From assembly GCA_964401575.1 (NCBI GenBank), contig CAYNZC010000004.1, forward strand, positions 3,819-67,818: DNA of 64,000 bases, given 5' to 3'. The stretch comes from an uncultured Verrucomicrobiota bacterium. Its GTDB lineage: Bacteria > Verrucomicrobiota > Verrucomicrobiia > Limisphaerales > UBA8199. Below, piece after piece: positions 1-64,000 of this stretch. Below the pieces are notes generated by a model, which ran no database searches, was not told the DNA's origin, and was given only the letters and a program-made list of their open reading frames with translations. Positions within the stretch are counted from its first letter, which is position 1; each line of letters starts with the position of its first letter. Both the position numbers and the translations under genes were made by a program.

Positions 1-1
1 C

Positions 2-2002
2 TACCTCGTCCGCAAAGACCTGGTGCGGAAGTACAGCCGTCAGTACCCGGTGCCGACGTACGTGGTGGAGTTTCTGCTGGGGCGCTACTGCGCAACGACG
101 GACGAGAAAGAAATCGAGGAAGGGCTGCAGATTGTCGAGCGGCAGCTCAAGGACCGGACGGTGCGAACGGGCGAGGAGGAGCTGTTTAAAGCACGGTCGC
201 GGGAACGGGGATCGGTGAAGCTGATAGACATCATCAAGGCGAAGCTCGACGCGAAGAATGATTGCTTCCTGGTCGAATTGCCGAGCGTGGGACTGCGGGA
301 CGTGCGGATTGAGGACAAGCTGGTCCACGACAATGAGCGGATGCTAACGGACGGCTTCTATGCAGAGGTGACGCTGAGTTACGACTCGGCCATTGCCGAG
401 GAAAAGAACGGCCGCCCATTTGCGGTAGAGGGGCTGCGACCGATTCAGCTTTCAAAGCCGGATGTGCTGGAGACTTTGCATGAGGGCCGCAAGAGGTTCG
501 GGCTATCGGAGTGGATGGACTTTCTGCTGCGATCGGTCGGGCTGGAGCCGGAGGCGCTGTCTGACCGGGCGAAATGGGTGACGCTACTGCGGATGGTGCC
601 TTTCGTGGAGAGGAACTTCAACCTGGTAGAGCTTGGACCGCGAGGGACCGGCAAGAGCCACTTGTATCAGCAGGTTTCGCCTTACTCGCACCTGATTTCC
701 GGCGGGAAGGCGACGGTGGCGAAGATGTTCGTGAATAACGCGAACGGCCAGCGGGGGTTGGTGTGCCATTACGATGTAGTGTGCTTCGACGAGGTATCGG
801 GCATCTCGTTCGACCAGAAGGACGGGGTGAACATCATGAAGGGGTATATGGCGTCCGGGGAGTTTTCGCGAGGGAAAGAGAGCATCCGGGCCTTTGGAAG
901 CATGGTGATGGTAGGGAACTTCGACGTAGACGTTGAGCAGCAGCAACGGATTGGGCACCTGCTAAGCCCGCTGCCGCCGGAAATGCGGGGAGACACGGCG
1001 TTCATGGATCGAATCCACTGTTATGTCCCGGGTTGGGATTTTCCGAAAGTGAGCGTGCGCGAGCACCTGACGGGGCATTTTGGGCTGGTAAGCGATTTTC
1101 TGGCGGAATGCTGGAACAAATTGCGGAGCGGGAGTCGGGTGTCGGCACTGCAAGGGCGAGTGAACTGGGGCGGAGCGCTGAGCGGACGCGACATCGAAGG
1201 GGTGAACAAGACGGTGAGCGGGCTGATCAAGCTGCTGTATCCGGACCCGGCGATGTCGATACCGGATGCGGAGCTGGAGATGATCGTCCGGCTGGCGCTG
1301 GAGTCGCGCCGGCGAGTGAAAGAGCAGCAAAAGCGGATTTTGCGGACGGAATTTCGGAACACACATTTCAGCTATCACATGGGTGTGGACGGGGTAGAGC
1401 AGTTTGTGTCCACGCCGGAACTGCATAGCGAGAACCGGATCGAAAGCGACCCGCTGCCGCCCGGCCAGGTGTGGACGATCAGCCCCGGGGGCAACGGCGC
1501 CGCGCCGGCGCTTTATCGGCTGGAAGTGACGGTGGGGCCCGGGAGTGGCGTGAGGATACTGAACGCGCCGGTGTCGCCGGGGTTCCGGGAGAGCGTGCGG
1601 TATGGGGAGCAGAACATTTACACGCGGGCAAAGGAGCTGGTTGGCGAACGCGACCCGCGGGCGCATGAATTTTCGGTGCAACTGCGGGCGATGGATGCGG
1701 ACACGTCCGGGCATGGGATCGGCCTCGGGGTGCTGGTGGCGCTGTGCGGGGCGCTGATCGAGCGGAGCGTGAAGGGCGGGCTGATCATCGTGGGGGCGCT
1801 GAACCTGGGCGGTTCGGTGGAGATGATACCGAACCCGGTGGCGATAGCGGAGCTGGCCGTGGAGAAAGGCGCGGCAACAGTACTGATGCCGATTGCCGCG
1901 CGGCGACAGTTATTTGACCTGCCGGACGAGCTAGCGACGAAGATCAGCATCGAGTTCTACGCGGACCCGAAAGATGCGTTTTTGAAGGGGCTGGTGGAGT
2001 GA
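2..2002 (+). CDS. brxL: BREX system Lon protease-like protein BrxL (5'-truncated by window edge)
   Basis: The frame is open from nt 2 (YLVRKDLVRKYSRQYPVPTYVVEFLLGRYC...), so the N-terminus lies upstream. P-loop LGPRGTGKSH, VVCFDEVSG, MKGYMASGEFSRGKE and a C-terminal Lon-protease-like domain (GLIIVGALNLGGSV) match the BrxL family as I remember it. Confidence 0.85.
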   Translation, partial: YLVRKDLVRKYSRQYPVPTYVVEFLLGRYCATTDEKEIEEGLQIVERQLKDRTVRTGEEELFKARSRERGSVKLIDIIKAKLDAKNDCFLVELPSVGLRDVRIEDKLVHDNERMLTDGFYAEVTLSYDSAIAEEKNGRPFAVEGLRPIQLSKPDVLETLHEGRKRFGLSEWMDFLLRSVGLEPEALSDRAKWVTLLRMVPFVERNFNLVELGPRGTGKSHLYQQVSPYSHLISGGKATVAKMFVNNANGQRGLVCHYDVVCFDEVSGISFDQKDGVNIMKGYMASGEFSRGKESIRAFGSMVMVGNFDVDVEQQQRIGHLLSPLPPEMRGDTAFMDRIHCYVPGWDFPKVSVREHLTGHFGLVSDFLAECWNKLRSGSRVSALQGRVNWGGALSGRDIEGVNKTVSGLIKLLYPDPAMSIPDAELEMIVRLALESRRRVKEQQKRILRTEFRNTHFSYHMGVDGVEQFVSTPELHSENRIESDPLPPGQVWTISPGGNGAAPALYRLEVTVGPGSGVRILNAPVSPGFRESVRYGEQNIYTRAKELVGERDPRAHEFSVQLRAMDADTSGHGIGLGVLVALCGALIERSVKGGLIIVGALNLGGSVEMIPNPVAIAELAVEKGAATVLMPIAARRQLFDLPDELATKISIEFYADPKDAFLKGLVE

Positions 2003-2151
2003 AGCGGGAGAATGGCAGCCGGGATGTGGATCGCGCAAAGTCTGGCACAGAGGCGTGAGAGAGAAAGCTGGCGGGAAACCGGAATAAACGCCGGAAGGAA
2101 TGCGGCAGCAGGCCTTGCCGGCGTGGGTATCCGAGGCGCTAAAGCAAAATC

Positions 2152-2748
2152 CTAATCAATGCTCTTGATGCGGATCTTGCGGAACTCGATTTTCATGGGC
2201 AGTCCGCGATGAATCTGGAGGCCGATGGGGCCGGGTTGGTTGTATTTTGGATTGGTGTACTCGCTGGCTTTTTCACCGTTGATCCAGACCGTGTAAGTAT
2301 CGCCTCTAGCCTGAAGTTTGAAGTGATTCCAATCATTTGATTTGACCAGCTTGTTTGCGTTCAGCGCGCGGCCCGACATCGGGTAAGGATCTTTTCCACC
2401 CACGTAGAACGATCCGGTCAGGTCAATCTTCTGGCTGCGGGAAATGCCGATTTGCATCTGGCCTTCCGGTTTGCGGAACATGAAGCCGCTGTCGATTTCG
2501 CCGGACCAGCGCGCGTCGGCTTCGATCACAAAATCTTTATAGTCGGATTCTGTGTAGAGCATGCTGCCGGCATTGGATGCGTCATTTTCGCCGATCAGCA
2601 CGCCGTTTTCGACTTTCCAGAATGGATTTGGGTTGGGGACTTTCCATCCGGTAAGATCCTTGCCGTTCCAGACGAATTCGGCTCCGACCAGTGACAACTG
2701 CGAGGCGACACACACGAGGCCAATACCCAGCGCTTTCAGCATTTTCAT
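2152..2748 (-). CDS. DUF1080 (3-keto-disaccharide hydrolase-like) secreted protein
   Basis: ATG at 2748 gives MKMLKALGIGLVCVASQLSLVGA, a signal peptide. WKVENGVLIG...DFVIEADARW...GFMFR...GPIGLQIH is the concanavalin-like DUF1080 pattern. The longer ORF to 2889 has no supporting features. Confidence 0.75.
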   Translation of the reverse strand: MKMLKALGIGLVCVASQLSLVGAEFVWNGKDLTGWKVPNPNPFWKVENGVLIGENDASNAGSMLYTESDYKDFVIEADARWSGEIDSGFMFRKPEGQMQIGISRSQKIDLTGSFYVGGKDPYPMSGRALNANKLVKSNDWNHFKLQARGDTYTVWINGEKASEYTNPKYNQPGPIGLQIHRGLPMKIEFRKIRIKSID

Positions 2749-2997
2749 GTGCCAATAATGTCCTGCCGCAACTCGATTTGCAACCCACACTTGGTGTGCC
2801 GCGGCATGCGTTCTAACGCATCGGATTCGGGCCGCGGGGGAGCATGGTGATCGGGCGCCGGTGACATTGATCGAGAGTCGCGCAATCATCCTGGGCTGCG
2901 GGGCATCACGGCAGAATGTGCCCGGCGCATTCGAGCGCGGTTTTTGTTCAAAGCCTTGCGAAGGGGAAAAGAGGGGTTACCATGCTCTTTGTCATTC

Positions 2998-3318
2998 ATG
3001 CGAGACGCCGACGAACAAGACATTTGCGCTTACCTTAAGCTATGGCGCGGGCACTTCATTTCCGCCGCTGAAATCTGCCGCCGGGCGGCCACGCGAAAAC
3101 GTTTTGATAAGGACAATCGCTGGGCTTACCCGGTGCTCGAGCGGTTGGTCGAGCAGAAGATTGTAGAGTCGGACACCATGGGGCACTACCGGTACATTGT
3201 TCGTGAGCGCAAAGTCGAGACCCCCCGGCCTTTGTCACCCGAGATACGGGCGATCCTCGAGAGGAGTGGAAAACAATTCGACGGCGTCATCGAGGTTCCC
3301 ACGGACGAGGAAACCTGA
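2998..3318 (+). CDS. Hypothetical small protein (106 aa), possibly winged-helix-like
   Basis: ORF 2944-3318; the ATG at 2998 (MRDADEQDICAYLK...) is preferred. I recognise no family. Coding is supported only by ORF length and an amino-acid composition unlike the GC-shadow ORFs. Confidence 0.45.
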   Translation: MRDADEQDICAYLKLWRGHFISAAEICRRAATRKRFDKDNRWAYPVLERLVEQKIVESDTMGHYRYIVRERKVETPRPLSPEIRAILERSGKQFDGVIEVPTDEET

Positions 3319-3320
3319 AA

Positions 3321-3349
3321 GGGCAGGGGAGTGTTGCCTCCCGCTGCCC
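3321..3349. terminator. GC-rich hairpin between convergent genes
   Basis: gggcaggggag / tgttgc / ctcccgctgccc: an 11-bp stem with one bulged g, 3 nt after the 2998-3318 stop and 27 nt before the 3376 stop. Confidence 0.4.
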
Positions 3350-3375
3350 GGAAAACTTCGATGTGTTGAAGTCAA

Positions 3376-3984
3376 CTATTCCGGTTGCGGAGGCTGCCGG
3401 TCCCGCCTGCGTTCCGGATAGCGGGGCCTGTCCTGCGTGCCGGGCCTATCCTGCGGGCGCTCGCGCGGCCCAAACCGATCCATTGGAGGCCGTTGCGCGC
3501 CAGCCTGCCGGAGTTCCCGTTTTTGTTCCGGCGTGAGCGGGGGGTCAATTTTCGCTAAGGTTTTGGCGGTGGCAACCATACGCTCGGTCTCGAGTTCCGC
3601 GATGATCCTGGCCTGTTTGCGCACAGCTTCTTCGTTGAAATTGCCTTCGAGGCTGGTTTCCATAAGCTCCTTTCGTGCCTCAGCGATCTTCTTCTCGCGG
3701 GCAATGGCTTTCTCGCGGTTATCAGCCATCATCTCACGAACGGAGCTGCGTTGCTCCGGGGTAAGCACTGCCATGAGCCGGGCCAGCGGGTCCGCCCCGG
3801 TTGGTCTGAAGCCCTGCGCCCGTCCGAAACCCGGGCGGTCGGGCGGTCTCTGCGCGTCTCGTCGCGCCTCGGGCCTGTCGCGTTCGGGCCCGTCATCGGC
3901 CGGTTGCGCCAGGACGGGCAATGCCAGCGGCAGGGCCAAGCCCGAGAACACCAGGCGAATCCATTCAATTTTACTTAATCTCAT
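3376..3984 (-). CDS. Periplasmic Spy/CpxP-family (LTxxQ motif) protein
   Basis: Signal peptide MRLSKIEWIRLVFSGLALPLALPVLAQP. Two LTPEQ motifs in predicted helical segments (LTPEQRSSVREMM, LTPEQKRELRQ). Arg/Pro-rich tails. Confidence 0.65.
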   Translation of the reverse strand: MRLSKIEWIRLVFSGLALPLALPVLAQPADDGPERDRPEARRDAQRPPDRPGFGRAQGFRPTGADPLARLMAVLTPEQRSSVREMMADNREKAIAREKKIAEARKELMETSLEGNFNEEAVRKQARIIAELETERMVATAKTLAKIDPPLTPEQKRELRQAGAQRPPMDRFGPRERPQDRPGTQDRPRYPERRRDRQPPQPE

Positions 3985-4415
3985 AGTTATCTCCTTTGTT
4001 GGTTATCTTGCCAGACGCTTGGGGTCCTCGTGTAGTTACAGCCGGCTTCATTCTTTTCTTAATGGGCGGGTGGTTTTGCTTGGCAATGCCGTTTGAACGG
4101 TCTAGGTATAGAGGTGTTCTTTGAAAGAGGCGGGTTTCTCCCGCCGCTATGTCACAGCCGGGCGTCAGGGAACCCTGTGAAAATCAGGGACGGTTGCGCC
4201 ACTGTAACGGGTTGCGAGTTCCCATCGCCACTGGAGGACACTCCGGGAAGGCGGGAGCGAGGTTAAAGCCCGAAGTCAGGATATCGGTCCGGTTGTGCTC
4301 GTCAGGCATGGTCATCCATTTCGTGAGATGTATCGCGATGGATGGGTCATGCCGCTTCTCCGACAAGAGAAGGATGAGGCCAGCCTTCTGCCGGTTGCAG
4401 AAGGGCCGCAGAATG

Positions 4416-4458
4416 CCTTCATTCTCCGTTCGTCGGGGCGTGAAGGTTTTTTTATTTT
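4416..4458 (+). terminator. Hairpin plus U-tract inside the long leader of the 4527 gene (terminator/attenuator-like)
   Basis: ccttca (4416-4421) pairs with tgaagg (4441-4446) and is followed directly by ttttttt-a-tttt (4447-4458). The enclosed 19 nt pair only partly. Confidence 0.35.
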
Positions 4459-4526
4459 CCGTCCCGAACTGGTCTCCAAACGCAAACCGCCCTGTAGGGG
4501 CAAAGCAGGAAAGGCCAGTTCAAAAA

Positions 4527-5519
4527 ATGTGTAGAGCAGCAGTCGCGGCGATGATTTTGGCAGTGTCAGGCATGAGCCTTGCCGCCGCCTCCACGATAGC
4601 AATCAACGAAGATTTTTCTAGCGATCCGTCGTCGCGATGGAGTGTGCTTGGAGACCCCGCCTTGTTTGTCTGGAACAGTACGGCGCAAAACCTCGAGGTG
4701 CAGTGGGATTCCTCGCGTCCGCAGAGTTTTTTTCACTGGCCGATCGGGCGCGCCCTCACGCGTTTGGATAGTTTTTCGTTCGAGCTGGACCTGGTGCTGA
4801 ACGAGTTCTTCGGCGGCCACGAACCGGGCAAGTTCTGGGGAATGCAGATCGCTGTGGGGTTCCTGGATGACAGCGCCACCAACGCATGGTTCTGCCGCCC
4901 CGACGGCTCGGCGAGAGACGTCTTCGAGATAAACTGCTACCCGCCGGATTACCCCACGATTGCGCCCTCGCTGATTTCATCGGGCACGAACTATGCCTTT
5001 AAGTACCAGTCTGAATACACGATGGAGTTCCCGCTGAACACGGTTGTGCATTTGTCCATGCAGTATGATGCCGAGTTGCAGTGTTTGAACGCTGTCTGGA
5101 CCACCAACGGTGTGGTGCTGGGAGTTCCGCATACGTTCCGGCTCGCGAACCCGGATGTGAGCAATTTCGGGGAAGCGGACGACTACGAGGTCAGGATGTT
5201 CTCCATCAGCAACTACAGGAGCAACGAAGCCGGCGACTGGGGTTGCTCGGTGTTTGCCAGGGGTGTCGTGGATAATGTCCGCGTCACCATTCCGCCAAGG
5301 TCTCCGGTCAGTTTTCTGCGCTACGACCTGACGCAACATCCCCGAACCGTCACTTTTCGCAGCCTGCAGGATTACACCTATGCCTTGGAACGGTCGGAAG
5401 ACTTTTTGAACTGGAGTCCTGTGGTCGAAAATGTGCCCGGCACCGGGGGGGACATTATAATGGCGGATACAGATGCGCCTGCAGACAGGGCCTTTTATCG
5501 TGTTCGCGCGAGCAAATAA
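4527..5519 (+). CDS. Secreted hypothetical protein with C-terminal FYRV-ending module
   Basis: ATG at 4527 gives [22 protein letters not shown], a signal peptide. The upstream 126 codons of ORF 4149 have no signal or features. The C-terminus ...[48 protein letters not shown] resembles the tails of the 7359 and 37836 proteins. Confidence 0.7.
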
Positions 5520-5521
5520 GT

Positions 5522-6343
5522 ATGAGCGTCCGCTCAAAACCGGCCTTTCAACGAACGCGGGGAAGCCGTATCCCGGCTTCCCCGGCTCATCGCACCGCTT
5601 TCACCCTGGTGGAACTGCTGGTGGTCATTGCGGTGATCGGCATCCTTGCCGCGTTGCTGCTACCTGCGCTTGCGCAGGCCAAAGCCACCGCGTGGCGTGC
5701 GGATTGCGTGTCGAATCTGCGCCAACTCGCCCTGGCCACGCAGCTCTACTGGAGCGAGAGCGGCGGCAACTGCTTTCCCGCCACTTATGGCAATGCCGGC
5801 GCGACAAACAATGGCCGCACGTACTGGGTGGGCTGGATCAGCAACGGGCAGGAGCAGTCGCGGTTGATTGATTTTTCCGCCGGGCCGCTGTATCCGTTTC
5901 TCAGGGACAACCCCGTTCGGCTTTGCTCTTCGCTGAAGTACGAGCTCGGCAAGTTCAAGCTCAAGGCCAGGGTGCCTGTTTCCGGATACGGCTACAATCG
6001 CGCCCTTGCCCCGGATCCGGGCGCAAAGCCCGCAAATGCAAACGCCATGGCCAACCCATCGGGCACGGTTCTTTTTGCAGATGCTGCCCAGGTGAACGAT
6101 TTCCAGTCTCCCGCATCGCCATCCAACCCAATGCTCGAGGAATACTACTTCATCACTGGGGCGTCGAATTTTACCAGCCGGTCCTACTATCCCAACGGGC
6201 ACTTCAGACATTCTGGAAAGGCAAACGCCCTCTTTTGCGACGGACATGTTGAACCCGAGAAGATGGTTTCAGGGTCGCTGGACAAACGGCTTCCCGCGCA
6301 AAAAGTTGGAACGCTGCGTCCCGAGATATTCAGCGGGCGTTGA
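5522..6343 (+). CDS. Prepilin-type N-terminal cleavage/methylation domain protein, H-X9-DG family (DUF1559-like)
   Basis: [25 protein letters not shown] pilin-like N-terminus. C-terminal [13 protein letters not shown] fits H-X9-DG exactly. It starts 2 nt after the preceding stop codon. Confidence 0.85.
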
Positions 6344-6513
6344 TGGGCCTGTTGCGTCCCTGCTTGTGTGCCTGAATTCACATCGGGGGTTGTGCGTCGG
6401 ATGTCACGGAGTCAGGACTTGTGGCGGTCGGGACGGGACGGGGCTATGATAGGCCAAGAGCCGGATTGAAAATTACAGCGAAATGTGATTCTTTTTACGA
6501 AACAGGGGTAACT

Positions 6514-7317
6514 ATGAAAAAAGCCAGGATTATTGCAGCCACTTGCGCCATAGCACTCATGGTGCTGATCTCGGGATGTTCAACAGTGCCGGTCACAGGC
6601 CGGTCACAACTGAACATTGTTTCCGCGAGCCAGGAAATGCAGCTTGGACTCAGCGGGTTCGAGGAGCTTAAGAAGGAAACACCGATTGAACGCGACCCGC
6701 AGATCAACTCCATGGTTCAGCGTGTCGGTCAGCAGATTGCCAGGGTCACGGCCAAGGACATGCCGGATGCCCAGTGGGAGTTCGTGGTTTTTCAAAGCAA
6801 GGAGGCCAACGCATTTTGTCTGCCGGGTGGAAAGGTGGGGATCTACACCGGCATACTGCCGATTACAAAGAACGAGGCCGGGATGGCAACTGTGATGGCT
6901 CACGAGGTGGCTCATGCGGTGGCCCACCATGGGGCGGAGCGAATGAGTGAAGCCCTGCTCATGGAGGGCGGCGGACAGGTGCTGGGAGCGGCTGTGTCCG
7001 CTTACAATCCCACATGGAGCCAGGCCGCCGTGCTGGCCTATGGTGTCGGCTCAAAGGTTGGGCGTGAACTGCCGCATAGCCGAAAGCAGGAATCCGAGGC
7101 GGATCACATCGGGCTCATCTATATGGCCCGGGCCGGATACAACCCGCAGGAAGCGGTCGAATTCTGGAAGCGTTTCATGGAATTCAACAACGCCTCGGGC
7201 GGCTCCAGCGTCCCTGCCTTCCTCCGAACGCATCCCCTGGACACCCAGCGGATTCAACAACTCCAAAACCTGATGCCGGAAGCCCAGCGCGAGTTTCAGC
7301 GCAGCACCGCCAAGTAA
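6514..7317 (+). CDS. M48 family zinc metallopeptidase lipoprotein
   Basis: ATG at 6514: MKKARIIAATCAIALMVLISGCS (lipobox). HEVAHAVAHH zinc motif. ESEADHIGLIYMARAGYNP is typical of M48. Confidence 0.85.
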   Translation: MKKARIIAATCAIALMVLISGCSTVPVTGRSQLNIVSASQEMQLGLSGFEELKKETPIERDPQINSMVQRVGQQIARVTAKDMPDAQWEFVVFQSKEANAFCLPGGKVGIYTGILPITKNEAGMATVMAHEVAHAVAHHGAERMSEALLMEGGGQVLGAAVSAYNPTWSQAAVLAYGVGSKVGRELPHSRKQESEADHIGLIYMARAGYNPQEAVEFWKRFMEFNNASGGSSVPAFLRTHPLDTQRIQQLQNLMPEAQREFQRSTAK

Positions 7318-7358
7318 TGCGGGGACGCCCGGATGTTTGCGGGGTACGCTGGCGCGTC

Positions 7359-10300
7359 TCATTGCACCCGGAGCCGGTAGTAGCGCGCAGCGGGAGAGGG
7401 ACTATTATCCGGGAGGTTTGCCATGTCGCCGTTTGCCGGCACGGACGCGATCGTTGTCCAGAATGGGGCTGAAAGGTTCGTTGTGCATTCGAGGTGGTAA
7501 GTCACATTGGGCCGGGAGACTGTTACGAAGGAAAACGTGAAGCCCGAAGCGTATGATCCTGAGATGTTCAGGGTTGGTTGGGGCACCGCAAACACTTTCA
7601 AGGCATCGAATTCCATCAGGAACGCTCTCCGGTTTGGCACGTTGTTTGTATCCCATCCGACGCCTGCAATGATGAGATGCCCTGTCGCGTTTGTGCCGAC
7701 GGAATAGGCCCGGCTCAGGCTGCTGAAGATGTCCAGGTTACCCTCGCCCGCAGCCAGGTCTGTGAGATCTGTTACCGTCCAATTGTTCGGGTTGGGATCA
7801 TGCGTGTCCCACAGAACGGCACGTTCGCGATTCCGGTAGTTCATGCCCACGGCGTAGTATCCGTCGGGCGTGCAGCCGTAAGGGACCGCGAGGGTTGTGG
7901 AGCCGCCGGTGTCCGGAAAGGCCGGCAAAGCGGCAATGCTCAATTGTGTGGCAGGACCGGGGAACGTGTCGCTGAAAACGCACCTGTAAGCGAAGTTTGT
8001 CGTGCCCGAGCCGACCTTGGGGGATATTCCAAAGACCACTCTGCCGTTTGCGCTCACAGAAAACGCCTGGCCAAGGTTCGTTGACGGATTCAGGCCGTTG
8101 AAGAACCACACTTTTGGTGTTGTGGCGCCCTGCCAGTCCGCAACGTAGTTGGCATGGACCAATCCTGCAGTAGTCCGGCGCCACCCGACTGCCCGTCCGT
8201 TCGCGGACACGGCGTTCAGGCCGAGGGTATCCGGTTTCTGGGCTCCCTTGTAGCCCCAAGCTGCCGTTGCGGGCCATGCATTGGAAAAACGCCCCACATA
8301 AAGGGTCCAGTTATCATTCGCGTTCGGTCCTTCATACGTCCATGCGGAATAGAAAACATCGGAACCGGTACCGGTTGAGCCATTGGCCGCCGGGATGGAG
8401 GGAAAGTCACCCGGCGTCTGCACGCTGGTGGACCATGTCGTTCCGCCATTTGCGGTTTTCCATACGGTATGACCGCTGCTCGAGAGCCCGGAAACGACTA
8501 TTTCCTGCTGAGATCCGACCTTGCGGTTGCTCACGCCGGTGGCGAGCAGGGACTGCACCGCATCCGAACCGGCAACATTGGCGATCGAACCGCTATTGAT
8601 CCCGAACAGGAATCCGCGCGAACCTGAAACTCCCACAGCCCACGCGCCATCGGATGTCACGGCGCGGGCCTCATTGGCAGTGTCGCCCGGCAGGGGCGGG
8701 ATGTTGGTCAGGGGCGCTGCGAAGATGTTCGTGACCAGGATCAGCATGGCAGGGTTGCTGGTGACGCTCCCAAAGGTGTTTGTGACGATGCAACGGTAGT
8801 TCCCCGTGTCATTTTGATCCACGCCGCTTACGGTGAGCGCCGGGGTGCTGCTGCCTGAATAATGTCCGGTGTCGGCGAGAGGGACCGCGTCCTTTTCCCA
8901 TGTGTAATAGAGCGGCATTGAGCCGGAGGCAGAGACGCTGAACTGAGCTGTGCCGCCGGGACGCACCGACCGGTTTGCCGGTTGTTGATTCAGAGAAGGC
9001 TCCCGGTCGGACGTTTGTAGAAGGCTTTCCGCCACCCAGCCCGTGGATGAGGCAAAGGCGCATTTCCACCAGTAGTAACCTTTTGCATAGACCCCGTTTA
9101 GAGAGTGGCTCAACACGGCGCCAGTCGCGCCTGCGCTCAGCGTCGTGAAGGAGTGGTAATCGGTTCCGGGACCAAGCCGCATGTTTGCAGCGCCTCGTGT
9201 CGTGACGGTGTCCCCTGCGCCGAGGACGGACGAGCTGATTTTGGGCTTTACATTCAACATCATTAGCCCGTTTGCTACCGCGCGCTGGCTGCCATCCGAC
9301 GGAACGTTCTTGACCTCTCCATTCACCCACATCACGGAGGAGCCTCCGCCATCCATATTCACACCGTAGGTGGCGCCGAGGACGTCCCGGCAGAACGAGG
9401 CCAGTTCGGTGCTCGACATGCCAACGCTCGCCGATGAACGCCCGTCGCATACAACAAAAAATATATAGGTGGAATTATAGGCCACGGCAGTTCGCGGGTT
9501 GCGGGCGGTCAGGCCGGGGTCGGAGGTGGGTTGAGTCACGCCATTCTTGAGAAACTCGAAGTTCCCCTGAGCCAGGGCATAGGTTTTGTGCAAGCTTCGC
9601 GGGTCCGGATTGGAGCACAGGTTGCCGGAGGGACCATCGTAAAGCATCAGTCTTTGACTGATGGAAACCTGCTGTCCAACCTGGCAGTAGGTCTGCAGAA
9701 AGGTGGCCGCGGTTCCCTCCCCGGAAAGCACGATGTGATCAAAGGGAATGCTGGTGGAGCCTTGCCCAATTCGAACCTGGCGGATGGCGCCGGTCGCGGC
9801 GGCGGGAGGGTTCAGGAGGGCCAATGGAGCGGGCATTTCAACGAGCACCTCCACTCCGGAGGAGCTTGTGAGTGTGTTGTTGTTGTATTGCGGGGTGTAA
9901 ACAATCAATTGATTCGCGGCACGCGCCACGTTGATGCCGTCAAAAGCGCGGGAGGCTCCGCCGGTTGAAACCGTCTGCTCGCCCGGGAGGAAGTGCAGGC
10001 ACACGCCATTGAAATAACTGCGGTCCATTTTCCACACAAAACCCAGTTGGCCTCCCCAATCATCGAATCGCTTCGAGTACCAGCCATCGTAAATATGACC
10101 TCCTGTGATCACGCCGCTTGTATTGAAAAAGCTGCCGTTGATGCCCACCACCACGTCGTTCCGCTGCCCCCAGGATTCGCCCCAGTAGTTGATCGCATCT
10201 TCGTACCGTGCAGCCTGCGAGGAGACAATTTCCCGGGCGCCCGAGATGCGATTGCTGGCAATCATGCTGCCGATGATGGCATCCGTGTTCGCCACGGCCA

Positions 10301-10448
10301 TGCGCGTCACAAACACGTTATTGGGGTGTGTCGTGGTGAATTTCTGGTAATCAATTCCTGTTCCCACGGCGGACCACTGTGCGGCAGCCTCCCAGGCGAT
10401 CAGGCACGCTGCGAAAATCCAAACCGGCACATGCTGGGAGGTCTTCAC
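7359..10448 (-). CDS. Secreted 1029-aa multidomain protein: phosphodiester glycosidase-like + SH3b + Ig-like + HAF-type repeats + FYRV-type C-terminal module
   Basis: Signal peptide MKTSQHVPVWIFAACLIAWEAAAQ. GINGSFFN ... VNMDGGGSS (DUF2233/NAGPA-like). MRLGPGTDYHS...GWVAESLL (SH3b). PANRSVRPGGTAQFSV...DTGNYRCIVTN (Ig). AVSANGRAVGW / SVSANGRVVFG (HAF-like repeats). Ends ARYYRLRVQ. Confidence 0.8.
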   Translation of the reverse strand: MKTSQHVPVWIFAACLIAWEAAAQWSAVGTGIDYQKFTTTHPNNVFVTRMAVANTDAIIGSMIASNRISGAREIVSSQAARYEDAINYWGESWGQRNDVVVGINGSFFNTSGVITGGHIYDGWYSKRFDDWGGQLGFVWKMDRSYFNGVCLHFLPGEQTVSTGGASRAFDGINVARAANQLIVYTPQYNNNTLTSSSGVEVLVEMPAPLALLNPPAAATGAIRQVRIGQGSTSIPFDHIVLSGEGTAATFLQTYCQVGQQVSISQRLMLYDGPSGNLCSNPDPRSLHKTYALAQGNFEFLKNGVTQPTSDPGLTARNPRTAVAYNSTYIFFVVCDGRSSASVGMSSTELASFCRDVLGATYGVNMDGGGSSVMWVNGEVKNVPSDGSQRAVANGLMMLNVKPKISSSVLGAGDTVTTRGAANMRLGPGTDYHSFTTLSAGATGAVLSHSLNGVYAKGYYWWKCAFASSTGWVAESLLQTSDREPSLNQQPANRSVRPGGTAQFSVSASGSMPLYYTWEKDAVPLADTGHYSGSSTPALTVSGVDQNDTGNYRCIVTNTFGSVTSNPAMLILVTNIFAAPLTNIPPLPGDTANEARAVTSDGAWAVGVSGSRGFLFGINSGSIANVAGSDAVQSLLATGVSNRKVGSQQEIVVSGLSSSGHTVWKTANGGTTWSTSVQTPGDFPSIPAANGSTGTGSDVFYSAWTYEGPNANDNWTLYVGRFSNAWPATAAWGYKGAQKPDTLGLNAVSANGRAVGWRRTTAGLVHANYVADWQGATTPKVWFFNGLNPSTNLGQAFSVSANGRVVFGISPKVGSGTTNFAYRCVFSDTFPGPATQLSIAALPAFPDTGGSTTLAVPYGCTPDGYYAVGMNYRNRERAVLWDTHDPNPNNWTVTDLTDLAAGEGNLDIFSSLSRAYSVGTNATGHLIIAGVGWDTNNVPNRRAFLMEFDALKVFAVPQPTLNISGSYASGFTFSFVTVSRPNVTYHLECTTNLSAPFWTTIASVPANGDMANLPDNSPSPAARYYRLRVQ

Positions 10449-10688
10449 GGGACTATTATAGCATACCCGCTCGGGGCGAGAAGGGCCAAGTGTGCCTTGG
10501 TTGGGTGGTATTGGCCTGTTCGGGGCGAACCTATCCAGGCAGTTGCGAGAGGTGACCGTGTGCCCGGGATTTCAGTTGTCCCGATGTTGTTTGGAGGAAG
10601 CAGGGATATTGCAGCGCCCAATCTTTCACACTCTGGCGCTTGTCATGAGGGCTTGGTTCATCCACCTTGGGAAGGCGGGATTGGCACC

Positions 10689-11132
10689 ATGCCAAAGAGC
10701 AGCACATACTCATTTAGACGTTTCCTCCAAAGTTGGATCATCAACACTTTGGCGGTGCTCGTGGCTGTTTACGTTCTGGAGGGATTAAGGTTCAAACAGG
10801 ACGACATTTGGACGCCCTTCGTTGTCGCACTACTGCTCGGCATTCTGAACGCATTTATCCGGCCTATTGTGATGTTTCTGGCGCTTCCGCTGCTGTTTGT
10901 GACGCTGGGCCTGTTCATGTTGGTAATCAACGCCGGGATGCTTTACCTGGTGGGCTTGATCCTTGGGTCGCATTTTGAAGTGCATGGGTTTGGAGCTGCC
11001 TTCCTGGGCGCATTGATCATCAGCGTCATCTCCACGGTGCTTAACGTGTTGACCGGCACAAACCGGTCTTCGATTCGTGTGAAGAAGACACCCCGAAAGC
11101 CGGAGAGTCGCCAAGACGTTATCGACATTTGA
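10689..11132 (+). CDS. Phage-holin-family / DUF360 four-TM membrane protein
   Basis: ATG at 10689. WIINTLAVLVAVYVL...LLGILNAFIRPIVMFLALPLLFVTLGLFMLVINAGMLYLV matches the PF04020-type pattern. The upstream part of ORF 9993 is antisense to the 7359-10448 gene and was discarded. Confidence 0.8.
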   Translation: MPKSSTYSFRRFLQSWIINTLAVLVAVYVLEGLRFKQDDIWTPFVVALLLGILNAFIRPIVMFLALPLLFVTLGLFMLVINAGMLYLVGLILGSHFEVHGFGAAFLGALIISVISTVLNVLTGTNRSSIRVKKTPRKPESRQDVIDI

Positions 11133-11155
11133 CTCAGACCCTGCCTTGCGTTTAA

Positions 11156-11752
11156 TCACATCACTCTGGTGTAGGCGACCCTCCGCGTTGAAATGCCGCG
11201 CGCGTTGAACTCGCGCTCGAAATCCGTCACCGCCTGCGCCAATCCCGAGGGGGTCTCGAATGGGGCAAAGCTGGAACATTGCCTGAAGACCTGTTGCATC
11301 TGAGCAGAATAGGGCTCATCGTCTGTTCGCAGGTAAACGGCGCCGCCCACTCTCAAGGCGCGGGCGGCGATCATCGGGAAACCCTCGTTCACAAGGCGGC
11401 GCTGCCAGTGTTTTCTTTTTGGCCAGGGATCCGGAAAGTAAACGTGAATTGCAGAAAGGCTGCCCGGGCTGACGAGATAACGCAGCATGTAGGAGCACTC
11501 GATCCGTATTGCCAGCAGATTTTGCAGTCCTGCCCTGCGGCCTTTCCTGTCGAGTTTCCGAAGCCGTCCCAGGAGACGCTCCACTCCCACGAAGTTCACA
11601 TCGCGGTGCTGCGATGCGTACTCAGCGAGGAACGAGCCATCCCCGCTGCCGAGTTCGAGTTCGACCGGTTGCTCGGACGGGAACATCTGCGCGAAGCGCA
11701 GGGGCTCGACCACGCTCTCCAGGGTGTAAATCAGACTTTGCTGATCAGACAT
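11156..11752 (-). CDS. trmB: tRNA (guanine46-N7)-methyltransferase
   Basis: LELGSGDGSFL SAM motif and VYFPDPWPKRKHWQRRLV, the hallmark TrmB block. ATG at 11752 is preferred over GTG at 11773. Confidence 0.85.
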   Translation of the reverse strand: MSDQQSLIYTLESVVEPLRFAQMFPSEQPVELELGSGDGSFLAEYASQHRDVNFVGVERLLGRLRKLDRKGRRAGLQNLLAIRIECSYMLRYLVSPGSLSAIHVYFPDPWPKRKHWQRRLVNEGFPMIAARALRVGGAVYLRTDDEPYSAQMQQVFRQCSSFAPFETPSGLAQAVTDFEREFNARGISTRRVAYTRVM

Positions 11753-14048
11753 GTTTTGGCGGGTTTTGAGCACGGCCGCTTCGCAAAAGCAAGTGCCGTC
11801 CCACGAGGTAAAGAAGCAGGGTGAGCAATGCGAAGGGGAGCAGGGACAAAGCGTTAGAATATGGGCCGGAGAAGAACGGATTGTTCGACTCTGCCCATTT
11901 TGTCAGGGTGTGGTCGAAGTTGCCCAGCAAGCCGGCAACAAAGGCGATGACAATGCCGGCAATCGCGCCCCCGGCGATGTAGCCGCTGGCCAGCAGCACG
12001 CCCGGGCTGCGGTCGCTTGCGGCATCCAGTTCGGCAGCGTCCAGCTTATGGTGCGCCAGGTCCTTTCGCATCCGGCGATCCACCAGCCAGCGGATGAGTC
12101 CACCCACGAATATGGGGGCGGATGAGGACATGGGCAGATACACGCCAACAGCGAATGTCAGCGAGGAGATTCCGCAAAGCTCGACGGCGACCGCGAGCAT
12201 GATGCCGAACAGGACCATGCCCCATGGGAGTTGCCGGTCCAGCATGCCTTTTATGATGTAGCTCATGAGCGTTGCCTTTGGAGCATCGAACTTGCGCACC
12301 TCGCTGCCATCCGGTCGTGTTCTGTGAAATCCATTGATGCCCGGGTCGGCAAGCCAGACCGCCGTTCCGGAATCGTCCACGAGGTATTTGCCCGCCGGAC
12401 CGCCATCCGGGGTTGTTTTGTGCCACACCCGGTACACGTCCTTGTCTGAAGCGGCTTGAGGGCCCTTGAGGGTTTCCGTTCGAACCAGGCTCTCGGGATT
12501 TGGAGCTCGCAAGCCGGGCGCCACCTGTGCCGCCGGGACGTAAACGGTTGCGGTGTTATTTAACCCCAACAGAATTGGCCCGATGAGCAAGGCGCTGGCG
12601 GCCGCTCCTGCAAGGATTGCGATTTGCTGTTTTTTGGGAGTGGCGCCGATCAGAAACCCCGTCTTGAGGTCCTGCGAGGTTGTGCCGCCGTTCGAGGCTG
12701 CCACGCACACGATGCCGCCGACCGAAAGGGCCGTCACGTAAGCGGTGCCGCCCGTCCAGCCTGCCAGCAGGAACACCAGGCACGTGAGGAGCAGGGTGGC
12801 GACTGTCATTCCGGAAATCGGGTTTGACGAGGATCCGATCTCGCCCGTGAGCCGGGAGGAGACCGTGACGAACAGAAATCCAAACAGAATGATCAGGATG
12901 GCGCCGACAATGTTCATGTGAAGCGACGGGGTCGCAATGATGGCTACAATCAACGCGGCAATACCGCCGATCACGAACCGCATGGAGAGGTCCTGATCCG
13001 TGCGCAACGGACCGCTTCCGTCGCTTCTTGATCCGCGCAGGTCCGCCAGCCCGGACTTTAGACCGTGGAGAATGATGGGAAGCGAGCGGAAAAGGCTGAT
13101 AATGCCACCGGCAGCCACCGCTCCCGCGCCAATGTACAGGATATACGAGCCGCGGATTTCCGATGGACTCATCTGGGCGATCGGCTTTGTGCCGGGCGGA
13201 AGAATGCCCGGCGCCGTATCCCCGAAAAAGGCGATCATGGGAATGAGCACGAGAGCGTTCAGGACTCCCCCCGCGATCATGATGCCGCCGATGCGCGGCC
13301 CGATGATATAGCCCACGCCGAGCAATTCCGGCGAAATCTCCGCAGCGATAGATCCTCCCTTCAGGGGCGCCCCGAAGATTTTTTCGGGGACATCCTTCCA
13401 CAACTTGAGTGCCGCCATGGCTGTCTTGTAGGCCAGTCCCAGCCCGAATCCTGTGAAGATGGTTGTGGCGCTGATGCCCGAGGCCAGCACCCCCGTCGCC
13501 GCCGGACGTGCCTGCGTGGCAGCCGTACGGGACTCTTCCGACGCACCCGCCTTGAGCACCTCCGCGCAGGCCGTGCCTTCCGGGTATTTGAGTGTGCCGT
13601 GCTGGGCCACAATCAGGGCCCTGCGCAGCGGAATCATCATCAGAATCCCGATCAGGCCGCCCATCAGCCCCACCACCAGCACACGTCCAATCTCCAGGTC
13701 GAACCCCAGAATAAGGATGGCAGGCATTGTGACACCCAGCCCAAAGGCAATGGACTCACCAGCCGACCCTGCCGTCTGAACGATGTTGTTCTCAAGAATC
13801 GTCGCGTCTTTGCCGCCGGCCTTTGACCAAAGCCGGAACAGTGTCAGTGAGATTACTGCCACGGGAATCGAGGCGCTCACAGTCAGGCCGACCTTCAAGA
13901 CGAGGTAAAGGGAGGATGCGCCAAATATAATGCCAAGAATTGTGCCGGTGATCAGCGCGCGGGCTGTCAGTTCCGGCATCCGCACATGAGCCGGAATGTA
14001 CGGTTCGGCTGCATTGGCGGCAGACGTGGCTGGCTTGGCGCTTTCCAT
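11745..14048 (-). CDS. OPT family oligopeptide transporter
   Basis: 767 aa and polytopic. N-terminal ELTARALITGTILGIIFGASSLYLVLKVGLTVSASIPVAV is the typical OPT-superfamily signature, with a soluble insert in the middle. Confidence 0.85.
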   Translation of the reverse strand: MESAKPATSAANAAEPYIPAHVRMPELTARALITGTILGIIFGASSLYLVLKVGLTVSASIPVAVISLTLFRLWSKAGGKDATILENNIVQTAGSAGESIAFGLGVTMPAILILGFDLEIGRVLVVGLMGGLIGILMMIPLRRALIVAQHGTLKYPEGTACAEVLKAGASEESRTAATQARPAATGVLASGISATTIFTGFGLGLAYKTAMAALKLWKDVPEKIFGAPLKGGSIAAEISPELLGVGYIIGPRIGGIMIAGGVLNALVLIPMIAFFGDTAPGILPPGTKPIAQMSPSEIRGSYILYIGAGAVAAGGIISLFRSLPIILHGLKSGLADLRGSRSDGSGPLRTDQDLSMRFVIGGIAALIVAIIATPSLHMNIVGAILIILFGFLFVTVSSRLTGEIGSSSNPISGMTVATLLLTCLVFLLAGWTGGTAYVTALSVGGIVCVAASNGGTTSQDLKTGFLIGATPKKQQIAILAGAAASALLIGPILLGLNNTATVYVPAAQVAPGLRAPNPESLVRTETLKGPQAASDKDVYRVWHKTTPDGGPAGKYLVDDSGTAVWLADPGINGFHRTRPDGSEVRKFDAPKATLMSYIIKGMLDRQLPWGMVLFGIMLAVAVELCGISSLTFAVGVYLPMSSSAPIFVGGLIRWLVDRRMRKDLAHHKLDAAELDAASDRSPGVLLASGYIAGGAIAGIVIAFVAGLLGNFDHTLTKWAESNNPFFSGPYSNALSLLPFALLTLLLYLVGRHLLLRSGRAQNPPKHV

Positions 14049-14146
14049 CTAGAACAAATAACCAGTGCGCGGCGGAGCGGCAACCTGTTTCAATTTACAA
14101 TCGGGCGGAGGCCGCAGGCGGACGCCGGCGCTCATGCACGAAACAC

Positions 14147-14611
14147 TCAAAGCGGCAGCATCTCCACCGTCATTTTCCGATCGCGCAGGTGAAGCATTGC
14201 CACGCTTCGGGGGAGCGAGAATCGCTTTTTGCCAGCACAGCCGGGATTCAAGAATCGAATACCCTCCACCTCGGCGTCGAACGGGGAGTGCGTGTGGCCG
14301 AACACGACCACCTGTGGCCGGGTTGCGTTGATCCGGGAACGCAAATCATCGCCGGGGAGGCGGGGATTAACAATGTGCTGCACGAGAAATCGAAGCCCGC
14401 CAAGCTCGACGGTCTCCGAGAGTGAATAGCCGAACATGGGATCGTCTGTGTTGCCCGCAACGGCTGTGACCGGCGCGATCTGTCGCAACTGATCGAGAAT
14501 CGCGGGCTGTCCGATGTCGCCCGCGTGCAGGATGTGGCCCACGCCATGGAACATCTTAAGGATGTGAGGGTCGAGGAAGTTGTGTGTGTCCGAAATGACG
14601 CCAACCTTCAT
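14147..14611 (-). CDS. YfcE/MJ0936-type metallophosphoesterase
   Basis: MKVGVISDTHN, HAGDIG, VFGHTH, NPGC motifs. Confidence 0.85.
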   Translation of the reverse strand: MKVGVISDTHNFLDPHILKMFHGVGHILHAGDIGQPAILDQLRQIAPVTAVAGNTDDPMFGYSLSETVELGGLRFLVQHIVNPRLPGDDLRSRINATRPQVVVFGHTHSPFDAEVEGIRFLNPGCAGKKRFSLPRSVAMLHLRDRKMTVEMLPL

Positions 14612-15243
14612 CACGCCTTTGCTTCATCGGGTTCCGGGGCTTCTTTAGGCTCCGCTTCCGGAGCTTCCTCTTCGTCCGTCTTCTTTTCGCGGGCGGATTC
14701 GGCGGCGTGGGTTAATTTCATTGCCCCGACAAAAAGGCCGGTGAACAAGCCGCCGCTCATGAGGGTATTCCGGAAAAACTCCCAGGTCTGCGGCCATCCC
14801 GCAGTGCCTGTCGTCAGGGCCTTCAACCAGCCCAAAAGGGTCTTGCTGTACTCGGGGCTGCCGAATGGGTTAAAAAACCATGCCGCTGTGTTGGTTATCA
14901 GGTAAAAGAGCAGGGCGCCCAGGATGCCTCCGCCCAGAAGGCCGAGGAACGATGTCTCGGGTTTAAACCTGCGGCCAAGCCAGATCAGGCAGCCAAATGA
15001 GAGGTAATTGAAAAACTGCGAGCGCAGCATCGGGATCTCGAACACGCTGCAGCCCAGTGAGAGATAGTAAATGTCCAGCCCCAGATCCGTGATGAACAAC
15101 GTGCCGAGTGGCAGCCACCAGGCCATGGATCCGGCGAAGTAAACCCCGGCGCAGAAAGCAATTGCGTAGGCTGCGCTGAAGTTGGGAGGCAGCATGCCGG
15201 GGATGCGCGAGAGCGCAAACACAACCATGAACAAAATGGGCAT
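14611..15243 (-). CDS. Integral membrane protein (DUF6580-like), acidic C-terminal tail
   Basis: Multi-TM ORF. ATG at 15243 (MPILFMVVFALSRIPG) is preferred over GTG at 15261. The stop overlaps the downstream start by 1 nt. The family assignment is from memory only. Confidence 0.55.
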   Translation of the reverse strand: MPILFMVVFALSRIPGMLPPNFSAAYAIAFCAGVYFAGSMAWWLPLGTLFITDLGLDIYYLSLGCSVFEIPMLRSQFFNYLSFGCLIWLGRRFKPETSFLGLLGGGILGALLFYLITNTAAWFFNPFGSPEYSKTLLGWLKALTTGTAGWPQTWEFFRNTLMSGGLFTGLFVGAMKLTHAAESAREKKTDEEEAPEAEPKEAPEPDEAKA

Positions 15244-15387
15244 TACCAGCCTGCCTTTCACGGGGTCACACCTTATTAGAAAAAGCCCTTTTTACAAGGC
15301 CAATTCCCGGTCCCTTTCCACCTCCAAAAACTCCGGGGGCAAGCACGGTTGCGCGTCGGCTGTCGCGTGGAGATTTGCAGCACGCCA

Positions 15388-16371
15388 CTATTTCGCAAAA
15401 CACGCGTATTCCTCCCCCACTTGTCCCTGCTGTTCATTCCCTTCATGAAAGAGGAAACGATACTTGAACGTGAGCGCGGAGCCGGCGGGCAACTTCAGTT
15501 CGCCCGCCGCCTTGTCGGGAAGGGACTCGAAATCATGTTTTCCGAAGGGGTTTGCCGCAAACAGCCCATAGTCGCGGACATGCCACCAGGTCGGAAACCG
15601 GGGATTTGACGGGTGATCGAAAATGGCAATGCCCGCCGCATTGGCGCCGATACTGCCAAAGTAATCACACCATTTGGCTCTCTTTCCCCAGGCTTGTCCG
15701 TCGCGCAAACCTTCGCTATTGATAATATGACCGCTGCCCTTGGCGACTTTCATGGATTCCGCGATCCGGATACCCAGGGTGCCTTCCTTTGTATCTCCGA
15801 AGATTAACTCGCCTTCCGATGCGCGAATCGTGATTTCGAAGTCGATGATCCGCGAGGTCTTGTTGATCTTTGAGACGGAGAAACGCATGGTGCGCTCGTC
15901 CGTGCAAATCAGTTTGCCGTCTTTATTCACCCAATCATTGGCGGTTTTGATCGTGCCATGGTCCTTTGCCGACTCGACCGCTTTGAACTTCCGGTGCTTA
16001 ACGCTTCCGGCGCCCGGCAGCTCGGACCAGAAATCAATGCCGTTCACCTTGCCATGCGCGAACCATAGTGAACGCTGGTGGGGATGATCCTTCGACTCGC
16101 CCGGGGCATCAACCATCGGCCAGTTGCGCGTCATCGGCGCCTGGGCCGGTCCGTAGATGGGATAGAGATACGGGCGGGAAGGGTAGGAGAAGACGTACTC
16201 CGTGAACAAGGATTTGCCCAGCCAGACCTGGATGCGGTCTGGAAGCTCCTTCATGATTACTGTTTCGGAAGGCTCCCGGGCCGTTTGAGACCCTTCCACG
16301 GGTCCGCTGCCGATGAGAAGCATGCAGGCGGCGATGCAAGACCAGGCAGTAATCCATCCGGATGTTTTCAT
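15388..16371 (-). CDS. PmoA-family / DUF6807 secreted protein
   Basis: Signal peptide, then SRPYLYPIYGP...DHPHQRSLWFAHGKVNGIDFWSE, characteristic of the PF14100-type family. Confidence 0.7.
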   Translation of the reverse strand: MKTSGWITAWSCIAACMLLIGSGPVEGSQTAREPSETVIMKELPDRIQVWLGKSLFTEYVFSYPSRPYLYPIYGPAQAPMTRNWPMVDAPGESKDHPHQRSLWFAHGKVNGIDFWSELPGAGSVKHRKFKAVESAKDHGTIKTANDWVNKDGKLICTDERTMRFSVSKINKTSRIIDFEITIRASEGELIFGDTKEGTLGIRIAESMKVAKGSGHIINSEGLRDGQAWGKRAKWCDYFGSIGANAAGIAIFDHPSNPRFPTWWHVRDYGLFAANPFGKHDFESLPDKAAGELKLPAGSALTFKYRFLFHEGNEQQGQVGEEYACFAK

Positions 16372-16573
16372 GGGATGAACTATAAGTATGCCGGTTGCGC
16401 TTGCAATCGGGAAGTTCCGGGTTGAAGGCGGAGAGGATTTTTACTCCGACCAGGTTGTTACCCGTTGAAAAAACCTGAAAGCGCGTTTAGGGTTTGCTGC
16501 GGGTCCCTGGAGAACCTCATCGCGGATCTCTTTGACGTGCGGGTTGTTCGGAGGCCTGTCCGGAACCGTTTTT

Positions 16574-17437
16574 ATGCTGGATGACCGCTATTACATGCGC
16601 GGGGGAGGATTTGACTACCGCCGGTCAGCAACCATTGTGCTGCTGATCGCGCTGGCGGCGGCGTTCATTCTACAGCTCATGGCGATCCGCTGGTTCGGCC
16701 TTCCGGTGTTCAAATACCTTGCGCTAAGCTCCGATGGTTTGTGGCATGGCCGGGTTTGGCAGCTTCTGACATTTCAGTTTCTGCACGGTGGTTGGATTCA
16801 TTTGCTGCTGAATTGCTGGGCAATTTATGTCTTTGGAAGGGAGCTTGAAGAGACGATCGGACCGGGTCGTTACCTCGCCCTGTATTTTTCAAGCGGCGTG
16901 CTGGGCGGGTTACTGCAGGCGGTGGCCGGCCCGCTGATTCCGCAGATTGGCGCCGGCGAGGTAGTCGGTGCCTCGGCGGGTGTTTTTGGTCTGATTGCTG
17001 CTTATGCCAGCCTGAACCCGGAGCGGCCTCTGACGATTCTGTTGTTCTTTGTTATCCCTGTGAGCATGCGCGCGAAGTTCCTCCTCCTTTTCTGCGCCAT
17101 CATTGCATTGGTCGGCATTCTCTTTCCGACGGACAACATTGCGCACGCGGCGCACCTGGGCGGCATGATTGGCGGGCTTGCTTTTGTGAAACACGCGCTT
17201 ACATGGCGGTGGCCTGAGAAGCGGCACCCGCCTCGCCTCCGTCCGCTGGTGCATGTCACCAGGAAACAAGCCGGTCCCACACCGTTCACGGTCCAGCCGG
17301 AGCCTCCGCCGGATGAGTTTCTTAGCAAGGAAGTGGATCCCATTCTGGACAAGATTTCCGCTCAAGGCATTCAAAGCCTGACGGAGCGCGAGCGCCAGAT
17401 ACTCGAGGCCGCGCGTCGCAAAATGGATCGTTCCTGA
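16574..17437 (+). CDS. Rhomboid family intramembrane serine protease
   Basis: WRLLTFQFLHGGWIHLLLN, the GASAGVFGL catalytic Ser motif, and HLGGMIGG with the catalytic His. ATG at 16574 is preferred over TTG at 16532. Confidence 0.85.
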   Translation: MLDDRYYMRGGGFDYRRSATIVLLIALAAAFILQLMAIRWFGLPVFKYLALSSDGLWHGRVWQLLTFQFLHGGWIHLLLNCWAIYVFGRELEETIGPGRYLALYFSSGVLGGLLQAVAGPLIPQIGAGEVVGASAGVFGLIAAYASLNPERPLTILLFFVIPVSMRAKFLLLFCAIIALVGILFPTDNIAHAAHLGGMIGGLAFVKHALTWRWPEKRHPPRLRPLVHVTRKQAGPTPFTVQPEPPPDEFLSKEVDPILDKISAQGIQSLTERERQILEAARRKMDRS

Positions 17438-17502
17438 TCCCGCCTGGTGGGCGGGTTTGGGTTTCTCGAATCTGCTTCCGCCTGGCAGGGCGGTTTCCTA
17501 GA

Positions 17503-19848
17503 ATGCGGCGTGTCTTTGCTCGCAAGACCATGAGAAGGTTCACCAGCTTGCGTGCCCGCCTCGTCGGGACTGTTTTCGTGGCCCTCGTGCCGGCGTGGGT
17601 GGTGATGTACCTTTTCGCTTACGACCCTCCCTGGATTCGTCTCGGCGCCGGAGCGCTTGCCCTGGGCGCCGCGTGGTTCGGGGGTGAAATGTTCATCATG
17701 CGCCAGGTGCGCGCGATACTCGAGGCGACGAAACTGCTCGCGAGCGGCGATCTTACCGTGCGCACCGGTCTTGAGCGGGAGCCGGGAGAGCTTGGAGATC
17801 TGGCTCGCTCTATCGACCAGATGGCGGCAGCTCTTCAGCGAAAAGACAGGAAGCAGGAGGACGCGCGGGATGACCTGAACCAGCAGGTCATGCGGCAGGC
17901 GGTCGTGAGCGCGCTTGGCCAGTTTGCCCTTCAGAGCAAGGACTTTTTGGCCCTGATGCACCAGGCGGTCATCATGGTAAGCCAGACTCTGCAGGTGGAA
18001 TATGTGTCGATCTTCGAGTTGGACGCCGAAGCGGACATGCTTTCGTTGCGCGCTTCCGTGGGGTGGCTTCCTGAGACAGCGAAGAATTTCCGGGTTCCTC
18101 TGGCCAGGGGATCTCTCTTGTCCTACGCCCTGTCCCGAGGAGAGCCGATATTGGTGAAGGACCTTCTGGATGACCCGAGGTTCGAGCCTGAAAAGTTTTT
18201 CCACGAGCACGGAGCTCGCAGTGCGGTCGTGGTTGCGATTCAGGCCGAGGAGGGGCTGTTTGGCCTCTTGCTGGCTCACACCGGCAATGCCAGCGAATTC
18301 AAGGAGAGCCAGGTGCAATTCATGCTTGGCATAGCGACGGTTCTGGCGATGGCTGTTGTGCGGCGCGGCACGGAGGCGGAGATGGAGAAACTGGCCACGT
18401 TCACCCGTCTCAATCCGGCACCGGCCCTGGAACTGAGCGAAAGCGGCTTGGTCACATACTCCAACGATGCGGCTAACAGGCTGGCGGCTTCATTCGGCGG
18501 TTGCTCTCCTGCGGAGTTGCTCCCGCTCGACTGCATGGCAATCGTGGAGGGATGCCTTTCCTCCGGGGAACCGCTGCTTGACCGGCAGGTTCTTCTGAAC
18601 GGACGCACGCTGTCGTGGTCTTTTCACCCCGTTCTCGCGAGCGGAACGGTGCATGTTTACATCGAGGAGTTGACGCACCGGTTGAATCTGGAAGCCCAGC
18701 TACGCCAGTCTCAAAAAATGGAATCTATCGGCCAGCTCGCCGCCGGCGTGGCACACGACTTTAATAACATGCTCACGATCATCCAGGGGCACTCGGGTCT
18801 GCTCCTGGTCAAACCGGACCTGGCGGAGGAGCACAGGGACAGTGTGCAGGCGGTTTACTTTGCTGCTGAGCGCGCCGCCGCGCTCACGCGGCAGTTACTC
18901 ATGTTTAGCCGCAAGAATGTGATGCAGCCCAAGCAGCTCGATATTGCCGAGGTGATCACCACCACCAGCAAGCTGCTCGAACGCCTGCTGGGAGAAAGCA
19001 TCCGGCTGGTCATGGATTGCGATCCGGATCTGCAAGCCGTCCGCGGGGATTCGGGCATGATCGAACAAGTCATCGTGAACCTCGCGGTCAATGCGCGCGA
19101 TGCCATGTCCCGGGGCGGTACACTGACCATCAGCGCGAATGCCGCGCAGATTGGCGCGGACTATGTTCAGTCGCATCCCGACGCGCGGGAGGGCAATTTC
19201 ATACGGCTCAGTGTGCAGGACACCGGCGCCGGGATTGATGCCGCAACGCTCCCGCACATTTTTGAGCCTTTCTTTACGACCAAGGAAGTCGGGAAGGGCA
19301 CGGGATTGGGCCTTGCAACGGTGTACGGGATTATCAAGCAGCACGATGGGTGGATTGACGTGCAATCCGAGGTGGGACGTGGCACGGTTTTTAGCGTCTT
19401 CTTCCCATCGTGGGCCCGAACCGGCTCTTTTGCCAGGGCGGAGCCGACTGCCGCGCCGGGGATGCGCCAAGGCAAGGAAACCATTCTCCTTGTCGAGGAT
19501 GAATTCGTGCTGCGTGAGCTTGCAAGAGCGATACTGAAAGATTGCGGCTACACGGTTATCGACGCCCCGTCCGGCCGTGAGGGTTTGAAGGTGTGGCAAA
19601 AGGAGAAGGATAAGATAGACCTTGTGCTCACGGACATGATGATGCCGGATGGCGTCTCAGGGATGGACCTGGCCAGCGAGGTGGTCAGGAGCAGGCCCGG
19701 GGTAAAAATCATCTTTGCCAGCGGCTACAGCATGGACGAGCTCGACCCGGAATTCCTCCGGAAGGGACATGGGCATTTCCTGCAAAAACCGTACACGCAC
19801 GTCACCCTCAGCAAGGCGGTGCGGGAGTGTCTCGACAACCAGTCATGA
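17503..19848 (+). CDS. Hybrid sensor histidine kinase / response regulator (HAMP-GAF-PAS-HisKA-HATPase-REC)
   Basis: Two N-terminal TM segments. H-box AAGVAHDFNNML. N/G boxes (NLAVNARDA, DTGAGI, GKGTGLGL). C-terminal receiver ILLVEDE...DLVLTDMMMPDG...K. Confidence 0.85.
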   Translation: MRRVFARKTMRRFTSLRARLVGTVFVALVPAWVVMYLFAYDPPWIRLGAGALALGAAWFGGEMFIMRQVRAILEATKLLASGDLTVRTGLEREPGELGDLARSIDQMAAALQRKDRKQEDARDDLNQQVMRQAVVSALGQFALQSKDFLALMHQAVIMVSQTLQVEYVSIFELDAEADMLSLRASVGWLPETAKNFRVPLARGSLLSYALSRGEPILVKDLLDDPRFEPEKFFHEHGARSAVVVAIQAEEGLFGLLLAHTGNASEFKESQVQFMLGIATVLAMAVVRRGTEAEMEKLATFTRLNPAPALELSESGLVTYSNDAANRLAASFGGCSPAELLPLDCMAIVEGCLSSGEPLLDRQVLLNGRTLSWSFHPVLASGTVHVYIEELTHRLNLEAQLRQSQKMESIGQLAAGVAHDFNNMLTIIQGHSGLLLVKPDLAEEHRDSVQAVYFAAERAAALTRQLLMFSRKNVMQPKQLDIAEVITTTSKLLERLLGESIRLVMDCDPDLQAVRGDSGMIEQVIVNLAVNARDAMSRGGTLTISANAAQIGADYVQSHPDAREGNFIRLSVQDTGAGIDAATLPHIFEPFFTTKEVGKGTGLGLATVYGIIKQHDGWIDVQSEVGRGTVFSVFFPSWARTGSFARAEPTAAPGMRQGKETILLVEDEFVLRELARAILKDCGYTVIDAPSGREGLKVWQKEKDKIDLVLTDMMMPDGVSGMDLASEVVRSRPGVKIIFASGYSMDELDPEFLRKGHGHFLQKPYTHVTLSKAVRECLDNQS

Positions 19849-19867
19849 TTAAACCACAAAAAATACT

Positions 19868-21109
19868 ATGAAACAGCAAACTGAAAACGCGACAATTCAA
19901 GTTAAACAGCGCTCTCCAGGGCACAGCCGCCGATCCTTCCTTGCCAGGGTCGGAATAGCGTCGGCCGCGTTGGGGTTGGCACGCCCCACTGCTCCCGCTG
20001 CGGAGAAAGTAATCCAGGGATTCGAGACCGCTCCTGTGACCGACTCCGCTTCCGCCGGGTGGAAGCCGGTCTCGGATCGAAAGATCCGGATGGGCATTGT
20101 GGGTTACGGTGTTTGCAAGTTCGGCGCCGCGTTTAGTTTCCAGGATCATCCCAACGCGGAGATCGTGGCTGTGAGCGACCTGCTTCCGGATCGTTGCGCC
20201 GAGCTCGCGCAGGTGTGTCGGTGTCAAAAAACCTACCCCTCCTTCGACGAACTCTTGAAGGATGACCGCATCGAGGCTGTGTTTATCGCAACGGACGCCC
20301 CAAGTCACGCCCGCCAATGCATCGAAGCGCTCAAACGAGGCAAGCACGTGGCTACGGCTGTGCCGGCTGTGTTTGGCTCGATCGAAGACGCCCATGAACT
20401 GTATGAGGCTGTAAAAGCCAACAAACGCAACTACATGATGTTCGAGACGTCCACGTTTCATCGGGACCTCTTTGAAATGAGGGAGATTTTTGCCCGGGGC
20501 GGCTTTGGCAAGCTTGTGTATTCCGAAGGCGAGTATTACCACTACATGGCCGAGCCGATAGATTCCTACAAGGGCTGGCGTGTGGGTCTCCCGCCGCAAT
20601 ACTATCCTACTCACTCGAATGCCTATTATGTGGCCGTGGGTTCCGGCCGTTTCACGGCTGTTTCGTGCATGGGCATGCCAAGCGTGCTGCCGCATTTGCA
20701 ACCTGCGAATAATCCCTATAAAAACCCGTTCGGCACGGAAATCGCCAACTTCCGCACGAGCGAGGGCGGCATGTCTCGCATGGCCGTGAGTTGGGATACT
20801 CCCGGCTCCGGCGGAGAGATGGGGAGGATCCGCGGGCAAAAGGGCTCCTACTATGGCTCATATGAAGGGATAGAAAAACCTGGGGTGTTCCGACGACCGC
20901 CACTGCCGCCCAAGGTCGAGCCGGGAGGGCACGGGGGCTCGCATGGTTACCTCTGCAACGAGTTCCTTTTGTCCGTTCTTGAGAATCGCAGGCCGTTGGT
21001 GGATATCTCGATGGCGTTGAACCTCACGGTACCGGGTGTCATCGCCCACCAATCCGCGCTGAAGGATGGTGAGTGGATGAAGATTCCTGTGTTTGAGCCG
21101 GTTTCCTGA
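19868..21109 (+). CDS. Gfo/Idh/MocA family oxidoreductase with Tat signal
   Basis: SRRSFLARVGIASAALGLA twin-arginine leader. IRMGIVGYGVCKFG Rossmann motif. EKP-like region (ETSTFH). Confidence 0.8.
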   Translation: MKQQTENATIQVKQRSPGHSRRSFLARVGIASAALGLARPTAPAAEKVIQGFETAPVTDSASAGWKPVSDRKIRMGIVGYGVCKFGAAFSFQDHPNAEIVAVSDLLPDRCAELAQVCRCQKTYPSFDELLKDDRIEAVFIATDAPSHARQCIEALKRGKHVATAVPAVFGSIEDAHELYEAVKANKRNYMMFETSTFHRDLFEMREIFARGGFGKLVYSEGEYYHYMAEPIDSYKGWRVGLPPQYYPTHSNAYYVAVGSGRFTAVSCMGMPSVLPHLQPANNPYKNPFGTEIANFRTSEGGMSRMAVSWDTPGSGGEMGRIRGQKGSYYGSYEGIEKPGVFRRPPLPPKVEPGGHGGSHGYLCNEFLLSVLENRRPLVDISMALNLTVPGVIAHQSALKDGEWMKIPVFEPVS

Positions 21110-21112
21110 AAC

Positions 21113-21886
21113 TCACAGTCTGCCCAACAATCGGAGCAGCCCGTCCAGAATAGTGAGCGGATGCGGCGGACAACCCGGAATATACAGGTCCACCGGGAAA
21201 AGTTTGTCTGCTCCTCCCACTGTCTGGCCAGTGCCACTGAACGGCTCACCCGAGATGGCACAGGCGCCCACTGCAATTACCAGCTTCGGATCAGGTGTGG
21301 CCTCGTAGGTCTTGCGAAGCGCGAGTTCCATGTTGCGCGTTACTGGGCCTGTGATCAGGAGCCCGTCTGCGTGGCGCGGGGAGGCGACGAGTTGAATGCC
21401 AAATCGGCCAAGGTCCCACCCGATTGTGCCTAGAACGTTGATATCGGATTCGCACGCGTTGCATCCGCCCGCGCTCACCTGTCGCAGCCTGAGGGAGCGG
21501 CCGAAGAGCTTTCTGAGTTTTTCGTCCAGCGCCGCAGCCAGTCTCAGTTCCTCTTTGCCGGGTTCGCCGACAACCAGATCTCCCGCCTTGCGCACTGCCA
21601 TGCGGTGATCGCTGGTCTGCGTAAGCGCACCCGGCTCGCATGCCTGGACGCACGCCGCGCAAAAAGTGCAGCGGCCAAGATCGAGTCTTAGCAAGGGCGG
21701 AGCTCCCTGGAATGCCTCCGTGGGACAGACCTCGGCGCATTTGTGGCAGTCTGTGGGGCAGCGCGCAGATTCGAGCCTGAGGCTGCCGCCATGACGATCC
21801 GGGAGTGACGGCGCTTTGCCTTCGGGATAGGCCATGGTCTGGCAACCGCGCTGCAACCGATGGGCTAATGTGCTTAGGACAAACAT
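21113..21886 (-). CDS. Ferredoxin (2x[4Fe-4S]) fused to NuoB/HycG-like small subunit
   Basis: N-terminal CPTDCHKCAEVCP and CTFCAACVQACEP. C-terminal GGCNACE, SPRHADGLLITG, GACAISGEPF, IPGCPPHP (NuoB/HycG cluster-binding pattern). Confidence 0.85.
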   Translation of the reverse strand: MFVLSTLAHRLQRGCQTMAYPEGKAPSLPDRHGGSLRLESARCPTDCHKCAEVCPTEAFQGAPPLLRLDLGRCTFCAACVQACEPGALTQTSDHRMAVRKAGDLVVGEPGKEELRLAAALDEKLRKLFGRSLRLRQVSAGGCNACESDINVLGTIGWDLGRFGIQLVASPRHADGLLITGPVTRNMELALRKTYEATPDPKLVIAVGACAISGEPFSGTGQTVGGADKLFPVDLYIPGCPPHPLTILDGLLRLLGRL

Positions 21887-21888
21887 GG

Positions 21889-23364
21889 TTAAAGGTCAAA
21901 ACCGCAGTATGACAAGTTGAAGCTCTTGTTGCAGATAGGGAAGTCGTAAATGGCTTCCCCCCGCAGGGCCAGTGCCAATCCCGTCCAATTATGGAATGAC
22001 GGATCCGTCACCTTGTACCGCGCGAACCTGCCGGCGACATCCGTGATTGCCACGTGGCAGACTTCGCCGCGCCAGCCCTCGACTAATGCAACCGCGATGC
22101 TTTCGGCCGTTGGTCGGGCAATGGGCTCAAACGTCAGTCCTGCCGGAGCCGCGGCGAGTTGCTCAAGTATGAAATTGCCGGAGCGTTGGATTTCGAGCCA
22201 GCGAACGCGAGCGCGCGCAAAAACATCCCCTCCAGGCCAAACAGCGACCGGCGCCTGGGCAAAACGATACCAGCCGGCCGGGTGATCGTAACGCACATCG
22301 CGCACGAGGCCACAGGCCCGGGCGGCGGGCCCCACGAGCCCGATTTCCCCGGCCTGAGCGGACGAAACAACCCCGAGCCGCTCAAACCGGGCGCGGACAG
22401 AAGACGAGTCCCACAGCCATTCAGCCGCCTTTTCCACATCCTGCAATACGGGTTTAATCTGTTTTTCCAGCTCCGCGATCCGCGCCGGATCCATGTCTCT
22501 TCGGCAGCCGCCCGGAACTGCCAGCGCGCGTCCGAACCGATTGCCGCACAGGAGAGCTGTCATGTTCAGAAAATCCCCGCGCAATTTGCCGCATGCCGAT
22601 GACGTGGGCAGGAAGGCTACATCGTTGGCAAGCGCGCCGATGTCGCCTGTGTGATTTGCCAGCCGCTCCAATTCGAGGGCAATGGCCCGCAGCCATTGAG
22701 CCCGCAGCGGCGCCTCAGCTCCCGAGAGCGATTCGAGCACGGAAGCGTAAGCTGTGGCATGCGCGATGGAAGAGTCTCCCGCGAGAGTCTCCATGCGGGC
22801 GAGGGTGGCTTTGTGCGGGCCTCCTTCCAGCGAGGGCTCGATGCCGCGGTGCTGATAGCCCAAAGCGATTTCCAGGTGCAGCACCTCCTCGCCGGCGCAT
22901 TGAAAACGGAAATGACCCGGCTCGATCACTCCCGCATGCACAGGACCCACGGCGACTTCGTGGACTTCACCCCCGTTTGCGGTGAAGAAATCGCCGACTG
23001 CCGGGCCCGGCCCGTGATCGCGCCGGACAGGTTTGAGCCAGGGGTGGCCATCCGGGACGATTTGGCATTGCTCCCAGAGCTCGCGCTCGAACATGTGCGC
23101 CTGTGGAATCCTCGGGGTCAGAGACGGATAGGACTGCTTAAACGGCAGGCTGCGGCCAATCCGGAGAGAATTGGAGGAATCGAGGGCCAGCACTGAAACA
23201 ATGCTCACCCCATCGGCTCGAGGAATCCCGAACCAGGAACTGAGCCGGGCGCCAGCTAGCACCCGGCGCTCTGTGGCGTCCGCAAGGTCTGCAATGGAGA
23301 CTTCCGGCACCTCGCTCAAAGGCAGGCTGGAGCCGTTGTTCAACTCAATGTAGGGTGCGCTCAT
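21889..23364 (-). CDS. NuoC+NuoD / HycE-HyfG-like large subunit homologue lacking [NiFe] cysteine ligands
   Basis: GPVHAGVIEPGHFRFQCAGEEVLHLEIALGYQHRGIE is the classic group-4 large subunit/NuoD block. The ATG at 23364 overlaps the upstream stop (ATGA). The N-terminal ~130 aa are NuoC-like. Confidence 0.85.
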   Translation of the reverse strand: MSAPYIELNNGSSLPLSEVPEVSIADLADATERRVLAGARLSSWFGIPRADGVSIVSVLALDSSNSLRIGRSLPFKQSYPSLTPRIPQAHMFERELWEQCQIVPDGHPWLKPVRRDHGPGPAVGDFFTANGGEVHEVAVGPVHAGVIEPGHFRFQCAGEEVLHLEIALGYQHRGIEPSLEGGPHKATLARMETLAGDSSIAHATAYASVLESLSGAEAPLRAQWLRAIALELERLANHTGDIGALANDVAFLPTSSACGKLRGDFLNMTALLCGNRFGRALAVPGGCRRDMDPARIAELEKQIKPVLQDVEKAAEWLWDSSSVRARFERLGVVSSAQAGEIGLVGPAARACGLVRDVRYDHPAGWYRFAQAPVAVWPGGDVFARARVRWLEIQRSGNFILEQLAAAPAGLTFEPIARPTAESIAVALVEGWRGEVCHVAITDVAGRFARYKVTDPSFHNWTGLALALRGEAIYDFPICNKSFNLSYCGFDL

Positions 23365-24800
23365 GGAATTGGAATCAGGATTTGGGCGGCGCTGCTCCAG
23401 ACTTCCAGCAGGAAACGTGGGGTAAAAAGACCCAGCCAAAGCGATGCGGCCAGCAACAGGAGCGGAGGCGCGACGGTGCCGGCGGCTTCACGCAGGGAGG
23501 CAGTGTTCCACGCGGCTTTGCGCGGGCGGCCATCCACAATGGAGAAGACAAGGCGCGTCATGCCGATGAAAGCCAGGAGCAGGCAAACGAGGAAGATGGT
23601 GGCGGTGATGTACTGATGGGAACCCACGGCAGCGCGAAGGATTCCCAACTCGCTGAAAAACGGGCCGAACGGCGGACAGGCCGTTACCGCGAGCAGACCA
23701 ACAACAAAAATCCTGGAGGAAAGCGGCGTCACCCAGGTCATCCCGGCAACTTCGATGTTTGTACGTGCTCCGGCCGCGCGGCGGAGGTTGCCGGCGCTCA
23801 GGAACAACGCGCCCTTGGTCAGAACGTTGCTCCACACGTGAAAGAGAGCGGCGCCGAGGCCGCCGACGCCGATGGAGGCGCCGATCGTCAGGATTCCCAT
23901 GTGCTCGACGCTCGAGTAAGCGAGCATGCGTTTGAAGTCCGGCGTGCCCAGCAGGAACAGCGCGGCGATGATCATTGAGAAAAGACCGAGGCAAAGCAAT
24001 GTCAGGGACGCGATGCTTTCCAATCCGGCGGCTGACACAACAGCCCGAACACGCAGCAGGGCGACGAATGCCACGGTCGTCATTCCCCCGGCAAGCATCG
24101 CGCCGATCATGCCGGGCGCTTCCCCGTAAGCGTCCGGCTTCCATGTATGCATCGGCGCCAGGCCCATCTTGGTGCCGAAGCCGGCCAGCAGCAACACCCA
24201 CGCAGCCAGAAGCCATGGTTTGGAGAGAGACCCTGCGGCGGCCTTAAGGCCTGTGAACGTGAGGTCGCCCTCCCCGCCGCTGTGCATGGACGAATAACCG
24301 AGAAAGAACGCTCCCAGCAGCGAAAGGGCGATTCCGGTGCCGCCGACCAGCAGGTACTTCCATGTAGCTTCGAACGCTCGAGGGGTGCCGTTGAAGTGCA
24401 GCAGCGGGACTGTTGCCAGCGTCGCGCCTTCCGCGGCGACCCAAAGCAGCCCAAGGTGCTGTGCCAGCAGCGAAAGGGTGATGAGACCTGTGAGTGCCAG
24501 CAGTGTGGCAATGAAAACACGGTTTGGCCGCTCCTTCCTGGTTTTCAGATAAGACACGCCGTATCCCGCGCACGCGAGAAAAAGGATTGAAACCGCCGGA
24601 AGCACCGCGCGTGCGATGGGGTCAAAGCCCAGCCAAAGGGCCGGATTCCAGGTGGGCGGGTCCAGAAACATCCAGAGCGAGAGGCCCGAATGCGGCAGCG
24701 CAGCCGCCGGCAGAAGCCAGGGACGAGTGTCCTCTTTAGGCCAGACCAATGCGATGATTGCGGCCGCGAACGGGATGGCAATGAGAATGATTTCTTTCAC
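23361..24800 (-). CDS. HyfF / NuoN-M-like antiporter-type membrane subunit
   Basis: 479 aa and polytopic. GFGTKMGLAPMHTWKPDAYGEAP and LAYSSVEHMG proton-pumping subunit motifs. GTG start overlaps the upstream stop (GTGA). Confidence 0.85.
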   Translation of the reverse strand: MKEIILIAIPFAAAIIALVWPKEDTRPWLLPAAALPHSGLSLWMFLDPPTWNPALWLGFDPIARAVLPAVSILFLACAGYGVSYLKTRKERPNRVFIATLLALTGLITLSLLAQHLGLLWVAAEGATLATVPLLHFNGTPRAFEATWKYLLVGGTGIALSLLGAFFLGYSSMHSGGEGDLTFTGLKAAAGSLSKPWLLAAWVLLLAGFGTKMGLAPMHTWKPDAYGEAPGMIGAMLAGGMTTVAFVALLRVRAVVSAAGLESIASLTLLCLGLFSMIIAALFLLGTPDFKRMLAYSSVEHMGILTIGASIGVGGLGAALFHVWSNVLTKGALFLSAGNLRRAAGARTNIEVAGMTWVTPLSSRIFVVGLLAVTACPPFGPFFSELGILRAAVGSHQYITATIFLVCLLLAFIGMTRLVFSIVDGRPRKAAWNTASLREAAGTVAPPLLLLAASLWLGLFTPRFLLEVWSSAAQILIPIP

Positions 24801-25438
24801 TCGTGAAGACTCGTAAGTTTGCGCGTGTCCAGGGTGTCAAAGGCGCGCTGGATGCGATCCGCGATGATGCCGATCACAAACACGCCGACCGTGAGGTCAA
24901 GAAGGATGCCGGTTTCAACCACCAGGGGCATCGCATTGATGAGCAGCAGGCCGAACAGGTAAATGCCATTCTCGAGCAGGAGATAGCCGCAGACCTGCGA
25001 AATGGCCTTGGTCCTGCCGATGAGCAGCAGCAGTCCCGCCACCACCGTTGCCAGAGCGGCTGGGACCAGGAGGACGTTGGAATGCTCCGGTAACAGCGGC
25101 AACGCTCCCGAAAAAGCCACCGCGCCAGTCGTTGCGGCGGCCCCCAGTAACAGCGAGGGAACAAAGCCGATCAGCGGCTCTTCCTCACGGTCCACATTCG
25201 CCGAGCGCATGGCGCGCCGGAGCAGGTGCGGGATGAGAAAGCCCTTGATTCCGATGGTTCCCACCGCAACCAGCAGGCCCAGCAACGTCATGTGCGAGCC
25301 GATCAGCAGGGGGAGGATGCCAATCACCATTCCCTGCATTGCTGCTGCGCGGATGATCGAGGGAATCCTGCTGCTGCCAAGAGCAAGGAGATTCAGGCCC
25401 ATGGCCACGCCCGTAAATAGGTTCAGGGATGCATTCAT
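24797..25438 (-). CDS. HyfE-like small membrane subunit
   Basis: 213 aa, all TM helices. Its position between the NuoH-like and NuoN-like genes is as in hyf operons. ATG at 25438 overlaps the upstream stop (ATGA). Confidence 0.7.
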   Translation of the reverse strand: MNASLNLFTGVAMGLNLLALGSSRIPSIIRAAAMQGMVIGILPLLIGSHMTLLGLLVAVGTIGIKGFLIPHLLRRAMRSANVDREEEPLIGFVPSLLLGAAATTGAVAFSGALPLLPEHSNVLLVPAALATVVAGLLLLIGRTKAISQVCGYLLLENGIYLFGLLLINAMPLVVETGILLDLTVGVFVIGIIADRIQRAFDTLDTRKLTSLHE

Positions 25439-26358
25439 TGGAGTGAGGATCCTTTCCACGCCGCCAGCAGGCCAAACAGGCACAGCAGAAAGGCGGTGAT
25501 CAGGAGTAGCGGAACCCGCCGGAAAGCGAAACGGGCCAGCAACGACTCAACGGCGCCCACCCCCACCATGATGATTCCCAGGGCAAGCACCGTCACGGCC
25601 ATCCCTCCCAATCCGCCCAGGTGAAGGCCCGGTAGCACGGCATCCGCCAGCAGTACCGCAAAGAGCAGGAGTTTGATGGCGCTGCCGTGCAGAATTGCGG
25701 CAAATGGCGGGCCGCTATGGTCCAGGACCATGGCCTCATGCACCATCGTCAGTTCAAGATGGGTGTTGGGGTCGTCGAACGGAACCCGGCAGTTCTCGGC
25801 CAAAAGGACGATGAAAAGCCCGGCGCCAATCAGCATGACGCCCGAGCCGGCAAAGGGCGTAAGCATGCCGGACAGAGAAAGGCTGCCGGTGCGGACGCTC
25901 AGGGTAATCAGGGCTGTGATCAAGGCGGCTTCCGCCAGTACCGCGTAGGACACCTCGCGCGCGGTGCCCATGCCCTCGAAGGCGGAGCCGGTCTCCAGTG
26001 AGGCGCACGCGATGGCAAACCGTGCCACTGCGAGCAGGTAAATGAACAGGAAGGCATCGCCACGAAATGACACTGTCGATCCAAATGGCCCAATTGGCAG
26101 AAGCGCGGCCGCGCAGCTAATGGCGATCCATGCAATGGCCGGCCCGATGATGTGTCCGGGCGAGGCTGCCGTGCTGATGACCACTCCCTTGCGCCAGAGC
26201 CGCGCGAGGTCGTAATAAAGCTGCAGCACAGGCGGTCCTTTTCGACCGGCGACCCACGCCTTGACCTTGTTGATGATGCCTGGGCCTAATGGCGCCAGGG
26301 CCATCCAAAAGGCGACACGAACAACAAACTCGGCAATGGTGGAGAGTGTGGCGCTCAT
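25435..26358 (-). CDS. HyfC / NuoH-like membrane subunit
   Basis: 307 aa. KVKAWVAGRKGPPVLQLYYDLARLWRKG and ENCRVPFDDPNTHLELTMVHEAM (NuoH/HycD-like motifs). ATG at 26358 overlaps the hyfB-like stop. The upstream extension of ORF 25435-26847 was rejected. Confidence 0.85.
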   Translation of the reverse strand: MSATLSTIAEFVVRVAFWMALAPLGPGIINKVKAWVAGRKGPPVLQLYYDLARLWRKGVVISTAASPGHIIGPAIAWIAISCAAALLPIGPFGSTVSFRGDAFLFIYLLAVARFAIACASLETGSAFEGMGTAREVSYAVLAEAALITALITLSVRTGSLSLSGMLTPFAGSGVMLIGAGLFIVLLAENCRVPFDDPNTHLELTMVHEAMVLDHSGPPFAAILHGSAIKLLLFAVLLADAVLPGLHLGGLGGMAVTVLALGIIMVGVGAVESLLARFAFRRVPLLLITAFLLCLFGLLAAWKGSSLQ

Positions 26359-28319
26359 GGAAGTCCTTTGAACATGGCAGCTCCCATCCAAGTCAGGAGC
26401 GCAATGCCAACCAGGCCGAAAACCAGGTAGAGAATGTAGGCCTGCAGGCGCCCGTGCTGATAGCTCCGGACTGCGGTTGAAAACCGCATCGTGATATGTC
26501 CTATGGGGGTGATCACTCTTTCGAGCACTGTCTCGGGCGTGTGCTCGGATGAAAAAGCCGTTTGTGGAAACAATTCCGTTGGAGGAACACGGTGCCGCTC
26601 CGGTCGGAGTATCCACTCGAACCATGAAACAATTGTTGAAGCGAAAGAACCGGCTGTGTACTGCATCCGCGGGGTGGGAGCGGCATAGCCGCAATCCCAT
26701 GTGCCGAATCTGCGGGCGCCGTTTTTGCGGACACGCCCGGCAAGCACCCAGGATACCAGCAGAGCCAGGCCCAGAAAAGCCAGGTTCGCGGCGCCCAGCG
26801 TGGACAGGGACGGTTCCAAACGAATGGCGGACCATGATGGGTTCCATGCCCTCGCAACGGTTTGGAGAGCCGGCGCCAGGGCCAGCGGAGCCAGGCCGAC
26901 GAACGCGCAGATCGCGGCCAGCACCAGCATGGGGATGCGCATGGCCGACCCCGATTCGCAGGCCTTCCCTGCAGCGGCGGAGCGGGGCAGGCCCAGGAAC
27001 ACGATGCCCACGACCTTAACGAAGCAGGCGAGGGCAAGCGCCCCTGTGATCGCGAGCGAGATCGCAGCCGGAACCGCGGCCCATGCGGCAGGTCCGCGCG
27101 CATCGATCGCATCAAATAAACCGAGGTAGAGGAGCCATTCGCTGACGAAGCCGTTTAGCGGCGGCAGGCCGGATATGGCCGCCGCGCCCAGGGTGAATAG
27201 ACCGGCCGTCCATGGCATGGAACGCCATAGGCCTCCCAGGCTGCTCATGTGTCGCGTGCCTGTGGCGTGCAGAACAGACCCTGCTCCAAGAAATAGCAGC
27301 GCCTTGAAGACGCCGTGGTTCCAAACGTGCAAGAGCCCCCCGGCGATTGCCAGGGCGCCCCATTCGGGATTTCCGGATTGAGCAGCAATCGCCGCCAGGC
27401 CCACGCCGAGCAGGATGATGCCGATGTTCTCGACACTGTGGTAAGCCAGCAGACGTTTGAGGTCGTGCTGCCCAAGGGCGAAGGCGACGCCAAGAACCGA
27501 GCTGATTGCGCCGAGGGCAAGAATCGTCCACCCCGCGCCGGCCGGAAGCGGTAGCCAGCCTGAGAATCTGACAATACCGTAGATTCCCATCTTGATAGCC
27601 ACGCCGGACATGATTGCGGAGACATGGCTCGGCGCGTTTGCGTGGGCTGAAGGCAGCCAGATGTGAAGTGGAAACAGGCCCGCCTTCACCCCGAACCCGA
27701 ACAAAGCAAGCCAGAAGAGCGGCGCCAACGAGGCGTCTGTGAAAGGTCCAATGGTCCACGAACCTGTGCGCGCGGCAAGGAGCGCAAAAAAGGCAAACAG
27801 GCAAAGGGTGCCGGCATGGGAGGTGGCAAGGTAAATCCACCCGGCGAGGCGCACCTCGCGCCGCTGGCGATCCAGCGTGATCAGGAAGTAAGCACAGACA
27901 GCAAACGCTTCCCACGCAATGAGGAAGTGCAGTCCGTTTGCCGCCGTAAGAACCGCACCCATGGAAAAGAGCAGGCAACTCCACCACGCCCGGCCGGCGG
28001 GCGCCGAGCGCGGGTGCGCGCGGTCCGGCCAATACTCCATGGAGTAAAGAGCGCCGGCAGCCCCAATGGTCACGAGCAGAACCAGGAAAAAAGCGCTCAG
28101 CGCATCAAGCCGCAAATGCACAGGCTGAGACCCGAGGGTCAGGCACGCCATGAATTCCCAGGGTTGTCCTGAGAAGAGAACCATAGCAGCTCCGGCCAGG
28201 CCTGCAGCGGCGGCAATAAACGTGCAACCCAGCCACAGGCGCGGCGCGCGAAAGGCGGCAGCGATCCCGAAAACAAGAGCTGCGGCGGCAATAAGAAGAA
28301 AAGTGCCCGGGTTCATCAT
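26355..28319 (-). CDS. HyfB / NuoL-like antiporter-type membrane subunit
   Basis: 654 aa. FGFGVKAGLFPLHIWLPSAHANAPSHVSAIMSG and LAYHSVENIG motifs. C-terminal extension as in HyfB. Confidence 0.85.
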   Translation of the reverse strand: MMNPGTFLLIAAAALVFGIAAAFRAPRLWLGCTFIAAAAGLAGAAMVLFSGQPWEFMACLTLGSQPVHLRLDALSAFFLVLLVTIGAAGALYSMEYWPDRAHPRSAPAGRAWWSCLLFSMGAVLTAANGLHFLIAWEAFAVCAYFLITLDRQRREVRLAGWIYLATSHAGTLCLFAFFALLAARTGSWTIGPFTDASLAPLFWLALFGFGVKAGLFPLHIWLPSAHANAPSHVSAIMSGVAIKMGIYGIVRFSGWLPLPAGAGWTILALGAISSVLGVAFALGQHDLKRLLAYHSVENIGIILLGVGLAAIAAQSGNPEWGALAIAGGLLHVWNHGVFKALLFLGAGSVLHATGTRHMSSLGGLWRSMPWTAGLFTLGAAAISGLPPLNGFVSEWLLYLGLFDAIDARGPAAWAAVPAAISLAITGALALACFVKVVGIVFLGLPRSAAAGKACESGSAMRIPMLVLAAICAFVGLAPLALAPALQTVARAWNPSWSAIRLEPSLSTLGAANLAFLGLALLVSWVLAGRVRKNGARRFGTWDCGYAAPTPRMQYTAGSFASTIVSWFEWILRPERHRVPPTELFPQTAFSSEHTPETVLERVITPIGHITMRFSTAVRSYQHGRLQAYILYLVFGLVGIALLTWMGAAMFKGLP

Positions 28320-29032
28320 TTCTGGGGTAAATGCTCCGTCGTCGTCTTGAGCTCTTCCGCCGGGCAGGATTGACTGAGCGCTCGAAAGACCTCGGCATCC
28401 GGCGCGCCGTTTTTGATGGACTGACCGAAGGGCCCACGCGTAATTGAAGCGCTGAGCCCCGCGAGTATTTCCAGGTGCGACCGTGGAGTCGGGGCCATAA
28501 AGAACAGCAGGTAGCGCACGGGCAGGCCGTCCGGGGTCGCTTCTTCGAGTGGCATCGGGGCGCTAAGCATCATGAGCGAGATCAGGCCGTGATCTCGTCC
28601 AAGCGCCACCCTGGAGCGCAGGTGCGGCAGCGCAAAGTGTTTCCCCACAGGAGCCCAGGTGAGGGCGCCGGGCGATTGAACGCGGTGAACCAGCATCTGG
28701 CGTATCTGTGGTGTGAGGCCCCCAAGACGTTCGATGACTCCCGCCAGGGTTAATGGCACATCTGCGGGATGAACCTCCCGCCAGATGCCGCCGCGGCGCA
28801 GCATTGCCTCAATCGCGCTGCAGTTCTCCGGATTGTCCTGCGCGGCGGAAGAAAGGAATCCTGCCCGTGCAGCAAGCCCGCGTTCCGTTGCCCATCCCGC
28901 GACTTGAGAGCGATCAAAAAGAAGACGGCCACTGTCCTTGACGCAAGGCAGGGCGTCATGCCGGACCCACGCCATGACAACGGACTCTTCGACCCCCAGG
29001 GATTGTGCGACTTGTATGAGGTTGAGATGCAT
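28316..29032 (-). CDS. HTH (excisionase/MerR-like) + PTS EIIA type-2 domain protein, copy 1
   Basis: MHLNLIQVAQSLGVEESVVMAWVRHDALP HTH. EIIA-2 core ...VGKHFALPHLRSRV...GLPVRYLLFFMAP. The stop overlaps the hyfB-like ATG (ATGA at 28316-28319). Confidence 0.75.
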   Translation of the reverse strand: MHLNLIQVAQSLGVEESVVMAWVRHDALPCVKDSGRLLFDRSQVAGWATERGLAARAGFLSSAAQDNPENCSAIEAMLRRGGIWREVHPADVPLTLAGVIERLGGLTPQIRQMLVHRVQSPGALTWAPVGKHFALPHLRSRVALGRDHGLISLMMLSAPMPLEEATPDGLPVRYLLFFMAPTPRSHLEILAGLSASITRGPFGQSIKNGAPDAEVFRALSQSCPAEELKTTTEHLPQK

Positions 29033-29071
29033 GTGATGGAATTGCCCCGGTTTGCGGCGGTTGCAGATGGT

Positions 29072-29794
29072 TTATGCCGGCTGTATTGCTTCGTGTTTGC
29101 CGGAGCGCCCCTTGACGGAGGAATCCCACTCTGTCTGCAGGCGATCCAATTCGGCCAGAATGTCCTCACGGGAGGCCTGAATCTGGATGAGGCGCATGAA
29201 ATGCCGGTCCCGCAGCGCGTATGCGAGCCGAGACTGCAAATGGAGTTGGGCTTTGACGCGCGGGCTGATCAGTGTGAACAACGCGTGCACCGGTTGCCCG
29301 TCGAGCGCCCCGTAATCGACGGGTCGCTCAAGAAAGCAGAGGGCCATGAGCGGCTTTGACAGGTGCAGCACCACCGGGTTGCGCAAATGCGGCATCGCCA
29401 CCCCGTTGCCAAGCGCTGTGGGCTCGATTCTTTCGCGCGCGAGAAGAACCTGCAGCAGGAATTCGCGATCCACCTCCTCCGGCAGGCGGAGCATTTCGAC
29501 AATCTGCCTCAGGCAGGCGGCTGGATCCTGACCGGAAATCCGGTAGTAGATCCCGCCGTTCAGGAGCGCATCCTTAAGAGCAGGGGGAGCGTCCGATTCC
29601 GACTCGGGTTCCGCAAATATCGCGGGGGAAACGCGAAGCTTTTCAGCGGTAGCCCAGGCCAGCAACTCGGCGCGATTGAACCGATATTGGCCGCTGATCC
29701 GGTAACCCGGCAGCTTCCCATCCTCGATCCAACGATAGACGGTCTTCTCGGAAACCTCCAGAAGCGCCGCGACATCTTTTACATTCAGTTGCAT
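29072..29794 (-). CDS. HTH (excisionase/MerR-like) + PTS EIIA type-2 domain protein, copy 2
   Basis: ATG at 29794: MQLNVKDVAALLEVSEKTVYRWIEDGKLPGYR HTH. EIIA-2 core LGNGVAMPHLRNPVV...DGQPVHALFTLISP. Paralogous to copy 1. Confidence 0.75.
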   Translation of the reverse strand: MQLNVKDVAALLEVSEKTVYRWIEDGKLPGYRISGQYRFNRAELLAWATAEKLRVSPAIFAEPESESDAPPALKDALLNGGIYYRISGQDPAACLRQIVEMLRLPEEVDREFLLQVLLARERIEPTALGNGVAMPHLRNPVVLHLSKPLMALCFLERPVDYGALDGQPVHALFTLISPRVKAQLHLQSRLAYALRDRHFMRLIQIQASREDILAELDRLQTEWDSSVKGRSGKHEAIQPA

Positions 29795-29825
29795 GCAGCC
29801 ACATTCACTGACCAACTGTCCCGGA

Positions 29826-29842
29826 TTGGACAATTTTGGACA
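29826..29842 (-). promoter_or_regulatory. Direct repeat TTGGACA x2 with 10-bp phasing upstream of the HTH-EIIA / hyf-like operon
   Basis: ttggaca at 29826-29832 and at 29836-29842, 32-48 nt upstream of the ATG at 29794. An AT-rich segment with TTGACT (minus strand) lies further upstream. Function not demonstrated. Confidence 0.25.
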
Positions 29843-29923
29843 TGGTTCATAATTATGGGAAAAAAGTCAAGAGCCGCCATCCCCAAAGCGTTCGCTTTCT
29901 GGCTTCAAACAGAGGGCCTCGCC

Positions 29924-30463
29924 TCACTGGTTCTCTTGCGCTCTGGCGTCTGCTTTACGTGCCAGCAGCCAAAGAAGATCGGATAGACGGTTCAAATAAA
30001 CCAGGAACTCCCGCCTGGTGTCTCCGGCCTCGGAAAGCCCACATGCGGCGCGTTCGGCGCGTCTGCAAATGGTTCGTGCCAGGTCCAGGGCAGCTCCCGC
30101 TTTGGTATCGCCCGGCATGGCCCAGCCGCCAAAGCTTACGCCGCTGCTTTCGAGGTCTTGGATAAGTGTTTCAACGGTTCGGATATGATCGTTGGTGAAC
30201 CGGGCGTAGCCTTCTTTCTGGTACCGCTCAGCGTCCTCCGGCGCGGTCGCCAGCTCACCCATGATGGGGACGAGGTGTTTTTGAATGCTTTGCAGGGCGG
30301 CACGGGTGGATGGTTCGGTGCAGGCAGCCCGTGCCACGCCGAGGGCGGCGTTGAGTTCGTCCACCGTGCCGTAGGCCTCCACCCTGGGGTGGCATTTGGA
30401 AACGATACGCCCATACATGAGGCTTGTTGTGCCCTGGTCTCCGCGTTTTGTGACGATGCTCAT
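29924..30463 (-). CDS. PduO-type ATP:cob(I)alamin adenosyltransferase
   Basis: ATG at 30463: MSIVTKRGDQGTTSLMYG...RVEAYGTVDELNAALGVARA, the canonical PduO-type N-terminus. ~180 aa. Confidence 0.85.
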   Translation of the reverse strand: MSIVTKRGDQGTTSLMYGRIVSKCHPRVEAYGTVDELNAALGVARAACTEPSTRAALQSIQKHLVPIMGELATAPEDAERYQKEGYARFTNDHIRTVETLIQDLESSGVSFGGWAMPGDTKAGAALDLARTICRRAERAACGLSEAGDTRREFLVYLNRLSDLLWLLARKADARAQENQ

Positions 30464-30637
30464 GGGTATGCCGCCGAAAGAGCCGATTTTGGAGGTGCTG
30501 CGGCGGAAGGCAAGCGCAAGATGGGCGGAATTCTCGAAGAAAATCGTGAAGTTTAAGTCACACTTAGTTTCCGTTTGCACAAGGCGCAAGCGTGCTTTAG
30601 GTTGCCGGGAATTCCGCGGGAACAAACAGAGAAAATT

Positions 30638-31927
<1,290 letters not shown>

Positions 31928-31942
31928 CCGGCGAGTGTGCCC

Positions 31943-33145
31943 ATGAATATACACGAATACCAGGCGAGGGAGTTGCTGGGAAAGCGCGGGCTGCCGCTTC
32001 CGCCCGGCGATGTGTGTGATACGCCCGAACAGGCCGGAAGAATTGCCGGGGAATTGCTGAAGAACGGCGCCCGCAAGCTCGCGATCAAGTCACAGGTGCA
32101 TGCCGGGGGCCGAGGCAAGGGCACATTCAAGGACGGCTATCAAGGGGGAGTCAAGCTGGCCACCACAGCCCCGGAAATCGAGGCAATGGCCAGGTCCATG
32201 CTGGGCAACGTCCTCGTCACCCGGCAAACCGGTTCGGAAGGACGCCTGGTGCGCAACGTGATCGTGGCCCTTGCGCCGGACATTGTAAAAGAGCTTTACC
32301 TGGCGGTGCTGTTGGACCGGGCTCTGGCGCGGCCCGTGATCATGGCCAGCAGCGAAGGGGGAATGGACATCGAGGAAGTGGCGGCAAAGGCTCCGGAGAA
32401 GATCATTCGTGAGCCTGTGGATCCGCTGGTTGGGTTGCTGCCATTCCAGGCGCGGCGGGTGGCGCGTGCCCTGGGGCTTAGGGGGGACCTGTTGAATGCC
32501 GGCGCGAAGTGCATTCAAAGCGCTTACCGAGCCTGGTGGGAATGCGATGCCTCGCTGGTGGAAATCAACCCCTTGTGCATCGTTCGGGAAAACGACGGCA
32601 AACTTTCTCTCCTGGCGGTGGATTCCAAGCTGACCGTGGACGACAACTCGCTCTATAGACACCCGGAAATACAGGCCATGAGGGACACCGGGGAGGAAGC
32701 GCCGCTGGAGACAGAGGCCGCCAGGCACAATCTTAATTATATCAAGCTGGACGGAAACATTGCCTGCCTGGTTAACGGCGCCGGCCTGGCGATGGCCACC
32801 ATGGACATTATTCAACATTATGGCGGACGGCCCGCCAATTTCCTGGATGTCGGCGGCGGGGCATCCGAAGCCCAGGTAACTGCGGCTTTCAGGATTATTT
32901 TGCAGGACCCGCACGTTCGCGGAATCCTGGTGAACATCTTTGGCGGTATCATGGATTGCAACGTGATCGCCTCTGGGATTGTTGCGGCCGTCAGGGAAAC
33001 CGGTTTGAAGCTGCCCCTTGTGGTGCGGTTGGAGGGCAACAACGTGGAAGCTGGAAAAGCAACCCTCGTCAACTCCGGGTTGACGATTATCAGCGGCGAA
33101 ACGATGGCGGACGCCGCAGCCAAGATAGTGAAGGCCATTAGCTGA
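31943..33145 (+). CDS. sucC: Succinate--CoA ligase (ADP-forming) beta subunit
   Basis: MNIHEYQARELL, KSQVHAGGRGKG, EINPL, NGAGLAMATMD, FLDVGGGA, NIFGGI. Confidence 0.9.
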   Translation: MNIHEYQARELLGKRGLPLPPGDVCDTPEQAGRIAGELLKNGARKLAIKSQVHAGGRGKGTFKDGYQGGVKLATTAPEIEAMARSMLGNVLVTRQTGSEGRLVRNVIVALAPDIVKELYLAVLLDRALARPVIMASSEGGMDIEEVAAKAPEKIIREPVDPLVGLLPFQARRVARALGLRGDLLNAGAKCIQSAYRAWWECDASLVEINPLCIVRENDGKLSLLAVDSKLTVDDNSLYRHPEIQAMRDTGEEAPLETEAARHNLNYIKLDGNIACLVNGAGLAMATMDIIQHYGGRPANFLDVGGGASEAQVTAAFRIILQDPHVRGILVNIFGGIMDCNVIASGIVAAVRETGLKLPLVVRLEGNNVEAGKATLVNSGLTIISGETMADAAAKIVKAIS

Positions 33146-33154
33146 AGGGCACGC

Positions 33155-34045
33155 ATGTCAATTCTGGTAACACCTGATACGAAGCTGCTGGTTCAAGGCA
33201 TCACCGGCGGTTTTGGAGCGCAGCACGCAAAGCTGAGTCTGGCCTACGGCACGAGACTTGTTGCGGGTGTGACACCCGGCAAGGGCGGACAGATCTTCGA
33301 GGGAAAGGTTCCCATTTTCGACACCGTGGCCGAGGCAGTCAACGAGACCGGCGCCACCGCTTCAGCCATCTTTGTCCCGCCGGCGTTTGCGGCGGATGCC
33401 ATCCTGGAGGGAGTGGATGCCGGGTTGGAGTTGGTGGTTTGCATCACCGAAGGAATACCGGTCAATGATATGCTGAAGGTCAAACGCGCGATGCAGGGCG
33501 GGCGCACGCGCTTGATTGGGCCAAACTGTCCGGGCATTGTCACTCCCGGGGAAGGCAAGGGATCGCATGGCGGCTGCAGGATCGGCATTTCGCCCGGTTA
33601 CATCCACAGAAGAGGCCACATCGGCGTTGTGTCCCGCAGCGGCACGCTCACCTACGAGGCTGTCTGGCAATTGACGTGCAGGGGTGTGGGGCAATCTACG
33701 TGTGTCGGCATTGGAGGTGATCCCGTGGCGGGGATGTCGCATCTGGATATTATCAAGCTCTTCAACGAGGATCCGGAAACCGAGGGGATCATCATGATCG
33801 GCGAAATCGGCGGGTCGGCTGAAGAAGAAGCCGCCGACTGGATCAAGAGCCACTGCCGGAAGCCCGTTGCCGGGTTCATCGCGGGAGCCACCGCCCCCCC
33901 GGGACGCCGCATGGGCCATGCCGGGGCGATCGTCAGCGGCGGAAAGGGCACGGCTGCGGCCAAGATTGAGGCCTTCCGTGCGGCGGGAATCGGTGTGGCG
34001 GCTACCCCTTCGGAAATGGCTGACACGCTGCTTCGAATGATGTAA
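33155..34045 (+). CDS. sucD: Succinate--CoA ligase alpha subunit
   Basis: [32 protein letters not shown] and the MGHAGAI phosphohistidine loop. Confidence 0.9.
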
Positions 34046-34093
34046 GACATTTGGCCGGGCGCGCTCCCTGTGGCGGGAGGGTCCGGGCATCTG

Positions 34094-34951
34094 ATGTCAC
34101 TTATAGACTCCATTCTGAACCTGGCCGGTCTGCTGCTGTGGCTGAACTGGCGCTCGCTGCATTTCGATCCGTTGGCCAGCCGCAAGCCGGCGACTCTGAT
34201 CGGCACACTCAAACCCGCCACGGCCGCCAAGGCCCGGCGTTGGATGATTCTTGTGTCGCTGCCTGCGCTGCTCTTTTTTCGCGCGTTGCTCTACTGGCAG
34301 ATCGGCGCGCCGGCGGATTGGCTGCCCAAGCTGGATCTCGGGGCGGTGGTGTTGGTCTTTCGCGTGGATCAGTTCGGTTACGCGGCGGTTTTTTCCGCGT
34401 TCAGTTTTCTGCGATTTGCAGCGGTGGCATTTTTCTGGTTTGCCGCCCTTTGCATTGTGAACCGCAGGGTGCTGGATCCCGACCCTCTGCTGAGATTGCT
34501 GCGGCTGCAGTTGGGAAGGTTTGCGCAAGCGCCGCTGGTCATCCAGATTCTGTTTCCACTCATTGGCGCAGTATTATTCTGGGCGGCCCTGCATCCTTTG
34601 CTCAGTTGGGCACAAACGGTTGGCGGCGCCCGCTCAGCCTCTCAGGTTCTGATTCAGGGGCTGCTGGTCACTGCCGGGTTGCTGACCACACTCAAGCTGC
34701 TGTTTCCGGTGCTGCTGCTGCTCCACATGCTGTCGAGCTACGTTTACCTTGGGAAAAACCCGTTCTGGGATTTTATCACTATCACAGCGCGCAACCTGCT
34801 TTGGGTGTTGCCCGCCAAAGGTCTGCGAACGTCCCGGTTTGATTTTGCGCCGTTGGTGGCAATCGTCCTGATTTTATTGGTGCTTCACACAGTGCCCACG
34901 ATCGCGTTAAAGCTGCTCGCGAATCACGGTGTGACCGTCTGGCCCGAATAG
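34094..34951 (+). CDS. Integral membrane protein, unknown function
   Basis: ATG at 34094 (MSLIDSILNLAGLLLWLNW). Several hydrophobic segments. I do not recognise a family with confidence. Confidence 0.5.
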   Translation: MSLIDSILNLAGLLLWLNWRSLHFDPLASRKPATLIGTLKPATAAKARRWMILVSLPALLFFRALLYWQIGAPADWLPKLDLGAVVLVFRVDQFGYAAVFSAFSFLRFAAVAFFWFAALCIVNRRVLDPDPLLRLLRLQLGRFAQAPLVIQILFPLIGAVLFWAALHPLLSWAQTVGGARSASQVLIQGLLVTAGLLTTLKLLFPVLLLLHMLSSYVYLGKNPFWDFITITARNLLWVLPAKGLRTSRFDFAPLVAIVLILLVLHTVPTIALKLLANHGVTVWPE

Positions 34952-36042
34952 GCTTTTCTGGGAAGCTTCAGGGTCACTTCCGTCATGGCCCCGCGCTCGC
35001 TTGTGATGTTCAAAGTGCCGCCGTGCAATTCGGCAATTCTTTTGGAAATGACGAGCCCGAGCCCAAGCCCCTGCTGTTCCTGAATTCTGCGGTCAAACTG
35101 CATGTAGGCGCCAATCCGCGTGATATGCTCTGTCGCCAGCCCCCGTCCCTGGTCAACCACGGACAGGATAATGGTGTTGGCATCCGCCGAAAGGCGCACC
35201 TGCACCGGAGTGCCCGGTATGGAGAATTTGAAGGCATTCTGCACCAGTTCGCTCGTGATGCGGCGCAGGTAATCCTCGGATAACGGCACCGATACAGGGG
35301 CGAGTTCGAGCACAAGGTCTTTTTCTCGTTTGGCAGCGCGCGCTTCAAGCCGGGATTGCTCTTCAATCTGCGGGGCGGCCAGTTCCGTCCGATTCTTTCT
35401 CAGGAGAGCCACTTTCTGGGGATCGGCGGACATGATTTCGAGCTGGGCGTATATCAGAAAGTTCTCCACAAGCCGCTCGAGGCGCTTGCCGGATTGGTAA
35501 ATAACCTGTCCCATCTCGGCCACCTCGGACGCCGGCAGTGTCTCAGCCTCCGTGGAAAGAATTTCCCCGTAGGCCATAATGCCGTTCAGCGGTGTCCGCA
35601 GCTCGTGAGGCAGCATCAGGCTGATGTTGTCCCGCAGATCGGCCAGCTTTTTCTCGGCGGCCTCGCGAACAGCCTCGGCTTTCCTGAGCCGTGCATTGAT
35701 GGCGGCGTAGAGCCCATCCAGCGAGAACGGCTTGGCCAGGTAATCGTCGGCGCCGAGTTCCATGCCGTGGCGCATCCCGGCGTTGTCAGCCACGCCGGTC
35801 ATAAGAATGAAGGGAATCGATGCCGTGGAAGGCTCGTTGCGCAGGGACGAAAGGGTAAGGTACCCATCCACCTTGTCCATGTTCACATCGCAGAGAATAA
35901 GGTCCGGCAGCGCCCGCCGGGCCACTTCGATGCCAACAGCACCGTTTTCGGCTTCGAGAACATCATAGCCCTTTTGTGTTAAGGCCATTCGGACCATCTC
36001 ACGAAGCCATTCCTCGTCGTCAATGACTAAAATCTTCTTCAT
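34924..36042 (-). CDS. Response-regulator receiver fused to histidine kinase core (REC-HisKA-HATPase)
   Basis: MKKILVIDDE...DLILCDVNMDKVDG...K receiver. H-box LPHELRTPLNGI. DQGRGL and GLGLGLVISK ATPase boxes. Its 3' end overlaps the convergent 34094 gene by 28 nt. Confidence 0.85.
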   Translation of the reverse strand: MKKILVIDDEEWLREMVRMALTQKGYDVLEAENGAVGIEVARRALPDLILCDVNMDKVDGYLTLSSLRNEPSTASIPFILMTGVADNAGMRHGMELGADDYLAKPFSLDGLYAAINARLRKAEAVREAAEKKLADLRDNISLMLPHELRTPLNGIMAYGEILSTEAETLPASEVAEMGQVIYQSGKRLERLVENFLIYAQLEIMSADPQKVALLRKNRTELAAPQIEEQSRLEARAAKREKDLVLELAPVSVPLSEDYLRRITSELVQNAFKFSIPGTPVQVRLSADANTIILSVVDQGRGLATEHITRIGAYMQFDRRIQEQQGLGLGLVISKRIAELHGGTLNITSERGAMTEVTLKLPRKAYSGQTVTP

Positions 36043-36132
36043 TCTGCCGCGTCAGCGGACCGTTTCGCGTGTAGTGTATGTACCTGAGTTTTATTTGTCC
36101 ACCAGAAGAAAAACAAAATAAAACAAAAACCG

Positions 36133-37041
36133 TCACAACAGCCCCTGTAGCGCCCGGAACACTTCATCCGGCGTGAGTCTCGCCAGGCCACCGGGATGGC
36201 GCAGCAGCCGGATGTTTTCTCCGGGAGGGCGCCACACCTCGGCCACGGTGTGCCCCCACAAGACGAGGCCCGGCAAACCCAGAGCCGAGGCCAGGTGTGA
36301 GATCCCGGAGTCATGCCCCACAAAGGCGGCACATGGCCTCAGGGCCGTCGCCACTTCGCAAAGCGGCCTGTTTTGCGCCACTCTGACGCGTTCAAGCGGG
36401 AGCGCGGCCGCCAACCGCTGCACGCGATCAGACTCGGCTTCGCCTCCGACCAGGAGGATCTGCGCATTGGTTCGCTGCAGAACTTTTTCGAGCAGGTTCG
36501 CCCAGTGGAACTCCGGCCAGTTCTTTCGTTCACTCCCGCTTCCGGGATGGAGCGCAAGGATCTGGAGTTCTCCTGGCCCAGGTGCAATGTCAAGGCGCGG
36601 AATAGGGTCCGCATCGAAAATGGCAAGTTGCTCCAGCGGCTTGAGATAGGCCTTCGATGCGTGCACAGGCGTCCGGTCGTCCGCACGGTGCGGGCCGGTT
36701 ATGAACTGAGCCGGCGTGCATCGGGAAACATTGGTGCGGAAGATCTCATCCGGATCATACAGGTAGGATAGGATCAGGTCGAATTCGGAAAAGTAATCGG
36801 CCAGGTCGGAACTCAGGGTCCCGTTTCTTGCAAAGAACCCCGCCAGTGGTCCGGCCTCAATGGATTGGACGCGATCCACCAGGCCACCCGCGAGTGCGAG
36901 TTGAGCAATATGCTTGTATCCAAGCACTTCCAGGTGAACTTGTGGAAACTGGCGTCTCAGCGCCGCAATCGCCGGCAGGGTGAGGATAAAATCGCCGATC
37001 GCACCGCCTCGAATGACGAGGATTTTGCCTTTTCGAGTCAC
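36133..37041 (-). CDS. Glycosyltransferase family 9 (heptosyltransferase-like)
   Basis: KILVIRGGAIGDFILTLPAIAALR N-terminus, HPGSGSERKNWP, FVGHDSGISHLASALGLP. Confidence 0.8.
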   Translation of the reverse strand: MTRKGKILVIRGGAIGDFILTLPAIAALRRQFPQVHLEVLGYKHIAQLALAGGLVDRVQSIEAGPLAGFFARNGTLSSDLADYFSEFDLILSYLYDPDEIFRTNVSRCTPAQFITGPHRADDRTPVHASKAYLKPLEQLAIFDADPIPRLDIAPGPGELQILALHPGSGSERKNWPEFHWANLLEKVLQRTNAQILLVGGEAESDRVQRLAAALPLERVRVAQNRPLCEVATALRPCAAFVGHDSGISHLASALGLPGLVLWGHTVAEVWRPPGENIRLLRHPGGLARLTPDEVFRALQGLL

Positions 37042-37076
37042 CGATAGATCTTCTCACCGGTTGGCGTCCGGTGCAA

Positions 37077-37640
37077 TTACTTGAGGTTCCAGAACGCCGT
37101 GAAGCCCAGCGCAACAAGCAGTAACCCGAAGCCAAGGCGTATGGCGCAGAGTTTTTTGAGACGGGCCTGGCTTGCCGTGGCCCAGTTGACCAGGTCCCGC
37201 ATGCGCCAGGGGCTGATGGTCAGCCACATGCCGGCAATGACCAGCACGTAGGCGAAGCCCTGCACCAGCAGCACCCATGGGGTATCGTCCAGATGGGGAC
37301 GGCCTGTGTCCACGAGGAGCTTCGCCAGCAGGAGGAGGAGCACCGCAAACCCACGGGTGGCAAGGAAATCCTGCACAAAGATACACGTGGCCACCCCAAC
37401 ACCCCCGAAAAGCACGTAGAGCAGGGGCTTAAAGGAGGAAAGGTCGGCGATGGACTCCTGGCTGAGGTAGTAGAGAAACCAAGCCGTGGCAGCCAGGGTG
37501 AAAGCGACTCCCAGGGGCACGGAACGGGGGAATTTCCGGAGCCACTGGGCATAACGTTCTGTGCGGGTCAATCCGAACACCTGCAGGGCCGCGATGGCGA
37601 TTCCCAAGCCTATGCTCAGGTATGAAAGTTTTAGTGTCAT
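37077..37640 (-). CDS. Integral membrane protein, unknown function
   Basis: 187 aa with ~6 hydrophobic helices. No family recognised. Confidence 0.5.
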   Translation of the reverse strand: MTLKLSYLSIGLGIAIAALQVFGLTRTERYAQWLRKFPRSVPLGVAFTLAATAWFLYYLSQESIADLSSFKPLLYVLFGGVGVATCIFVQDFLATRGFAVLLLLLAKLLVDTGRPHLDDTPWVLLVQGFAYVLVIAGMWLTISPWRMRDLVNWATASQARLKKLCAIRLGFGLLLVALGFTAFWNLK

Positions 37641-37650
37641 TACTATGGAG

Positions 37651-37677
37651 CAGCAGGATGCTCAAAATATCCTGCTG
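37651..37677 (-). promoter_or_regulatory. Perfect 9-bp stem-loop in the 5' leader of the 37077-37640 membrane-protein gene
   Basis: cagcaggat / gctcaaaat / atcctgctg; it ends 10 nt upstream of the ATG at 37640. Confidence 0.25.
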
Positions 37678-37775
37678 AAGCAAGAGCCTGAAGTGTGCGC
37701 GGCTGGACGTGGCAGGGCCGAGGATCGATCAGGCTGCGGGCAAAGAACAAAAACCGCCTCGCATGCACATGAAGA

Positions 37776-37803
37776 GGGCCACGGGCGGGAGTGCCCGTGG
37801 CCC
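37776..37803 (-). terminator. Perfect 11-bp GC-rich hairpin downstream of the LamG gene
   Basis: gggccacgggc / gggagt / gcccgtggccc, 33 nt after the stop at 37836. The minus-strand trailing sequence TCTTCATGTG is only moderately U-rich. Confidence 0.5.
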
Positions 37804-37835
37804 CTTGCTTCAGAATTGGTTTTACTTGTCGCGGC

Positions 37836-40376
37836 CTAGTTGCTGATCACTCTGTAGAACATGCCGCCGGGTGTCACTGTATCGGTGTACTGTGTGGCGC
37901 TTGTGCTGCCGCCGATATTGTCCCATTGGCCCGTGGCCAGGCTGGGTCTGCGTTGGAGTTGGTACGGACCAACGCCGCCATGCCACTGAATCGTGACGTT
38001 GTTCCCATCCACATCAATGTCGGTGATTTGCAACTCAGCCACGGCGCTCACATCGTCCAGGATCAAGCCAGCCTGGCCGCTGCCGCGATAAATCCGAATA
38101 TACCGCAGGCTGTCGGAAGTGTTCACATAGAACGGAATGGGAGAGGTGTTCACCTTGACGCCGTTCAGGAGGAAGTCATAGGTCTTGGTGGTGTAATCCA
38201 TGCGCATCGCGCAACGGTACCAGGTGCTGCCGGTCGCATCCCACGTCTGGCCGGAAGCAACCCACGCATTGTTGGCATTGTAGTCAATGCTCAGTGCCGG
38301 GCCGAAGCGGATAGCCGCGGCGCGTGTGGCAGCGCTGTTCTCCAGCACGATGAAGGTGTTGTTGGTCGTGAGTGCCGTGGCGCCGCCGACGAGCGGACGC
38401 GCCCAGAACTCGACGGTGAGCTTCTTCTCGTTCTCAAAGCCAACGATCGGCCGCCGGGTGGTGGTGGCTGCCCCGGTGCCGCTGATTGCCAGCGCCTGTG
38501 CGCCGCCGTGAACGGGGTTGGCAGGGTTCAAACCCGCTGCCTGCAGGGCTGCGCCGATTTCCGCAGCGGTGGCAACACGCACGATAATGTGATTTGCATC
38601 CGTGAACCAGAAGTCCTGGTCCTCGAGAACAGCGGCATTGTATTGCGGCTCTTCAAACCCGATGCTCAGAACCGGGCCCGCGCGGACCATGAGGCGTCCC
38701 GCGTGCGATTCAGCCACGCCGACCGCGTTTGTAATGCGCAGGTAATAAAACCCTTCCTGGCTGGTGGATGTGACCGGCAGATTCAAGGTCGCAGTCGTGG
38801 CGCCCGAGACAGCGGTGCCATCCGCGTCTGCCCGGTTTGCCCGGTAAAACCACTGATACGTGGCTGATGTTGGCGAGTCAACGGTGGCGGTGAACGTTGC
38901 CGTTCCGTTCAGGTCGGCGACGGTGTCGGCAGGTTGGGTGGTGACGACAGCCAAACCGGGGATGGCCGGGTAATCAAGCTGGGCCTGGGCAACAACGTGA
39001 TTGTGAATGCGCACGCGGTCCAGCAATCCCTCGTAGAAATACGTATCGCTTTCCTGCCCGATCAGCAGGTTCGGTATCGCGCCGCTGGCGTTTGGCGCCG
39101 CGGTTTTTGTGCGGAGAGCGGAGTGCCGCAGCGCCCCATCCAGGAAGAACTGGACATTGGTGCCGTCCTTCATGGTTACGGCGATGTGATGCCATCGGTT
39201 ATCGTTTGGCACGACAGCCGGGCTGCTGAAGTCTTCGGTGCCGAGAAGGGTCGTGCCGATGGTGCGGTTCGCAGCGATCCAGAGCGAGGCGCGGGGCGCG
39301 TTTGTGGGCGCCCGCATGATGGTCTTTTTAACCGTAAAAACATCCGTGGGCATCTTGATCCACGTCTCTAGTGTGTAGTTGGTGTTGTTCGCGCCCAGGG
39401 GGATGGCTTCGCCTTCGTAATGAACATGAACCCATTGGCGGAAGTTGTTCAGGTTTGTGTTGATTGCCAGGGCGTAGTCGCCCGGCAGTCCGCTCGGAGT
39501 ATCGCTCGTCCATTTGGGCGCATGGAACATCCAGGACACTTCGTGTGAGAAGACGGTTGGCAGGGATGGCGCGATCGCGTTTTGGCATGGGAATGAGGTC
39601 TCATTGAAGTTATAGGCGACCTTCGTGGTGGCGAGCGGGGCTTTCGGATTCAAGGAGTCCATGTCCAGTTGATCCACCGTCAGTGCGGCATTGTGGATTC
39701 TCACACGGTCCAGCGACGCGACAATGTTATTAACCTGGTGCTCGGCGCCAATACTCAGCCAATTCGTCCAGGGCGGCCTTGCGGCGGCGGCCGTGTAGGG
39801 GGTGAAGCTTTGCACGCCGTTGACAAAAAAGTCCACTCCGACTCCCGGGGTCCATGCTGCCGCCAGGTGTACCCATTGTCCTGCGGGGATGATTCCCTGC
39901 GGCGCTGTGTTCGTGATGTCGCGAATGCCAAAGAGAGTGAAAACCTGGCGTCCGCCCGAAAGGCCCATTTTGTAAGAGTTGCCGTAACCAACGATTCCCT
40001 CAACCCGCCTTGGAGGCGAATAGGGATCTATGTAAAGCCACGACTCAATCGTAATCGGCCCATTCGTAATTGCCAGCACTTGCGAAACAGTGTCGTCCAC
40101 CATAAGAAAGCCGTTGCCTGCAGTGGTGATGCAGTTATCTCCCGCTGCCTGTGACGGTGAGTTTGGCGTCAGCGTCACCGTATCCACCGCCGGATCGCAG
40201 CGATAGCCGAAATAGCCCTGTAGTCCCTGGGCGGTGTCTGCCACGTTCGTGCCCGAGCCTTCATTGAAGGGGAACGAGACAAGGAGATCTGCCTGTGTCG
40301 GAATTGTCCAGCAGAGGCAAGCCGCCAGGAAGCCCCGGCCCAGAATCGTTGTGAGGAGTTGTGTTTTTCTTTTCAT
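37836..40376 (-). CDS. Secreted 846-aa protein: 3x LamG/concanavalin-like modules + Ig-like module + FYRV-type C-terminal module
   Basis: ATG at 40376 gives MKRKTQLLTTILGRGFLAACLCWTIPTQA, a signal peptide. Repeated LDRVRIHN motifs and W.H.A.T segments are typical of LamG. Ends GGMFYRVISN. Confidence 0.8.
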   Translation of the reverse strand: MKRKTQLLTTILGRGFLAACLCWTIPTQADLLVSFPFNEGSGTNVADTAQGLQGYFGYRCDPAVDTVTLTPNSPSQAAGDNCITTAGNGFLMVDDTVSQVLAITNGPITIESWLYIDPYSPPRRVEGIVGYGNSYKMGLSGGRQVFTLFGIRDITNTAPQGIIPAGQWVHLAAAWTPGVGVDFFVNGVQSFTPYTAAAARPPWTNWLSIGAEHQVNNIVASLDRVRIHNAALTVDQLDMDSLNPKAPLATTKVAYNFNETSFPCQNAIAPSLPTVFSHEVSWMFHAPKWTSDTPSGLPGDYALAINTNLNNFRQWVHVHYEGEAIPLGANNTNYTLETWIKMPTDVFTVKKTIMRAPTNAPRASLWIAANRTIGTTLLGTEDFSSPAVVPNDNRWHHIAVTMKDGTNVQFFLDGALRHSALRTKTAAPNASGAIPNLLIGQESDTYFYEGLLDRVRIHNHVVAQAQLDYPAIPGLAVVTTQPADTVADLNGTATFTATVDSPTSATYQWFYRANRADADGTAVSGATTATLNLPVTSTSQEGFYYLRITNAVGVAESHAGRLMVRAGPVLSIGFEEPQYNAAVLEDQDFWFTDANHIIVRVATAAEIGAALQAAGLNPANPVHGGAQALAISGTGAATTTRRPIVGFENEKKLTVEFWARPLVGGATALTTNNTFIVLENSAATRAAAIRFGPALSIDYNANNAWVASGQTWDATGSTWYRCAMRMDYTTKTYDFLLNGVKVNTSPIPFYVNTSDSLRYIRIYRGSGQAGLILDDVSAVAELQITDIDVDGNNVTIQWHGGVGPYQLQRRPSLATGQWDNIGGSTSATQYTDTVTPGGMFYRVISN

Positions 40377-40411
40377 AATAGATTGCTCGCTATGGTTTTT
40401 CCTTTTGATCG

Positions 40412-41263
40412 TTATTTTCTTTGTGAAGTGCGGTCCATAAGCCATCGGAGATCTCCGCTGTTGAACGCCTGAACTCTGCCCGAGGGATTCGGGGTCAGGA
40501 ACGGCGCGTCTCGCCAGCGTTTTACCTCGGCGTGGCCATCGGCAAAGGCTAGCCCTGCCGCGTTGTTATGCTGAATGCCGGGGTGGTCAATAATCTGCAT
40601 GAAGCGCGCGTTGTCGTAGTTGGCCATGTCCACGACAAAGAAGGCATCGTTGATGAGTGTAGGGCGCTCATCCATGATCACCCAAACCATTGATGGGCTC
40701 CGCATCTCACCAAGCTTGCGGAACAGTTTGAAATCCTTGTGCGATGTCCACTCCCCGTAATACGGCGGATCACTATTGGCGATGCCATTGCCGCCAACGA
40801 GGTAGTTCATCGACATGCTGCGAACCTGTCCGCTTCGGTCCCCGGGACATCGCCAAACGGCATAACTCTTTATTCCGTAGCGGGTGAGGGGGCTGTTATC
40901 GAAGTACACGGTGTTGGTGGGGTCGGTTCGCATGGAACCCTGCACCCAGCAATATGGCGCGAAGCTGCTGACGGTTCTGCCGCCGTAAGCAAACAACAGT
41001 TCATCGTTGCTGTCTTCGGAGTACATGCGCCATGCGAGCATGAGCTGCCGGTTGTTATTCAAGCATTGGATTCCCTGGGCCTTTGTTTTGGCTTTGCCCA
41101 GCGCCGGCAGAAGCATTGCCGCAAGGATCGCTATAATGGCAATGACGACCAGGAGCTCGATCAGTGTGAAGGCCCGGGGCATGCCCTCGCGGGTGCAGGC
41201 GCCCAAATCGTTTGACGTGACAGCGCCCGGTGACGACACCGGAATCCTGGTCTGTTTGGACAT
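40412..41263 (-). CDS. Prepilin-type N-terminal cleavage/methylation domain protein, H-X9-DG family (DUF1559-like)
   Basis: [38 protein letters not shown] fits H-X9-DG. ATG at 41263. Its stop is 35 nt upstream of the LamG gene start. Confidence 0.85.
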
Positions 41264-41370
41264 ATAGCTACATCCCAAAACTACTCAAAAAGGCTTTGAG
41301 TGTCAATTTACGCAAACGCGTAAATCCCGGCGGATGCATCCCTGGTGCAGCAACGTCCGCTTAGTCGTTG

Positions 41371-41859
41371 TTACCTCGACCGGAAAGGCAGGATTTCGAC
41401 CAGATTTGTGGCAGGCCTGTAAACACCGGGCTCCAGGGCGCCAAGCGGGTTTTCAGAGCGGGATTTCTTCCACGCCACAACCCCGAGTGCCGCTGCCGCC
41501 AGGCACACCACAGCGGTGGCAACGAGTAACCCCCTGCGCCAGTCCAGCTTCGAGAGCTGCAGCATCAGGAGGTCCAGAAGACCCTTGTTATGCGTGGGTC
41601 GCGTTTCCTCGGAGAATCTGCCTTCGCGGCCCAGTTCGGCCTCCAGCGCCGCCAGCAGCGGGGCTTCATCCAGCTTGAGGAGTCTCGAGTAGGTTCGCAC
41701 GAAGCCACGGATGTACACGGGCGCAGAGAAGGCTTTGTAGTCGCCCTGCTCGAGAGCCCGCACGTGGTCGGTGCGCATCTTGGTAATGTCAGCGACCTGC
41801 TCGACAGTCAGGCCCCTGGCCTCGCGCGCTCCCTTAAGTTGCTCCGCAACCGTGGACAT
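41371..41859 (-). CDS. RodZ-like HTH (Xre-type) protein with single TM segment
   Basis: LKGAREARGLTVEQVADITKMRTDHVRALEQGDYKAFSAPVYIRGFVRTYSRLL is the RodZ/HTH_25 N-terminal pattern. TM segment LLVATAVVCLAAAALGVVAW. Confidence 0.7.
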   Translation of the reverse strand: MSTVAEQLKGAREARGLTVEQVADITKMRTDHVRALEQGDYKAFSAPVYIRGFVRTYSRLLKLDEAPLLAALEAELGREGRFSEETRPTHNKGLLDLLMLQLSKLDWRRGLLVATAVVCLAAAALGVVAWKKSRSENPLGALEPGVYRPATNLVEILPFRSR

Positions 41860-42065
41860 TTAACCTATGGTTAGCCGGATCGGGGGCAGGAATCAATACG
41901 TGTTTGCCGCATTTCGGTACGGGACAGGGATGGTCTCATTCCCGTTGGCATCTCGGCGCGGGGCACAGATGTGCAGGGGTGGTCGGTTGCCAGTCAGCGC
42001 ACACCAGGCAGTGCACGGTTGCCCTTCATGCAAGCGCGTGGCTGAAATAAGGCGCCCCGTCCGGC

Positions 42066-44762
42066 TTAGCCCGCATCGGGCACCTCAATGACATCTCCGT
42101 GACGGAGCCAAAAGGGCGGGGGGGGCTTGTTTGGGGAGCAATCCAAAACGAAAACGCTCTTGTTCATTGTGGCAGGATCAGTGCGCGTCACTTTGACCGT
42201 GGACAAGTCGGAGGTGGACAACAGCAGACCTGATCTTGTGAGGACTGCCTCGATCCACATTGTCTGGGGAACGCTGACATTGACACCACCGGGGCCCAGA
42301 CGAGTTTGATCTGCCTGAGAAGCGGGGTCGTATTGTGAACAAAGGGTTAGGTCGTGCCGCTGTCCTTTGACGATGATACGCACTACTCGCGCCCAGCACT
42401 TGTTCAGAGCGTAGTGTGTTTTGAAGCGGAAACCTTGCCAGGGATCGCCCAGTCTGTGTTCTGTCTCCGGTATTATGACTATATCGCCCCATCTGAGAGG
42501 CACATCTTTGGAACAATCGCCTGAGTCCAGAATGTCTGCCAGGTCCACCTTGATGGTTTTCCAACCTTCCTGGGCGGTGGTCAGGCGCTGTATTTGAATG
42601 TTCGAGAGATCGGGGAACGGCCACGCGGTGCCGCTGGTAATCAAATCGAGGCGTTGCATGGTGTTTGCAGCGGATTCCGGTGTGTTGGAAAGAAACCCAT
42701 ACGCCACCCCCAGCACTTCGATCAGTGTGAATTGATTCCAGTCGTTGGTGCCTTTTTCGAGAATTACTTGAGGCCCCTTGCCCGGGCGGGAAACGCTTAT
42801 GCCGTTCGGATTGGGCAGCACATCCAGCGCCCCGTGCTTGCGCAGCAGGTCCGCAATCTCGGATTGCTGGGCAGAGGTAATTCCGGGAACGAGCGGAGGC
42901 CCATTGCCTACAACTAGCCTGCGAAATGGGCTGGGCGTCACGTTTCCTACGGTGTCCACCCCGGGTGCGGGAGAATAGGTGGTCCATGTGTAGGGTGACA
43001 TGCCCTTTGTGAAAGCCAGCGGTGTGTAACCCTTGTCATCGCGAGCGTTTGGATCCGCTTCAGCGGCAAGGAGCGCGGCAACGACTTCCCGCTGCCTGGC
43101 AGGCGCCGAGGAGAGCATTACCGCGTAATGCAGCGGGGTGAGGCCCCATTTATCACGAGCGTTAATCGCGGCTCCACGGCGGACGAGCTCCTGCATTTGT
43201 GGAACAAGGCCGGACATGACGGCATAATGCAGGGGTGTGAGGCCCGTCACAGTGGTGGCATGAATGTTTGCTCCCTCATCCAGAATGACCTTGCAGATGG
43301 AAGGCTGGCCGAGGCTGAGATGCAGCGAAGTCGCGCCATACGAATTCGTTGCATTCACATTTGCGCCCGCCTGCAGAAGCCGTAGCGCGGCTTTCTCATG
43401 ACCTCCAGCTACGGAGGCCATGAGCGGCGAGTTCCTGCCCTGGGTGGGTGGATTCGGGTCCGCCTTATGTTTCAAAAGGATTGCCACCAGTTCAGGAATT
43501 GCATTGGTATTCTGCTTTTCAAAGACCAATTCCAAGGGAGATTTAACAGTGACCCCCCTCTTTTGCGGGACATTCGGATCAGCTCCGTTTTCCAGCAGCA
43601 GTTGCATTAGGGCCGTATTGGCGAAGAGAATCGCCGGGTGCAGCGGTGAGTCCAGATTGTTCGTGTCCGTCCGGGGAGTATTTGGATCGGCCTTGTGCCG
43701 CAGCAGCATTTGGGCGCTTTCCACGTGGTCATTGAGAACCGCCCTCATGAGGGGGGTGCAACCAACTTCGTCCCGGGCATTTACGTCCGCACCGCGACTG
43801 ACAAGCATGCCGGCCATTTCCACGTGGCGGCCTGCGCAGGCGAGGTGCAAGGGAGAATCCCCACCCTTTGAACGAGCGTTGACGCGAGCTTTGTTGTCCA
43901 GTAGGAGCGTGGCGAACGCGGAGTGTCCATCCTCGGCGACTTTGTGAAGTGGAGTAAGTCCATTGTTGTCCCCCGCGTTGGGATCGGCGCCGGCGTCAAG
44001 TAGCGTCCTGCCGATCGCGGCGAATCCTTTCCCGGCGGCATGGTGCAGCGGTGTGAGGCCACCGGAATCTCTTGCCCCGACGTCCGCCTTGTATTTGATA
44101 AGGAGCTCCGCGATTGCGTTGTGGCCCCCGGCTGCTGCCAGATGCAGGGGCGTTTCCCGGCCAGCGCGCCGAGCGTCAACCAGCGCCCCGTTTTCAAGCA
44201 AAAAACGGGCTACTGTTAAGTGTCCCGCGTTCGCGGCAATGTGAAGAGGCGTACCTCCCGATGTAGCAGCATTGATCAGGTCGGGGCTGTTTTGGATTAG
44301 AACGCGGATACGCATTATTTCGCCTTCTTCGGCGGAAGTAACCATGGCCGGCCCCGGCTGAGTCTTTGGCTCCACGGTTGGGGATGTGATCGTCGTTCCG
44401 AGTGCTGCGAGGTTCTGTGTGCTGAGCGTTGCCACGGGGCCGATGTCCGGGAACTCCCTGACGATCCGGTTGTAGTGCGCGGCTGCTTCGTTGGTTTTGC
44501 CCTGCTTTCGGTGGCACTCGCCGAGACGGTAGATTGCAGTGGCTGCCAGCCTGCGGTCGTGGTCGAACTGATTGACAACCGTCCTGTAGGCTTGCATTGC
44601 CGCTTCCAGGTTATTGTTCGCCTCCTCCTCGAAGAGCCCTTGCTGAAGCAGGGCGCTCATGCTGTCTGTGTCCGCCGGTGCAGGTGCGGCATGTGTCTGC
44701 CCCGGAAGACTCACTATCAGCAGCACTCCCCCGGTCAAAACAAGCAGTAAAGGGATCTTCAT
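42066..44762 (-). CDS. Secreted TPR + ankyrin-repeat (~12) + 2x SLBB-like beta-grasp domain protein
   Basis: ATG at 44762 gives MKIPLLLVLTGGVLLIVSLPGQTHA, a signal peptide. TPR-like AAMQAYRTVV...AIYRLGECHRKQGK. Many G.TPLH.A...GH......LL..GA..N repeats. C-terminal ...VPLRWGDIVIIPE and ...FWLRHGDVIEVPD match the SLBB pattern. Confidence 0.8.
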   Translation of the reverse strand: MKIPLLLVLTGGVLLIVSLPGQTHAAPAPADTDSMSALLQQGLFEEEANNNLEAAMQAYRTVVNQFDHDRRLAATAIYRLGECHRKQGKTNEAAAHYNRIVREFPDIGPVATLSTQNLAALGTTITSPTVEPKTQPGPAMVTSAEEGEIMRIRVLIQNSPDLINAATSGGTPLHIAANAGHLTVARFLLENGALVDARRAGRETPLHLAAAGGHNAIAELLIKYKADVGARDSGGLTPLHHAAGKGFAAIGRTLLDAGADPNAGDNNGLTPLHKVAEDGHSAFATLLLDNKARVNARSKGGDSPLHLACAGRHVEMAGMLVSRGADVNARDEVGCTPLMRAVLNDHVESAQMLLRHKADPNTPRTDTNNLDSPLHPAILFANTALMQLLLENGADPNVPQKRGVTVKSPLELVFEKQNTNAIPELVAILLKHKADPNPPTQGRNSPLMASVAGGHEKAALRLLQAGANVNATNSYGATSLHLSLGQPSICKVILDEGANIHATTVTGLTPLHYAVMSGLVPQMQELVRRGAAINARDKWGLTPLHYAVMLSSAPARQREVVAALLAAEADPNARDDKGYTPLAFTKGMSPYTWTTYSPAPGVDTVGNVTPSPFRRLVVGNGPPLVPGITSAQQSEIADLLRKHGALDVLPNPNGISVSRPGKGPQVILEKGTNDWNQFTLIEVLGVAYGFLSNTPESAANTMQRLDLITSGTAWPFPDLSNIQIQRLTTAQEGWKTIKVDLADILDSGDCSKDVPLRWGDIVIIPETEHRLGDPWQGFRFKTHYALNKCWARVVRIIVKGQRHDLTLCSQYDPASQADQTRLGPGGVNVSVPQTMWIEAVLTRSGLLLSTSDLSTVKVTRTDPATMNKSVFVLDCSPNKPPPPFWLRHGDVIEVPDAG

Positions 44763-44832
44763 ATATCGAGAATGGTTGAGCAGACAAAACTTTTTGTCAT
44801 GGAATTGTAAATTGCATTCGGCTTTCCATCGT

Positions 44833-45522
44833 TCATGTTTCAGGCAGTTCGAGCCTGTAACCCACCCCATGAACCGTCTTGATCCAGCGTGGCGACTCGG
44901 GATCTTTTTCGATGTTGGCGCGCAAGTCCGCGATGTGATTGTCCACCGTGCGTGTCGTTGGAAAGGCCGCGTAGCCCCACACCACGTCGAGGAACCGCTC
45001 GCGATTGACGGGTTCGCCGGGGGTCTCGGCCATCAGCCGCAACATGGCGAATTCTTTTGCGGTCAGGTGCAGTTTCCGTTTGCCGGCGAATGCCGTTTGC
45101 CTGGCAAAATCGATTTCCACGTTGCCGAGCTTGAGCACGGTGGGGCTTTGGGATTGGCGCCGGTTGCGTCGCAGCAGGGCGCGCATGCGGGCGAGCAATT
45201 CCTCCGTGCTGAAAGGTTTCACCAGGTAATCATCAGCGCCCGAATCCAAGCCGCGCACTCGATCATCCACCTGGCCCTTGGCCGTGAGCATGAGCACGGG
45301 CATGCCGAGCGCAAGCCGCCTCAACTCCGTACAGACGGAGAAGCCATCCAGCTTTGGCATCATGACATCCAGGAGCACGAGATCCGGTTTTTCCTCCACC
45401 ACCTTGCGCAGGCCGGCTTCTCCATCGGCGGCGCTGAGCACCCGGTAGCCCTCCTGGCGGAGGAGGTCTTCGAGCGCCGTTCGCATTGGCAATTCGTCTT
45501 CTACGATGAGGATTCGTTCCAT
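44833..45522 (-). CDS. OmpR-family response regulator
   Basis: ATG at 45522: MERILIVEDE...DLVLLDVMMPKLDG...LTAKG...DDYLVKPF receiver, followed by a winged-helix LTAKEFAMLRLMA...TVDNHIADLR...VHGVGYRLE. Confidence 0.9.
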   Translation of the reverse strand: MERILIVEDELPMRTALEDLLRQEGYRVLSAADGEAGLRKVVEEKPDLVLLDVMMPKLDGFSVCTELRRLALGMPVLMLTAKGQVDDRVRGLDSGADDYLVKPFSTEELLARMRALLRRNRRQSQSPTVLKLGNVEIDFARQTAFAGKRKLHLTAKEFAMLRLMAETPGEPVNRERFLDVVWGYAAFPTTRTVDNHIADLRANIEKDPESPRWIKTVHGVGYRLELPET

Positions 45523-45538
45523 GGGTTCTTCATTGTAA

Positions 45539-47569
45539 TCACTGCCCTGCAAGCGCCGATTTTTCCGGCGCGTCTTCCAATGGCTCGGGCAGGCGTATGG
45601 TGAAGCGGCTGCCCTGCCCGGGGGCGCTGCGCACGTGTATCCGGCCCCTGTGCGCGTCCACAACGTGCTTCACAATGCTCAGGCCGATTCCAACACCTTG
45701 TGTCTCCCGGCGCAACTCGGAACCGAGGCGGTAAAAGCGTTCGAAGATTCTGTCATGCTCGGAGGCGGGAATGCCCTTCCCACTGTCCTCGACCCACAAC
45801 TCGGCTGCCTTCGCGCCATCTGGCGCGCTTAATCCCACGGTGACGTCTGAACCCGGGCTCGAATGCTTTATTGCATTGTCCACAAGATTCACCAACGCCT
45901 GCTGGATGGCCTTGCCGTCAACTCTGCGATGGACAGGACTCTTTGGGGCCTGTTCACTCACCTTCAGGGTTACCTGGCGCTCGGAAGCCACGGGGTGCAT
46001 CAGCCGGACCGTGCTCTCCACGATCCTGGCAAGGTCGCACACCTCAAATTCGTATTGCTTGCGGCCCTGTTCGATTCTCGAAAAATCGAGCACGTTTTCG
46101 ATGAGCCCCGAAAGTCTTCGGCATTCCTGGCCAATGAAGCGAAAGTAATCCATCCGCCTGGATTCCTCCAGGACTCTGCCTCGCTCGAGGTTCTCGGCCA
46201 TGAGCCGCACCGAAGCGATCGGCGCGCGCAGCTCATGTGAGACGCTTGAGACAAAATCGCTTTTCAACCTTCCCAGCCGTTCCTGTTCTCGAAACGACTT
46301 CCACGCGCCCAGCAGGCCAAGCATCGCGGCGCCGGAAGAAACAGCAATCAGGCCTGCAAACCAGTAGGTGCGCGCGCGCTGTTGCGCATAGAGAGCGGAC
46401 GTGTCGCTCAGAAAGAAGCTCATACGGATCACATCCACGGAGCCATCGGGCAACGCGATTGAGGCCAGCAGTTCCGCAGGAGGACCGGGTGCGGCGGCTT
46501 GGCGCTGTTTCGAAGTGGAAGTGGCTCCAAACCTGCCCCTGGATGCCGGCGCCACCTCAAACCAGCTCAATGCCTCCCCGGCCACATCCACGCTGCACTT
46601 CATGTAATTCGGAACGCCCGCGTAGCTCCCGAGATACTTCTCGACTCTATTCCCAAGGTCGGATCCGCTCACGACAGCAAAGGTTCGGGTCGTGTCATTT
46701 GATCCCGTCGGGATGAGGTAGAATGTGGCTTGAGCAATGGCAAATACCGGGGCCATTCGGGATCCGGGTGTGGTCGTCCTCTGCGGTTGGCGTTGCTGCC
46801 AGTTACGAATGCTGCTGACAGGCATCGGCGGCGGGCCAAACCGCGAAATAGCGGGCGCGTTCCACAAATCCCGGTTGGCGGCGGAAGTCTCGTCAAAGGC
46901 CTCTGTCGCGCGTTCCTGGGCTTCCAGAGCATGTTTCCATTCTCGGGCGCTGGCCTGCTCCGGAGCCGTGCCTGCTTTGCGCGTGAGCCGATCGAGAAGC
47001 AAACCCGACAGCGGATGAGGCGCGGCAACAAGGTTTGAGCACACGGAATCTATAGTGATGTGCTGCAGTTCGGGCCCGTCCGGCCAAAACGGCTTGAGAT
47101 CCAGCAGCCTGAATGCGGCCAGCGCCCCGAGGCGCAGCCCGGTTTCCCCGCGCGCTTCCGGATGGTTCGTGAATACATCCAGCAAGGCCGGGATTGCACG
47201 GTTGGTCTCGCCTTTGTTCAAACTGTTGAGCGCCTCCTGGAACAGTTGCCTGCCTTGAATGTCTGCCGAGATCTGCAATGCCGGTAGAAGCTCTGCCGGC
47301 TCCGCACGCGGTGGGTGGACCAGGCGGCTGTTGCGGTCCACACGGAACTGCACCTTGCTTTCCAGGGCTGTTGCACGCACTTCCTTCCACAAACCTGGGA
47401 GCAACGATTCCGCCAGGGCGCGCGCGCGTTCCATGGCAGCCTGCCTGGCCAGAATCCGGTCCTGCCGCAAGGAGGCGATCCCGAGAGCGGTCAGCAACAG
47501 AAGGGGCAGCAGGATCAGCAGAGCCTGCCGCGTTAACGAATTCATCAATTGCCGGTGTGAGTTGCGCAT
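45539..47569 (-). CDS. Sensor histidine kinase with large extracytoplasmic domain
   Basis: N-terminal TM segment (LLILLPLLLLTALGI), a ~400-aa non-TM region, a second TM segment (YWFAGLIAVSSGAAMLGLLGAW), H-box SVSHELRAPI, and DNAIKH / DSGKGI / GVGIGLSIVK boxes. The start is uncertain (ATG at 47569 or 47545; the ORF is open to 47614). Confidence 0.85.
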   Translation of the reverse strand: MRNSHRQLMNSLTRQALLILLPLLLLTALGIASLRQDRILARQAAMERARALAESLLPGLWKEVRATALESKVQFRVDRNSRLVHPPRAEPAELLPALQISADIQGRQLFQEALNSLNKGETNRAIPALLDVFTNHPEARGETGLRLGALAAFRLLDLKPFWPDGPELQHITIDSVCSNLVAAPHPLSGLLLDRLTRKAGTAPEQASAREWKHALEAQERATEAFDETSAANRDLWNAPAISRFGPPPMPVSSIRNWQQRQPQRTTTPGSRMAPVFAIAQATFYLIPTGSNDTTRTFAVVSGSDLGNRVEKYLGSYAGVPNYMKCSVDVAGEALSWFEVAPASRGRFGATSTSKQRQAAAPGPPAELLASIALPDGSVDVIRMSFFLSDTSALYAQQRARTYWFAGLIAVSSGAAMLGLLGAWKSFREQERLGRLKSDFVSSVSHELRAPIASVRLMAENLERGRVLEESRRMDYFRFIGQECRRLSGLIENVLDFSRIEQGRKQYEFEVCDLARIVESTVRLMHPVASERQVTLKVSEQAPKSPVHRRVDGKAIQQALVNLVDNAIKHSSPGSDVTVGLSAPDGAKAAELWVEDSGKGIPASEHDRIFERFYRLGSELRRETQGVGIGLSIVKHVVDAHRGRIHVRSAPGQGSRFTIRLPEPLEDAPEKSALAGQ

Positions 47570-47867
47570 TCCAACCGCTCGCAGTATGGAGTCACAGAAG
47601 CTGCCCCTTGTCACGAATTTGTAAAATTACTGAAGGAAGCGCTGTGAGCATTCCGGCCAAGAAATGCCCTCGGGGGTCTGTTGCGATTCCTGCCTGGTGT
47701 AGATGGTCTTTCCGATTCCTGTCACAGATCTCCGGTCCGTCCCTTCCGGTCCATGGCCTTTTATCTTCGGCCTTCCCCCCTCTCGGCTATCGCCCAGCAG
47801 CCCGGAATGGGACTACATCGGGGATGGGGCCACACCGGGATTGACGTCCGCCTCTTTCAGGCGTTGA

Positions 47868-48218
47868 ATGATCCCGGTGCAACCCACTGTCATGAAAACC
47901 AGCGAGCCGCCGACCAAAGGTTTCAGTCACATTGTTATCTTCTGGACCGATCCAAAACAACCGGGCGCCGCGGACGAGCTCGTCGCTCTGGCCCGGACGC
48001 TGTTGCGGCCCATTCCAGGGATTGTTCATTTTCACGTCGGCAGGATGGTTCCCAGTTCCCGTTCCGTTGTTGACCAGTCTTACCAGGTCGGGCTGAACCT
48101 CCAGTTCAAAGACAAAATGGCGCACGACGAATACCAGACGCACCCGCGTCACATCGAGTTTGTGGAAAAATTCTTCAAACGTCTCTGCCTCAAGGCGCTG
48201 ATTTACGATTTTGAATGA
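47868..48218 (+). CDS. Dabb (stress-responsive alpha/beta barrel) domain protein
   Basis: FSHIVIFW...IPGIVHFHVGR...DKMAHDEYQTHPRHIEFV pattern. Alternative ATG at 47892. Confidence 0.7.
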   Translation: MIPVQPTVMKTSEPPTKGFSHIVIFWTDPKQPGAADELVALARTLLRPIPGIVHFHVGRMVPSSRSVVDQSYQVGLNLQFKDKMAHDEYQTHPRHIEFVEKFFKRLCLKALIYDFE

Positions 48219-50559
48219 TCCGGGGCTGCGGGACGTGAATCCAAGTATCAAGGTTGTGCGGCTGAAAGCGGCTGTCCGGGGCGCCGTGCAGGGAGTGGGT
48301 TTCCGGCCCTTCGTCTTCCGTCTTGCTTCCGGGCTTGGCCTTGCAGGGAGTGTTTTCAATTCAGGAGACGGTGTTTTCATAGAGGTTGAGGGAGCGCAGG
48401 GCGCCTTGGAGGAGTTTCTGACCCGGATCCGGACGGAGAATCCGCCAAACAGCCGGATCACGAGTCTGGAGGCCACATGGCTGGAGGGGATGGGTCTGGG
48501 CGTTTTTCGGATTGTCGAGAGCAGGACTTCGGGACCAAAACGCGCGCTGGTTCTGCCGGATATTGCAACCTGCCCGGAATGTCGTGCCGAAATCCTTGAT
48601 CCCGACAATCGCAGATACGCCTACCCCTTCACCAATTGCGTCCATTGCGGCCCGCGGTTCAGCATTATTGAGGCGCTGCCCTACGACCGGACGAACACAT
48701 CCATGAAGGGTTTTGCGATGTGTCCGCTGTGCCGGACGGAATACGAGGATCCTTCGAACCGGCGTTTTCACGCTCAGCCAAATGCATGCCCGATCTGCGG
48801 TCCGCACATCGAACTGTGGGATGCGCGCGGGACGCATCTTGCCGGGCACCCCGGCGCCGCGGCGGATGCCACGCTTGCCACGCTGAACATGGCCGCCGGG
48901 GCGCTGAAGGCGGGCCGGATCCTTGCGGTCAAGGGACTGGGCGGTTTTCACCTGATGGCATGCGCCCGGAACCCTGAGGCGATCGATACTCTCCGCCGCC
49001 GCAAATGCCGTGAGGAGAAGCCGCTCGCCGTGATGTTTCCCTCGGTCGAAATGCTTGGCGCGTATTGCGAAGTGTCATCGCCAGAGCTGGGATTGCTGTG
49101 CGGATCGGAGAGTCCGATTGTGCTGGCAAGAAAAAGGACAGGGGCCGCCCGGTCGCTCGCGGCATCTGTGGCGCCGGGCAATCCGTGTCTCGGGGTCCTG
49201 TTGCCCTACACCCCGCTCCATCTCCTGCTCATGCGCGGCATTGGCGAGCCCGTGGTGGCGACAAGCGGCAACCTCAGTGATGAACCCATTTGCATTGACG
49301 AGCGGGAGGCATTGGAGAGGCTGGCTGGGATTGCTGACCTCTTTCTGGTTCATAACCGCCCGATTCTGCGGCATGTGGACGACTCGATCGTGCGGATCGC
49401 CGCCGGACGCGAGATGGTCCTGCGGCGGGCGCGCGGTTACGCTCCCTTGCCCGTCATCCTCAAAGAGGCGCCACCGCTCGGCCCCGTGCTGGCCACCGGG
49501 GCGCACTTAAAGAACACGGTCGGCTTTTCGGTTGGGGAAATGGCTTTCATCAGCCAGCATATCGGTGATCTCGAAACGGACGCAGCGTTCCGGGCTTTTG
49601 AGCGGGCCGCAACCGATCTGCCAAAGATCTACGAGGCCCGCCCCGCGATCATCGCCGCCGACGCGCACCCGGACTACCTTTCGACCCGGTATGCGCGGCA
49701 AAAGAGCGAGCAGGATGGACTGAGGCTGGTGACGGTGCAGCATCATGTGGCACACGTCCTGAGCTGCATGGCCGAGAACGAAATCGAGCCGCCGGCTCTC
49801 GGAGTGGCCTGGGACGGCACTGGCTACGGGCCGGATGGCACCGTTTGGGGTGGTGAGTTCTTTGACGTGAGCGACCGGGAGTGCCGGCGTGCCGGGCATT
49901 TCAGACATTTTCCTCTGCCGGGAGGGGACCTTGCGATCCAAGAGCCGAGACGAGCGGCGGCCGGCGTTCTTTTCGAAATCCTGGGCAGAGACTGTTTACA
50001 CCACCGGAATGCCGCCATGGACAGCTTCGACGCTGCTGAAAAGACCGTGTTGCGGGGGATGCTGGAAAGAGGCATTAACTCGCCGATGACATCCAGCGCC
50101 GGCCGGCTATTTGACGCGGTCGCCGCACTGGCGGGGGTCCGGCAGATAACCCGGCACGAAGGGCAATCGGCGATGGAACTGGAGTTCGCCGCGAAGCCAG
50201 GTGAGACACTGCGCGCTTACCCCGCGCCGATCAGAAAGGCCGATGGCGTGCACATCCTGGACTGGGAGCCAATGGTCCGGATGATTTTGGATGAAGTGCG
50301 GGCGGGACGTCCTGTTTCCTCCATTTCCATGGATTTTCACCGGACCCTTTGCGAGTGGATTGTTCTGATCGCCAGGGAACTCGGACACCGGCGCGTGGTT
50401 CTTTCGGGGGGGTGCTTTCAAAATGTTCTCTTGCTGGAAATGACGGTCCGCGCGCTGGAGGAGGCAGGCTTCAAGGCGTCATGGCATCAGCGAGTGCCGC
50501 CCAACGATGGCGGTATTGCTCTCGGGCAGATTGTTGCGGCGGCCCGCTTGCCGGCATAG
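48211..50559 (+). CDS. hypF: [NiFe]-hydrogenase maturation carbamoyltransferase HypF
   Basis: Acylphosphatase domain (VRGAVQGVGFRPFV). Two zinc-finger pairs (CPECRAEILDPDNRRYAYPFTNCVHCGPRFS; CPLCRTEYEDPSNRRFHAQPNACPICGP). YrdC-like and Kae1-like C-terminal domains. The start is uncertain (TTG 48211 or GTG 48235). Confidence 0.9.
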   Translation: MNDPGLRDVNPSIKVVRLKAAVRGAVQGVGFRPFVFRLASGLGLAGSVFNSGDGVFIEVEGAQGALEEFLTRIRTENPPNSRITSLEATWLEGMGLGVFRIVESRTSGPKRALVLPDIATCPECRAEILDPDNRRYAYPFTNCVHCGPRFSIIEALPYDRTNTSMKGFAMCPLCRTEYEDPSNRRFHAQPNACPICGPHIELWDARGTHLAGHPGAAADATLATLNMAAGALKAGRILAVKGLGGFHLMACARNPEAIDTLRRRKCREEKPLAVMFPSVEMLGAYCEVSSPELGLLCGSESPIVLARKRTGAARSLAASVAPGNPCLGVLLPYTPLHLLLMRGIGEPVVATSGNLSDEPICIDEREALERLAGIADLFLVHNRPILRHVDDSIVRIAAGREMVLRRARGYAPLPVILKEAPPLGPVLATGAHLKNTVGFSVGEMAFISQHIGDLETDAAFRAFERAATDLPKIYEARPAIIAADAHPDYLSTRYARQKSEQDGLRLVTVQHHVAHVLSCMAENEIEPPALGVAWDGTGYGPDGTVWGGEFFDVSDRECRRAGHFRHFPLPGGDLAIQEPRRAAAGVLFEILGRDCLHHRNAAMDSFDAAEKTVLRGMLERGINSPMTSSAGRLFDAVAALAGVRQITRHEGQSAMELEFAAKPGETLRAYPAPIRKADGVHILDWEPMVRMILDEVRAGRPVSSISMDFHRTLCEWIVLIARELGHRRVVLSGGCFQNVLLLEMTVRALEEAGFKASWHQRVPPNDGGIALGQIVAAARLPA

Positions 50560-50573
50560 TTGTTTGAACCTTC

Positions 50574-51767
50574 GTGTTCGGTTACTTTAGGCCCGTGACT
50601 TACGATACGGTTGTTGAGGATTTGTTGCAGTCTGTCTGGGACGGCGCCCGAATTGATGCGGCGCAAGCCCGGCGTTTGTATGACCTGCCGCTCGAGGAAC
50701 TGGGGGCGCTGGCCGACCGCCGGCGGGAGTTGGCGCGCGCCTCGGCCTACGGCGGCAGGGGCAACCGGATCGTGACTTACATTGTTGATCGAAACATCAA
50801 CTACACCAACATCTGCAACGTTTACTGCAAGTTCTGCGCTTTTTACCGGACTGAAAGGGATTCGGACGCATACGTGATCCGTCTCAAGGAGCTTGACGAA
50901 AAGATTGAGGAGACTGTAGCGCTCGGGGGGACGCAGATACTCCTGCAGGGCGGGCATCATCCCGGCTTGTCCAAGCAGTGGTACCTGGACCTGCTCTCGC
51001 ACATGAAGGACAAGTTCCCGCAGGTGAATGTGCATGGGTTCAGTCCCAGCGAATTCATTCATTTCCGGGAGGTTTTCAAAGAGCCCCTGGAAAAAATTAT
51101 TGCAGACTTTCGCAGCGCCGGGCTGGGGTCGATTCCCGGGGGCGGAGGCGAAATCCTCGTGGACCGTGTTCGAAAACAAATCTCCCCGCTCAAAGCCATG
51201 ACCGACGATTGGCTTGGTGTGATGGACATCGCGCATCGGCTTGGCCTGGCTACCACGGCCACCATGATGTTCGGGCACGTGGAGACGATTGAAGACCGCA
51301 TCGAACATCTTGAGCGAATACGTGCTCAGCAGGACAAGACCCGGGGCTTCACAGCCTTCATCGGCTGGACCTTTCAGCCTGAGAACACCCGCCTGCGCGC
51401 GCAAACCGTTGGCGGTCACGAGTACCTCCGGACGCAGGCCCTTGCGCGTATTTATCTTGATAATTTCCCCAGCGTCCAAAGCTCCTGGGTCACCCAGGGA
51501 CAGCAAATCGGGCAGGTCGCGCTTAAATTCGGCGCAAACGACCTCGGCAGCATCATGATTGAAGAAAACGTGGTTTCCCAGGCAGGAGCCTCCTTCCACA
51601 TGACCGTTCGTGACATGCGCAGGCTTATCTCGGACGCTGGTTATGAACCATACCAGCGGGACAACTGGTACCGGTTGCTCGACGATGCCCCTAACGAACG
51701 ACCAGGAACTGCACCAGGTCAGCGAGATCCTGGGCGCTCAGATCCCGCTCAAATCCTTCCGGCATAA
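50574..51767 (+). CDS. Radical SAM enzyme of the futalosine menaquinone pathway (MqnC/MqnE family)
   Basis: NINYTNICNVYCKFCAFYR radical-SAM cluster motif in the CofH/MqnC/MqnE context, plus GGTQILLQGGHHP. I cannot separate MqnC from MqnE by eye. The low-complexity C-terminal tail overlaps the convergent gene. Confidence 0.7.
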   Translation: MFGYFRPVTYDTVVEDLLQSVWDGARIDAAQARRLYDLPLEELGALADRRRELARASAYGGRGNRIVTYIVDRNINYTNICNVYCKFCAFYRTERDSDAYVIRLKELDEKIEETVALGGTQILLQGGHHPGLSKQWYLDLLSHMKDKFPQVNVHGFSPSEFIHFREVFKEPLEKIIADFRSAGLGSIPGGGGEILVDRVRKQISPLKAMTDDWLGVMDIAHRLGLATTATMMFGHVETIEDRIEHLERIRAQQDKTRGFTAFIGWTFQPENTRLRAQTVGGHEYLRTQALARIYLDNFPSVQSSWVTQGQQIGQVALKFGANDLGSIMIEENVVSQAGASFHMTVRDMRRLISDAGYEPYQRDNWYRLLDDAPNERPGTAPGQRDPGRSDPAQILPA

Positions 51768-54519
51768 AGCTCCATTCCTGCATCTCGACTCGCTCAACAT
51801 TCAGCCGCGGCCATACTCTTATCTCACCGTCCGGTTCCCGCACCATTACTGTTGAGGCGTTCTCCCGGGCCAACGTCCCGGGAACAATCTCCCCGCTTAG
51901 TGTCCTCACAACCACCGTTTCAAATCCCGGTGCGATCCGCGCGGACGGCTCGAGAATTGCACTCAATATTTCTTCTCTGCCCTGAACCTTCACATGTCCG
52001 AGGTCCGGTCCCACCAGCCCCAATCCGGTTCCGATTGTGTGGCATGCCGCACACCGTGCCGCAAAAATTCTCTCTCCGCGCTGCGGGTTTCCCGTGGATC
52101 GGACCAAAGGACGGGCTCGCTCCATTGCTCCCGGCCGTTTGCCTTCCGGGGGCCCAAAAACCCGATTCGCACGCTGCACAACCGCCGGCTCCGGCCAATG
52201 CCTCAATAAGTTCCGTTGCCACCCCGCAACATCCCCGGCTGGGATTCTTCCCTCCTCGATCAGGGTCAGTACCACCGGCGCCTGGTCCGTACGTCGCATC
52301 AGCGTTCCCACCGCTTCCCCGCGCAGGCCGGGCAAAATCCACCGCCACCGTTCCAGCATTGCCGGCGCCTGGTCCGGGGAGTTTCCATAGCCCATGAGCG
52401 CGCGCAGCCCAGCCGACTGTATTGGTTCCGGTTCCGCTCCAGCCAGGAGATTCAACGTCACGGCACCTCCATCCCGCATTTCATAAGGTCCGCTCCCAAG
52501 CACCCGGATTCCCTCCAACCGCAGGCCCTCTCCGAAATCCCACTTCGACGCCGCCTCCAGAGCCAGCGCAAACAACGTCTTTAGGCGCCCCTGGGTGTCC
52601 ACAAGGCGCATGGAACTCCGCGTCCGCTGCAGCCCCTCTCCAAGTCCCGCCACGATGCGCAGCGCCAGCAGTTGCGTCAGCCGCTCCTCGGCCAGATAGT
52701 CAATCACGCCCTGCACTTCGTTCATCCTGCCGGCCACGCCGATCATCTCTGCGAGCCGTCCCAAAAACACCGCCTTGACCAAATCTGCCATCCGTGGTTC
52801 CTCGGCCACCAGGCGCAACAGGCCCGCCCCGCCATCATGCGCCGAGCTAAGCACTGCCGTTTCCATCCACTCATTTCCCGGGTCCCGCGCCATTGCGTCT
52901 CGCAACAGCACCGCCCGATCCGGCCTCGCGACGGCTCCGCTGCTTAATGCCGCCTGCAAACGAACCTGGAAAACCGGGTCTCTGCCAAGCATTCGGATTC
53001 GCGCCCACAAAGCCGCCGAAATCTCGCCCTCGCGCGAAAACCCCTCCGCCAGCCACACGCCGTGCGCCCGGACTCGCCAATCACTATCGCCCATCGCCTG
53101 TCCCACATGGATTTCCGTCAAGCGTCCGGCTCCGGCCAGCGCGTGCAGCGCGTTCACGCGCGCCAGCGGCGCCCGTGCCCGGGTCGCCATGCTGCCGAGC
53201 AGCACGGCTGTCTGGTCATCTTTCCGCTCATACAGGAGGCGCGAGGCCGTGTCTCTGTGGTAACCGTTCGTATGCACCAGCATTCCCACAAGGTCACGCG
53301 CGCCCGCGCGGCTTAGCCGCTCACTCTTTGCCGGTTTGAATGCAGCAGGCGCGATTCGCCAGATGCGGCCTGTATCCTCCCCGTCCGCCATGTCCGCCAC
53401 ATAAAGCGCCCCATCCGGCCCGGTGAGGATCTGTGTGGGGCGAAACGAAGGGTCCGTGGAGACCGCAAACTCCGTCCCCGCATTCTCACGCGCGCGTTCC
53501 GCCCGCACCCCGTAGCCCGCATCCCGCAGCACTGCCCGATGTATCACCCGGGCCTCCGGGTCTGCCACAAACAGGTTGCCGTAGTAGTTCGATGGAAACA
53601 CCGTGCTCCGGTAAACCACTGCCCCGCGCGCATTGGCCAGCCACGTGGCGGTGTATTCATTCGTTCGCTTTCCTTTGGCCGCCTGGATCTCCTCGGCCAG
53701 TGCAGCCCGATAAACCACCACGGCAGGCGCCCCGATGTCCACCACCGTCCGCCGTGGCGCAAAAAACGGGTTTCGCTCAAGGTATCGCTCCTCAATGATC
53801 TCCATCTGGAACGGGTGCGTTCCGCTGAACAAAAACCGCCGGCCCCAGTCATCCCGCGTCTGCCCCGAAGCCCCCGGCCCCGCTTCCGCGGTCATCATTA
53901 ACGTGCGCGGATCAAACGAAAAATCCCTGCCGTTCAGCGCAATCTCAGAATCGTTTCCCTTGATCGTTTTTCCTTTGCCTCCGTTTGCCCCGTAAATCCG
54001 GTTGTCCAATCCCCAGTAAAAACTATGAGGCAAAACACTCCGGCTTACCGAGTTGCTCGTTCCAAATCCGCTGAACACCACTCGGCGCACATCCGCCACC
54101 CCGTTCCGGTCCGTATCCTGAAAATAAATGATGTTCGGGGCAGACGCTACGAACACCCCGCCGCCATAGCAAACTACCGCCGACGGCATCGCCACGTTCG
54201 TCGCAAAGATTGTGCTCGCCGAAAAGACGCCCTCGCCCTGCGAGTCCTCCAGCAAACGGATCTGCCCCGTTCGTTGGGGCGTTCCGACCGGGTAATCCCG
54301 CATCTCCGCCACAAAAAGCCGTCCATCCTCATCAAACGCCATGGCTGCGGGCGAGGCGACAAATCCGTTTGGCGCCACCTCCTCAATCTTGAATCCCCGC
54401 TCGAGCCGAAAGCGGACGGCCACTGCATTGTTCTCGGCAGCTACGCCACAACCGGCAGCGAGGAACAGCGCACCCGCCACCACTCCCCGGGCCCATCGAA
54501 AATGGCATAGTGGTTTCAT
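51691..54519 (-). CDS. PVC-type heme-binding CxxCH protein (membrane-bound dehydrogenase-like domain + HEAT-like repeats + cytochrome c)
   Basis: ATG at 54519 gives MKPLCHFRWARGVVAGALFLAAGCG, a signal/lipobox. N-terminal beta-propeller-like region (FDEDGRLFVAEM, GPDGALYVADM). C-terminal GERIFAARCAACHTIG heme-c site. Confidence 0.8.
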   Translation of the reverse strand: MKPLCHFRWARGVVAGALFLAAGCGVAAENNAVAVRFRLERGFKIEEVAPNGFVASPAAMAFDEDGRLFVAEMRDYPVGTPQRTGQIRLLEDSQGEGVFSASTIFATNVAMPSAVVCYGGGVFVASAPNIIYFQDTDRNGVADVRRVVFSGFGTSNSVSRSVLPHSFYWGLDNRIYGANGGKGKTIKGNDSEIALNGRDFSFDPRTLMMTAEAGPGASGQTRDDWGRRFLFSGTHPFQMEIIEERYLERNPFFAPRRTVVDIGAPAVVVYRAALAEEIQAAKGKRTNEYTATWLANARGAVVYRSTVFPSNYYGNLFVADPEARVIHRAVLRDAGYGVRAERARENAGTEFAVSTDPSFRPTQILTGPDGALYVADMADGEDTGRIWRIAPAAFKPAKSERLSRAGARDLVGMLVHTNGYHRDTASRLLYERKDDQTAVLLGSMATRARAPLARVNALHALAGAGRLTEIHVGQAMGDSDWRVRAHGVWLAEGFSREGEISAALWARIRMLGRDPVFQVRLQAALSSGAVARPDRAVLLRDAMARDPGNEWMETAVLSSAHDGGAGLLRLVAEEPRMADLVKAVFLGRLAEMIGVAGRMNEVQGVIDYLAEERLTQLLALRIVAGLGEGLQRTRSSMRLVDTQGRLKTLFALALEAASKWDFGEGLRLEGIRVLGSGPYEMRDGGAVTLNLLAGAEPEPIQSAGLRALMGYGNSPDQAPAMLERWRWILPGLRGEAVGTLMRRTDQAPVVLTLIEEGRIPAGDVAGWQRNLLRHWPEPAVVQRANRVFGPPEGKRPGAMERARPLVRSTGNPQRGERIFAARCAACHTIGTGLGLVGPDLGHVKVQGREEILSAILEPSARIAPGFETVVVRTLSGEIVPGTLARENASTVMVREPDGEIRVWPRLNVERVEMQEWSFMPEGFERDLSAQDLADLVQFLVVR

Positions 54520-54661
54520 ATCATTTTGCTTTTTGCCTGCCTCTTTCAACCCGGCCGCCGTGTTTTCTCCGCGATTTTTTGCACCATAACTGCTTTCGCC
54601 CGTTTTCTCAATCAATCGCCAACTTGAACGCTCACTGCGTCCAGTGTAGGCTCCTATCCTA

Positions 54662-54940
54662 ATGTGTTTAGCCGTCCCAGGCAAAATCATCTCCATCGAG
54701 GGCGACGATCCCATCACCCGCATGGGCCGCGTTGACTTCGGCGGCATCGCCAAAAAAGTCAGCCTCGCCTACGTTCCGGAGTGCGGCGTTGGCGATTATG
54801 TCATCGTTCATGTCGGATTTGCCATCAGCAAAGTGGACGAGGAGGAGGCTCTCAAAGTTTTTGAGTACCTGAAAGAAATGGAGGAACTGGCCGATCTGGA
54901 TGCGCGCCAGGAGCCCTCACCACCGCCCGCAGCCCGATGA
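54662..54940 (+). CDS. hypC: Hydrogenase maturation chaperone HypC
   Basis: [10 protein letters not shown]-terminus with the essential Cys2, and [12 protein letters not shown]. Confidence 0.9.
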
Positions 54941-56031
54941 AGTACCTCGATGAGTATAGGGATGCCTCCGCTGTTCACACCTGCGCCTCTCGCATTCGGG
55001 CTATTACCACCCGCCCATGGACGCTCATGGAGGTCTGCGGTGGCCAAACCCACGCAATCGTAAAATTTGGCATCGACGAACTTCTCCCGCCCCAAATCAC
55101 CTTGTTGCACGGTCCGGGTTGCCCCGTCTGCGTCACCCCCGTCGAAATCATCGACAAAGCCCTCGAAATCGCTTCCAGGCCGGAAGTCATTTTCTGCTCC
55201 TTCGGGGACATGCTCCGGGTGCCTGGCAGCCGGCAGGACCTTCTCTCCGTCAAGGCCGCTGGTGGGGATGTGCGGATGGTTTATTCTCCCCTCGATACCT
55301 TGAGGGTCGCGTCCGAGAACCCGAGCAGGGAAGTTGTGTTTTTTGGTGTCGGATTTGAAACAACGGCCCCTGCAACGGCCATGACGGTCTTTCAGGCCGA
55401 CCGGCGCGGGCTAAAGAATTTTTCGCTGCTGGTTTCCCATGTGCTCGTCCCACCTGCGATCGAGGCGATTCTCTCGGCGCCCGGCCAAACGGTCCAGGCA
55501 TTCCTCGCCGCGGGCCATGTTTGCAGCGTGATGGGTTGCGAGGAATACGAGCCCATTACGGCCAAATACAAAGTTCCAATCGTTGTGACCGGTTTTGAGC
55601 CGCTGGATATCCTTCAAGGCGTCTGCATGTGTATCGAGCAGCTCGAGCGCGGCCGGGCGGTTGTGGAAAACCAATACAGTCGCGCTGTGCGCCAGCAAGG
55701 CAACCGGCCCGCCCAGGATTTGATTCATCAGGTTTTCCAGGTGGTGCCGCGCAAGTGGCGGGGCATCGGCGAAATACCCGCCAGCGGCCTTGGCCTCAGG
55801 GAAAATTATCGCGCGTTTGATGCCGAGCAGAGGTTTGGCCTCGCAGACCTGCGCGTCGAGGAGCCATCCGAGTGTCTCAGCGGGCGCATACTCCAGGGCA
55901 GGCTAAAACCCACCGAGTGTCCCGCCTTCGGCACCCGCTGCACGCCCGAGCATCCTTTGGGCGCCACGATGGTATCCTCCGAAGGCGCCTGCGCGGCCTA
56001 TTACAAATACCGCCGAGAGCGCGCAACCTGA
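54937..56031 (+). CDS. hypD: Hydrogenase maturation factor HypD
   Basis: [45 protein letters not shown] overlap with hypC. Confidence 0.9.
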
Positions 56032-56034
56032 TCC

Positions 56035-57096
56035 ATGAATACCGAACCGACGGGCAACTTTACACCGGCATGCCCGCTGCCGTTGAGCGATTACCCGCGA
56101 GTCCTCCTCGCCCATGGGGGCGGCGGCAAACTCATGCACGATCTGATCGCGAAGCTCATCGTGCCGGGTTTCGAGAATCCCCTGCTGCGCAGGCAGCACG
56201 ACTCGGCTGTGTTCACAGTGGGACAAGAGCATTTGGCCTTTACCACGGATTCCTATGTCGTGCGTCCCATTGTTTTTCCGGGCGGAGATCTCGGTTCGTT
56301 GGCCGTGCATGGCACGGTCAATGATCTCGCCATGGCCGGCGCGCGGCCTCTCTACCTGAGCGCGGGTATGATCATCGAAGAAGGTTTGCCGATGGAAACG
56401 TTGCGCGCCATCGTGATCTCGATGCGTGCGGCGGCCGACGCCTGCGGTGTCCAAATTGTAACCGGCGACACCAAGGTGGTGGATAAGGGCAAGGGAGACG
56501 GCCTTTTCATCAACACGGCCGGAGTGGGTGTGATCGGGCATGGACTGAACATTCATCCGGAAAGCATTCGGCCGGGTGATGCAATCCTTGTGAACGGCGA
56601 CCTCGGGCGTCACGGCATGGCGATCATGGCGGTTCGGGAAGGGCTTGAGTTCGAGAGCTCCATCGAAAGCGACAGCGCGCCGGTCTGGCCCATTGTGCAA
56701 GCATTGTTGGAAGGGGGAATTGAGGTGCATTGCCTGAGGGATATCACCCGCGGGGGACTGACCAGCGTGCTGAACGAAATATCCGCGGCCTCCGACCGCA
56801 TTTTGCAGGTGGATGAAAGCCTCGTTCCGGTGCGGCCTGATGTTCGCGCCGCCTGCGAGATATTGGGGTTTGATCCTTTGCAGGTGGCTTGCGAGGGCCG
56901 CTTCGCGGCTTTTGTTCCTGGAGAACAGGCTCCGGCGGCCATGGAAATCATGAGAAAATTCCCGCACGGTCAGGGCGCCTGCAGGGTAGGGGAGGTCACA
57001 TCTCATCCAGGCAGTCGTGTTTTGTTGAAGAGCATCATTGGCGCAACGCGCATTCTGGACATGAGCAGCGGCGAGCAGTTGCCGCGAATCTGCTGA
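56035..57096 (+). CDS. hypE: Hydrogenase maturation carbamoyl dehydratase HypE
   Basis: AIR-synthase-like fold motifs (LAHGGGG, DSYVV.P..FPGGDLG, GDTKVV) and the canonical C-terminal PRIC. Confidence 0.9.
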
Positions 57097-57113
57097 CCCG
57101 CCTCGGCACGGCG

Positions 57114-59213
57114 TCAAGCCGATCGGGGTGTCCCGTCAGCTGCGGCGATCAATTGACGCGCATATTTCCGCAGCAGCTCACGGTCCTCTTCGTTTATTCC
57201 TTCCGGATCGAACCGGTAGCGGTAGTGCAGGCGCAGCAATCCGCGGACTGTATCCTGGGACTCGCGAAGGCTCGGTATGGATTGAGCTCCCCGGAGCATC
57301 CATTGGGTGACCGGCTCTGCCGGCTGGCGAATGAAGCCCTTTTTCTCGAGGCGCTTTTCGAGCTCATAGAATTCGGAATCCAGTCCCGGCCAATCAACTC
57401 TGACGGCGGATTTTCCGGCCGAGCGGTGGGCCCGCCTGCGGCGGCTGAAGACTATCTGTGCGAAAAGCAGGATAAGAATGGGCACGACAACCCAGAGAAT
57501 GTATTCGCGCAGGCGGGTCTGGCCCCACCGAATCCTCAGAACCTCGAAAACCACTCGTGACCAGGCATCCGAAAGCGTTCGCCGCCATCCGGGGCTGCCC
57601 CGGGACGCCGCCCATGAGGCGGGTGTCGTGTCAAAGTCTCTCCACTGGCTGCGAGCGCTGTCCCAAACCATGCACCATGCATGGGCATCACGCTCCCGCA
57701 CCACATATTTGCCCTCGCCGGCCGCGCGTTCGTGCACCATGTAGCCCACTGCGTAGCGCGCGGGGATGTCGAGCCGGTGCAGGATGAGCACGGTCGCTGT
57801 CGCAAAATACTCGCAATGCCCCTTGCGCGTTCTTAGCAGAAATCTCGTTAACGGAGGAATGCCCTGTTCGCCCGGATGACGCGGCCGCTCCTGCCAAAGA
57901 CTGTATTCGAAGGTGGAAAAGAATTGTTCCAGTTTCTTCAAAACCACATCGTGCGGTTTTCCAGCCAGTTCGAGCTCCTGGATAATGGCATCGAGCGCAG
58001 CTTGCTCGCGCTGGGGCACGCTGAGGTCAGCGGCCGTCGGCGCGCTGTCCATCACTGGCCCGGGTCCGAACATCGCATCAAAGATGACCAGGCCGGGCCC
58101 CTGCGCATGGACGGCGCCGAAGGCATTCTTTTCGAGGAAGAACGCCGCGAGGTTGGTGAGCCTGCCAGCGGTAAGCGGCAGAGGAAGCAGACCGTGACGC
58201 CCCGGCAGGAAACATGAGACTTCGACGCAGGCGATATTCTTCTTGGCGGGAACGAGGGGGAAATTGCCGCCGGGAGGTTCCTCGTCAACGCGGTCAAAGT
58301 CCCGCCCCTCGCCATCGGCGTGCCACGTGGTTCGGCGATATTCGTTGTAACTGGCCTCCCGCAGGTAATCCGGAACCGGGCCATCCTTGGCCTCGACCCG
58401 GATGACAATGCGCAGCGAGTTCTGGATGCGCCCGATCTGGCCCAGGGATGTCTTGGTTTGCGAGGCGTCCGTCTGCCCGGGCCGGAAAGAGGACAACCAC
58501 TGGGGGTCCAGCGCTTCGATGTATTGCTGCAGGCGGCTCAGGGTGAATTGGCCTGCCCAGGCAAGGGCGACCGCTGCAAGCATTGCGCCCGCCCATGTGG
58601 CGATGGAGAAACGCCGGGATCTTAGCGGAAACAGCCCCCACATGAGCAGGGCGCCGGCTCCCCAAAAGAAGGAGTGGTTCTTCTCGGTCTGAATGCTCGA
58701 GGAAAACAGGCAGACAACGAAGTAAAGATAGGAAACGTCAATGTAGCGGTTGGGCGGCGGCGGTTTCCCCTCCTTTTTGGCCTTCTTCCATCTGCGCCGC
58801 ATGATCAGCGAAACCGTGGTGAGGGGCACACCGCTGTGCGAACTGTACTCCTGCGCGGCTACGAAAAGGAAAAACAGCATGGGCAGCCACCGGATGATGG
58901 CGGCAGCGGTGCGGGCGCTCGTCACCCCGGCGCGGGTCTGGTTGCGGAGCCCGGGATCCTGAAACATATCGGCAAACCGGGAGGGGCCTTCGTTCAGGGT
59001 GAACGCGTAAACAACTGACGACAGCAGGAGCAGTGTGCAAAAAGTCCAGATGCGTCCAAACTCGTCATCGGAAATCTCCCAGCGCGTTCGGGTGAAACGC
59101 GGGAGTTCGATGATCAGGGCGAGGATCAGTCCCACTCCTGTGAAGCCGCTCTGCCAGCCCCAGAACGCCAGGGTTGCGCCGAGCAGTAATGGCGGCGTTT
59201 TGGGAGCGCTCAT
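57114..59213 (-). CDS. Transglutaminase-like membrane protein (TgpA-type: DUF3488 + TGase core)
   Basis: N-terminal multi-TM region. TGase core GHCEYFATATVLILHRLDIPARYAVGY ... DAHAW. C-terminal TM segment. The start overlaps the upstream DUF58 stop. Confidence 0.8.
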   Translation of the reverse strand: MSAPKTPPLLLGATLAFWGWQSGFTGVGLILALIIELPRFTRTRWEISDDEFGRIWTFCTLLLLSSVVYAFTLNEGPSRFADMFQDPGLRNQTRAGVTSARTAAAIIRWLPMLFFLFVAAQEYSSHSGVPLTTVSLIMRRRWKKAKKEGKPPPPNRYIDVSYLYFVVCLFSSSIQTEKNHSFFWGAGALLMWGLFPLRSRRFSIATWAGAMLAAVALAWAGQFTLSRLQQYIEALDPQWLSSFRPGQTDASQTKTSLGQIGRIQNSLRIVIRVEAKDGPVPDYLREASYNEYRRTTWHADGEGRDFDRVDEEPPGGNFPLVPAKKNIACVEVSCFLPGRHGLLPLPLTAGRLTNLAAFFLEKNAFGAVHAQGPGLVIFDAMFGPGPVMDSAPTAADLSVPQREQAALDAIIQELELAGKPHDVVLKKLEQFFSTFEYSLWQERPRHPGEQGIPPLTRFLLRTRKGHCEYFATATVLILHRLDIPARYAVGYMVHERAAGEGKYVVRERDAHAWCMVWDSARSQWRDFDTTPASWAASRGSPGWRRTLSDAWSRVVFEVLRIRWGQTRLREYILWVVVPILILLFAQIVFSRRRRAHRSAGKSAVRVDWPGLDSEFYELEKRLEKKGFIRQPAEPVTQWMLRGAQSIPSLRESQDTVRGLLRLHYRYRFDPEGINEEDRELLRKYARQLIAAADGTPRSA

Positions 59214-60553
59214 ATTATGGTGGACAGGCCCGCCTCGATCGAGCCGGTTTCGAGCACGTGAAAGCGTGCGGGGTTCGGCGACCTGGATCCATCCGGTTTT
59301 TGCGCGCCTTTTTCAATCACGACCAATACGAGGACCGGCAGGCCAAGACCTTCGAGCTTCCTTACAAATTCCATCCGCTCGTTGTCCCACTCGAGGAAAA
59401 CACAAACGCAGCCGCTCAGCGCCGTGGCACGATCAAGAACCAGGTGCTCCAGGTCGCTGAACGGACGCTTGCTGCACGGACGAACCGAGGAAAGTATCTC
59501 GAGCATTTGGTCGGCGTGCGCCAGGCCCCGGCCGGCGGTAAAACAGAACGATTCCGGACCCACAAACAGGAGGTCCAGCAGCGACTCTTGTGTGTCAATG
59601 GTGCACGCGAAGGATGCCGCCACAGACACCGCTTCCTCAAAGGCGTCGCTGTACGGCACAGAGGTAAAAGTGTCCAGCACCAGCGCGTGCCGCACGAAAA
59701 ACTCGTCCTCGAACTCCTTCACAACCGGTTTCCCGGATTTGGCCCAACTGCGCCAGTGGATGTGGCGGGGCGGATCGCCGTAGCGATAATCGCGCAGGGA
59801 AACGAACTCATCGCTGGGTCCTACCTTCGACGCCATCGCAACGCCGCCCTCCTGGTATTTCGTGGAACCCGGCAACGCAATCGCCGGCAGCCGATACCGC
59901 TTCGGGAGTATCACCATGGACTGCGGAAGCCGGACCTTGCGGAGAGCGCGGCAGAGGCCAAAGGGATCGGCGCGCCCGATGGTCACCCCCGAGAATCTAA
60001 GGATTCCTCGCCGCAAAGGCGTCAGTTCGATAGCCGCGTGTCCCTGCTGCATGGGGGCAAGAGGCGATACCGCGCCTTCCTTGACCTCGGCAAGTTTATA
60101 GGGATTGGTGCGTTGCCGTTGCTTGCTCGGGCGGAACGAGCGGAACTGGCGCTCCTCGGCAATCTGCACCTCGTACCAGTCCGGAAAAGCGGGCCTCGGA
60201 TCCACCAGGCTTTCCAGGATGGAAAGGCCCAACTGCGGCTTGTTGGTCAGGTTCTTCACTTGCACGTTGTAAGTCATCGGTTTGCCGACGGTGCCGAATC
60301 GCGGCACCCGCCGTTCGATTTCGAAGCGGCCTCCGAATTTCCATGCGAATGCCAGTGAGATCAGGATGGCTGCGAACGATAGCGCAAATGCCTGGTAGGC
60401 TAGGTTGTTGTCCGTGTCGGGCGCCATCATGATCGCCACCGCCATGACCGCAATCATGGCCAGCCCGCTTCGGGTGAACCTTCTGCTGCCGTGGTAGCCT
60501 ATCCACGAGGCCGCCCGGTGCAGCCGGTAAAGCAGTCGGAACAATGGTTTCAC
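59210..60553 (-). CDS. DUF58 domain protein
   Basis: DEFVSLRDYRYGDPPRHIHWRSWAKSGKPVVKEFEDE is the DUF58 signature. Two N-terminal TM segments. Confidence 0.85.
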   Translation of the reverse strand: MKPLFRLLYRLHRAASWIGYHGSRRFTRSGLAMIAVMAVAIMMAPDTDNNLAYQAFALSFAAILISLAFAWKFGGRFEIERRVPRFGTVGKPMTYNVQVKNLTNKPQLGLSILESLVDPRPAFPDWYEVQIAEERQFRSFRPSKQRQRTNPYKLAEVKEGAVSPLAPMQQGHAAIELTPLRRGILRFSGVTIGRADPFGLCRALRKVRLPQSMVILPKRYRLPAIALPGSTKYQEGGVAMASKVGPSDEFVSLRDYRYGDPPRHIHWRSWAKSGKPVVKEFEDEFFVRHALVLDTFTSVPYSDAFEEAVSVAASFACTIDTQESLLDLLFVGPESFCFTAGRGLAHADQMLEILSSVRPCSKRPFSDLEHLVLDRATALSGCVCVFLEWDNERMEFVRKLEGLGLPVLVLVVIEKGAQKPDGSRSPNPARFHVLETGSIEAGLSTII

Positions 60554-60564
60554 TGGACTCCGTT

Positions 60565-61602
60565 TCAGGAGGGGACTTTCGTTGCCTTTACGACCGCCTC
60601 CACCACACTGCGGGACGTCAGCCCCGAGAATCTCGCCTGGGGTTCCATGATCAGGCGGTGGGCGATGACCGGCACGGCAAGCTCCTGGATCAACTCGGGT
60701 GTCACGAACTCCAGGCCTTCGAACAATGCCAGCGCCTGCGTGCTCTTCATCAGGGCAATCGAGGCCCTGGGGCTGGCGCCGAGCTGTACACCCGTGGCGG
60801 ACCGGGTGGCCCCCACAAGATCAACAACATACTTTTTCAGCTCATCACTGAATCTTACGTTTTGTGCTGCGCGGCGCATTTCCAGCACCTCCGAAATAGT
60901 GGCGCAGGGCTTGAGATGCTCGATGGGATGCTCATGCTCCTGTGCAGTGAGAATGGCCACCTCCTCTTCGGGATCCACATAGCCCAGTGAGAACTGCATG
61001 GCAAAGCGGTCCATCTGCGCTTCCGGAAGTGGATAAGTGCCGCGAAATTCCACCGGGTTTTCCGTGGCAATCACAAAAAACAGCTTGGACAGATTCCTGC
61101 GTTCGCCTTCAACGCTTACCTGTGTCTCGCCCATGGCTTCCAGCAGCGCCGATTGTGTCCGGGGAGAGGCGCGATTGATCTCATCGGCCAGGAGTATGTC
61201 TGTGAAGACAGGCCCCTCGTGGAAGTGAAAACGCTGATCCTGTTGGCTGAAGACCGACACGCCGAGAATGTCCGACGGCAGCAGGTCCGGCGTGAATTGC
61301 ACCCGCTTGAAGGTCGCATCAATGGACCTGGCCAGCGCCTTGGCCAGTGTGGTCTTGCCTGTTCCAGGGTAATCTTCCAGCAGCACGTGGCCTCCGCTGG
61401 CGAGCGAGGCAAGCAGCTTCCGGGTGGATGCCGCCTGTCCGCGCATGACCATGGCGATGTTCCGGGAAATTCTTTCGTAAACGCTCCTGGCTCGATCGTG
61501 CGCTTCTTTGGCCTCACCGGCGGTCAGACCATGCGCAGTGCGTTTGGTTTCCACAGGAACCCCGTGCGAAGGGGGCAGGACGGATTCCGTCAATTGCGAC
61601 AT
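60565..61602 (-). CDS. MoxR-family AAA+ ATPase
   Basis: ATG at 61602. GHVLLEDYPGTGKTTLAKALA (Walker A), ILLADEINRASPRTQSALLEAM (Walker B / sensor), VIATENP. The upstream 369 codons of ORF 60565-62709 were rejected. Confidence 0.9.
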   Translation of the reverse strand: MSQLTESVLPPSHGVPVETKRTAHGLTAGEAKEAHDRARSVYERISRNIAMVMRGQAASTRKLLASLASGGHVLLEDYPGTGKTTLAKALARSIDATFKRVQFTPDLLPSDILGVSVFSQQDQRFHFHEGPVFTDILLADEINRASPRTQSALLEAMGETQVSVEGERRNLSKLFFVIATENPVEFRGTYPLPEAQMDRFAMQFSLGYVDPEEEVAILTAQEHEHPIEHLKPCATISEVLEMRRAAQNVRFSDELKKYVVDLVGATRSATGVQLGASPRASIALMKSTQALALFEGLEFVTPELIQELAVPVIAHRLIMEPQARFSGLTSRSVVEAVVKATKVPS

Positions 61603-61707
61603 ACCGGCCCAATCATAGCCGCTTTGCTCTTTCGATGCGAACCCTAAATCGCGCAAAATTGTGCAACATGCTTGCGAGCGTCGGATCTCCCGCCATATTC
61701 TCGATGC

Positions 61708-62808
61708 ATGGCTGATTTGCAGATTAAATCCGCCGGCGCCTGCCGGTTCGACATAATGGCTCTCGGAGAAATCATGCTGCGTCTCGACCCCGGCGAGGGG
61801 CGCGTGCGCACCGCGAGGGAGTTCAAGGTCTGGGAGGGCGGCGGCGAATACAACGTGGCGCGGGGACTGCGCCGCTGCTTCGGGCTTCGCGCGGCCGTAT
61901 GCACCGCTTTTGCCAACAACGATGTCGGCCGCCTGCTGGAGGATTTCATCCTGCAGGGCGGCGTAAGCGCGGAGTTCATTAAGTGGGCGCCCTATGACGG
62001 AGTGGGGCGCACAGTTCGCAACGGGCTGAATTTCACGGAGCGCGGCTTTGGTGTGCGCGGTGCCGTAGGCATTCCCGATCGCGGGCACACAGCGGCCAGC
62101 CAGCTTAAGCCCGGGGATTTCGATTGGGACCGCATCTTTGGCGAGCTTGGCGTTCGGTGGTTTCACACAGGCGGCATATTTGCGGCCCTGAGCGACACCA
62201 CACCCCGGTTGGTGATCGAGGCTGTCCAGGCTGCGCGCAAGCACGGGACCATCGTTTCCTATGACCTCAACTATCGACCCTCGCTCTGGAAAAGCATCGG
62301 CGGCAAGGCCCGTGCGCAGGAGGTGAACAGGGAGATTGCCAGGCATGTGGATGTGATGATCGGAAACGAGGAGGACTTTACCGCATGTCTGGGCATGGAG
62401 GTCGAGGGCGTGGATGAACATATATCGAAGATAGATGTCAGCGCTTTCAAGGGGATGATCCGCCGCGCAGTGGCCGCTTATCCGAATTTTAAGGTGGCCG
62501 CGACCACGTTGCGCGCTGTGCGCTCCGCCACTCGCAATGATTGGGGCGCGATCTGCTGGGCCGGAGGCGCCTTTTACGAGGCCGCGAACCGGCCCGACCT
62601 GGAGATCCTCGACCGCGTGGGCGGAGGGGATAGTTTTGCCAGTGGCTTGATCTACGGTTTCCTGGAGTTTAACGACGCGCAAAAGGCGGTGGAATACGGC
62701 GCGGCACACGGCGCGCTCGCAATGACGACTCCCGGCGACACCTCGATGGCTTCGTTGAGCGAGGTGGAAGCGCTGGTAAAGGGCGGCAGCGCGCGCGTGC
62801 AGCGGTAA
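61708..62808 (+). CDS. PfkB-family sugar kinase (2-keto-3-deoxygluconate-kinase-like)
   Basis: DIMALGEIMLRLDP...GGGEYNVARGL N-terminal motif. DRVGGGDSFASG C-terminal PfkB signature. Confidence 0.75.
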   Translation: MADLQIKSAGACRFDIMALGEIMLRLDPGEGRVRTAREFKVWEGGGEYNVARGLRRCFGLRAAVCTAFANNDVGRLLEDFILQGGVSAEFIKWAPYDGVGRTVRNGLNFTERGFGVRGAVGIPDRGHTAASQLKPGDFDWDRIFGELGVRWFHTGGIFAALSDTTPRLVIEAVQAARKHGTIVSYDLNYRPSLWKSIGGKARAQEVNREIARHVDVMIGNEEDFTACLGMEVEGVDEHISKIDVSAFKGMIRRAVAAYPNFKVAATTLRAVRSATRNDWGAICWAGGAFYEAANRPDLEILDRVGGGDSFASGLIYGFLEFNDAQKAVEYGAAHGALAMTTPGDTSMASLSEVEALVKGGSARVQR

Positions 62809-62957
62809 GCCGGGTTAAAACGGAATTGGCTTTTAGCGCTTTCCCATACCGAGCGCTGCGCGGGCGGGGCCTGTTTTATCGAGTGGACCACCCGCACACA
62901 ACGGTGAAACCAGGGGAGGAACGATTTCGCGCGGATCAATCCTGTTGTTGGCCGTAT

Positions 62958-64000
62958 CTATTCCAAGGCACGAAAATTCTCGATCCGGTGGAAGGTCAGA
63001 TAATTCGCGTCGTGGTTGTTGTGCGCGCCGCCCTGTCCGTCATCATGCGCCGTCCGGCAGGCAAAGATAATGTCCGCCCCTTCGACCAGCCACTCGACGT
63101 ATTGGAACCCGTGCTTCGTTATGTCGGGGTGACTGAGAATCACTTTATGCACCGTCCAATTCTTGAGGTCTTTCGAGCTGCTGATCGCCAGGGTGTTTCG
63201 TATCCGCGCGGGTTTTTCCGGGAGCTTGCCCGTTTTGTCTGCAACAATCGTCGGCAGTGACCAGTAGCGTCCGCTCCGGGGATCGTGCCGGATGGTGAAC
63301 TTCTTGGCTCCACCCGGGAAATCGACAAATCCTTTCTCCGGATCGAAGGAAACCCGGTTGCCGTCGGCGCTTACCTGCACGATGGCTGCCTTTTCCGGGA
63401 GATCTTTGGTCTCCACTCGCAGGATGTTCACCACGTTGCCTTTGGGATCCAGGACAGCATTGCCCTCCAGCCAGCCGCCCATGTCGTCGTCGTTCCAGGT
63501 CCGTTCGCTCGCGAGAAAGTTGCTGAATGTCCAGTTGGTGGCGACGAGCGGATCTGCTCCCTCCGCGATGGAGAGCATTCCCGCGCGGTAGCGTTCGCCC
63601 CACTTGGTGCTGGTCGAGGCTTCCTCAAAGGCGCGCCACAAACGCCCATCATGCGCGATAACCGGCATCGGCGCGGTATGGAATTGTCCCTTTGCGAGCA
63701 GGCCATTGCCGGTATCCACTGGCTCGGTCCAGGTGGTTCCCCCATCCGCAGAGCGCCGGATGACGATTTGCCCATGGTGCCTGTCGGTGCCCATCAGGTA
63801 AGCGGCTCCGTTATGCACGAATAGCGAAGACCAGAACGCTCCACGGATCTCCGCAGTCCTCCCCCAACTCTTTCCTTTGTCGGTCGAGCGAAATACCAGG
63901 GATGTGGCTAACTCATGCTCACGGCTCTTGGGTCCGAAAAAGTCGTGCGATGCGAGGTAGTTGCCATTCGTCCAAACGGCCAGCCCCGGCGAACCGATAT
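62958..64000 (-). CDS. BNR-repeat glycoside hydrolase (sialidase-like), 5'-truncated by window edge
   Basis: My manual translation shows the frame stays open upstream of the track's GTG (63818) through nt 64000. BNR motifs RSADGGTTW and STDKGKSW. Confidence 0.6.
   Translation of the reverse strand, partial: IGSPGLAVWTNGNYLASHDFFGPKSREHELATSLVFRSTDKGKSWGRTAEIRGAFWSSLFVHNGAAYLMGTDRHHGQIVIRRSADGGTTWTEPVDTGNGLLAKGQFHTAPMPVIAHDGRLWRAFEEASTSTKWGERYRAGMLSIAEGADPLVATNWTFSNFLASERTWNDDDMGGWLEGNAVLDPKGNVVNILRVETKDLPEKAAIVQVSADGNRVSFDPEKGFVDFPGGAKKFTIRHDPRSGRYWSLPTIVADKTGKLPEKPARIRNTLAISSSKDLKNWTVHKVILSHPDITKHGFQYVEWLVEGADIIFACRTAHDDGQGGAHNNHDANYLTFHRIENFRALE

Follow-up and report, generated by a model that had tools for sequence, protein, structure and literature searches.

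The eight minus-strand genes between positions 29794 and 21113 of the analyzed stretch of DNA (64 kb in length, referred to as the window) represent a member of the already known Ehr/Hyq family, residing here in a verrucomicrobial genome. Its large subunit, EhrL, is unable to bind the usual nickel–iron center, and the encoded complex is probably a ferredoxin-linked, ion-translocating oxidoreductase under PTS-Ntr-type regulation rather than a canonical [NiFe] hydrogenase. This Ehr operon carries its own nitrogen-PTS-like, putatively DNA-binding regulators. In the literature up to 2025, the function of Ehr was still without assignment (PMC10284858, PMC12342949), in agreement with the first-pass annotation of this DNA, which had named no established substrate for such complexes.

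Organization and conservation of the ehr cluster

Domains of the eight genes were assigned using Pfam and NCBIfam models (Table 1). Re-reading of the minus strand reproduced all gene coordinates, overlaps and the 2-nt gap given by the first-pass annotation, and the model matches agreed with its subunit assignments (NuoL-, NuoH-, HyfE-, NuoM/N-, NuoC+D- and ferredoxin+NuoB-like). ATGA overlaps are located at 28316–28319 (E2 stop/ehrA start), 26355–26358, 25435–25438, and 23361–23364, and a GTGA overlap connects ehrC and ehrD (24797–24800). Gaps of 2 nt (21887–21888) and 39 nt separate ehrL from ehrS and E1 from E2, respectively.

Table 1. Genes of the ehr cluster and predicted upstream elements (window positions).
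Feature	Position	Strand	Description
-35 element	29865–29870	−	TTGACT, promoter-like (inferred); 17 nt upstream of weak -10
-10 element	29842–29847	−	AACCAT, weak; 3/6 consensus match
Putative operator	29817–29843	−	Overlaps -10/+1 region
E1	29072–29794	−	ATG start, 240 aa; Pfam HTH_17 + PTS_EIIA_2
E2	28316–29032	−	238 aa; HTH_17-like + PTS_EIIA_2 (EIIA)
ehrA	26355–28319	−	654 aa; Proton_antipo_M; HyfB/HycC/MbhH-like antiporter-like subunit
ehrB	25435–26358	−	307 aa; NuoH/HyfC-like; Pfam NADHdh 94.5 bits
ehrC	24797–25438	−	213 aa; HyfE-like (NuoJ/K-like)
ehrD	23361–24800	−	GTG start, 479 aa; Proton_antipo_M; HyfF/NuoM/N-like antiporter-like subunit
ehrL	21889–23364	−	491 aa; Complex1_30kDa + Complex1_49kDa; fused NuoC+NuoD-like large subunit
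ehrS	21113–21886	−	257 aa; 2x Fer4 + Oxidored_q6; ferredoxin + NuoB-like small subunit

The gene order A-B-C-D-L-S was present in all of approximately 85 related loci, and in one of them (L001) the 4-nt overlaps were identical although the proteins are only 64–71% identical to those of the window; the arrangement is therefore not a product of chance. The closest relatives of the cluster belong to the Verrucomicrobiota, a PVC phylum, as had been proposed, and at least 598 matching stretches were found in species-representative genomes. In several relatives (L001, L011, L020, L078, and others), the E1- and E2-type genes flank either a SulP+STAS gene or an additional HyfB-like gene. Moreover, the pair formed by an E-type gene and the additional ehrA-like gene (E-A') appeared as a separable two-gene unit, at times divergently transcribed (L051, L054, and L068).

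Structural subunits and the remodeled pocket of EhrL

Alignment of EhrL to HycE, MbhL, and Nqo4 revealed that all four Ni-Fe cysteines, both of L1 and both of L2, are lost; at their positions, Asp197, Ser/Thr198, Ser485, and Gly488 form a polar set that is invariant. The L1 motif reads A195-G-D197-S198, and the L2 motif, S485-Y-C-G488-F-D-L491, forms the C-terminal end of the chain, which coincides exactly with the end of mature HycE. The family signature, [A/S]-G-D-[S/T] together with N-L-S-Y-[C/A/S]-G-x-D-L-COOH, was invariant in 39 diverse representatives, 95 cluster representatives, and the approximately 85 genomic loci (more than 12 phyla). Accordingly, the catalytic subunit should not be called degenerate, as it was previously; it has a different signature, which does not vary between phyla. 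The proton-relay motif of hydrogenases is retained (GPVHAGVIE148PGHFRF), and the complex-I quinone ligands are missing, with Nqo4 His38 and Tyr87 aligning to Ile147 and Gly196, respectively. HycE was the closest match (phmmer 1.7e-42; Foldseek TM 0.87), and the predicted structure (pLDDT 91) likewise matched HycE best, followed by NuoCD. The gene order, the proximity to HycE, and the absence of the four cysteines bear out the earlier Ehr-type classification. In a neighbor-joining tree, EhrL was placed among Cys-less proteins and not with group-4 members having intact motifs; the four intact-Cys relatives formed a separate clade.

In EhrS, all three [4Fe-4S] sites are intact. The ferredoxin-type cysteines, eight in number, are retained, and the proximal cluster has four Cys and is of the hydrogenase (CxxC) type, GGCNACE being aligned to GSCNGCD. 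This proximal site corresponds neither to the CC pair of complex I nor to the three-Cys site of MBS (PMC8165549). The Cys patterns were kept in 63–72 of approximately 78–80 relatives, and the best matches of EhrS were MbhJ (9.6e-35) and HycG (7.9e-32). EhrA matched HycC (1.4e-60) and MbhH (3.9e-52) and scored 548 bits against the HyfB model NF005086, under the cutoff of 667; its Lys/Glu proton-channel relay is intact, as the TM5 Glu and the TM7, TM8, and TM12 Lys line up with MbhH. For EhrD (Proton_antipo_M 160 bits; HyfF models 237 bits, under the cutoff), candidate relay motifs of the same kind could be read in the sequence. EhrC aligned over its full length to the HyfE model NF008556 with a sub-cutoff score of 77 bits, and its Oxidored_q2 match was weak.

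It is hardly conceivable that relaxed selection has left the operon as the evolutionary relic of a dead hydrogenase. In one paper, the Geobacter Ehr is regarded as non-functional because the Ni-Fe site is absent (PMC13194489). However, eight intact reading frames, conserved 4-nt overlaps, retained Fe-S ligands and relay residues, the wide occurrence and phylum-spanning signature described above, and 43 invariant EhrL columns among the 39 sequences, each 32–53% identical to the EhrL studied, already contradict this reading as far as sequence conservation can tell, and Ehr proteins were detected in Geobacter proteomes (PMC7894505).

Concerning accessory genes, the cluster indeed lacks a formate dehydrogenase, HyfA/HyfD, and an endopeptidase, as previously noted; overlooked, however, were hypF and hypCDE, located in the window approximately 25 kb from the ehr cluster. 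Their presence keeps some H2 chemistry alive as an alternative, namely that of a non-canonical, Hyq-like ‘endo-hydrogenase’ whose pocket, though Cys-less, would still activate or evolve H2 (H2:quinone or ferredoxin:H+, perhaps with an unusual cofactor). Azorhizobium hyqRBCEFGI features the same 1+6 architecture, and its deletion raised H2 evolution 10- to 15-fold under N2 fixation (PMC2650096, PMC3357923); the first-pass account is qualified by this genetic link of a sister subfamily to H2 recycling. A Rhizobium HyqG, 37% identical to EhrL, shows the signature SGDS/SYSGHDL-COOH, the hydrogenase Glu relay and the hydrogenase-type proximal cluster are found in EhrL and EhrS, respectively, and in L090 hypCDE directly adjoin the ehr genes. 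This alternative is nevertheless considered unlikely: every member lacks all four metal-binding cysteines, the Hyq evidence is solely genetic, its authors having had no cell-free assay and calling a Ni-Fe site ‘uncertain, if not unlikely’ (PMC3357923), and H2 did not raise Ehr expression in Nitrospira moscoviensis (PMC12342949). In addition, of approximately 85 loci only one had hyp genes no more than 10 kb from ehr, and neither hypA nor hypB was seen in the window.

A role as the membrane module of a formate-oxidizing FDH-Ehr complex, resembling formate hydrogenlyase with another terminal acceptor, appears very unlikely. Such a complex was proposed for Margulisbacteria and Saganbacteria (PMC6349859), and formate-grown Geobacter had the highest abundance of all Ehr subunits (PMC7894505), but formate dehydrogenase, HycB/HyfA, and NuoEF were not found among the window ORFs examined, and neither such genes nor a conserved donor module (FDH, NuoEF) recurred beside the approximately 85 ehr loci.

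The regulators E1 and E2 and the region upstream of E1

Judging from their sequences, E1 and E2 are regulators of an HTH-PtsN-like kind, and they belong to the conserved make-up of the ehr cluster instead of being incidental neighbors. Their earlier designation as EIIA genes covered one of two domains: they combine HTH_17 with a PtsN-like domain. E1 scored 61.8 bits for HTH_17 and 74.3 bits for PTS_EIIA_2, a profile search led to E. coli PtsN (1A6J, 4e-18), and the top Foldseek matches of its AF2 model (pLDDT 90.5) were PtsN structures (TM approximately 0.8 to 3URR, 4GQX, and 1A6J). The predicted phospho-histidine of E1, GNGVAMPH(136), is conserved among relatives and aligns with the GIAIPH motif of PtsN. 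In contrast to PtsN (EIIA-Ntr), encoded near rpoN, E1 is encoded inside the ehr operon, has an additional N-terminal HTH_17 domain and a long C-terminal helix, and reached only 54 bits against the PtsN equivalog model (cutoff 138.7). The supported start is the ATG at 29794 and not the TTG at 29833, as approximately 30 orthologues begin with MQL.V(K/R)D there. E2 (PTS_EIIA_2 31.3 bits; HTH_17 23.3 bits, sub-cutoff) is a diverged paralogue of E1 and 48% identical to the L001 gene directly upstream of ehrA; an E2-type gene adjoins ehrA in all Opitutae-like loci. All three E1 homologues looked up landed on ehr clusters. Among 54 evaluable loci, an E gene was next to ehrA in 29 and within 4.5 kb in a further 10, and was absent in 12–15 (three of 15 look like detection failures); genes of this type neighbor ehrA or one of its paralogues in approximately 72% of evaluable loci.

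Alternatively, the complex could chiefly serve regulated transport of ions or anions (Mrp-, DAB- or NDH-1MS-like), with E1 and E2 as cytoplasmic EIIA-fold regulatory subunits and not transcription factors; the Fe-S arm would then gate or power cation/proton exchange, or energize a partner SulP anion transporter. The interposed SulP+STAS or HyfB-like genes and the separable E-A' pairs of relatives speak for this proposal, as do the cytoplasmic regulatory domains of SLC4 anion exchangers as the next Foldseek matches of E1 after PtsN, the better conservation of E1 compared to the enzyme subunits (e.g., 65% versus 35–59% identity in L027), and the pH homeostasis role suggested for Methylacidiphilum ehr (PMC6688271). 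It is deemed improbable, since SulP was not found anywhere in the window, a carbonic-anhydrase-like subunit is not present, the conservation of three [4Fe-4S] sites points to genuine electron throughput, and the E1 HTH is conserved along with a repeat element upstream. Hyq, too, has a small, unrelated HTH regulator whose gene overlaps with the first structural one, and translational coupling thus does not imply a subunit.

Upstream of E1, direct TGTCC(A) repeats (29838–29842 and 29828–29832, 10 bp apart) and an inverted GGACA (29817–29821) lie within the putative operator. The TGTCY-N5-6-TGTCY pair is the sole occurrence in the window and was found upstream of E1-type genes across phyla, in 10 of 32 loci versus 0.02 expected. 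In five of these ten, including the window, it is positioned at -48/-38 from the ATG, and most others show nearby offsets. TTGAC[AT] occurs at equal distance from the repeats in L001, L027, L028, and L038, and TTGAC[AC] is also found upstream in L032, L035, and L077. Generic promoter and terminator scans gave no signal above chance; the candidate E1 promoter was missed because its -10 matches only 3/6 positions. Expression would start at this promoter, with the TGTCC tandem repeats in its -10/+1 region. We infer from the sequence pattern that E1 binds the putative operator; E1 and E2 probably both recognize the repeats, and their conserved histidine probably makes expression dependent on how a nitrogen-PTS-type relay is phosphorylated.

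Proposed mechanism and comparison with known systems

For the favored reading as a ferredoxin-linked oxidoreductase, the six structural subunits would form a membrane complex of the complex-I/membrane-bound-hydrogenase type. A low-potential donor, most simply ferredoxin, would dock on the ferredoxin domain of EhrS, and electrons would pass through the three [4Fe-4S] clusters to the remodeled EhrL pocket at the membrane interface, where proton-coupled redox chemistry may drive H+ or Na+ translocation. Any named acceptor is conjectural; menaquinone would be the simplest choice because an MqnC passing the NCBIfam cutoff is encoded in the window, and any quinone site would be built differently, as the complex-I quinone ligands are absent from EhrL. 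Reverse running, in which the ion gradient is spent to reduce ferredoxin, may also occur.

The Ehr (Ech/energy-converting hydrogenase-related) complexes of Geobacter sulfurreducens (GSU0739-45), Methylacidiphilum, and Nitrospira feature the identical six-gene ehrABCDLS order and a large subunit likewise lacking both CxxC pairs; the Geobacter, Geomonas, and Methylacidiphilales loci have the signature in common, with EhrL being 52–55% identical. The window copy contains a tandem HTH-EIIA pair and a single ehrA, whereas Geobacter has E-ehrA-1 plus ehrA-2 and, in many Opitutae-like relatives, the regulators are separated by a further ehrA paralogue or by a SulP gene. Hyq of Azorhizobium caulinodans and other diazotrophs also consists of one regulator and six structural genes with tight overlaps, and HyqG shares the missing CxxC pairs and the signature (SGD[ST]/SY.G.DL-COOH). 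However, the large subunits are only ~37% identical, HyqI (177 aa) lacks the ferredoxin domain, the regulator HyqR (98 aa) is an HTH protein of the XRE type with no relation to E1, and hyq is driven by NifA and sigma-54 (PMC2650096), whereas a sigma-54 promoter was looked for at the window's ehr operon and not found.

E. coli formate hydrogenlyase (Hyc; PDB 7Z0S) and hydrogenase-4 (Hyf) share the fused NuoC-NuoD large subunit, and Hyc provides the best sequence and structural matches for EhrL and EhrA and the second-best for EhrS. Unlike these systems, the ehr cluster lacks the Ni-Fe ligands, FdhF, HycB/HyfA, and HycI, fuses a HycF-like ferredoxin to the HycG-like subunit, and encodes an EhrL without a cleavable C-terminal extension. 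Pyrococcus MBH/MBS (PDB 6CFW, 6U8Y) are ferredoxin-linked, with three [4Fe-4S] clusters and antiporter-like subunits, as proposed here, and MBH supplies the best match of EhrS (MbhJ) and the second-best of EhrA (MbhH). MBH, however, has the four Ni-Fe cysteines, none of which is in register in EhrL, MBS has a three-Cys proximal cluster plus two vestigial cysteines (PMC8165549) versus the four-Cys cluster of Ehr, and an Mrp-type Na+/H+ module is absent from Ehr. With respiratory complex I (Nuo/Nqo), Ehr has the ancestry of the Q- and P-modules in common, E. coli NuoCD being the second-best structural match of EhrL, but it differs in lacking NuoEFG, the tandem-Cys N2 ligation, and the Tyr87/His38 quinone ligands, and in having just two antiporter-like subunits.

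Organization and distribution of the ehr cluster

The minus-strand reading matched exactly all gene coordinates of the first-pass annotation for the cluster E1-E2-ehrA-ehrB-ehrC-ehrD-ehrL-ehrS, including the four ATGA overlaps, the single GTGA overlap and the 2-nt gap ahead of ehrS; 39 nt separate E1 from E2. Each of the subunit identities proposed there was backed by Pfam and NCBIfam. The ATG at 29794 was taken as the start of E1, since its orthologues start with MQL.V(K/R)D. The six structural genes follow the order that characterizes Ehr, namely NuoL/HyfB-like, NuoH-like, HyfE-like, NuoM/N-like, large and small subunit. Conservation of the gene order, proposed earlier as a check within PVC genomes, was found to be complete across all related loci, and identical 4-nt overlaps were detected in a verrucomicrobial relative with a complete genome, at protein identities of just 64-71% to the window. 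Because order and overlaps recur in relatives, the tight packing is conserved and non-accidental.

Coordinates of the ehr cluster, its upstream elements, other window features and selected related loci
Feature	Sequence	Position	Strand	Basis or remark
E1	window	29072-29794	-	minus-strand reading
E2	window	28316-29032	-	minus-strand reading
ehrA, NuoL/HyfB-like	window	26355-28319	-	minus-strand reading, Pfam/NCBIfam
ehrB, NuoH-like	window	25435-26358	-	minus-strand reading, Pfam/NCBIfam
ehrC, HyfE-like	window	24797-25438	-	minus-strand reading, Pfam/NCBIfam
ehrD, NuoM/N-like	window	23361-24800	-	minus-strand reading, Pfam/NCBIfam; GTG start
ehrL, large subunit	window	21889-23364	-	minus-strand reading, Pfam/NCBIfam
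ehrS, small subunit	window	21113-21886	-	minus-strand reading, Pfam/NCBIfam
TTGACT hexamer	window	29865-29870		
AACCAT	window	29842-29847		weak -10
TGTCC repeats	window	29838-29842, 29828-29832		sole such pair within 64 kb
Inverted GGACA	window	29817-29821		
BrxL gene	window	23-2002	+	
Cobalamin riboswitch	window	4115-4306	+	75.9 bits
N_methyl/DUF1559 protein gene	window	5522-6343		
Hybrid histidine kinase gene	window	17503-19848	+	
934-aa repeat protein gene	window	42066-44870	-	
hypF	window	48211-50559	+	
mqnC	window	50574-51767	+	above curated cutoff
hypC-hypD-hypE	window	54662-57096	+	
hypC-hypD-hypE	L090	191-2615		
A', second HyfB-like gene	L014	2340-4286		upstream of ehr cluster; also L012, L016-L018, L039, L042, L044, L051, L054, L068
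SulP+STAS gene	L001	2448-4256		
SulP+STAS gene	L020	2348-4255		
SulP+STAS gene	L011	48-1778		
SulP+STAS gene	L078	2573-4372		
MazF/PemK-like gene	L039	4231-4587	-	also L054, L068
Second Ehr/Hyq-like cluster	L009	2250-9986		
Second Ehr/Hyq-like cluster	L051	13260-20578		
Second Ehr/Hyq-like cluster	L092	13613-17440		

The flanking genes, encoding a Gfo/Idh/MocA oxidoreductase, a hybrid histidine kinase, a PduO-type adenosyltransferase, citrate synthase and SucCD, are unrelated to the cluster and are not kept in relatives. The stops of ehrS and of the Gfo/Idh/MocA gene (plus strand, ending at 21109) are 3 nt apart (21109-21115), leaving no space for an intergenic terminator. The hybrid histidine kinase gene (HAMP-GAF-HisKA-HATPase-REC) converges on the operon from two genes off; in 15 loci histidine-kinase genes were found close to ehr, perhaps simply because they are common. 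Further window features are a gene for BrxL (BREX Lon-like protease) at the very start, the remaining BREX system of which may sit just beyond the window, and a gene for a protein with TPR and many ankyrin repeats, unusual in bacteria.

A scan of species-representative genomes yielded at least 598 matching stretches, a total that may include true hydrogenases. The 80 best loci were all of the Ehr type and represented more than 12 phyla, the hosts being Verrucomicrobiota, Planctomycetota, Spirochaetota, Geobacter relatives, Acidobacteriota, Gemmatimonadota, Chlamydiota, Lentisphaerae, Cloacimonadota, Omnitrophota, Actinomycetota and others. All 80 carry the large-subunit replacement signature described below. 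Ehr was defined in Geobacter, and ehrABCDLS also occurs in Methylacidiphilum (PMC7894505, PMC6688271); loci of Geobacter, Geomonas and Methylacidiphilales have 52-55% identity to the window in EhrL and share its signature. Judged by sequence, the window cluster groups with Ehr sequences and not with functional hydrogenases. In three loci, a second, more divergent Ehr/Hyq-like cluster adjoins the first, its large subunit being 37-40% identical to EhrL and featuring SGD[ST].

Large subunit lacking the Ni-Fe cysteines and predicted electron path

The large subunit EhrL is nearest by sequence to E. coli HycE (1.7e-42), which was also its best PDB match, and its predicted structure (pLDDT 91) was most similar to 7Z0S chain E (TM 0.87), followed by E. 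coli NuoCD. In the HycE alignment, motif L1 changes from RvCGICgfAH to tLAGDSsiAH (CGIC versus AGDS) and motif L2 from DPCYSCTDR to NLSYCGFDL (CYSC versus SYCG). None of the four Ni-Fe cysteines is in register in EhrL, and the same holds for all of the approximately 85 relatives; the L1 and L2 CxxC pairs of group 4 [NiFe] hydrogenases are thus absent. The chain already stops at the position that corresponds to the HycI cleavage site, and no endopeptidase is needed. Moreover, the quinone ligands of Thermus Nqo4 are replaced, His38 by Ile147 and Tyr87 by Gly196.

Of the 95 full-length sequences that represent 50%-identity clusters, nearly all have CGxC replaced by [A/S/C]-G-D-[S/T] and LCYSCxDR by ...NKSFNLSY[C/S/A]G.DL-COOH; CGxC/CYxC was retained in just four, all of them distant. 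An alignment of 39 diverse members contained 43 invariant columns, including H143, E148, D197, N479, K480, S481, S485, Y486, G488, D490 and L491 of EhrL. The description of EhrL as a degenerate catalytic subunit is at odds with a replacement signature conserved in the 95 representatives, the 39-member alignment and the loci of the relatives. Neighbour-joining placed the four intact-Cys proteins in a clade of their own (24/40 bootstraps) and EhrL among the Cys-less proteins; the outcome that would have refuted the first-pass annotation, a position inside a functional group 4 clade with intact motifs, was not obtained. The function of Ehr was still termed "unknown" in papers from 2023-2025 (PMC10284858, PMC12342949), and one publication regarded Ehr as non-functional (PMC13194489), a view contradicted by these conservation data.

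The small subunit EhrS matched MbhJ (9.6e-35) and HycG (7.9e-32), its GGCNACE, GACA and GCPP segments aligning to both as a four-Cys CxxC-type proximal [4Fe-4S] site, the type found in group 4 hydrogenase small subunits. Its N-terminal half contains the ferredoxin motifs CxxxCxxCxxxCP and CxxCxxCxxxC, kept in most relatives. In five to seven of about 80 EhrS homologues, tblastn revealed replacement of all proximal-cluster cysteines (e.g., GGSGAEEAD, VGAEAISG, IPGWPPHP), suggesting that some family members may have lost this cluster. EhrA aligned best to HycC and MbhH, and retains the TM5 Glu and the TM7, TM8 and TM12 Lys of MbhH. As the most likely mechanism, ferredoxin-linked electrons would pass via three [4Fe-4S] clusters into the remodelled, cysteine-free EhrL pocket, a transfer that would be coupled to ion translocation, with the operon being controlled by the putative HTH-PtsN-like regulators E1 and E2. 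Around the approximately 85 related loci, no conserved electron-donor partner was found; the recurring neighbours were limited to generic histidine kinases and ABC ATPases. MqnC (cyclic dehypoxanthinyl futalosine synthase), encoded between hypF and a DUF7133 protein gene, implies menaquinone synthesis by the futalosine route, making menaquinone a possible acceptor.

The presence of hypF and hypC-hypD-hypE (hypC/hypD overlap of 4 nt), about 25 kb from the ehr cluster, indicates that the organism makes the Fe(CN)2CO precursor. Neither hypA and hypB nor a hydrogenase structural gene was detected among the window ORFs examined, and the precursor is probably destined for a hydrogenase encoded elsewhere. 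Genes of the hyp type lie within 10 kb of ehr in one of the approximately 85 loci, a Methylacidiphilales MAG (L090) in which hypC-hypD-hypE directly precede E1-ehrABCDLS; its EhrL is likewise Cys-less.

HTH-EIIA proteins and their upstream region

E1 and E2 had been annotated as EIIA genes; Pfam retained the EIIA domain (C-terminal PTS_EIIA_2) and added an N-terminal DNA-binding-type HTH_17 domain (excisionase/MerR-like). A profile of E1 homologues matched E. coli PtsN (1A6J, 4e-18), and E1 possesses both the EIIA-2 fold and the phosphorylatable histidine in the GIAIPH motif that characterize PtsN/EIIA-Ntr. Against the PtsN equivalog TIGR01419, E1 scored 54.4 bits, below the cutoff of 138.7; whereas PtsN is a single-domain protein, E1 bears the additional HTH_17. 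The E1 model (pLDDT 90.5) reached a TM of approximately 0.8 on PtsN structures, followed by the cytoplasmic domains of SLC4 anion exchangers. Phospho-histidine and HTH are kept in about 45 E1 orthologues from several phyla, and conservation of E1 exceeds that of the enzyme subunits (65% identity versus 35-59% in locus L027).

Considering the 54 loci with a complete ehrA and sufficient upstream DNA, an E gene abuts ehrA in 29 and lies within 4.5 kb in 10 more; in the other 15 it went undetected, at least three of these being apparent detection failures. In the reciprocal direction, each of three E1 homologues located on long contigs led to an E-A-B-C-D-L-S cluster. The gap between the regulators is filled in relatives by a SulP+STAS transporter gene or a second HyfB-like gene (A'), both absent in the window, where E1 directly precedes E2. 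The SulP proteins scored highest with DauA and passed no cutoff other than that of the general sulP model. A' was found in Opitutae-like loci, Holophagaceae and Geobacter (E-ehrA-1), and in Geobacter-like loci E-A' represents a separate two-gene unit, at times divergently transcribed. In Geobacter-type loci, a MazF/PemK-like toxin gene was observed between this unit and ehrA. PTS genes were not detected among the window ORFs examined. A literature search, the reach of which excluded Marreiros et al. 2013 and Coppi 2005, returned no paper linking EIIA/PtsN to Ehr.

Upstream of E1-type genes, tandem TGTC[C/T] repeats spaced 10 bp, mostly at -48 and -38 relative to the start codon, are preceded in the upstream-region alignment by a TTGAC[A/T] hexamer and a weak -10. 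The repeat pair occurred in 10 of 32 loci compared to 0.02 expected (maximum of one in 300 shuffles), and TGTCC was counted 24 times compared to 3.8 ± 1.8 expected; no such repeats were found upstream of E2 genes. These sequence patterns point to the repeats as a candidate operator that E1 may bind. A sigma-54 promoter (TGGCAC-N5-TTGCW, up to two mismatches) was rejected, with 41 matches versus 39.5 expected and none upstream of E1, and a generic promoter/terminator scan of 20.5-30.8 kb gave counts equal to shuffles. An Rfam scan returned nothing inside the ehr cluster; its sole match, the cobalamin riboswitch, lies ahead of an ORF that ends at 5519 and has no Pfam match, the N_methyl/DUF1559 protein gene being next.

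It appears improbable that the invariant Asp-Ser/Thr-Ser-Glu pocket of the Ehr/Hyq family represents a catalytic or metal site of a new kind and that, jointly, the HTH-EIIA proteins are dual-purpose. The pocket half of this proposal could include cysteine-free H2 chemistry, as hinted at by Azorhizobium genetics. If true, the HTH-EIIA proteins would act both as repressors under PTS-Ntr control and as docking partners of HyfB-like or SulP membrane proteins, which would make them the equivalent in bacteria of the regulatory EIIA-fold domain in SLC4 anion exchangers.

Significance and comparison with known systems

Ehr/Hyq complexes are widespread, their hosts including nitrifiers, Geobacter, methanotrophs and many PVC bacteria. 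In evolutionary terms they stand at the junction of complex I and membrane hydrogenases, and for about 20 years their substrate has been elusive. The invariant signature (D197, S/T198, S485 and the C-terminal ...DL), the conserved regulator with its PtsN-type histidine and the candidate tandem-TGTCC operator provide experimental handles for hosts available in culture, among them Geobacter, Methylacidiphilum and Opitutaceae, and point to control by C/N or energy status.

Complex I combines tandem Cys-Cys N2 ligation with NuoD Tyr87/His38, whereas the NuoB domain of EhrS features CxxC and EhrL lacks both residues. MBS/Mbx is distinguished by a three-Cys proximal cluster and two vestigial Ni-Fe cysteines (PMC8165549), compared to four proximal cysteines and none of the four large-subunit cysteines in Ehr. 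Unlike in formate hydrogenlyase (Hyc/Hyf), no FDH-H, HycB/HyfA ferredoxin or HycI endopeptidase was found in the cluster or the window ORFs examined, in agreement with the first-pass annotation, and none recurs near relatives.

The closest relative with experiments is hyqRBCEFGI of Azorhizobium, whose HyqG also lacks the CxxC pairs; deletion of the operon increased H2 evolution 10- to 15-fold during N2 fixation, with no cell-free assay reported (PMC2650096, PMC3357923). Hyq is defined by hyqR (XRE HTH) followed by BCEFGI, a NuoB-only small subunit and NifA/sigma-54 control, features that the window cluster does not share. HyqR was rejected as an E1 homologue, showing no similarity, and the Rhizobium plasmid Hyq has a regulator of the XRE HTH type that is unrelated to E1. 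A 4-nt overlap with the first structural gene is present for HyqR too, so that a subunit role of E2 cannot be deduced from its translational coupling to ehrA. The Rhizobium plasmid Hyq has the same large-subunit signature (37% identity), and its small subunit, unlike EhrS, has no ferredoxin domain. The large-subunit signature alone is shared by Hyq and the window cluster, which is a typical, intact Ehr/Hyq family member in a verrucomicrobial genome and no new kind of system.

Follow-up and report, generated by a model that had tools for sequence, protein, structure and literature searches.

The window analysed here (64,000 nucleotides of contig CAYNZC010000004.1, from an uncultured Verrucomicrobiota bacterium) contains, at 21889-23364 (-), a gene that very probably encodes EhrL, the large subunit of an "energy-converting/Ech hydrogenase-related" (Ehr) complex, and not a hydrogenase. 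EhrL is descended from the Hyf/Hyc-type group-4 membrane-bound [NiFe]-hydrogenase large subunits, and the loss of all four [NiFe]-ligand cysteines, claimed in an earlier note on this DNA, is a direct fact of the sequence and not a statistical pattern. The best explanation of the whole, which we consider probable, is an Ehr complex that would work as a redox-driven ion pump, with no H2 made or used.

The ligand loss is correct but not new. Ehr complexes are encoded by ehrABCDLS and were first named in Geobacter (PMC3569383, PMC6349859); the missing ligands define them, and their function is unknown (PMC3569383, PMC4378227, PMC6349859, PMC10284858, PMC10432482, PMC12342949), as it still was in 2025 (PMC12342949). 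The earlier note missed that the loss defines a family already named (PMC3569383, PMC6349859, PMC10284858, PMC12342949), and no new kind of biology comes from this single case. Ehr complexes have been reported from nitrifiers, Geobacter, methanotrophic Verrucomicrobia and candidate phyla. Their genes routinely carry a wrong annotation, "hydrogenase" or "NADH-quinone oxidoreductase subunit C"; calling 21889-23364 EhrL avoids wrongly inferring H2 metabolism for the host.

The ehr operon

The six genes of ehrABCDLS occupy 21113-28319 (-), tightly packed with small overlaps or gaps, and all their ORFs are intact:
26355..28319 (-): ehrA, HyfB/NuoL-like antiporter-like subunit (654 aa; PF00361)
25435..26358 (-): ehrB, HycD/NuoH-like membrane subunit (307 aa; PF00146)
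24797..25438 (-): ehrC, HyfE-like small membrane subunit (213 aa; gene call on identical contigs)
23361..24800 (-): ehrD, HyfF/NuoN-like antiporter-like subunit (479 aa; PF00361)
21889..23364 (-): ehrL, large subunit without [NiFe]-ligand cysteines (491 aa; fused NuoC-like and NuoD/HycE-like parts)
21113..21886 (-): ehrS, NuoI/HycF-like 2x[4Fe-4S] ferredoxin domain fused to a NuoB/HycG-like small subunit (257 aa; PF01058 and Fer4)

The order of the genes (HyfB-, HycD/NuoH-, HyfE- and HyfF-like subunits, large subunit, NuoI+NuoB-like Fe-S subunit; Pfam, NCBIfam and gene calls on identical contigs) is kept in all loci long enough to show it (about 50 of 80), which come from many phyla and include Geomonas, Geobacter and Pelobacter. 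In 20800-30200, promoter and terminator matches were as numerous as expected after shuffling and did not define the operon boundaries. Three membrane subunits matched NCBIfam hydrogenase 4 families under the cutoffs: EhrA (subunit B, 548 bits, cutoff 667), EhrC (membrane subunit HyfE, E=8.6e-22) and EhrD, whose best match was subunit F. Both EhrA and EhrD conserve the full Glu/Lys/His set that complex I uses in proton translocation (Glu137, Lys212, Lys243, His331/His335/Lys339 and Glu394 in EhrA; TM5 Glu124, TM7 Lys211, TM8 His321/Lys329 and TM12 Glu384 in EhrD). The proximal [4Fe-4S] ligands are retained in EhrS (GGCNAC…GAC…GCPP; alignment with HycG, HyfI and NuoB), and every one of the 12 cysteines assigned to the three [4Fe-4S] clusters is kept in 63-69 of 72 orthologues.

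Replacement of the four ligand cysteines in EhrL

According to HMMER and to MAFFT alignments with E. coli HycE, HyfG and NuoCD, the four ligand columns are occupied by Ala195 (C1), Ser198 (C2), Ser485 (C3) and Gly488 (C4), and none holds a cysteine. The remnants of the two motifs are:
22771..22782 (-): L1 remnant Ala195-Gly196-Asp197-Ser198, replacing Cys-Gly-x-Cys (HMMER/MAFFT alignments)
21901..21912 (-): L2 remnant Ser485-Tyr486-Cys487-Gly488, replacing Cys-x-x-Cys (MAFFT alignments)

The sequence blocks quoted in the earlier note are all present in the 21889-23364 (-) translation: GPVHAGVIEPGHFRF, LGYQHRGIE, ARMETLAGDSSIAHATAYASVLE (residues 189-211) and the C-terminus DFPICNKSFNLSYCGFDL. 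The stop codon of ehrL is 21889-21891, and the C-terminal block corresponds exactly to 21892-21945. The segment 22759-22791 (residues 192-202, ETLAGDSSIAH) had been aligned in the note with the N-terminal metal motif of HycE, with Ala and Ser at the Cys positions; phmmer and MAFFT reproduced this match, and their columns bear out the HycE motif spacing used there. The phmmer alignment pairs 'etlAGDSsiAH' with 'drvCGICgfAH' of HycE, and 'ksfNLSY' with 'gslDPCY'. In place of the L1 motif RxCGxCxxxH, EhrL has T-L-A-G-D-S-S-I-A-H, in which the His is kept and both Cys are gone; in place of the L2 motif DPCxxCxxH/R it has N-L-S-Y-C-G-F-D-L, with Ser and Gly on the Cys columns. Just as had been proposed, Cys487 falls one residue short of the C4 column in the MAFFT alignment, with Cys478 a further nine residues upstream. 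The protein stops three residues after the L2 remnant (…GFDL-stop), and the C-terminal extension is absent. Because Ala, Ser, Ser and Gly replace all four ligand cysteines, EhrL is predicted to be unable to bind the NiFe(CN)2CO cofactor.

At E<=0.01 Pfam reported only PF00329 and PF00346 (Complex1_49kDa) for EhrL, and PF00374 (NiFeSe_Hases) was not matched. The top NCBIfam match was NuoD, every NuoD score being well under its cutoff (NF004739, 175 bits, cutoff 360; TIGR01962, 134 bits, cutoff 459). The closest PDB sequence is HycE (7z0s_E; phmmer, E=1.7e-42), and no Ehr structure was found among the PDB sequence (phmmer) or fold (Foldseek) matches. The same HycE chain, from the formate hydrogenlyase structure, is the top Foldseek match (TMq 0.83) of the AF2 model of EhrL (pLDDT 86.5). 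That model is of low confidence in the two parts that form the pocket, residues 138-151 (beta1-beta2 loop) and 487-491 (C-terminal tail).

Conservation of the remodelled site across the family

Relatives of EhrL occur in at least 594 species genomes among those scanned, and the ligand replacements are a fixed feature of this large family. The 95 full-length representatives (clustered at 50% identity) comprise 91 Cys-less sequences, none of which retains more than the first Cys, and four sisters with Cys on the ligand columns. One of these sisters is from Desulfotomaculum, and the pattern agrees with a published remark that the EhrL of D. ruminis carries all four Cys (PMC3569383). The four-Cys relatives are nested within the Cys-less family in a neighbour-joining tree, which is rough and too crude to tell single from multiple ligand losses. 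A fast MAFFT alignment of 99 large subunits put gaps around the C4 column, and C4 was taken from smaller, accurate alignments. Large subunits of Geobacterales (Geomonas limicola, Geobacter sp., Pelobacter sp. and Geobacteraceae) are 52-53% identical to EhrL over the full length and lie in the same kind of operon, the comparison with Geobacter being made on these Geobacterales loci rather than on the named protein GSU0743.

The former ligand columns rank among the most conserved positions of EhrL: Gly196, Asp197, Ser485, Gly488, Glu148 and Arg432 are invariant in 81/81 orthologues, as is Asp490; the median column of the alignment has an entropy of 1.37 bits. Position 195 is A/S/G, position 198 is T/S/A, and the C-terminus …SY[C/A/S]G[H/F/Y/N/V]D[L/M/R] is common to all 81. 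The hydrogenase-type EPGHFRF (beta1-beta2 loop) and the ExxRG arginine are also kept. The dN/dS of ehrL (0.07-0.18), an analysis that the earlier note had proposed, indicates purifying selection, and length and C-terminus are alike in hundreds of relatives. The former metal site appears to have been remodelled into a conserved polar pocket, not degraded; its residues would be Gly196-Asp197-Ser/Thr198, Ser485, Gly488 and Asp490, together with Glu148 and Arg432, which are kept as in hydrogenases. The suggestion that the active site had been lost selectively, and not through general decay, is upheld by the alignments, the distribution over species genomes, the dN/dS values, the HycE-like fold predicted by AF2 and the conserved former ligand columns. 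A beta-carbonic-anhydrase-like zinc site (Cys478/Cys487/His489/Asp197) was considered as a family feature and rejected: its positions vary family-wide, and residue 489 is Phe here.

Regulators and genomic neighbourhood

Two genes for HTH-EIIA(Ntr)-type regulators adjoin the operon:
28316..29032 (-): Regulator B, HTH_17 and PTS_EIIA_2 (Pfam); its stop overlaps the ehrA start
29072..29833 (-): Regulator A, HTH_17 (excisionase/MerR-like) and PTS_EIIA_2 (PtsN-like) (Pfam, NCBIfam)

In alignments, 'GNGVAMPH' of Regulator A pairs with 'GNGIAIPH' of PtsN, and Regulator B keeps the phospho-His that corresponds to His73 of E. coli PtsN. In 39 of 56 loci, spread across phyla, an HTH-EIIA homologue sits upstream of ehr. 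Clustering of the flanking ORFs of 81 loci, based on crude ORF calls, yielded the six ehr genes and the HTH-EIIA regulators and, beyond these, just SulP (6 loci) and a hybrid histidine kinase (8 loci); several clusters were artefacts arising from antisense ORFs in high-GC DNA. A SulP+STAS gene is embedded within the ehr cluster in five genomes. Ehr complexes were reportedly surveyed by Marreiros et al. in 2013; that survey aside, the HTH-EIIA and SulP associations go unmentioned in the Ehr papers cited here.

Neither a conserved partner oxidoreductase nor HycB/HyfA, Hyp or HycI genes were found within ±10 kb of ehr in 80 loci; nor did the window yield a HycI homologue, or the ehr operon any NuoEFG-like gene. 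The window does contain hypC, hypD, hypE and hypF, 25-33 kb from ehrL, which presumably serve another hydrogenase elsewhere in the genome. A MqnC/CofH-like radical SAM gene is also present in the window.

Proposed mechanism and alternatives

That the Ehr complex works as a redox-driven ion pump is, in our estimate, an evenly balanced proposition. The exposed NuoI-like domain of EhrS would accept electrons from a low-potential carrier in solution, with ferredoxin the most plausible, and hand them on through the three clusters until they reach a metal-free substrate pocket where EhrL, EhrS and EhrB meet. The redox step would be coupled to H+ or Na+ translocation via EhrA-D, or the complex would operate in reverse; menaquinone is one candidate acceptor, and H2 would be neither produced nor consumed. 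Control of ehr expression probably falls to the pair of HTH-EIIA(Ntr)-type regulators next to the operon. We infer donor, acceptor, ion and direction alike. The invariant pocket, three conserved Fe-S clusters, intact pumping apparatus and conserved EIIA-type regulator restrict the field of hypotheses to a redox-driven pump acting on a substrate other than protons, and the family-wide picture singles out specific residues and regulators for experiments.

A complex-I-like ferredoxin:menaquinone oxidoreductase, that is, a minimal complex I analogue without NADH module whose pocket binds a quinone headgroup, is a credible but unlikely alternative. The family matches point that way, with NuoD as top NCBIfam match and Complex1_49kDa, not NiFeSe_Hases, in Pfam; the operon also supplies a NuoH-like subunit, a NuoB-type cluster and the pump residues, the window contains the radical SAM gene, and a quinone acceptor has also been speculated upon in print (PMC6349859). 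Against it, the quinone ligands His38 and Tyr87 of Nqo4 (T. thermophilus numbering) align to Ile147 and Gly196 of EhrL (HMMER, 2fug_4), and the Tyr of E. coli NuoCD likewise to Gly196 (MAFFT), so EhrL would need a different quinone-binding mode. The NuoD score is far from its cutoff, the hydrogenase-type EPGHFRF is kept, the nearest fold and sequence are those of HycE and not NuoD, and Ehr occurs in genomes without an identified quinone biosynthesis pathway (PMC6349859).

A joint reading of pocket and neighbourhood, which we hold to be rather improbable, combines a newly evolved pocket (invariant Asp197, Ser/Thr198 and Ser485 plus retained Glu148 and Arg432), which would hold no metal or a different one and would serve catalysis or ion binding, with a PTS(Ntr)-controlled, ferredoxin-driven pump. 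Such a pump would serve ion or anion homeostasis and not respiration, and might, for example, energise SulP-type bicarbonate or sulfate uptake. It is suggested by the HTH-EIIA regulators adjoining ehr in 39 of 56 loci and by the SulP+STAS gene embedded in five genomes.

Improbable, too, is a non-redox ion transporter (a Mrp-like cation/proton antiporter or pH-homeostasis device) in which EhrL and EhrS are a structural or regulatory relic. PtsN-type regulators of E. coli are classically linked to K+ and ion homeostasis, which speaks for such a transporter, as do the intact antiporter-like subunits EhrA and EhrD and the SulP transporter occasionally found inside the ehr cluster. The Methylacidiphilum genome paper counts ehrABCDLS as a possible pH-homeostasis system (PMC6688271). 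A relic module would, however, be expected to drift, whereas the conservation of the 12 Fe-S cysteines across phyla and the invariance of the remodelled EhrL pocket point to selection on electron transfer.

Returning to the absence of H2 chemistry in the proposed pump, a cryptic hydrogenase holding its metal cofactor on non-canonical ligands (e.g. Cys478, Cys487, Asp197, and His489 in relatives) is very improbable. Cys478 and Cys487 are kept in 78/81 and 75/81 close orthologues, respectively, but in the wider family position 487 is C/S/A, position 489 is H/F/N/V (Phe here) and many members replace Cys478 by I/V/N/S. The hypC, hypD, hypE and hypF genes share the window, but hyp or endopeptidase genes were not found adjoining ehr in 80 loci, and PF00374 is unmatched. 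Formate raises the levels of the Ehr proteins of G. sulfurreducens, in which the authors of that study see a possible link to H2 production from formate (PMC7894505); this rise favours a hydrogenase and sits uneasily with a non-hydrogenase role, but H2 does not induce Ehr expression in N. moscoviensis (PMC12342949). Finally, a decaying pseudogene or dead remnant of a formate hydrogenlyase operon, expected as a dead enzyme to lose all four catalytic ligands, is refuted by the conservation data: intact and tightly packed ORFs, low dN/dS, constant length and C-terminus in hundreds of relatives, and gene order kept across many phyla.

Comparison with known systems

The MBS/Mbx complex of Pyrococcus furiosus, a membrane-bound sulfane reductase (6u8y), has a 13-subunit, Mrp-rich architecture, whereas ehr is a different operon of six structural genes in which the small Mrp subunits are absent. 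MBS resembles Ehr in being a respiratory complex that descends from hydrogenases, whose active site has changed and now reduces a substrate other than protons. The match of EhrL to MbsL (6u8y_L) is weaker (E=7e-21) than that to HycE (1.7e-42), and ranks also below MbhL and Nqo4. Some authors treat MBS/Mbx as a hydrogenase-related complex (PMC6349859).

NuoD/Nqo4 is likewise a hydrogenase large-subunit descendant that lost its NiFe ligands, partnered by a NuoB-type [4Fe-4S] subunit, NuoH and antiporter-like subunits; unlike it, EhrL misses His38 and Tyr87 at the aligned positions, stays far from the NuoD cutoffs and has no NADH-input module beside it.

E. coli Hyf (hydrogenase-4) and Hyc (hydrogenase-3, of formate hydrogenlyase; 7z0s) are the closest to EhrL in sequence and fold: the N-terminal NuoC-like domain is fused, the EPGHFRF loop and the ExxRG arginine are kept, and the gene order B-C-E-F-G-(H+I) parallels hyfBCEFGHI. 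In contrast to Hyf/Hyc, EhrL lacks the ligand cysteines and the C-terminal extension, the operon lacks HyfA/HycB, HyfD, HyfJ/HycH, HycI and a linked formate dehydrogenase, and the HyfH-like and HyfI-like proteins form a single chain (EhrS).

With the Ehr complexes themselves the locus shares the content and order of the six genes, the large subunit without Ni/Fe ligands, the NuoB-type cluster in the small subunit, and two Mrp/NuoL-like subunits plus NuoH- and HyfE-like ones. Nothing fundamental sets it apart: there is one ehrA here and two in many relatives, including Geobacterales, and the Verrucomicrobiota operon has two HTH-EIIA regulator genes upstream.

Assignment of the gene cluster to Ehr

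The large-subunit gene ehrL is the seventh of eight closely packed minus-strand genes (21113-29833), of which the six structural genes match in content and order ehrABCDLS of the Ehr ("energy-converting" or "Ech hydrogenase-related") complexes.

Gene cluster containing ehrL (coordinates in the window)
29072-29833 (-) HTH_17 + PTS_EIIA_2 regulator A
28316-29032 (-) HTH_17 + PTS_EIIA_2 regulator B
26355-28319 (-) HyfB/NuoL-like antiporter subunit (EhrA)
25435-26358 (-) HycD/NuoH-like subunit (EhrB)
24797-25438 (-) HyfE-like subunit (EhrC)
23361-24800 (-) HyfF/NuoN-like antiporter subunit (EhrD)
21889-23364 (-) large subunit (EhrL)
21113-21886 (-) 257-aa Fe-S subunit (EhrS)

It is very likely that the ORF at 21889-23364 encodes a non-hydrogenase EhrL. 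Ligand loss is the published defining feature of Ehr complexes, whose "function remains unknown": Sulfobacillus (PMC4378227), Margulisbacteria and relatives (PMC6349859), comammox Nitrospira (PMC10284858), ammonia-oxidising archaea (PMC10432482) and, in 2025, Nitrospirales (PMC12342949). An exception is D. ruminis EhrL, where the four cysteines are present (PMC3569383). The genes ehrABCDLS were reported from a verrucomicrobial methanotroph (PMC6688271); in G. sulfurreducens, Ehr proteins were higher on formate, and "the physiological role … has never been investigated" (PMC7894505). The earlier note was right in both observation and interpretation, and the locus alone leaves existing knowledge unchanged.

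Ligand columns of the large subunit

The 491-aa translation contains all the sequence blocks quoted in the earlier note and comprises the Pfam domains Complex1_30kDa (N-terminal, NuoC-like) and Complex1_49kDa (NuoD/HycE-like), with no Pfam match to NiFeSe_Hases; every NCBIfam match to NuoD-type families was far under the curated cutoff (e.g. 175 bits vs 360). The top phmmer match in the PDB was E. coli HycE from the formate hydrogenlyase structure (7z0s_E, E=1.7e-42), followed by MbhL (6cfw_L), T. thermophilus Nqo4 (2fug_4) and MbsL (6u8y_L). EhrL 'etlAGDSsiAH' lies opposite HycE 'drvCGICgfAH' and, at the C-terminus, 'ksfNLSY' opposite 'gslDPCY'. A MAFFT alignment with E. coli hycE, hyfG and nuoCD (from NC_000913) gave the same ligand columns, C1 to C4, occupied by Ala195, Ser198, Ser485 and Gly488. 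Both methods bear out the claim that none of the four [NiFe]-ligand columns holds a cysteine, and the coordinates given for it are correct; the two cysteines described as displaced by one residue and nine residues further upstream are Cys487, one residue ahead of C4, and Cys478. The stop falls three residues past C4 (…CGFDL-stop), and a C-terminal extension is absent.

Distribution of the family

EhrL shares words with more than 8000 homologues, the best 120 of which have about 70% identity, are mostly 493 aa long and are annotated "hydrogenase" or "NADH-quinone oxidoreductase subunit C"; the few organism-named entries among them are Verrucomicrobiota and Opitutaceae MAGs. Among representatives clustered at 50% identity, an exhaustive HMMER search retrieved 5864 relatives at E<=1e-3 (823 at E<=1e-30), and when one genome per species was scanned, at least 594 species encoded a relative. 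The best 150 HMMER relatives include 95 full-length sequences, of which 91 lack the ligands (consensus N-terminal motif L1 [A/S/C]-G-D-[S/T]; C-terminal motif L2 N-L-S-Y-[C/S/A]-G-x-D-L-stop), nine of the 91 keeping the first Cys alone. The other four carry Cys at ligand columns (RVCGACS… / NLCY[S/A]C…); one falls in a cluster labelled "hydrogenase large subunit [Desulfotomaculum sp.]", matching the published D. ruminis exception and so tying this family to the Ehr of the literature.

The best 80 loci include Verrucomicrobiota, Planctomycetota, Geobacterales (Geomonas limicola, Geobacter, Pelobacter; 52-53% identity), Geothrix and other Acidobacteriota, Desulfovibrionaceae, Spirochaetota, Gemmatimonadota, Lentisphaerota, Cloacimonadota, Omnitrophota and others, and tblastn mapping recovered the A-B-C-D-L-S order in every sufficiently long one. 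Across the 80 loci, the DNA up to 10 kb on either side of ehrL has no recurrent gene for a HycB/HyfA-type connector, a formate dehydrogenase, NuoEF, Hyp proteins or HycI. A second ehrA-like gene is common, the extra copy lying upstream; two related loci (L009:2565-9959, L054:13341-20569) carry a divergent second six-gene cluster in tandem (37-39% identity), with a likewise Cys-less large subunit ('SGDSS/SGDTT … NKSFN[L/A]SYSG').

The former metal site

The closest pairs of verrucomicrobial orthologues gave NG86 dN/dS values of 0.07-0.16, and comparisons of such orthologues with the window gene gave 0.13-0.18; these ratios are approximate because dS (0.8-1.9) is near saturation. Gly196, Asp197, Ser485, Gly488, Asp490, Glu148 (Glu of the hydrogenase EPGHFRF loop), His151 and Arg432 (Arg of the ExxRG motif) have zero entropy in 81 orthologues, against a median column entropy of 1.37 bits, which places the ex-ligand region among the most constrained parts of EhrL. 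The proposed selective loss of the active site, not general decay, is upheld by these data, and the alignments indicate a remodelled site.

The AlphaFold2 model (16-sequence alignment; mean pLDDT 86.5, pTM 0.87) has low confidence only in the linker between the domains, in the beta1-beta2 loop (residues 138-151) and over the final five residues, elements predicted to lie against the small subunit and the membrane subunits. Foldseek ranked HycE first (7z0s_E, TMq 0.83), with NuoCD chains next and no solved structure closer than HycE.

Possible function

The N-terminal half of EhrS has two ferredoxin-type Cys motifs (NuoI/HycF-like), and its C-terminal half aligns as a NuoB/HycG-type small subunit with all four proximal [4Fe-4S] ligands (GGCNAC…GAC…GCPP); all 12 cysteines are kept in 63-69 of 72 orthologues. 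Automatic gene callers shortened ehrS to 193 aa on the identical contigs L004 and L005, losing the N-terminal 2x[4Fe-4S] domain; the 257-aa form, whose start is 2 nt past the stop of ehrL, is the correct one, since the eight cysteines of that domain are conserved across the 72 orthologues. Aligned with E. coli NuoL/M/N, HyfB/D/F and HycC, EhrA and EhrD each have the full charged set of antiporter-like subunits.

Charged residues of the antiporter-like subunits
TM5 Glu: EhrA Glu137; EhrD Glu124
TM7 Lys: EhrA Lys212; EhrD Lys211
TM8 His/Lys: EhrA His331/His335/Lys339; EhrD His321/Lys329
TM12 Glu: EhrA Glu394; EhrD Glu384

The alignments show a predicted electron wire of three clusters, a polar pocket that is conserved at the ex-NiFe site, and two complete antiporter-like modules. 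A soluble low-potential carrier, e.g. ferredoxin, may dock at the exposed NuoI-like domain of EhrS, by analogy with Ech/MBH, electrons would pass to a substrate in the EhrL/EhrS/EhrB pocket, and this step would be coupled to H+/Na+ translocation, or run backwards, powered by the membrane potential, with no H2 chemistry. We give this redox-driven ion pump about an even chance.

Menaquinone is a possible acceptor, although the canonical complex-I quinone ligands are absent (Nqo4 His38 and Tyr87 lie opposite EhrL Ile147 and Gly196 in the phmmer alignment), and a complex-I-like Fd:MQ reductase is an outside possibility. A non-redox antiporter, in line with the intact charged residues and at odds with the conserved EhrS cysteines, is improbable. 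A cryptic hydrogenase is very unlikely, and a pseudogene, at odds with the dN/dS values, can practically be dismissed.

Regulators and neighbouring genes

Homologues of the HTH_17-PTS_EIIA_2 (PtsN-like) regulators lie directly upstream of ehr, across phyla, in 39 of the 56 related loci (among L007-L087) with enough upstream DNA; the window has two copies (28316-29833, -). Both window copies keep the His aligned with the E. coli PtsN phosphorylation site His73, which suggests control of ehr by a PTS(Ntr)-type phosphorelay. The accessible Ehr literature does not mention this association. Together with the conserved remodelled pocket, it offers a testable handle on Ehr function.

Five genomes (L007, L011, L017, L020, L082; four Verrucomicrobiota, one Omnitrophota) have a SulP+STAS anion transporter gene, absent from the window, within the cluster or next to it; in L007 it lies between the two regulator genes (L007:2448-4256). 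A 781-aa hybrid histidine kinase (HAMP-GAF-HisKA-HATPase-receiver; 17503-19848, +), is encoded close to the 3' end of the operon, and eight related loci have homologues of it in their flanking DNA. Genes for maturation of the [NiFe] cofactor are found at a distance of 25-33 kb from the Cys-less operon:

48211-50559 (+) hypF
54662-54880 (+) hypC
54937-56031 (+) hypD
56035-57096 (+) hypE

No ORF of the window has an RxCGxC or DPCxxC motif, and genes for HypA, HypB or an endopeptidase were likewise not seen in it; the genes of a genuine [NiFe]-hydrogenase probably lie in another part of the genome. An MqnC/CofH-like radical SAM gene (50574-51767, +), possibly of the futalosine route to menaquinone, is flanked by hypF and by the gene for a 1020-aa DUF7133 + cytochrome c + HEAT protein (51691-54753, -). 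The 52-54 kb segment has a strong negative GC skew (-0.22).

Comparison with E. coli Hyf

Counterparts of hyfA, hyfD and hyfJ are missing from the ehr operon, whose six structural genes are ordered like hyfB-C-E-F-G-(H+I) of E. coli.

Follow-up and report, generated by a model that had tools for sequence, protein, structure and literature searches.

Why should a membrane complex of respiratory type carry, at the head of its operon, two genes that each join a winged HTH to a PTS-type EIIA domain? The question is raised by the regulatory head of an ~8.7-kb minus-strand operon (gene order A1-A2-hyfB-hyfC-hyfE-hyfF-large subunit-small subunit; Table 1) within the 64,000-nucleotide stretch of DNA analysed here, referred to as the window. 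An earlier note on this DNA had described adjacent 240- and 238-aa fusions of an HTH to an EIIA type-2 domain and had treated the two copies alike. Both genes are indeed there. However, the comparative evidence set out below suggests that the two proteins do different things: A1 would be a repressor-type autoregulator with a phospho-input through its EIIA domain, and A2 would act on the downstream Ehr-type complex itself, an explanation to which, taken whole, we give a probability of about 0.5.

The operon and its membrane complex

The overlap of the A2 stop with the hyfB-like start, reported in the earlier note, was confirmed, and the proposal that A1 and A2 belong to one translational unit with the hyf-like genes is supported. 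A longer ORF opening with TTG at 29833 was rejected as the A1 gene; the orthologues all begin MQLTV. Among the structural subunits, the HyfB/NuoL-like protein scores 548 bits against the NCBIfam "hydrogenase 4 subunit B" family (cut-off 667) and the HyfF/NuoN-like protein 237 bits against "hydrogenase 4 subunit F," likewise under the cut-off, while the ferredoxin/NuoB-like fusion also matches NCBIfam NuoB and NuoI subfamilies. The large subunit has HycE (7z0s) as its best PDB sequence match, but where HycE reads RVCGICGFAH and DPCYSC the window's protein aligns with TLAGDSSIAH and NLSYCG, and both substitutions of the NiFe-ligand cysteines are conserved in relatives. Because these cysteines are missing, the encoded complex is, by its sequence, Ehr-type: a membrane complex related to hydrogenases and resembling complex I, but NiFe-less. 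According to published work, what such complexes do physiologically has yet to be established (PMC7894505; PMC6349859).

Table 1. Features of the operon head and of the structural genes that follow it in the window
Feature	Position	Strand	Description and basis
-35-like hexamer TTGACT of the operon promoter	29865..29870	-	Read from sequence
-10-like hexamer AACCAT	29842..29847	-	17 nt after -35; weak, 3/6 versus TATAAT
Candidate A1 operator TGTCCAA-N3-TGTCCAA	29826..29842	-	Direct repeat, two copies at 10-nt spacing
Inverted near-copy TTGGTCA of the half-site	29809..29815	-	6/7; read from sequence; status uncertain
A1	29072..29794	-	240 aa, ATG start; HTH_17 (aa 3-50) + EIIA-Ntr-like domain (aa ~76-216); Pfam and NCBIfam
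A2	28316..29032	-	238 aa; degenerate acidic winged HTH + EIIA-2 fold; Pfam, orthologue alignment
ATGA overlap, A2 stop/hyfB-like start	28316..28319	-	4 nt; read from sequence; translational coupling
HyfB/NuoL-like antiporter-type membrane subunit	26355..28319	-	654 aa; Pfam Proton_antipo_M
HyfC/NuoH-like membrane subunit	25435..26358	-	Pfam NADHdh, 94 bits
HyfE-like small membrane subunit	24797..25483	-	NCBIfam "hydrogenase 4 membrane subunit," 78 bits, sub-cut-off
HyfF/NuoN-like antiporter-type membrane subunit	23361..24800	-	Pfam Proton_antipo_M
NuoC/NuoD-like (HycE-like) large subunit	21889..23439	-	Without NiFe ligands; PDB sequence match
2x[4Fe-4S] ferredoxin (NuoI/HyfH-like) fused to NuoB/HyfI-like small subunit	21113..21886	-	Pfam Fer4 families + Oxidored_q6

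Two paralogues that are not equivalent

Judged by pairwise alignment (26.7% identity over 225 aa, E 1e-16) and by hhalign comparison of A2 with the A1 family (probability 99.8%), A1 and A2 are paralogues that diverged anciently. A1 passes both of the domain checks that the earlier note had proposed, with 61.8 bits for HTH_17 and 74.3 bits for PTS_EIIA_2 (Pfam cut-off 27 for each); it also matches the NCBIfam "excise" family and, weakly, BldC, and its own family numbers 3997 matches and includes 601 clusters, formed at 50% identity, that reach E<=1e-30. For A2 the same check holds only in part: PTS_EIIA_2 reaches 31.3 bits, barely over the cut-off, but HTH_17 stays below it at 23.3 bits. The winged HTH plus EIIA-2 architecture of A2 is backed by its fold model and by the family profile, and neither protein has a PRD or EIIB match in Pfam.

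The phospho-acceptor histidine context is kept in both copies, as had been claimed, at the position of PtsN His73. In A1, His136 (codon 29389-29387, minus strand) lies within GNGVAMPH, which aligns with GNGIAIPH of Escherichia coli PtsN, whose histidine we take to be the phosphorylated His73; A2 His137 (codon 28624-28622, minus strand), invariant in 22 orthologues, pairs with A1 His136 in the profile-profile alignment. The surrounding G-x-G-x-A-x-P-H motif is invariant or nearly so in both families, and 114 of the 131 full-length sequences that represent distant clusters retain it. Aligned to PtsN structures, A1 further retains the equivalents of Arg57 and His120; in A2, the Arg57 equivalent does not align cleanly. 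The AlphaFold2 model of A1 (pLDDT 88) finds its best PDB matches in PtsN (3urr, 1a6j, 4gqx) and also matches SLC4 regulatory domains, and that of A2, of moderate confidence (pLDDT 76), matches SLC4 regulatory domains and then PtsN.

It is the N-terminal domain that sets the two copies apart. A1 has the features of a canonical DNA binder with an operator, whereas the HTH of A2 is acidic (net charge -2.8 vs. +1.3 in A1) and the residues K17, T18, Y20, and R21, invariant in A1, are replaced by S, V, E/M, and G/A; nor does A2 come with a conserved upstream motif. The wing arginines R36 and R41, together with W22, are retained and invariant in A2, which may thus keep some residual DNA binding.

A conserved repeat at the operon promoter

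Upstream of A1, the earlier note had singled out a direct repeat of TTGGACA (plus strand, 29826-29832 and 29836-29842) as a candidate operator. The repeat is exact, with a 10-nt spacing, and TGTCC-N5-TGTCC occurs just once in the 64-kb window. Taken by itself, the window makes the repeat look only mildly unusual, as shuffles of the 132-nt intergenic region gave a 7-mer repeat at 9-11 nt spacing in 1.5% of cases and at any spacing up to 60 nt in 17%; what makes it significant is that other genomes conserve it. Across the 15 aligned A1 loci, window included, the repeat is invariably present, 42-52 nt before the ATG (16 nt in locus L085), within a conserved arrangement TTGACA-22 nt-TGTCCA-N4-TGTCCA, and 11 of the 14 exact matches in ~1.3 Mb of collected loci lie directly upstream of A1. 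Moreover, the repeat follows the protein. All 20 loci (again with the window) in which A1 has the recognition helix SEK(T/S)(V/I)YR contain it, or its L116 variant GTCCA-N5-GTCCA, against none of the 15 loci with another recognition helix; where the helix is a SER variant, the repeats are instead TTTGAC or TTGAC, spaced by 9-10 nt. It is absent upstream of 55 operons without A1, and a search of these A2-type operons for a shared upstream motif found none. The candidate operator is thus a real conserved cis-element that co-varies with the recognition helix of A1.

The position of the repeat bears on what it does. At 13 of the 15 aligned loci a -35-like TTGAC(A/T) element begins 28 nt ahead of the first TGTCC, and the -10 position reads AATAAT, TTTAAT, or TAGAAT in orthologous loci. 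In the window itself the -10 match is weak and a consensus promoter scan did not call the operon promoter; the last T of AACCAT is the first base of repeat 1, and the candidate operator spans about -7 to +10 of the inferred promoter. This location at -10/+1 argues for autoregulation by A1 rather than by both proteins. Its HTH_17 relatives BldC, Xis, and RdfS line up head-to-tail on direct repeats that are spaced by one turn of DNA (PMC11963761), and A1 is very probably an autoregulator that binds the candidate operator. In the leader, no RNA family match and no significant fold were found. The inverted near-copy of the half-site has a similar TTGGTCC counterpart in the closest relative (L088) and is not conserved more widely.

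Linkage across the Verrucomicrobiota

A relative of A2 is encoded in 261 species genomes. At the 80 A2 loci fetched (from 80 species genomes), A2 stands directly before hyfB-hyfC... or hyfC-hyfE... wherever sequence is available, L057 being the sole real exception, a linkage that is conditional on A2 being present, these loci having been collected by similarity to A2. Often another hyfB-like gene lies directly upstream, placing A2 between structural genes, and the 4-nt overlap with the next long ORF is found at 62 of 81 loci. An independent scan that started from the large subunit found an HTH-EIIA gene first in 22 of the 30 loci whose upstream sequence was long enough. Since the gene is missing from the other 8 related Ehr operons, and from neighbouring divergent Ehr operons as well, HTH-EIIA proteins are not obligatory for such complexes. 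The conserved linkage to hyf-like modules that the earlier note had anticipated therefore holds across the Verrucomicrobiota: PTS-type, sensor-like regulators recur as the leading genes of operons for a hydrogenase-like membrane pump.

The direct A1-A2 tandem fares less well. It is present in the window, but in most genomes A2 has no A1 beside it, and the adjacency is derived and lineage-specific, as the closest relative has a SulP gene in between (A1-SulP-A2, SulP-A2 leading into the Ehr genes). Elsewhere, A1 heads a paralogous Ehr operon (L084, L085, L087, L091) or a SulP anion transporter gene alone (L089).

Proposed mechanism and its alternatives

In the explanation that we favour, A1 is a one-component transcription factor of excisionase/BldC type that would bind head-to-tail to the two TGTCCA repeats, one helical turn apart, and, because these overlap the -10 end and the transcription start, would most likely repress its own operon promoter. 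Position and co-variation are observed; binding and the sign of regulation are the conjectural parts. The C-terminal EIIA-Ntr-like domain of A1 would supply the signal input. Most likely, a regulatory PTS of the EI-Ntr/NPr type would phosphorylate His136 reversibly and thereby alter A1 oligomerization or repeat occupancy. A2 is an old paralogue that kept the EIIA fold and histidine. Its gene lies among the structural genes and is coupled in translation to that of the following membrane subunit. Because A2 has lost the DNA-contact residues of the recognition helix and has an acidic HTH, its target is more likely to be the complex, on which it would act as a PTS-type regulatory partner through protein-protein contacts. 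Models for such action are EIIA-Ntr, whose known targets, TrkA and KdpD, belong to ion-transport systems, and EIIA-Glc, which acts on permeases.

The earlier note's observation that the window lacks an EI, HPr/NPr, or EIIB/C gene was borne out: tblastn with E. coli queries and motif regexes found no EI, HPr/NPr, or SulP homologue in the window, and no PTS gene was found there or in the fetched loci (~170). The EIIA-like domains might then never be phosphorylated and might serve, like the N-terminal domains of SLC4/Band 3 proteins, as ligand-binding or scaffolding modules in which the histidine is structural or part of a binding site, as the SLC4 matches of both models and the SulP gene adjoining in relatives would suggest. 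However, the genes of a PTS-Ntr normally lie apart from those of its targets, and the near-invariance of the histidine and its motif, its persistence in distant clusters, and the Arg57 and His120 equivalents of A1 all speak for phosphorylation, which leaves the non-phosphorylated module a doubtful reading that still carries some weight. It is unlikely, too, that A1 and A2 are both ordinary DNA-binding transcription factors, with the position of A2 reflecting autoregulatory wiring and its site being different, less conserved, or internal. The shared two-domain architecture, the predicted winged HTH fold, and the invariant R36, R41, and W22 would fit, and operon-internal regulators are not rare; against this stand the sub-threshold HTH_17 match, the replaced recognition-helix residues in an acidic domain, the 55 A1-less operons without a shared motif, and an A2 gene that is flanked by those of membrane subunits and keeps the 4-nt overlap.

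The partner of A2 might instead be an A1-type regulator, which A2 would counter as an anti-repressor or join on DNA in a hetero-oligomer. A1 and A2 are co-expressed in the window, L106, L148, and L154 likewise have HTH-EIIA genes in tandem, and HTH_17 proteins oligomerize head-to-tail by a wing-HTH surface (PMC11963761). Yet about 70 of the 80 A2 loci have neither a nearby A1 nor a TGTCC operator, and we consider this quite improbable. The notion that repeat and arrangement are chance or annotation artefacts, with mis-called ORFs or generic genes of the kind that databases label "PTS sugar transporter subunit IIA" (the name given to A1/A2-type proteins), could draw on that label and on the modest rarity of the 7-mer repeat within the window. 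It is refuted by the comparative data: synteny, stop/start overlap, operator, and helix-operator co-variation are conserved across many genomes, and no EIIB/EIIC permease gene lies nearby in loci with Pfam-listed neighbours.

Relation to known systems

That the earlier note knew of no description of the arrangement agrees with the searchable literature, in which no account of an HTH-EIIA pair with an Ehr-type operon and the repeat was found. Ehr complexes such as that of Geobacter (GSU0739-45) share the subunit set and the loss of the NiFe-ligand cysteines, but PMC7894505 and PMC6349859 mention no PTS-type or HTH-EIIA partner, unlike the window operon.

Each half of the proteins has well-known relatives. 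PtsN is stand-alone, ~160 aa long, usually in an rpoN cluster, and without a known DNA-binding domain. It shares the EIIA type-2 fold, ranks first in sequence and in structure comparisons (3urr, 4gqx, 1a6j, 2a0j), and resembles A1 in the His73, Arg57, and His120 equivalents and in a purely regulatory role without a permease partner; here, by contrast, the EIIA domain has a winged HTH joined to it and is hard-wired to its presumed target by operon and translational coupling, and it scores 54 bits against an NCBIfam PtsN cut-off of 139. In rhizobia, ABC transporters and Kdp are reported as PtsN targets (PMC3665714; PMC9239096). BldC, Xis, and RdfS belong to the same HTH_17 family as the A1 N-terminal domain, and the 10-nt-phased TGTCCA repeats fit their binding mode; these are single-domain proteins of recombination or development without a sensor, whereas A1 joins the HTH to an EIIA sensor and has its candidate site in a core promoter. 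DNA-binding and EIIA type-2 domains do meet in one polypeptide, as in A1 and A2, in PRD regulators of the MtlR/LicR/ManR type, in which PTS phosphorylation can gate transcription. Those proteins are ~650-700 aa long, carry two PRDs and an EIIB-like domain, and control sugar catabolic operons, unlike the ~240-aa A1 and A2, which control or accompany a respiratory-type membrane complex. Finally, SLC4 anion/bicarbonate transporters (Band 3, AE2, NDCBE) use an EIIA-like fold as a cytoplasmic regulatory module; these domains are eukaryotic, covalently joined to their transporter, and not known to be phosphorylated on a PTS histidine. In a structure search the A2 model matches them best (5jho, 8eeq, 7v0u), at a sequence identity of only 11-14%, and the likeness extends to the anion transporter gene, of the SulP type, that adjoins A1/A2-type genes in relatives.

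Domain architecture of A1 and A2

The Ehr-type operon (for energy-converting hydrogenase-related complex) opens with two paralogous genes, A1 and A2, each fusing a helix-turn-helix (HTH) domain to a PTS EIIA type 2 domain. Because MQLTV begins every A1 orthologue, A1 is taken to start at the ATG at 29794 and not at a TTG further upstream. The EIIA-2 assignment made in the earlier note held: both copies exceed the Pfam gathering cut-off of 27 bits for PTS_EIIA_2 (PF00359), A1 at 74.3 bits and A2 only just, at 31.3 bits, and the conserved histidine occupies the PtsN His73 position. In alignments to solved PtsN structures, GNGVAMPH of A1 falls on GNGIAIPH of Escherichia coli PtsN, whose aligned histidine we take to be the phosphorylated His73. 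A profile-profile alignment of the two families then sets ALPH of A2 on AMPH of A1 with the histidines in one column, and this histidine is invariant in both families. A1 also has equivalents of PtsN Arg57 (LLARE on ILTRE) and His120 (AQLHL on THLHT); A2 keeps the second active-site histidine as the invariant H186, and in the profile alignment has a proline opposite the A1 arginine.

The proposed HTH domain fared unevenly. HTH_17 (PF12728) matches A1 at 61.8 bits against a cut-off of 27, as does the NCBIfam model 'excise' (49.7 against 28.8 bits), but the N-terminal domain of A2 falls below the HTH_17 cut-off at 23.3 bits; its HTH fold is kept in the AlphaFold2 model, with the recognition-helix residues replaced. 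A defence or mobile-element reading of the HTH_17 match, suggested by the NCBIfam names MADS1 and excisionase, was rejected, since here HTH_17 is joined to EIIA and keeps synteny with a chromosomal operon. Both AlphaFold2 models (pLDDT 88 for A1, 76 for A2) comprise a winged HTH, a linker and an EIIA-2 fold. In the PDB, the A1 model matches PtsN structures best; the A2 model matches best the EIIA-like regulatory domains of SLC4 anion exchangers, and PtsN next. The two proteins are 26.7% identical, and the alignment of the two family profiles spans their full length at a probability of 99.8%.

In NCBIfam, the C-terminal domains lie nearest PtsN and FruA-type EIIA, far under the equivalog thresholds (for the curated PtsN models, 54.4 against 138.7 bits for TIGR01419 and 48.5 against 221 bits for NF008145). 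Judged by sequence, the EIIA domain is PtsN-like, not a PtsN orthologue. Unlike the PRD-type PTS regulators MtlR and LicR, in which PRD and EIIB-like domains separate the HTH from EIIA, A1 and A2 have only ~240 residues each and give no Pfam match to either domain. In public databases they are annotated as 'PTS sugar transporter subunit IIA' or as 'nitrogen regulatory IIA', the former name probably being misleading. The pair is a variant of two familiar types, the EIIA-Ntr regulator and the HTH_17 DNA binder, here coupled to a relative of complex I. The suspicion that this arrangement had gone undescribed was borne out by the literature searched (HTH-EIIA, Ehr with PTS, and Verrucomicrobia PTS), in which neither HTH-EIIA proteins nor a link between PTS and Ehr is described; the Methylacidiphilum infernorum genome paper does not mention the PTS.

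Coordinates of the features discussed. L-numbers denote loci fetched from other genomes or metagenome contigs.
Feature	Locus	Coordinates	Strand	Remark
A1	window	29794..29072	minus	240 aa
A2	window	29032..28316	minus	238 aa
A2 stop/hyfB-like start overlap	window	28316-28319		ATGA
TTGGACA direct repeat	window	29826-29842	plus	upstream of A1
Inverted half-site near-copy	window	29809-29815		TTGGTCA
Large-subunit C-terminus	window	21889-21980		C-x9-C
PduO-type cobalamin adenosyltransferase gene	window	29927-30460	minus	Pfam
Terminator-like hairpin	window	30000-30019
Citrate synthase-like and succinyl-CoA synthetase-like genes	window	30575-34045	plus
Hybrid histidine kinase	window	17503-19848	plus	HAMP-GAF-HisKA-HATPase-REC
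Hybrid histidine kinase	window	34924-36042	minus	REC-HisKA-HATPase
hyp and NuoE/NuoG-like flanks of A1-type operon	L087	191-2615, 11162-13448		Methylacidiphilales MAG
Third HTH-EIIA paralogue	L053	15672-16394		241 aa
Second Ehr/hyf-like operon	L005	13477-15231
Second Ehr/hyf-like operon	L009
Second Ehr/hyf-like operon	L024	16-7587
Second Ehr/hyf-like operon	L035	2040-9068
Second Ehr/hyf-like operon	L066	17988-20640
Second Ehr/hyf-like operon	L077	9428-12842
Second Ehr/hyf-like operon	L078	16034-20529
NtrC-type response regulator	L081	4330-5733	minus	by eye
SulP + STAS gene	L088	10742-12550
SulP + STAS gene	L023	8173-9981
SulP + STAS gene	L089	10729-12471		A1-linked
Tandem HTH-EIIA pair	L148	332-1900
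Tandem HTH-EIIA pair	L154	1140-2800
Tandem HTH-EIIA pair	L106	3498-5200
Variant upstream repeats	L122	~4290-4310
Variant upstream repeats	L111
Variant upstream repeats	L154	~1060-1080
Variant upstream repeats	L106	~4230-4250		TACGT

The Ehr-type complex

The A2 stop codon overlaps by 4 nt the start of a 654-aa hyfB-like gene, and five more genes follow, the last ending at 21113: hyfC-like, hyfE-like, hyfF-like, a NuoC/D-like large subunit, and a fusion of a ferredoxin (NuoI-like) with a NuoB-like protein. By Pfam and NCBIfam, this is a group-4-hydrogenase-like subunit set with antiporter-like membrane subunits. The closest solved relative of the large subunit is HycE of formate hydrogenlyase (7z0s), in which RVCGICGFAH stands opposite TLAGDSSIAH, so that CGIC becomes AGDS, and DPCYSC stands opposite NLSYCG; these substitutions are likewise conserved in relatives. 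The Fe-S small-subunit and ferredoxin motifs are still present (Pfam and translation). Since the four NiFe-ligand cysteines are gone and these motifs are kept, the complex fits the published Ehr definition, and as predicted from its genes it is Ehr-type. Such complexes, related both to complex I and to group 4 hydrogenases, are widespread. Their function is unknown and their physiological role uninvestigated (PMC7894505, PMC6349859).

The C-terminus of the large subunit carries an invariant DFP(I/L)CNKSFNLSYCG(F/H)DL with two cysteines, also found in L001, L084, L085, L087, L088 and L091, in place of the DPCxxC of NiFe hydrogenases; at the N-terminal site, ETLAGD(S/T)(S/T)I stands instead of CxxC. 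The C-x9-C motif is a possible clade signature. In L087, an A1-type Ehr operon lies between hypC-hypD-hypE and NuoE/NuoG-like genes. The upstream hypCDE raised the question of a real hydrogenase, which was answered in the negative, as the large subunit lacks the same cysteines.

A candidate operator upstream of A1

The direct repeat upstream of A1, suggested by the earlier note as an operator, gained in standing: it is conserved upstream of A1 and tracks the A1 recognition helix. In gene orientation, the window reads TTGACT, 17 nt, AACCAT, then GTCCAAAATTGTCCAA, with the TGTCCAA copies 10 nt apart and the first T of repeat 1 doubling as the last T of the -10-like hexamer. Taken from the window alone, the repeat is only mildly non-random and the -10 weak. 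Across relatives, the pattern TTGACA-22 nt-TGTCCA-N4-TGTCCA is present in all 15 aligned A1 loci, window included, at 42-52 nt ahead of the ATG (16 nt in L085). The exact operator pattern occurs once in the 64-kb window and 14 times in 87 loci (~1.3 Mb, both strands), 11 of these matches lying just upstream of A1; the other three (L046, L065, L067), which are not beside an HTH-EIIA gene, were set aside, three being the number expected by chance on our own estimate. Upstream of 55 A2-type operons without A1, there is no operator pattern, no sigma-54 promoter by a simple regular expression, and no shared 8-mer.

The repeat varies in step with the protein across a wider set of metagenome loci. 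Where the recognition helix reads SEK(T/S)(V/I)YR, the repeat, or GTCCA-N5-GTCCA in L116, is found in 20 of 20 loci including the window; with any other recognition helix, it is found in none of 15, and three SER variants have TTTGAC or TTGAC repeats instead, 9-10 nt apart. This co-variation, which is what direct recognition predicts, suggests that helix and operator co-evolve. The HTH_17 relatives BldC, Xis and RdfS bind head-to-tail on direct repeats one DNA turn apart (PMC11963761), and TGTCCA-N4-TGTCCA upstream of A1 fits that type of target. An element acting at the RNA level would be the alternative. It is unlikely, since the repeat has no Rfam match, the leader fold is not significant (z = -1.1), and repeat 1 overlaps the -10 hexamer and so would not be transcribed. 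The placement of the candidate operator at -7 to +10 suggests repression. It is very probable, at roughly 80%, that A1 is a transcription factor that senses through its EIIA domain and regulates its own expression at a defined candidate operator.

The loci where other repeats, spaced 9-10 nt, precede A1-like proteins with a different helix, such as SERTVYRW, are L122, L111, L154 and L106, the last with TACGT. In the window, an inverted near-copy of the half-site lies 10 nt past repeat 2 and is shared only with L088 (TTGGTCC).

Linkage of the HTH-EIIA genes to Ehr operons

A2 has 1435 database relatives. Scanning one genome per species gave 261 genomes with a relative, almost all labelled Verrucomicrobiota (mainly Opitutaceae, Limisphaerales and Verrucomicrobiales) and including the cultured Geminisphaera colitermitum TAV2 and a Horticoccus strain; 80 loci were fetched. 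The supposed linkage to hyf-like modules proved conserved: wherever the sequence extends downstream, the next genes on the strand of A2 are hyfB-hyfC-hyfE-hyfF-large-small, or begin at once with hyfC, L057 being the sole real exception. Directly upstream of A2, among 81 loci (the 80 plus L002, a copy of the window), there is a second hyfB-like gene in 32, a SulP + STAS transporter gene in 18, SulP then hyfB-like in nine, A1 then SulP in five, and A1 then hyfB-like (once two hyfB-like genes) in four. These chains commonly place A2 between structural genes on both sides, and in 62 of the 81 loci the A2 stop shares 4 nt with the long ORF that comes next.

A1 has 3997 relatives, and a profile search of cluster representatives returned 601 clusters at 50% identity with E<=1e-30; the best 150 of the 601 are almost all full-length two-domain proteins of ~230 aa. 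A1 heads a paralogous Ehr operon in L084, L085, L087 and L091, with subunits only 40-55% identical to those of the window, SulP alone in L089 and L090, and SulP-A2-Ehr in L088. It overlaps the next gene by 4 nt in L085/L086 and L087, and is separated from it by 0-30 nt in L084, L088, L089 and L091. To remove the ascertainment bias of an A2-based search, metagenome contigs were scanned with a large-subunit alignment, counting those loci in which 900 nt or more precede the first hyfB-like gene. An HTH-EIIA gene stands at the front of 22 of these 30 loci and not in eight; the linkage is thus general for this Ehr clade and not obligatory. Three of the large-subunit-anchored loci, distant metagenomic relatives, have tandem HTH-EIIA genes (L106, L148, L154), followed in L148 and L154 by two hyfB-like genes (A-A-B-B-C...).

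Direct A1-A2 adjacency is confined to the window and L002. The closest relative (L088; A1 78% and A2 61% identical) has A1-SulP-A2-hyfB..., from which it follows that the window has lost SulP; no SulP gene is found elsewhere in the window.

Several variants accompany A2-type operons. A third, divergent HTH-EIIA paralogue, ~26% identical to A1 with the histidine kept, lies between the hyfF-like and large-subunit genes in L053 only. A second Ehr/hyf-like operon (~30-45% identical), lacking its own HTH-EIIA gene, often adjoins the A2-type operon, and in L035 seems to be preceded by an ArsR-like gene, the translation being read by eye. In 10 A1-less loci from 10 species, for example L081, a divergent NtrC-type sigma-54 response regulator is seen by eye upstream of the hyfB-A2 operon, where a simple regular expression for sigma-54 promoters gave no match.

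Proposed role of A2 and of phosphorylation

A2 is not a second A1. The invariant K17, T18, Y20 and R21 of A1 are S, V, E/M and G/A in A2, the helix consensus is VEESVVEGW versus VSEKTVYRW, and the mean net charge of the 50-aa HTH is -2.8 in the A2 family versus +1.3 in the A1 family. The wing arginines of A2 are kept, by which some residual DNA binding may persist. Because the contact residues are lost, the upstream motif is missing and the gene sits, with conserved translational coupling, among structural genes, A2 most likely acts by protein contacts, on the complex or on a neighbouring transporter. Such a role would resemble that of EIIA-Ntr on TrkA and KdpD, of EIIA-Glc on permeases and of SLC4 N-terminal domains. 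That A2 is a regulatory partner of the Ehr complex is our best guess, a tentative one.

Of the two roles raised in the earlier note, a phosphorylation-gated regulator or an accessory subunit of the pump, the underlying observation is confirmed as a whole and the interpretation in part supported and sharpened. Phosphorylation gating is plausible, an even bet read solely from the invariant histidine context. As the note had it, the window contains no EI or HPr/NPr gene; a tblastn search with E. coli sequences, together with motif regular expressions, found no EI (or EI-Ntr), HPr or NPr gene in the window or in any fetched locus, and no other PTS gene lies in them. The subunit version, which we consider unlikely, would make A2 a stoichiometric, PTS-gated component docked on a HyfB/NuoL-like antiporter module, in the manner of SLC4 N-terminal domains on theirs. 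Through A2, ion translocation would then be turned on or off by the phosphorylation state of a permease-less PTS, and A1 would carry the same signal to the promoter. If true, no complex-I-family machine before it would have been under direct gating by PTS phosphorylation, and the enigmatic Ehr complexes would be linked to the homeostasis of anions (SulP) and of ions.

With these results, Ehr complexes gain a concrete regulatory handle: a dedicated family of sensor-regulators (the 601 clusters), a defined candidate operator with helix-tracking specificity, a second paralogue among the structural genes and a recurrent co-operonic SulP/STAS. The idea of permease-less PTS control of an ion-translocating respiratory-type complex becomes testable, at the levels of both transcription and protein.

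SulP and neighbouring genes

The SulP + STAS gene, assigned by Pfam, recurs in the unit as A1-SulP-A2-Ehr, SulP-A2-Ehr, SulP-hyfB-A2-Ehr or A1-SulP alone, and is present in 32 of the 81 A2 loci. From this recurrence, it may be that the Ehr complex cooperates with an anion transporter of the sulfate or bicarbonate type, or that the two are co-regulated.

The PduO-type gene lies upstream of A1 on the same strand, with the terminator-like hairpin inside its 3' end. Beyond it are the citrate synthase-like gene (Pfam Citrate_synt in the identical locus L002) and the succinyl-CoA synthetase-like gene, recognized by eye; relatives do not share this neighbourhood. On either side of the region lies a hybrid histidine kinase, the HAMP-GAF-HisKA-HATPase-REC one directly past the 3' end of the operon.
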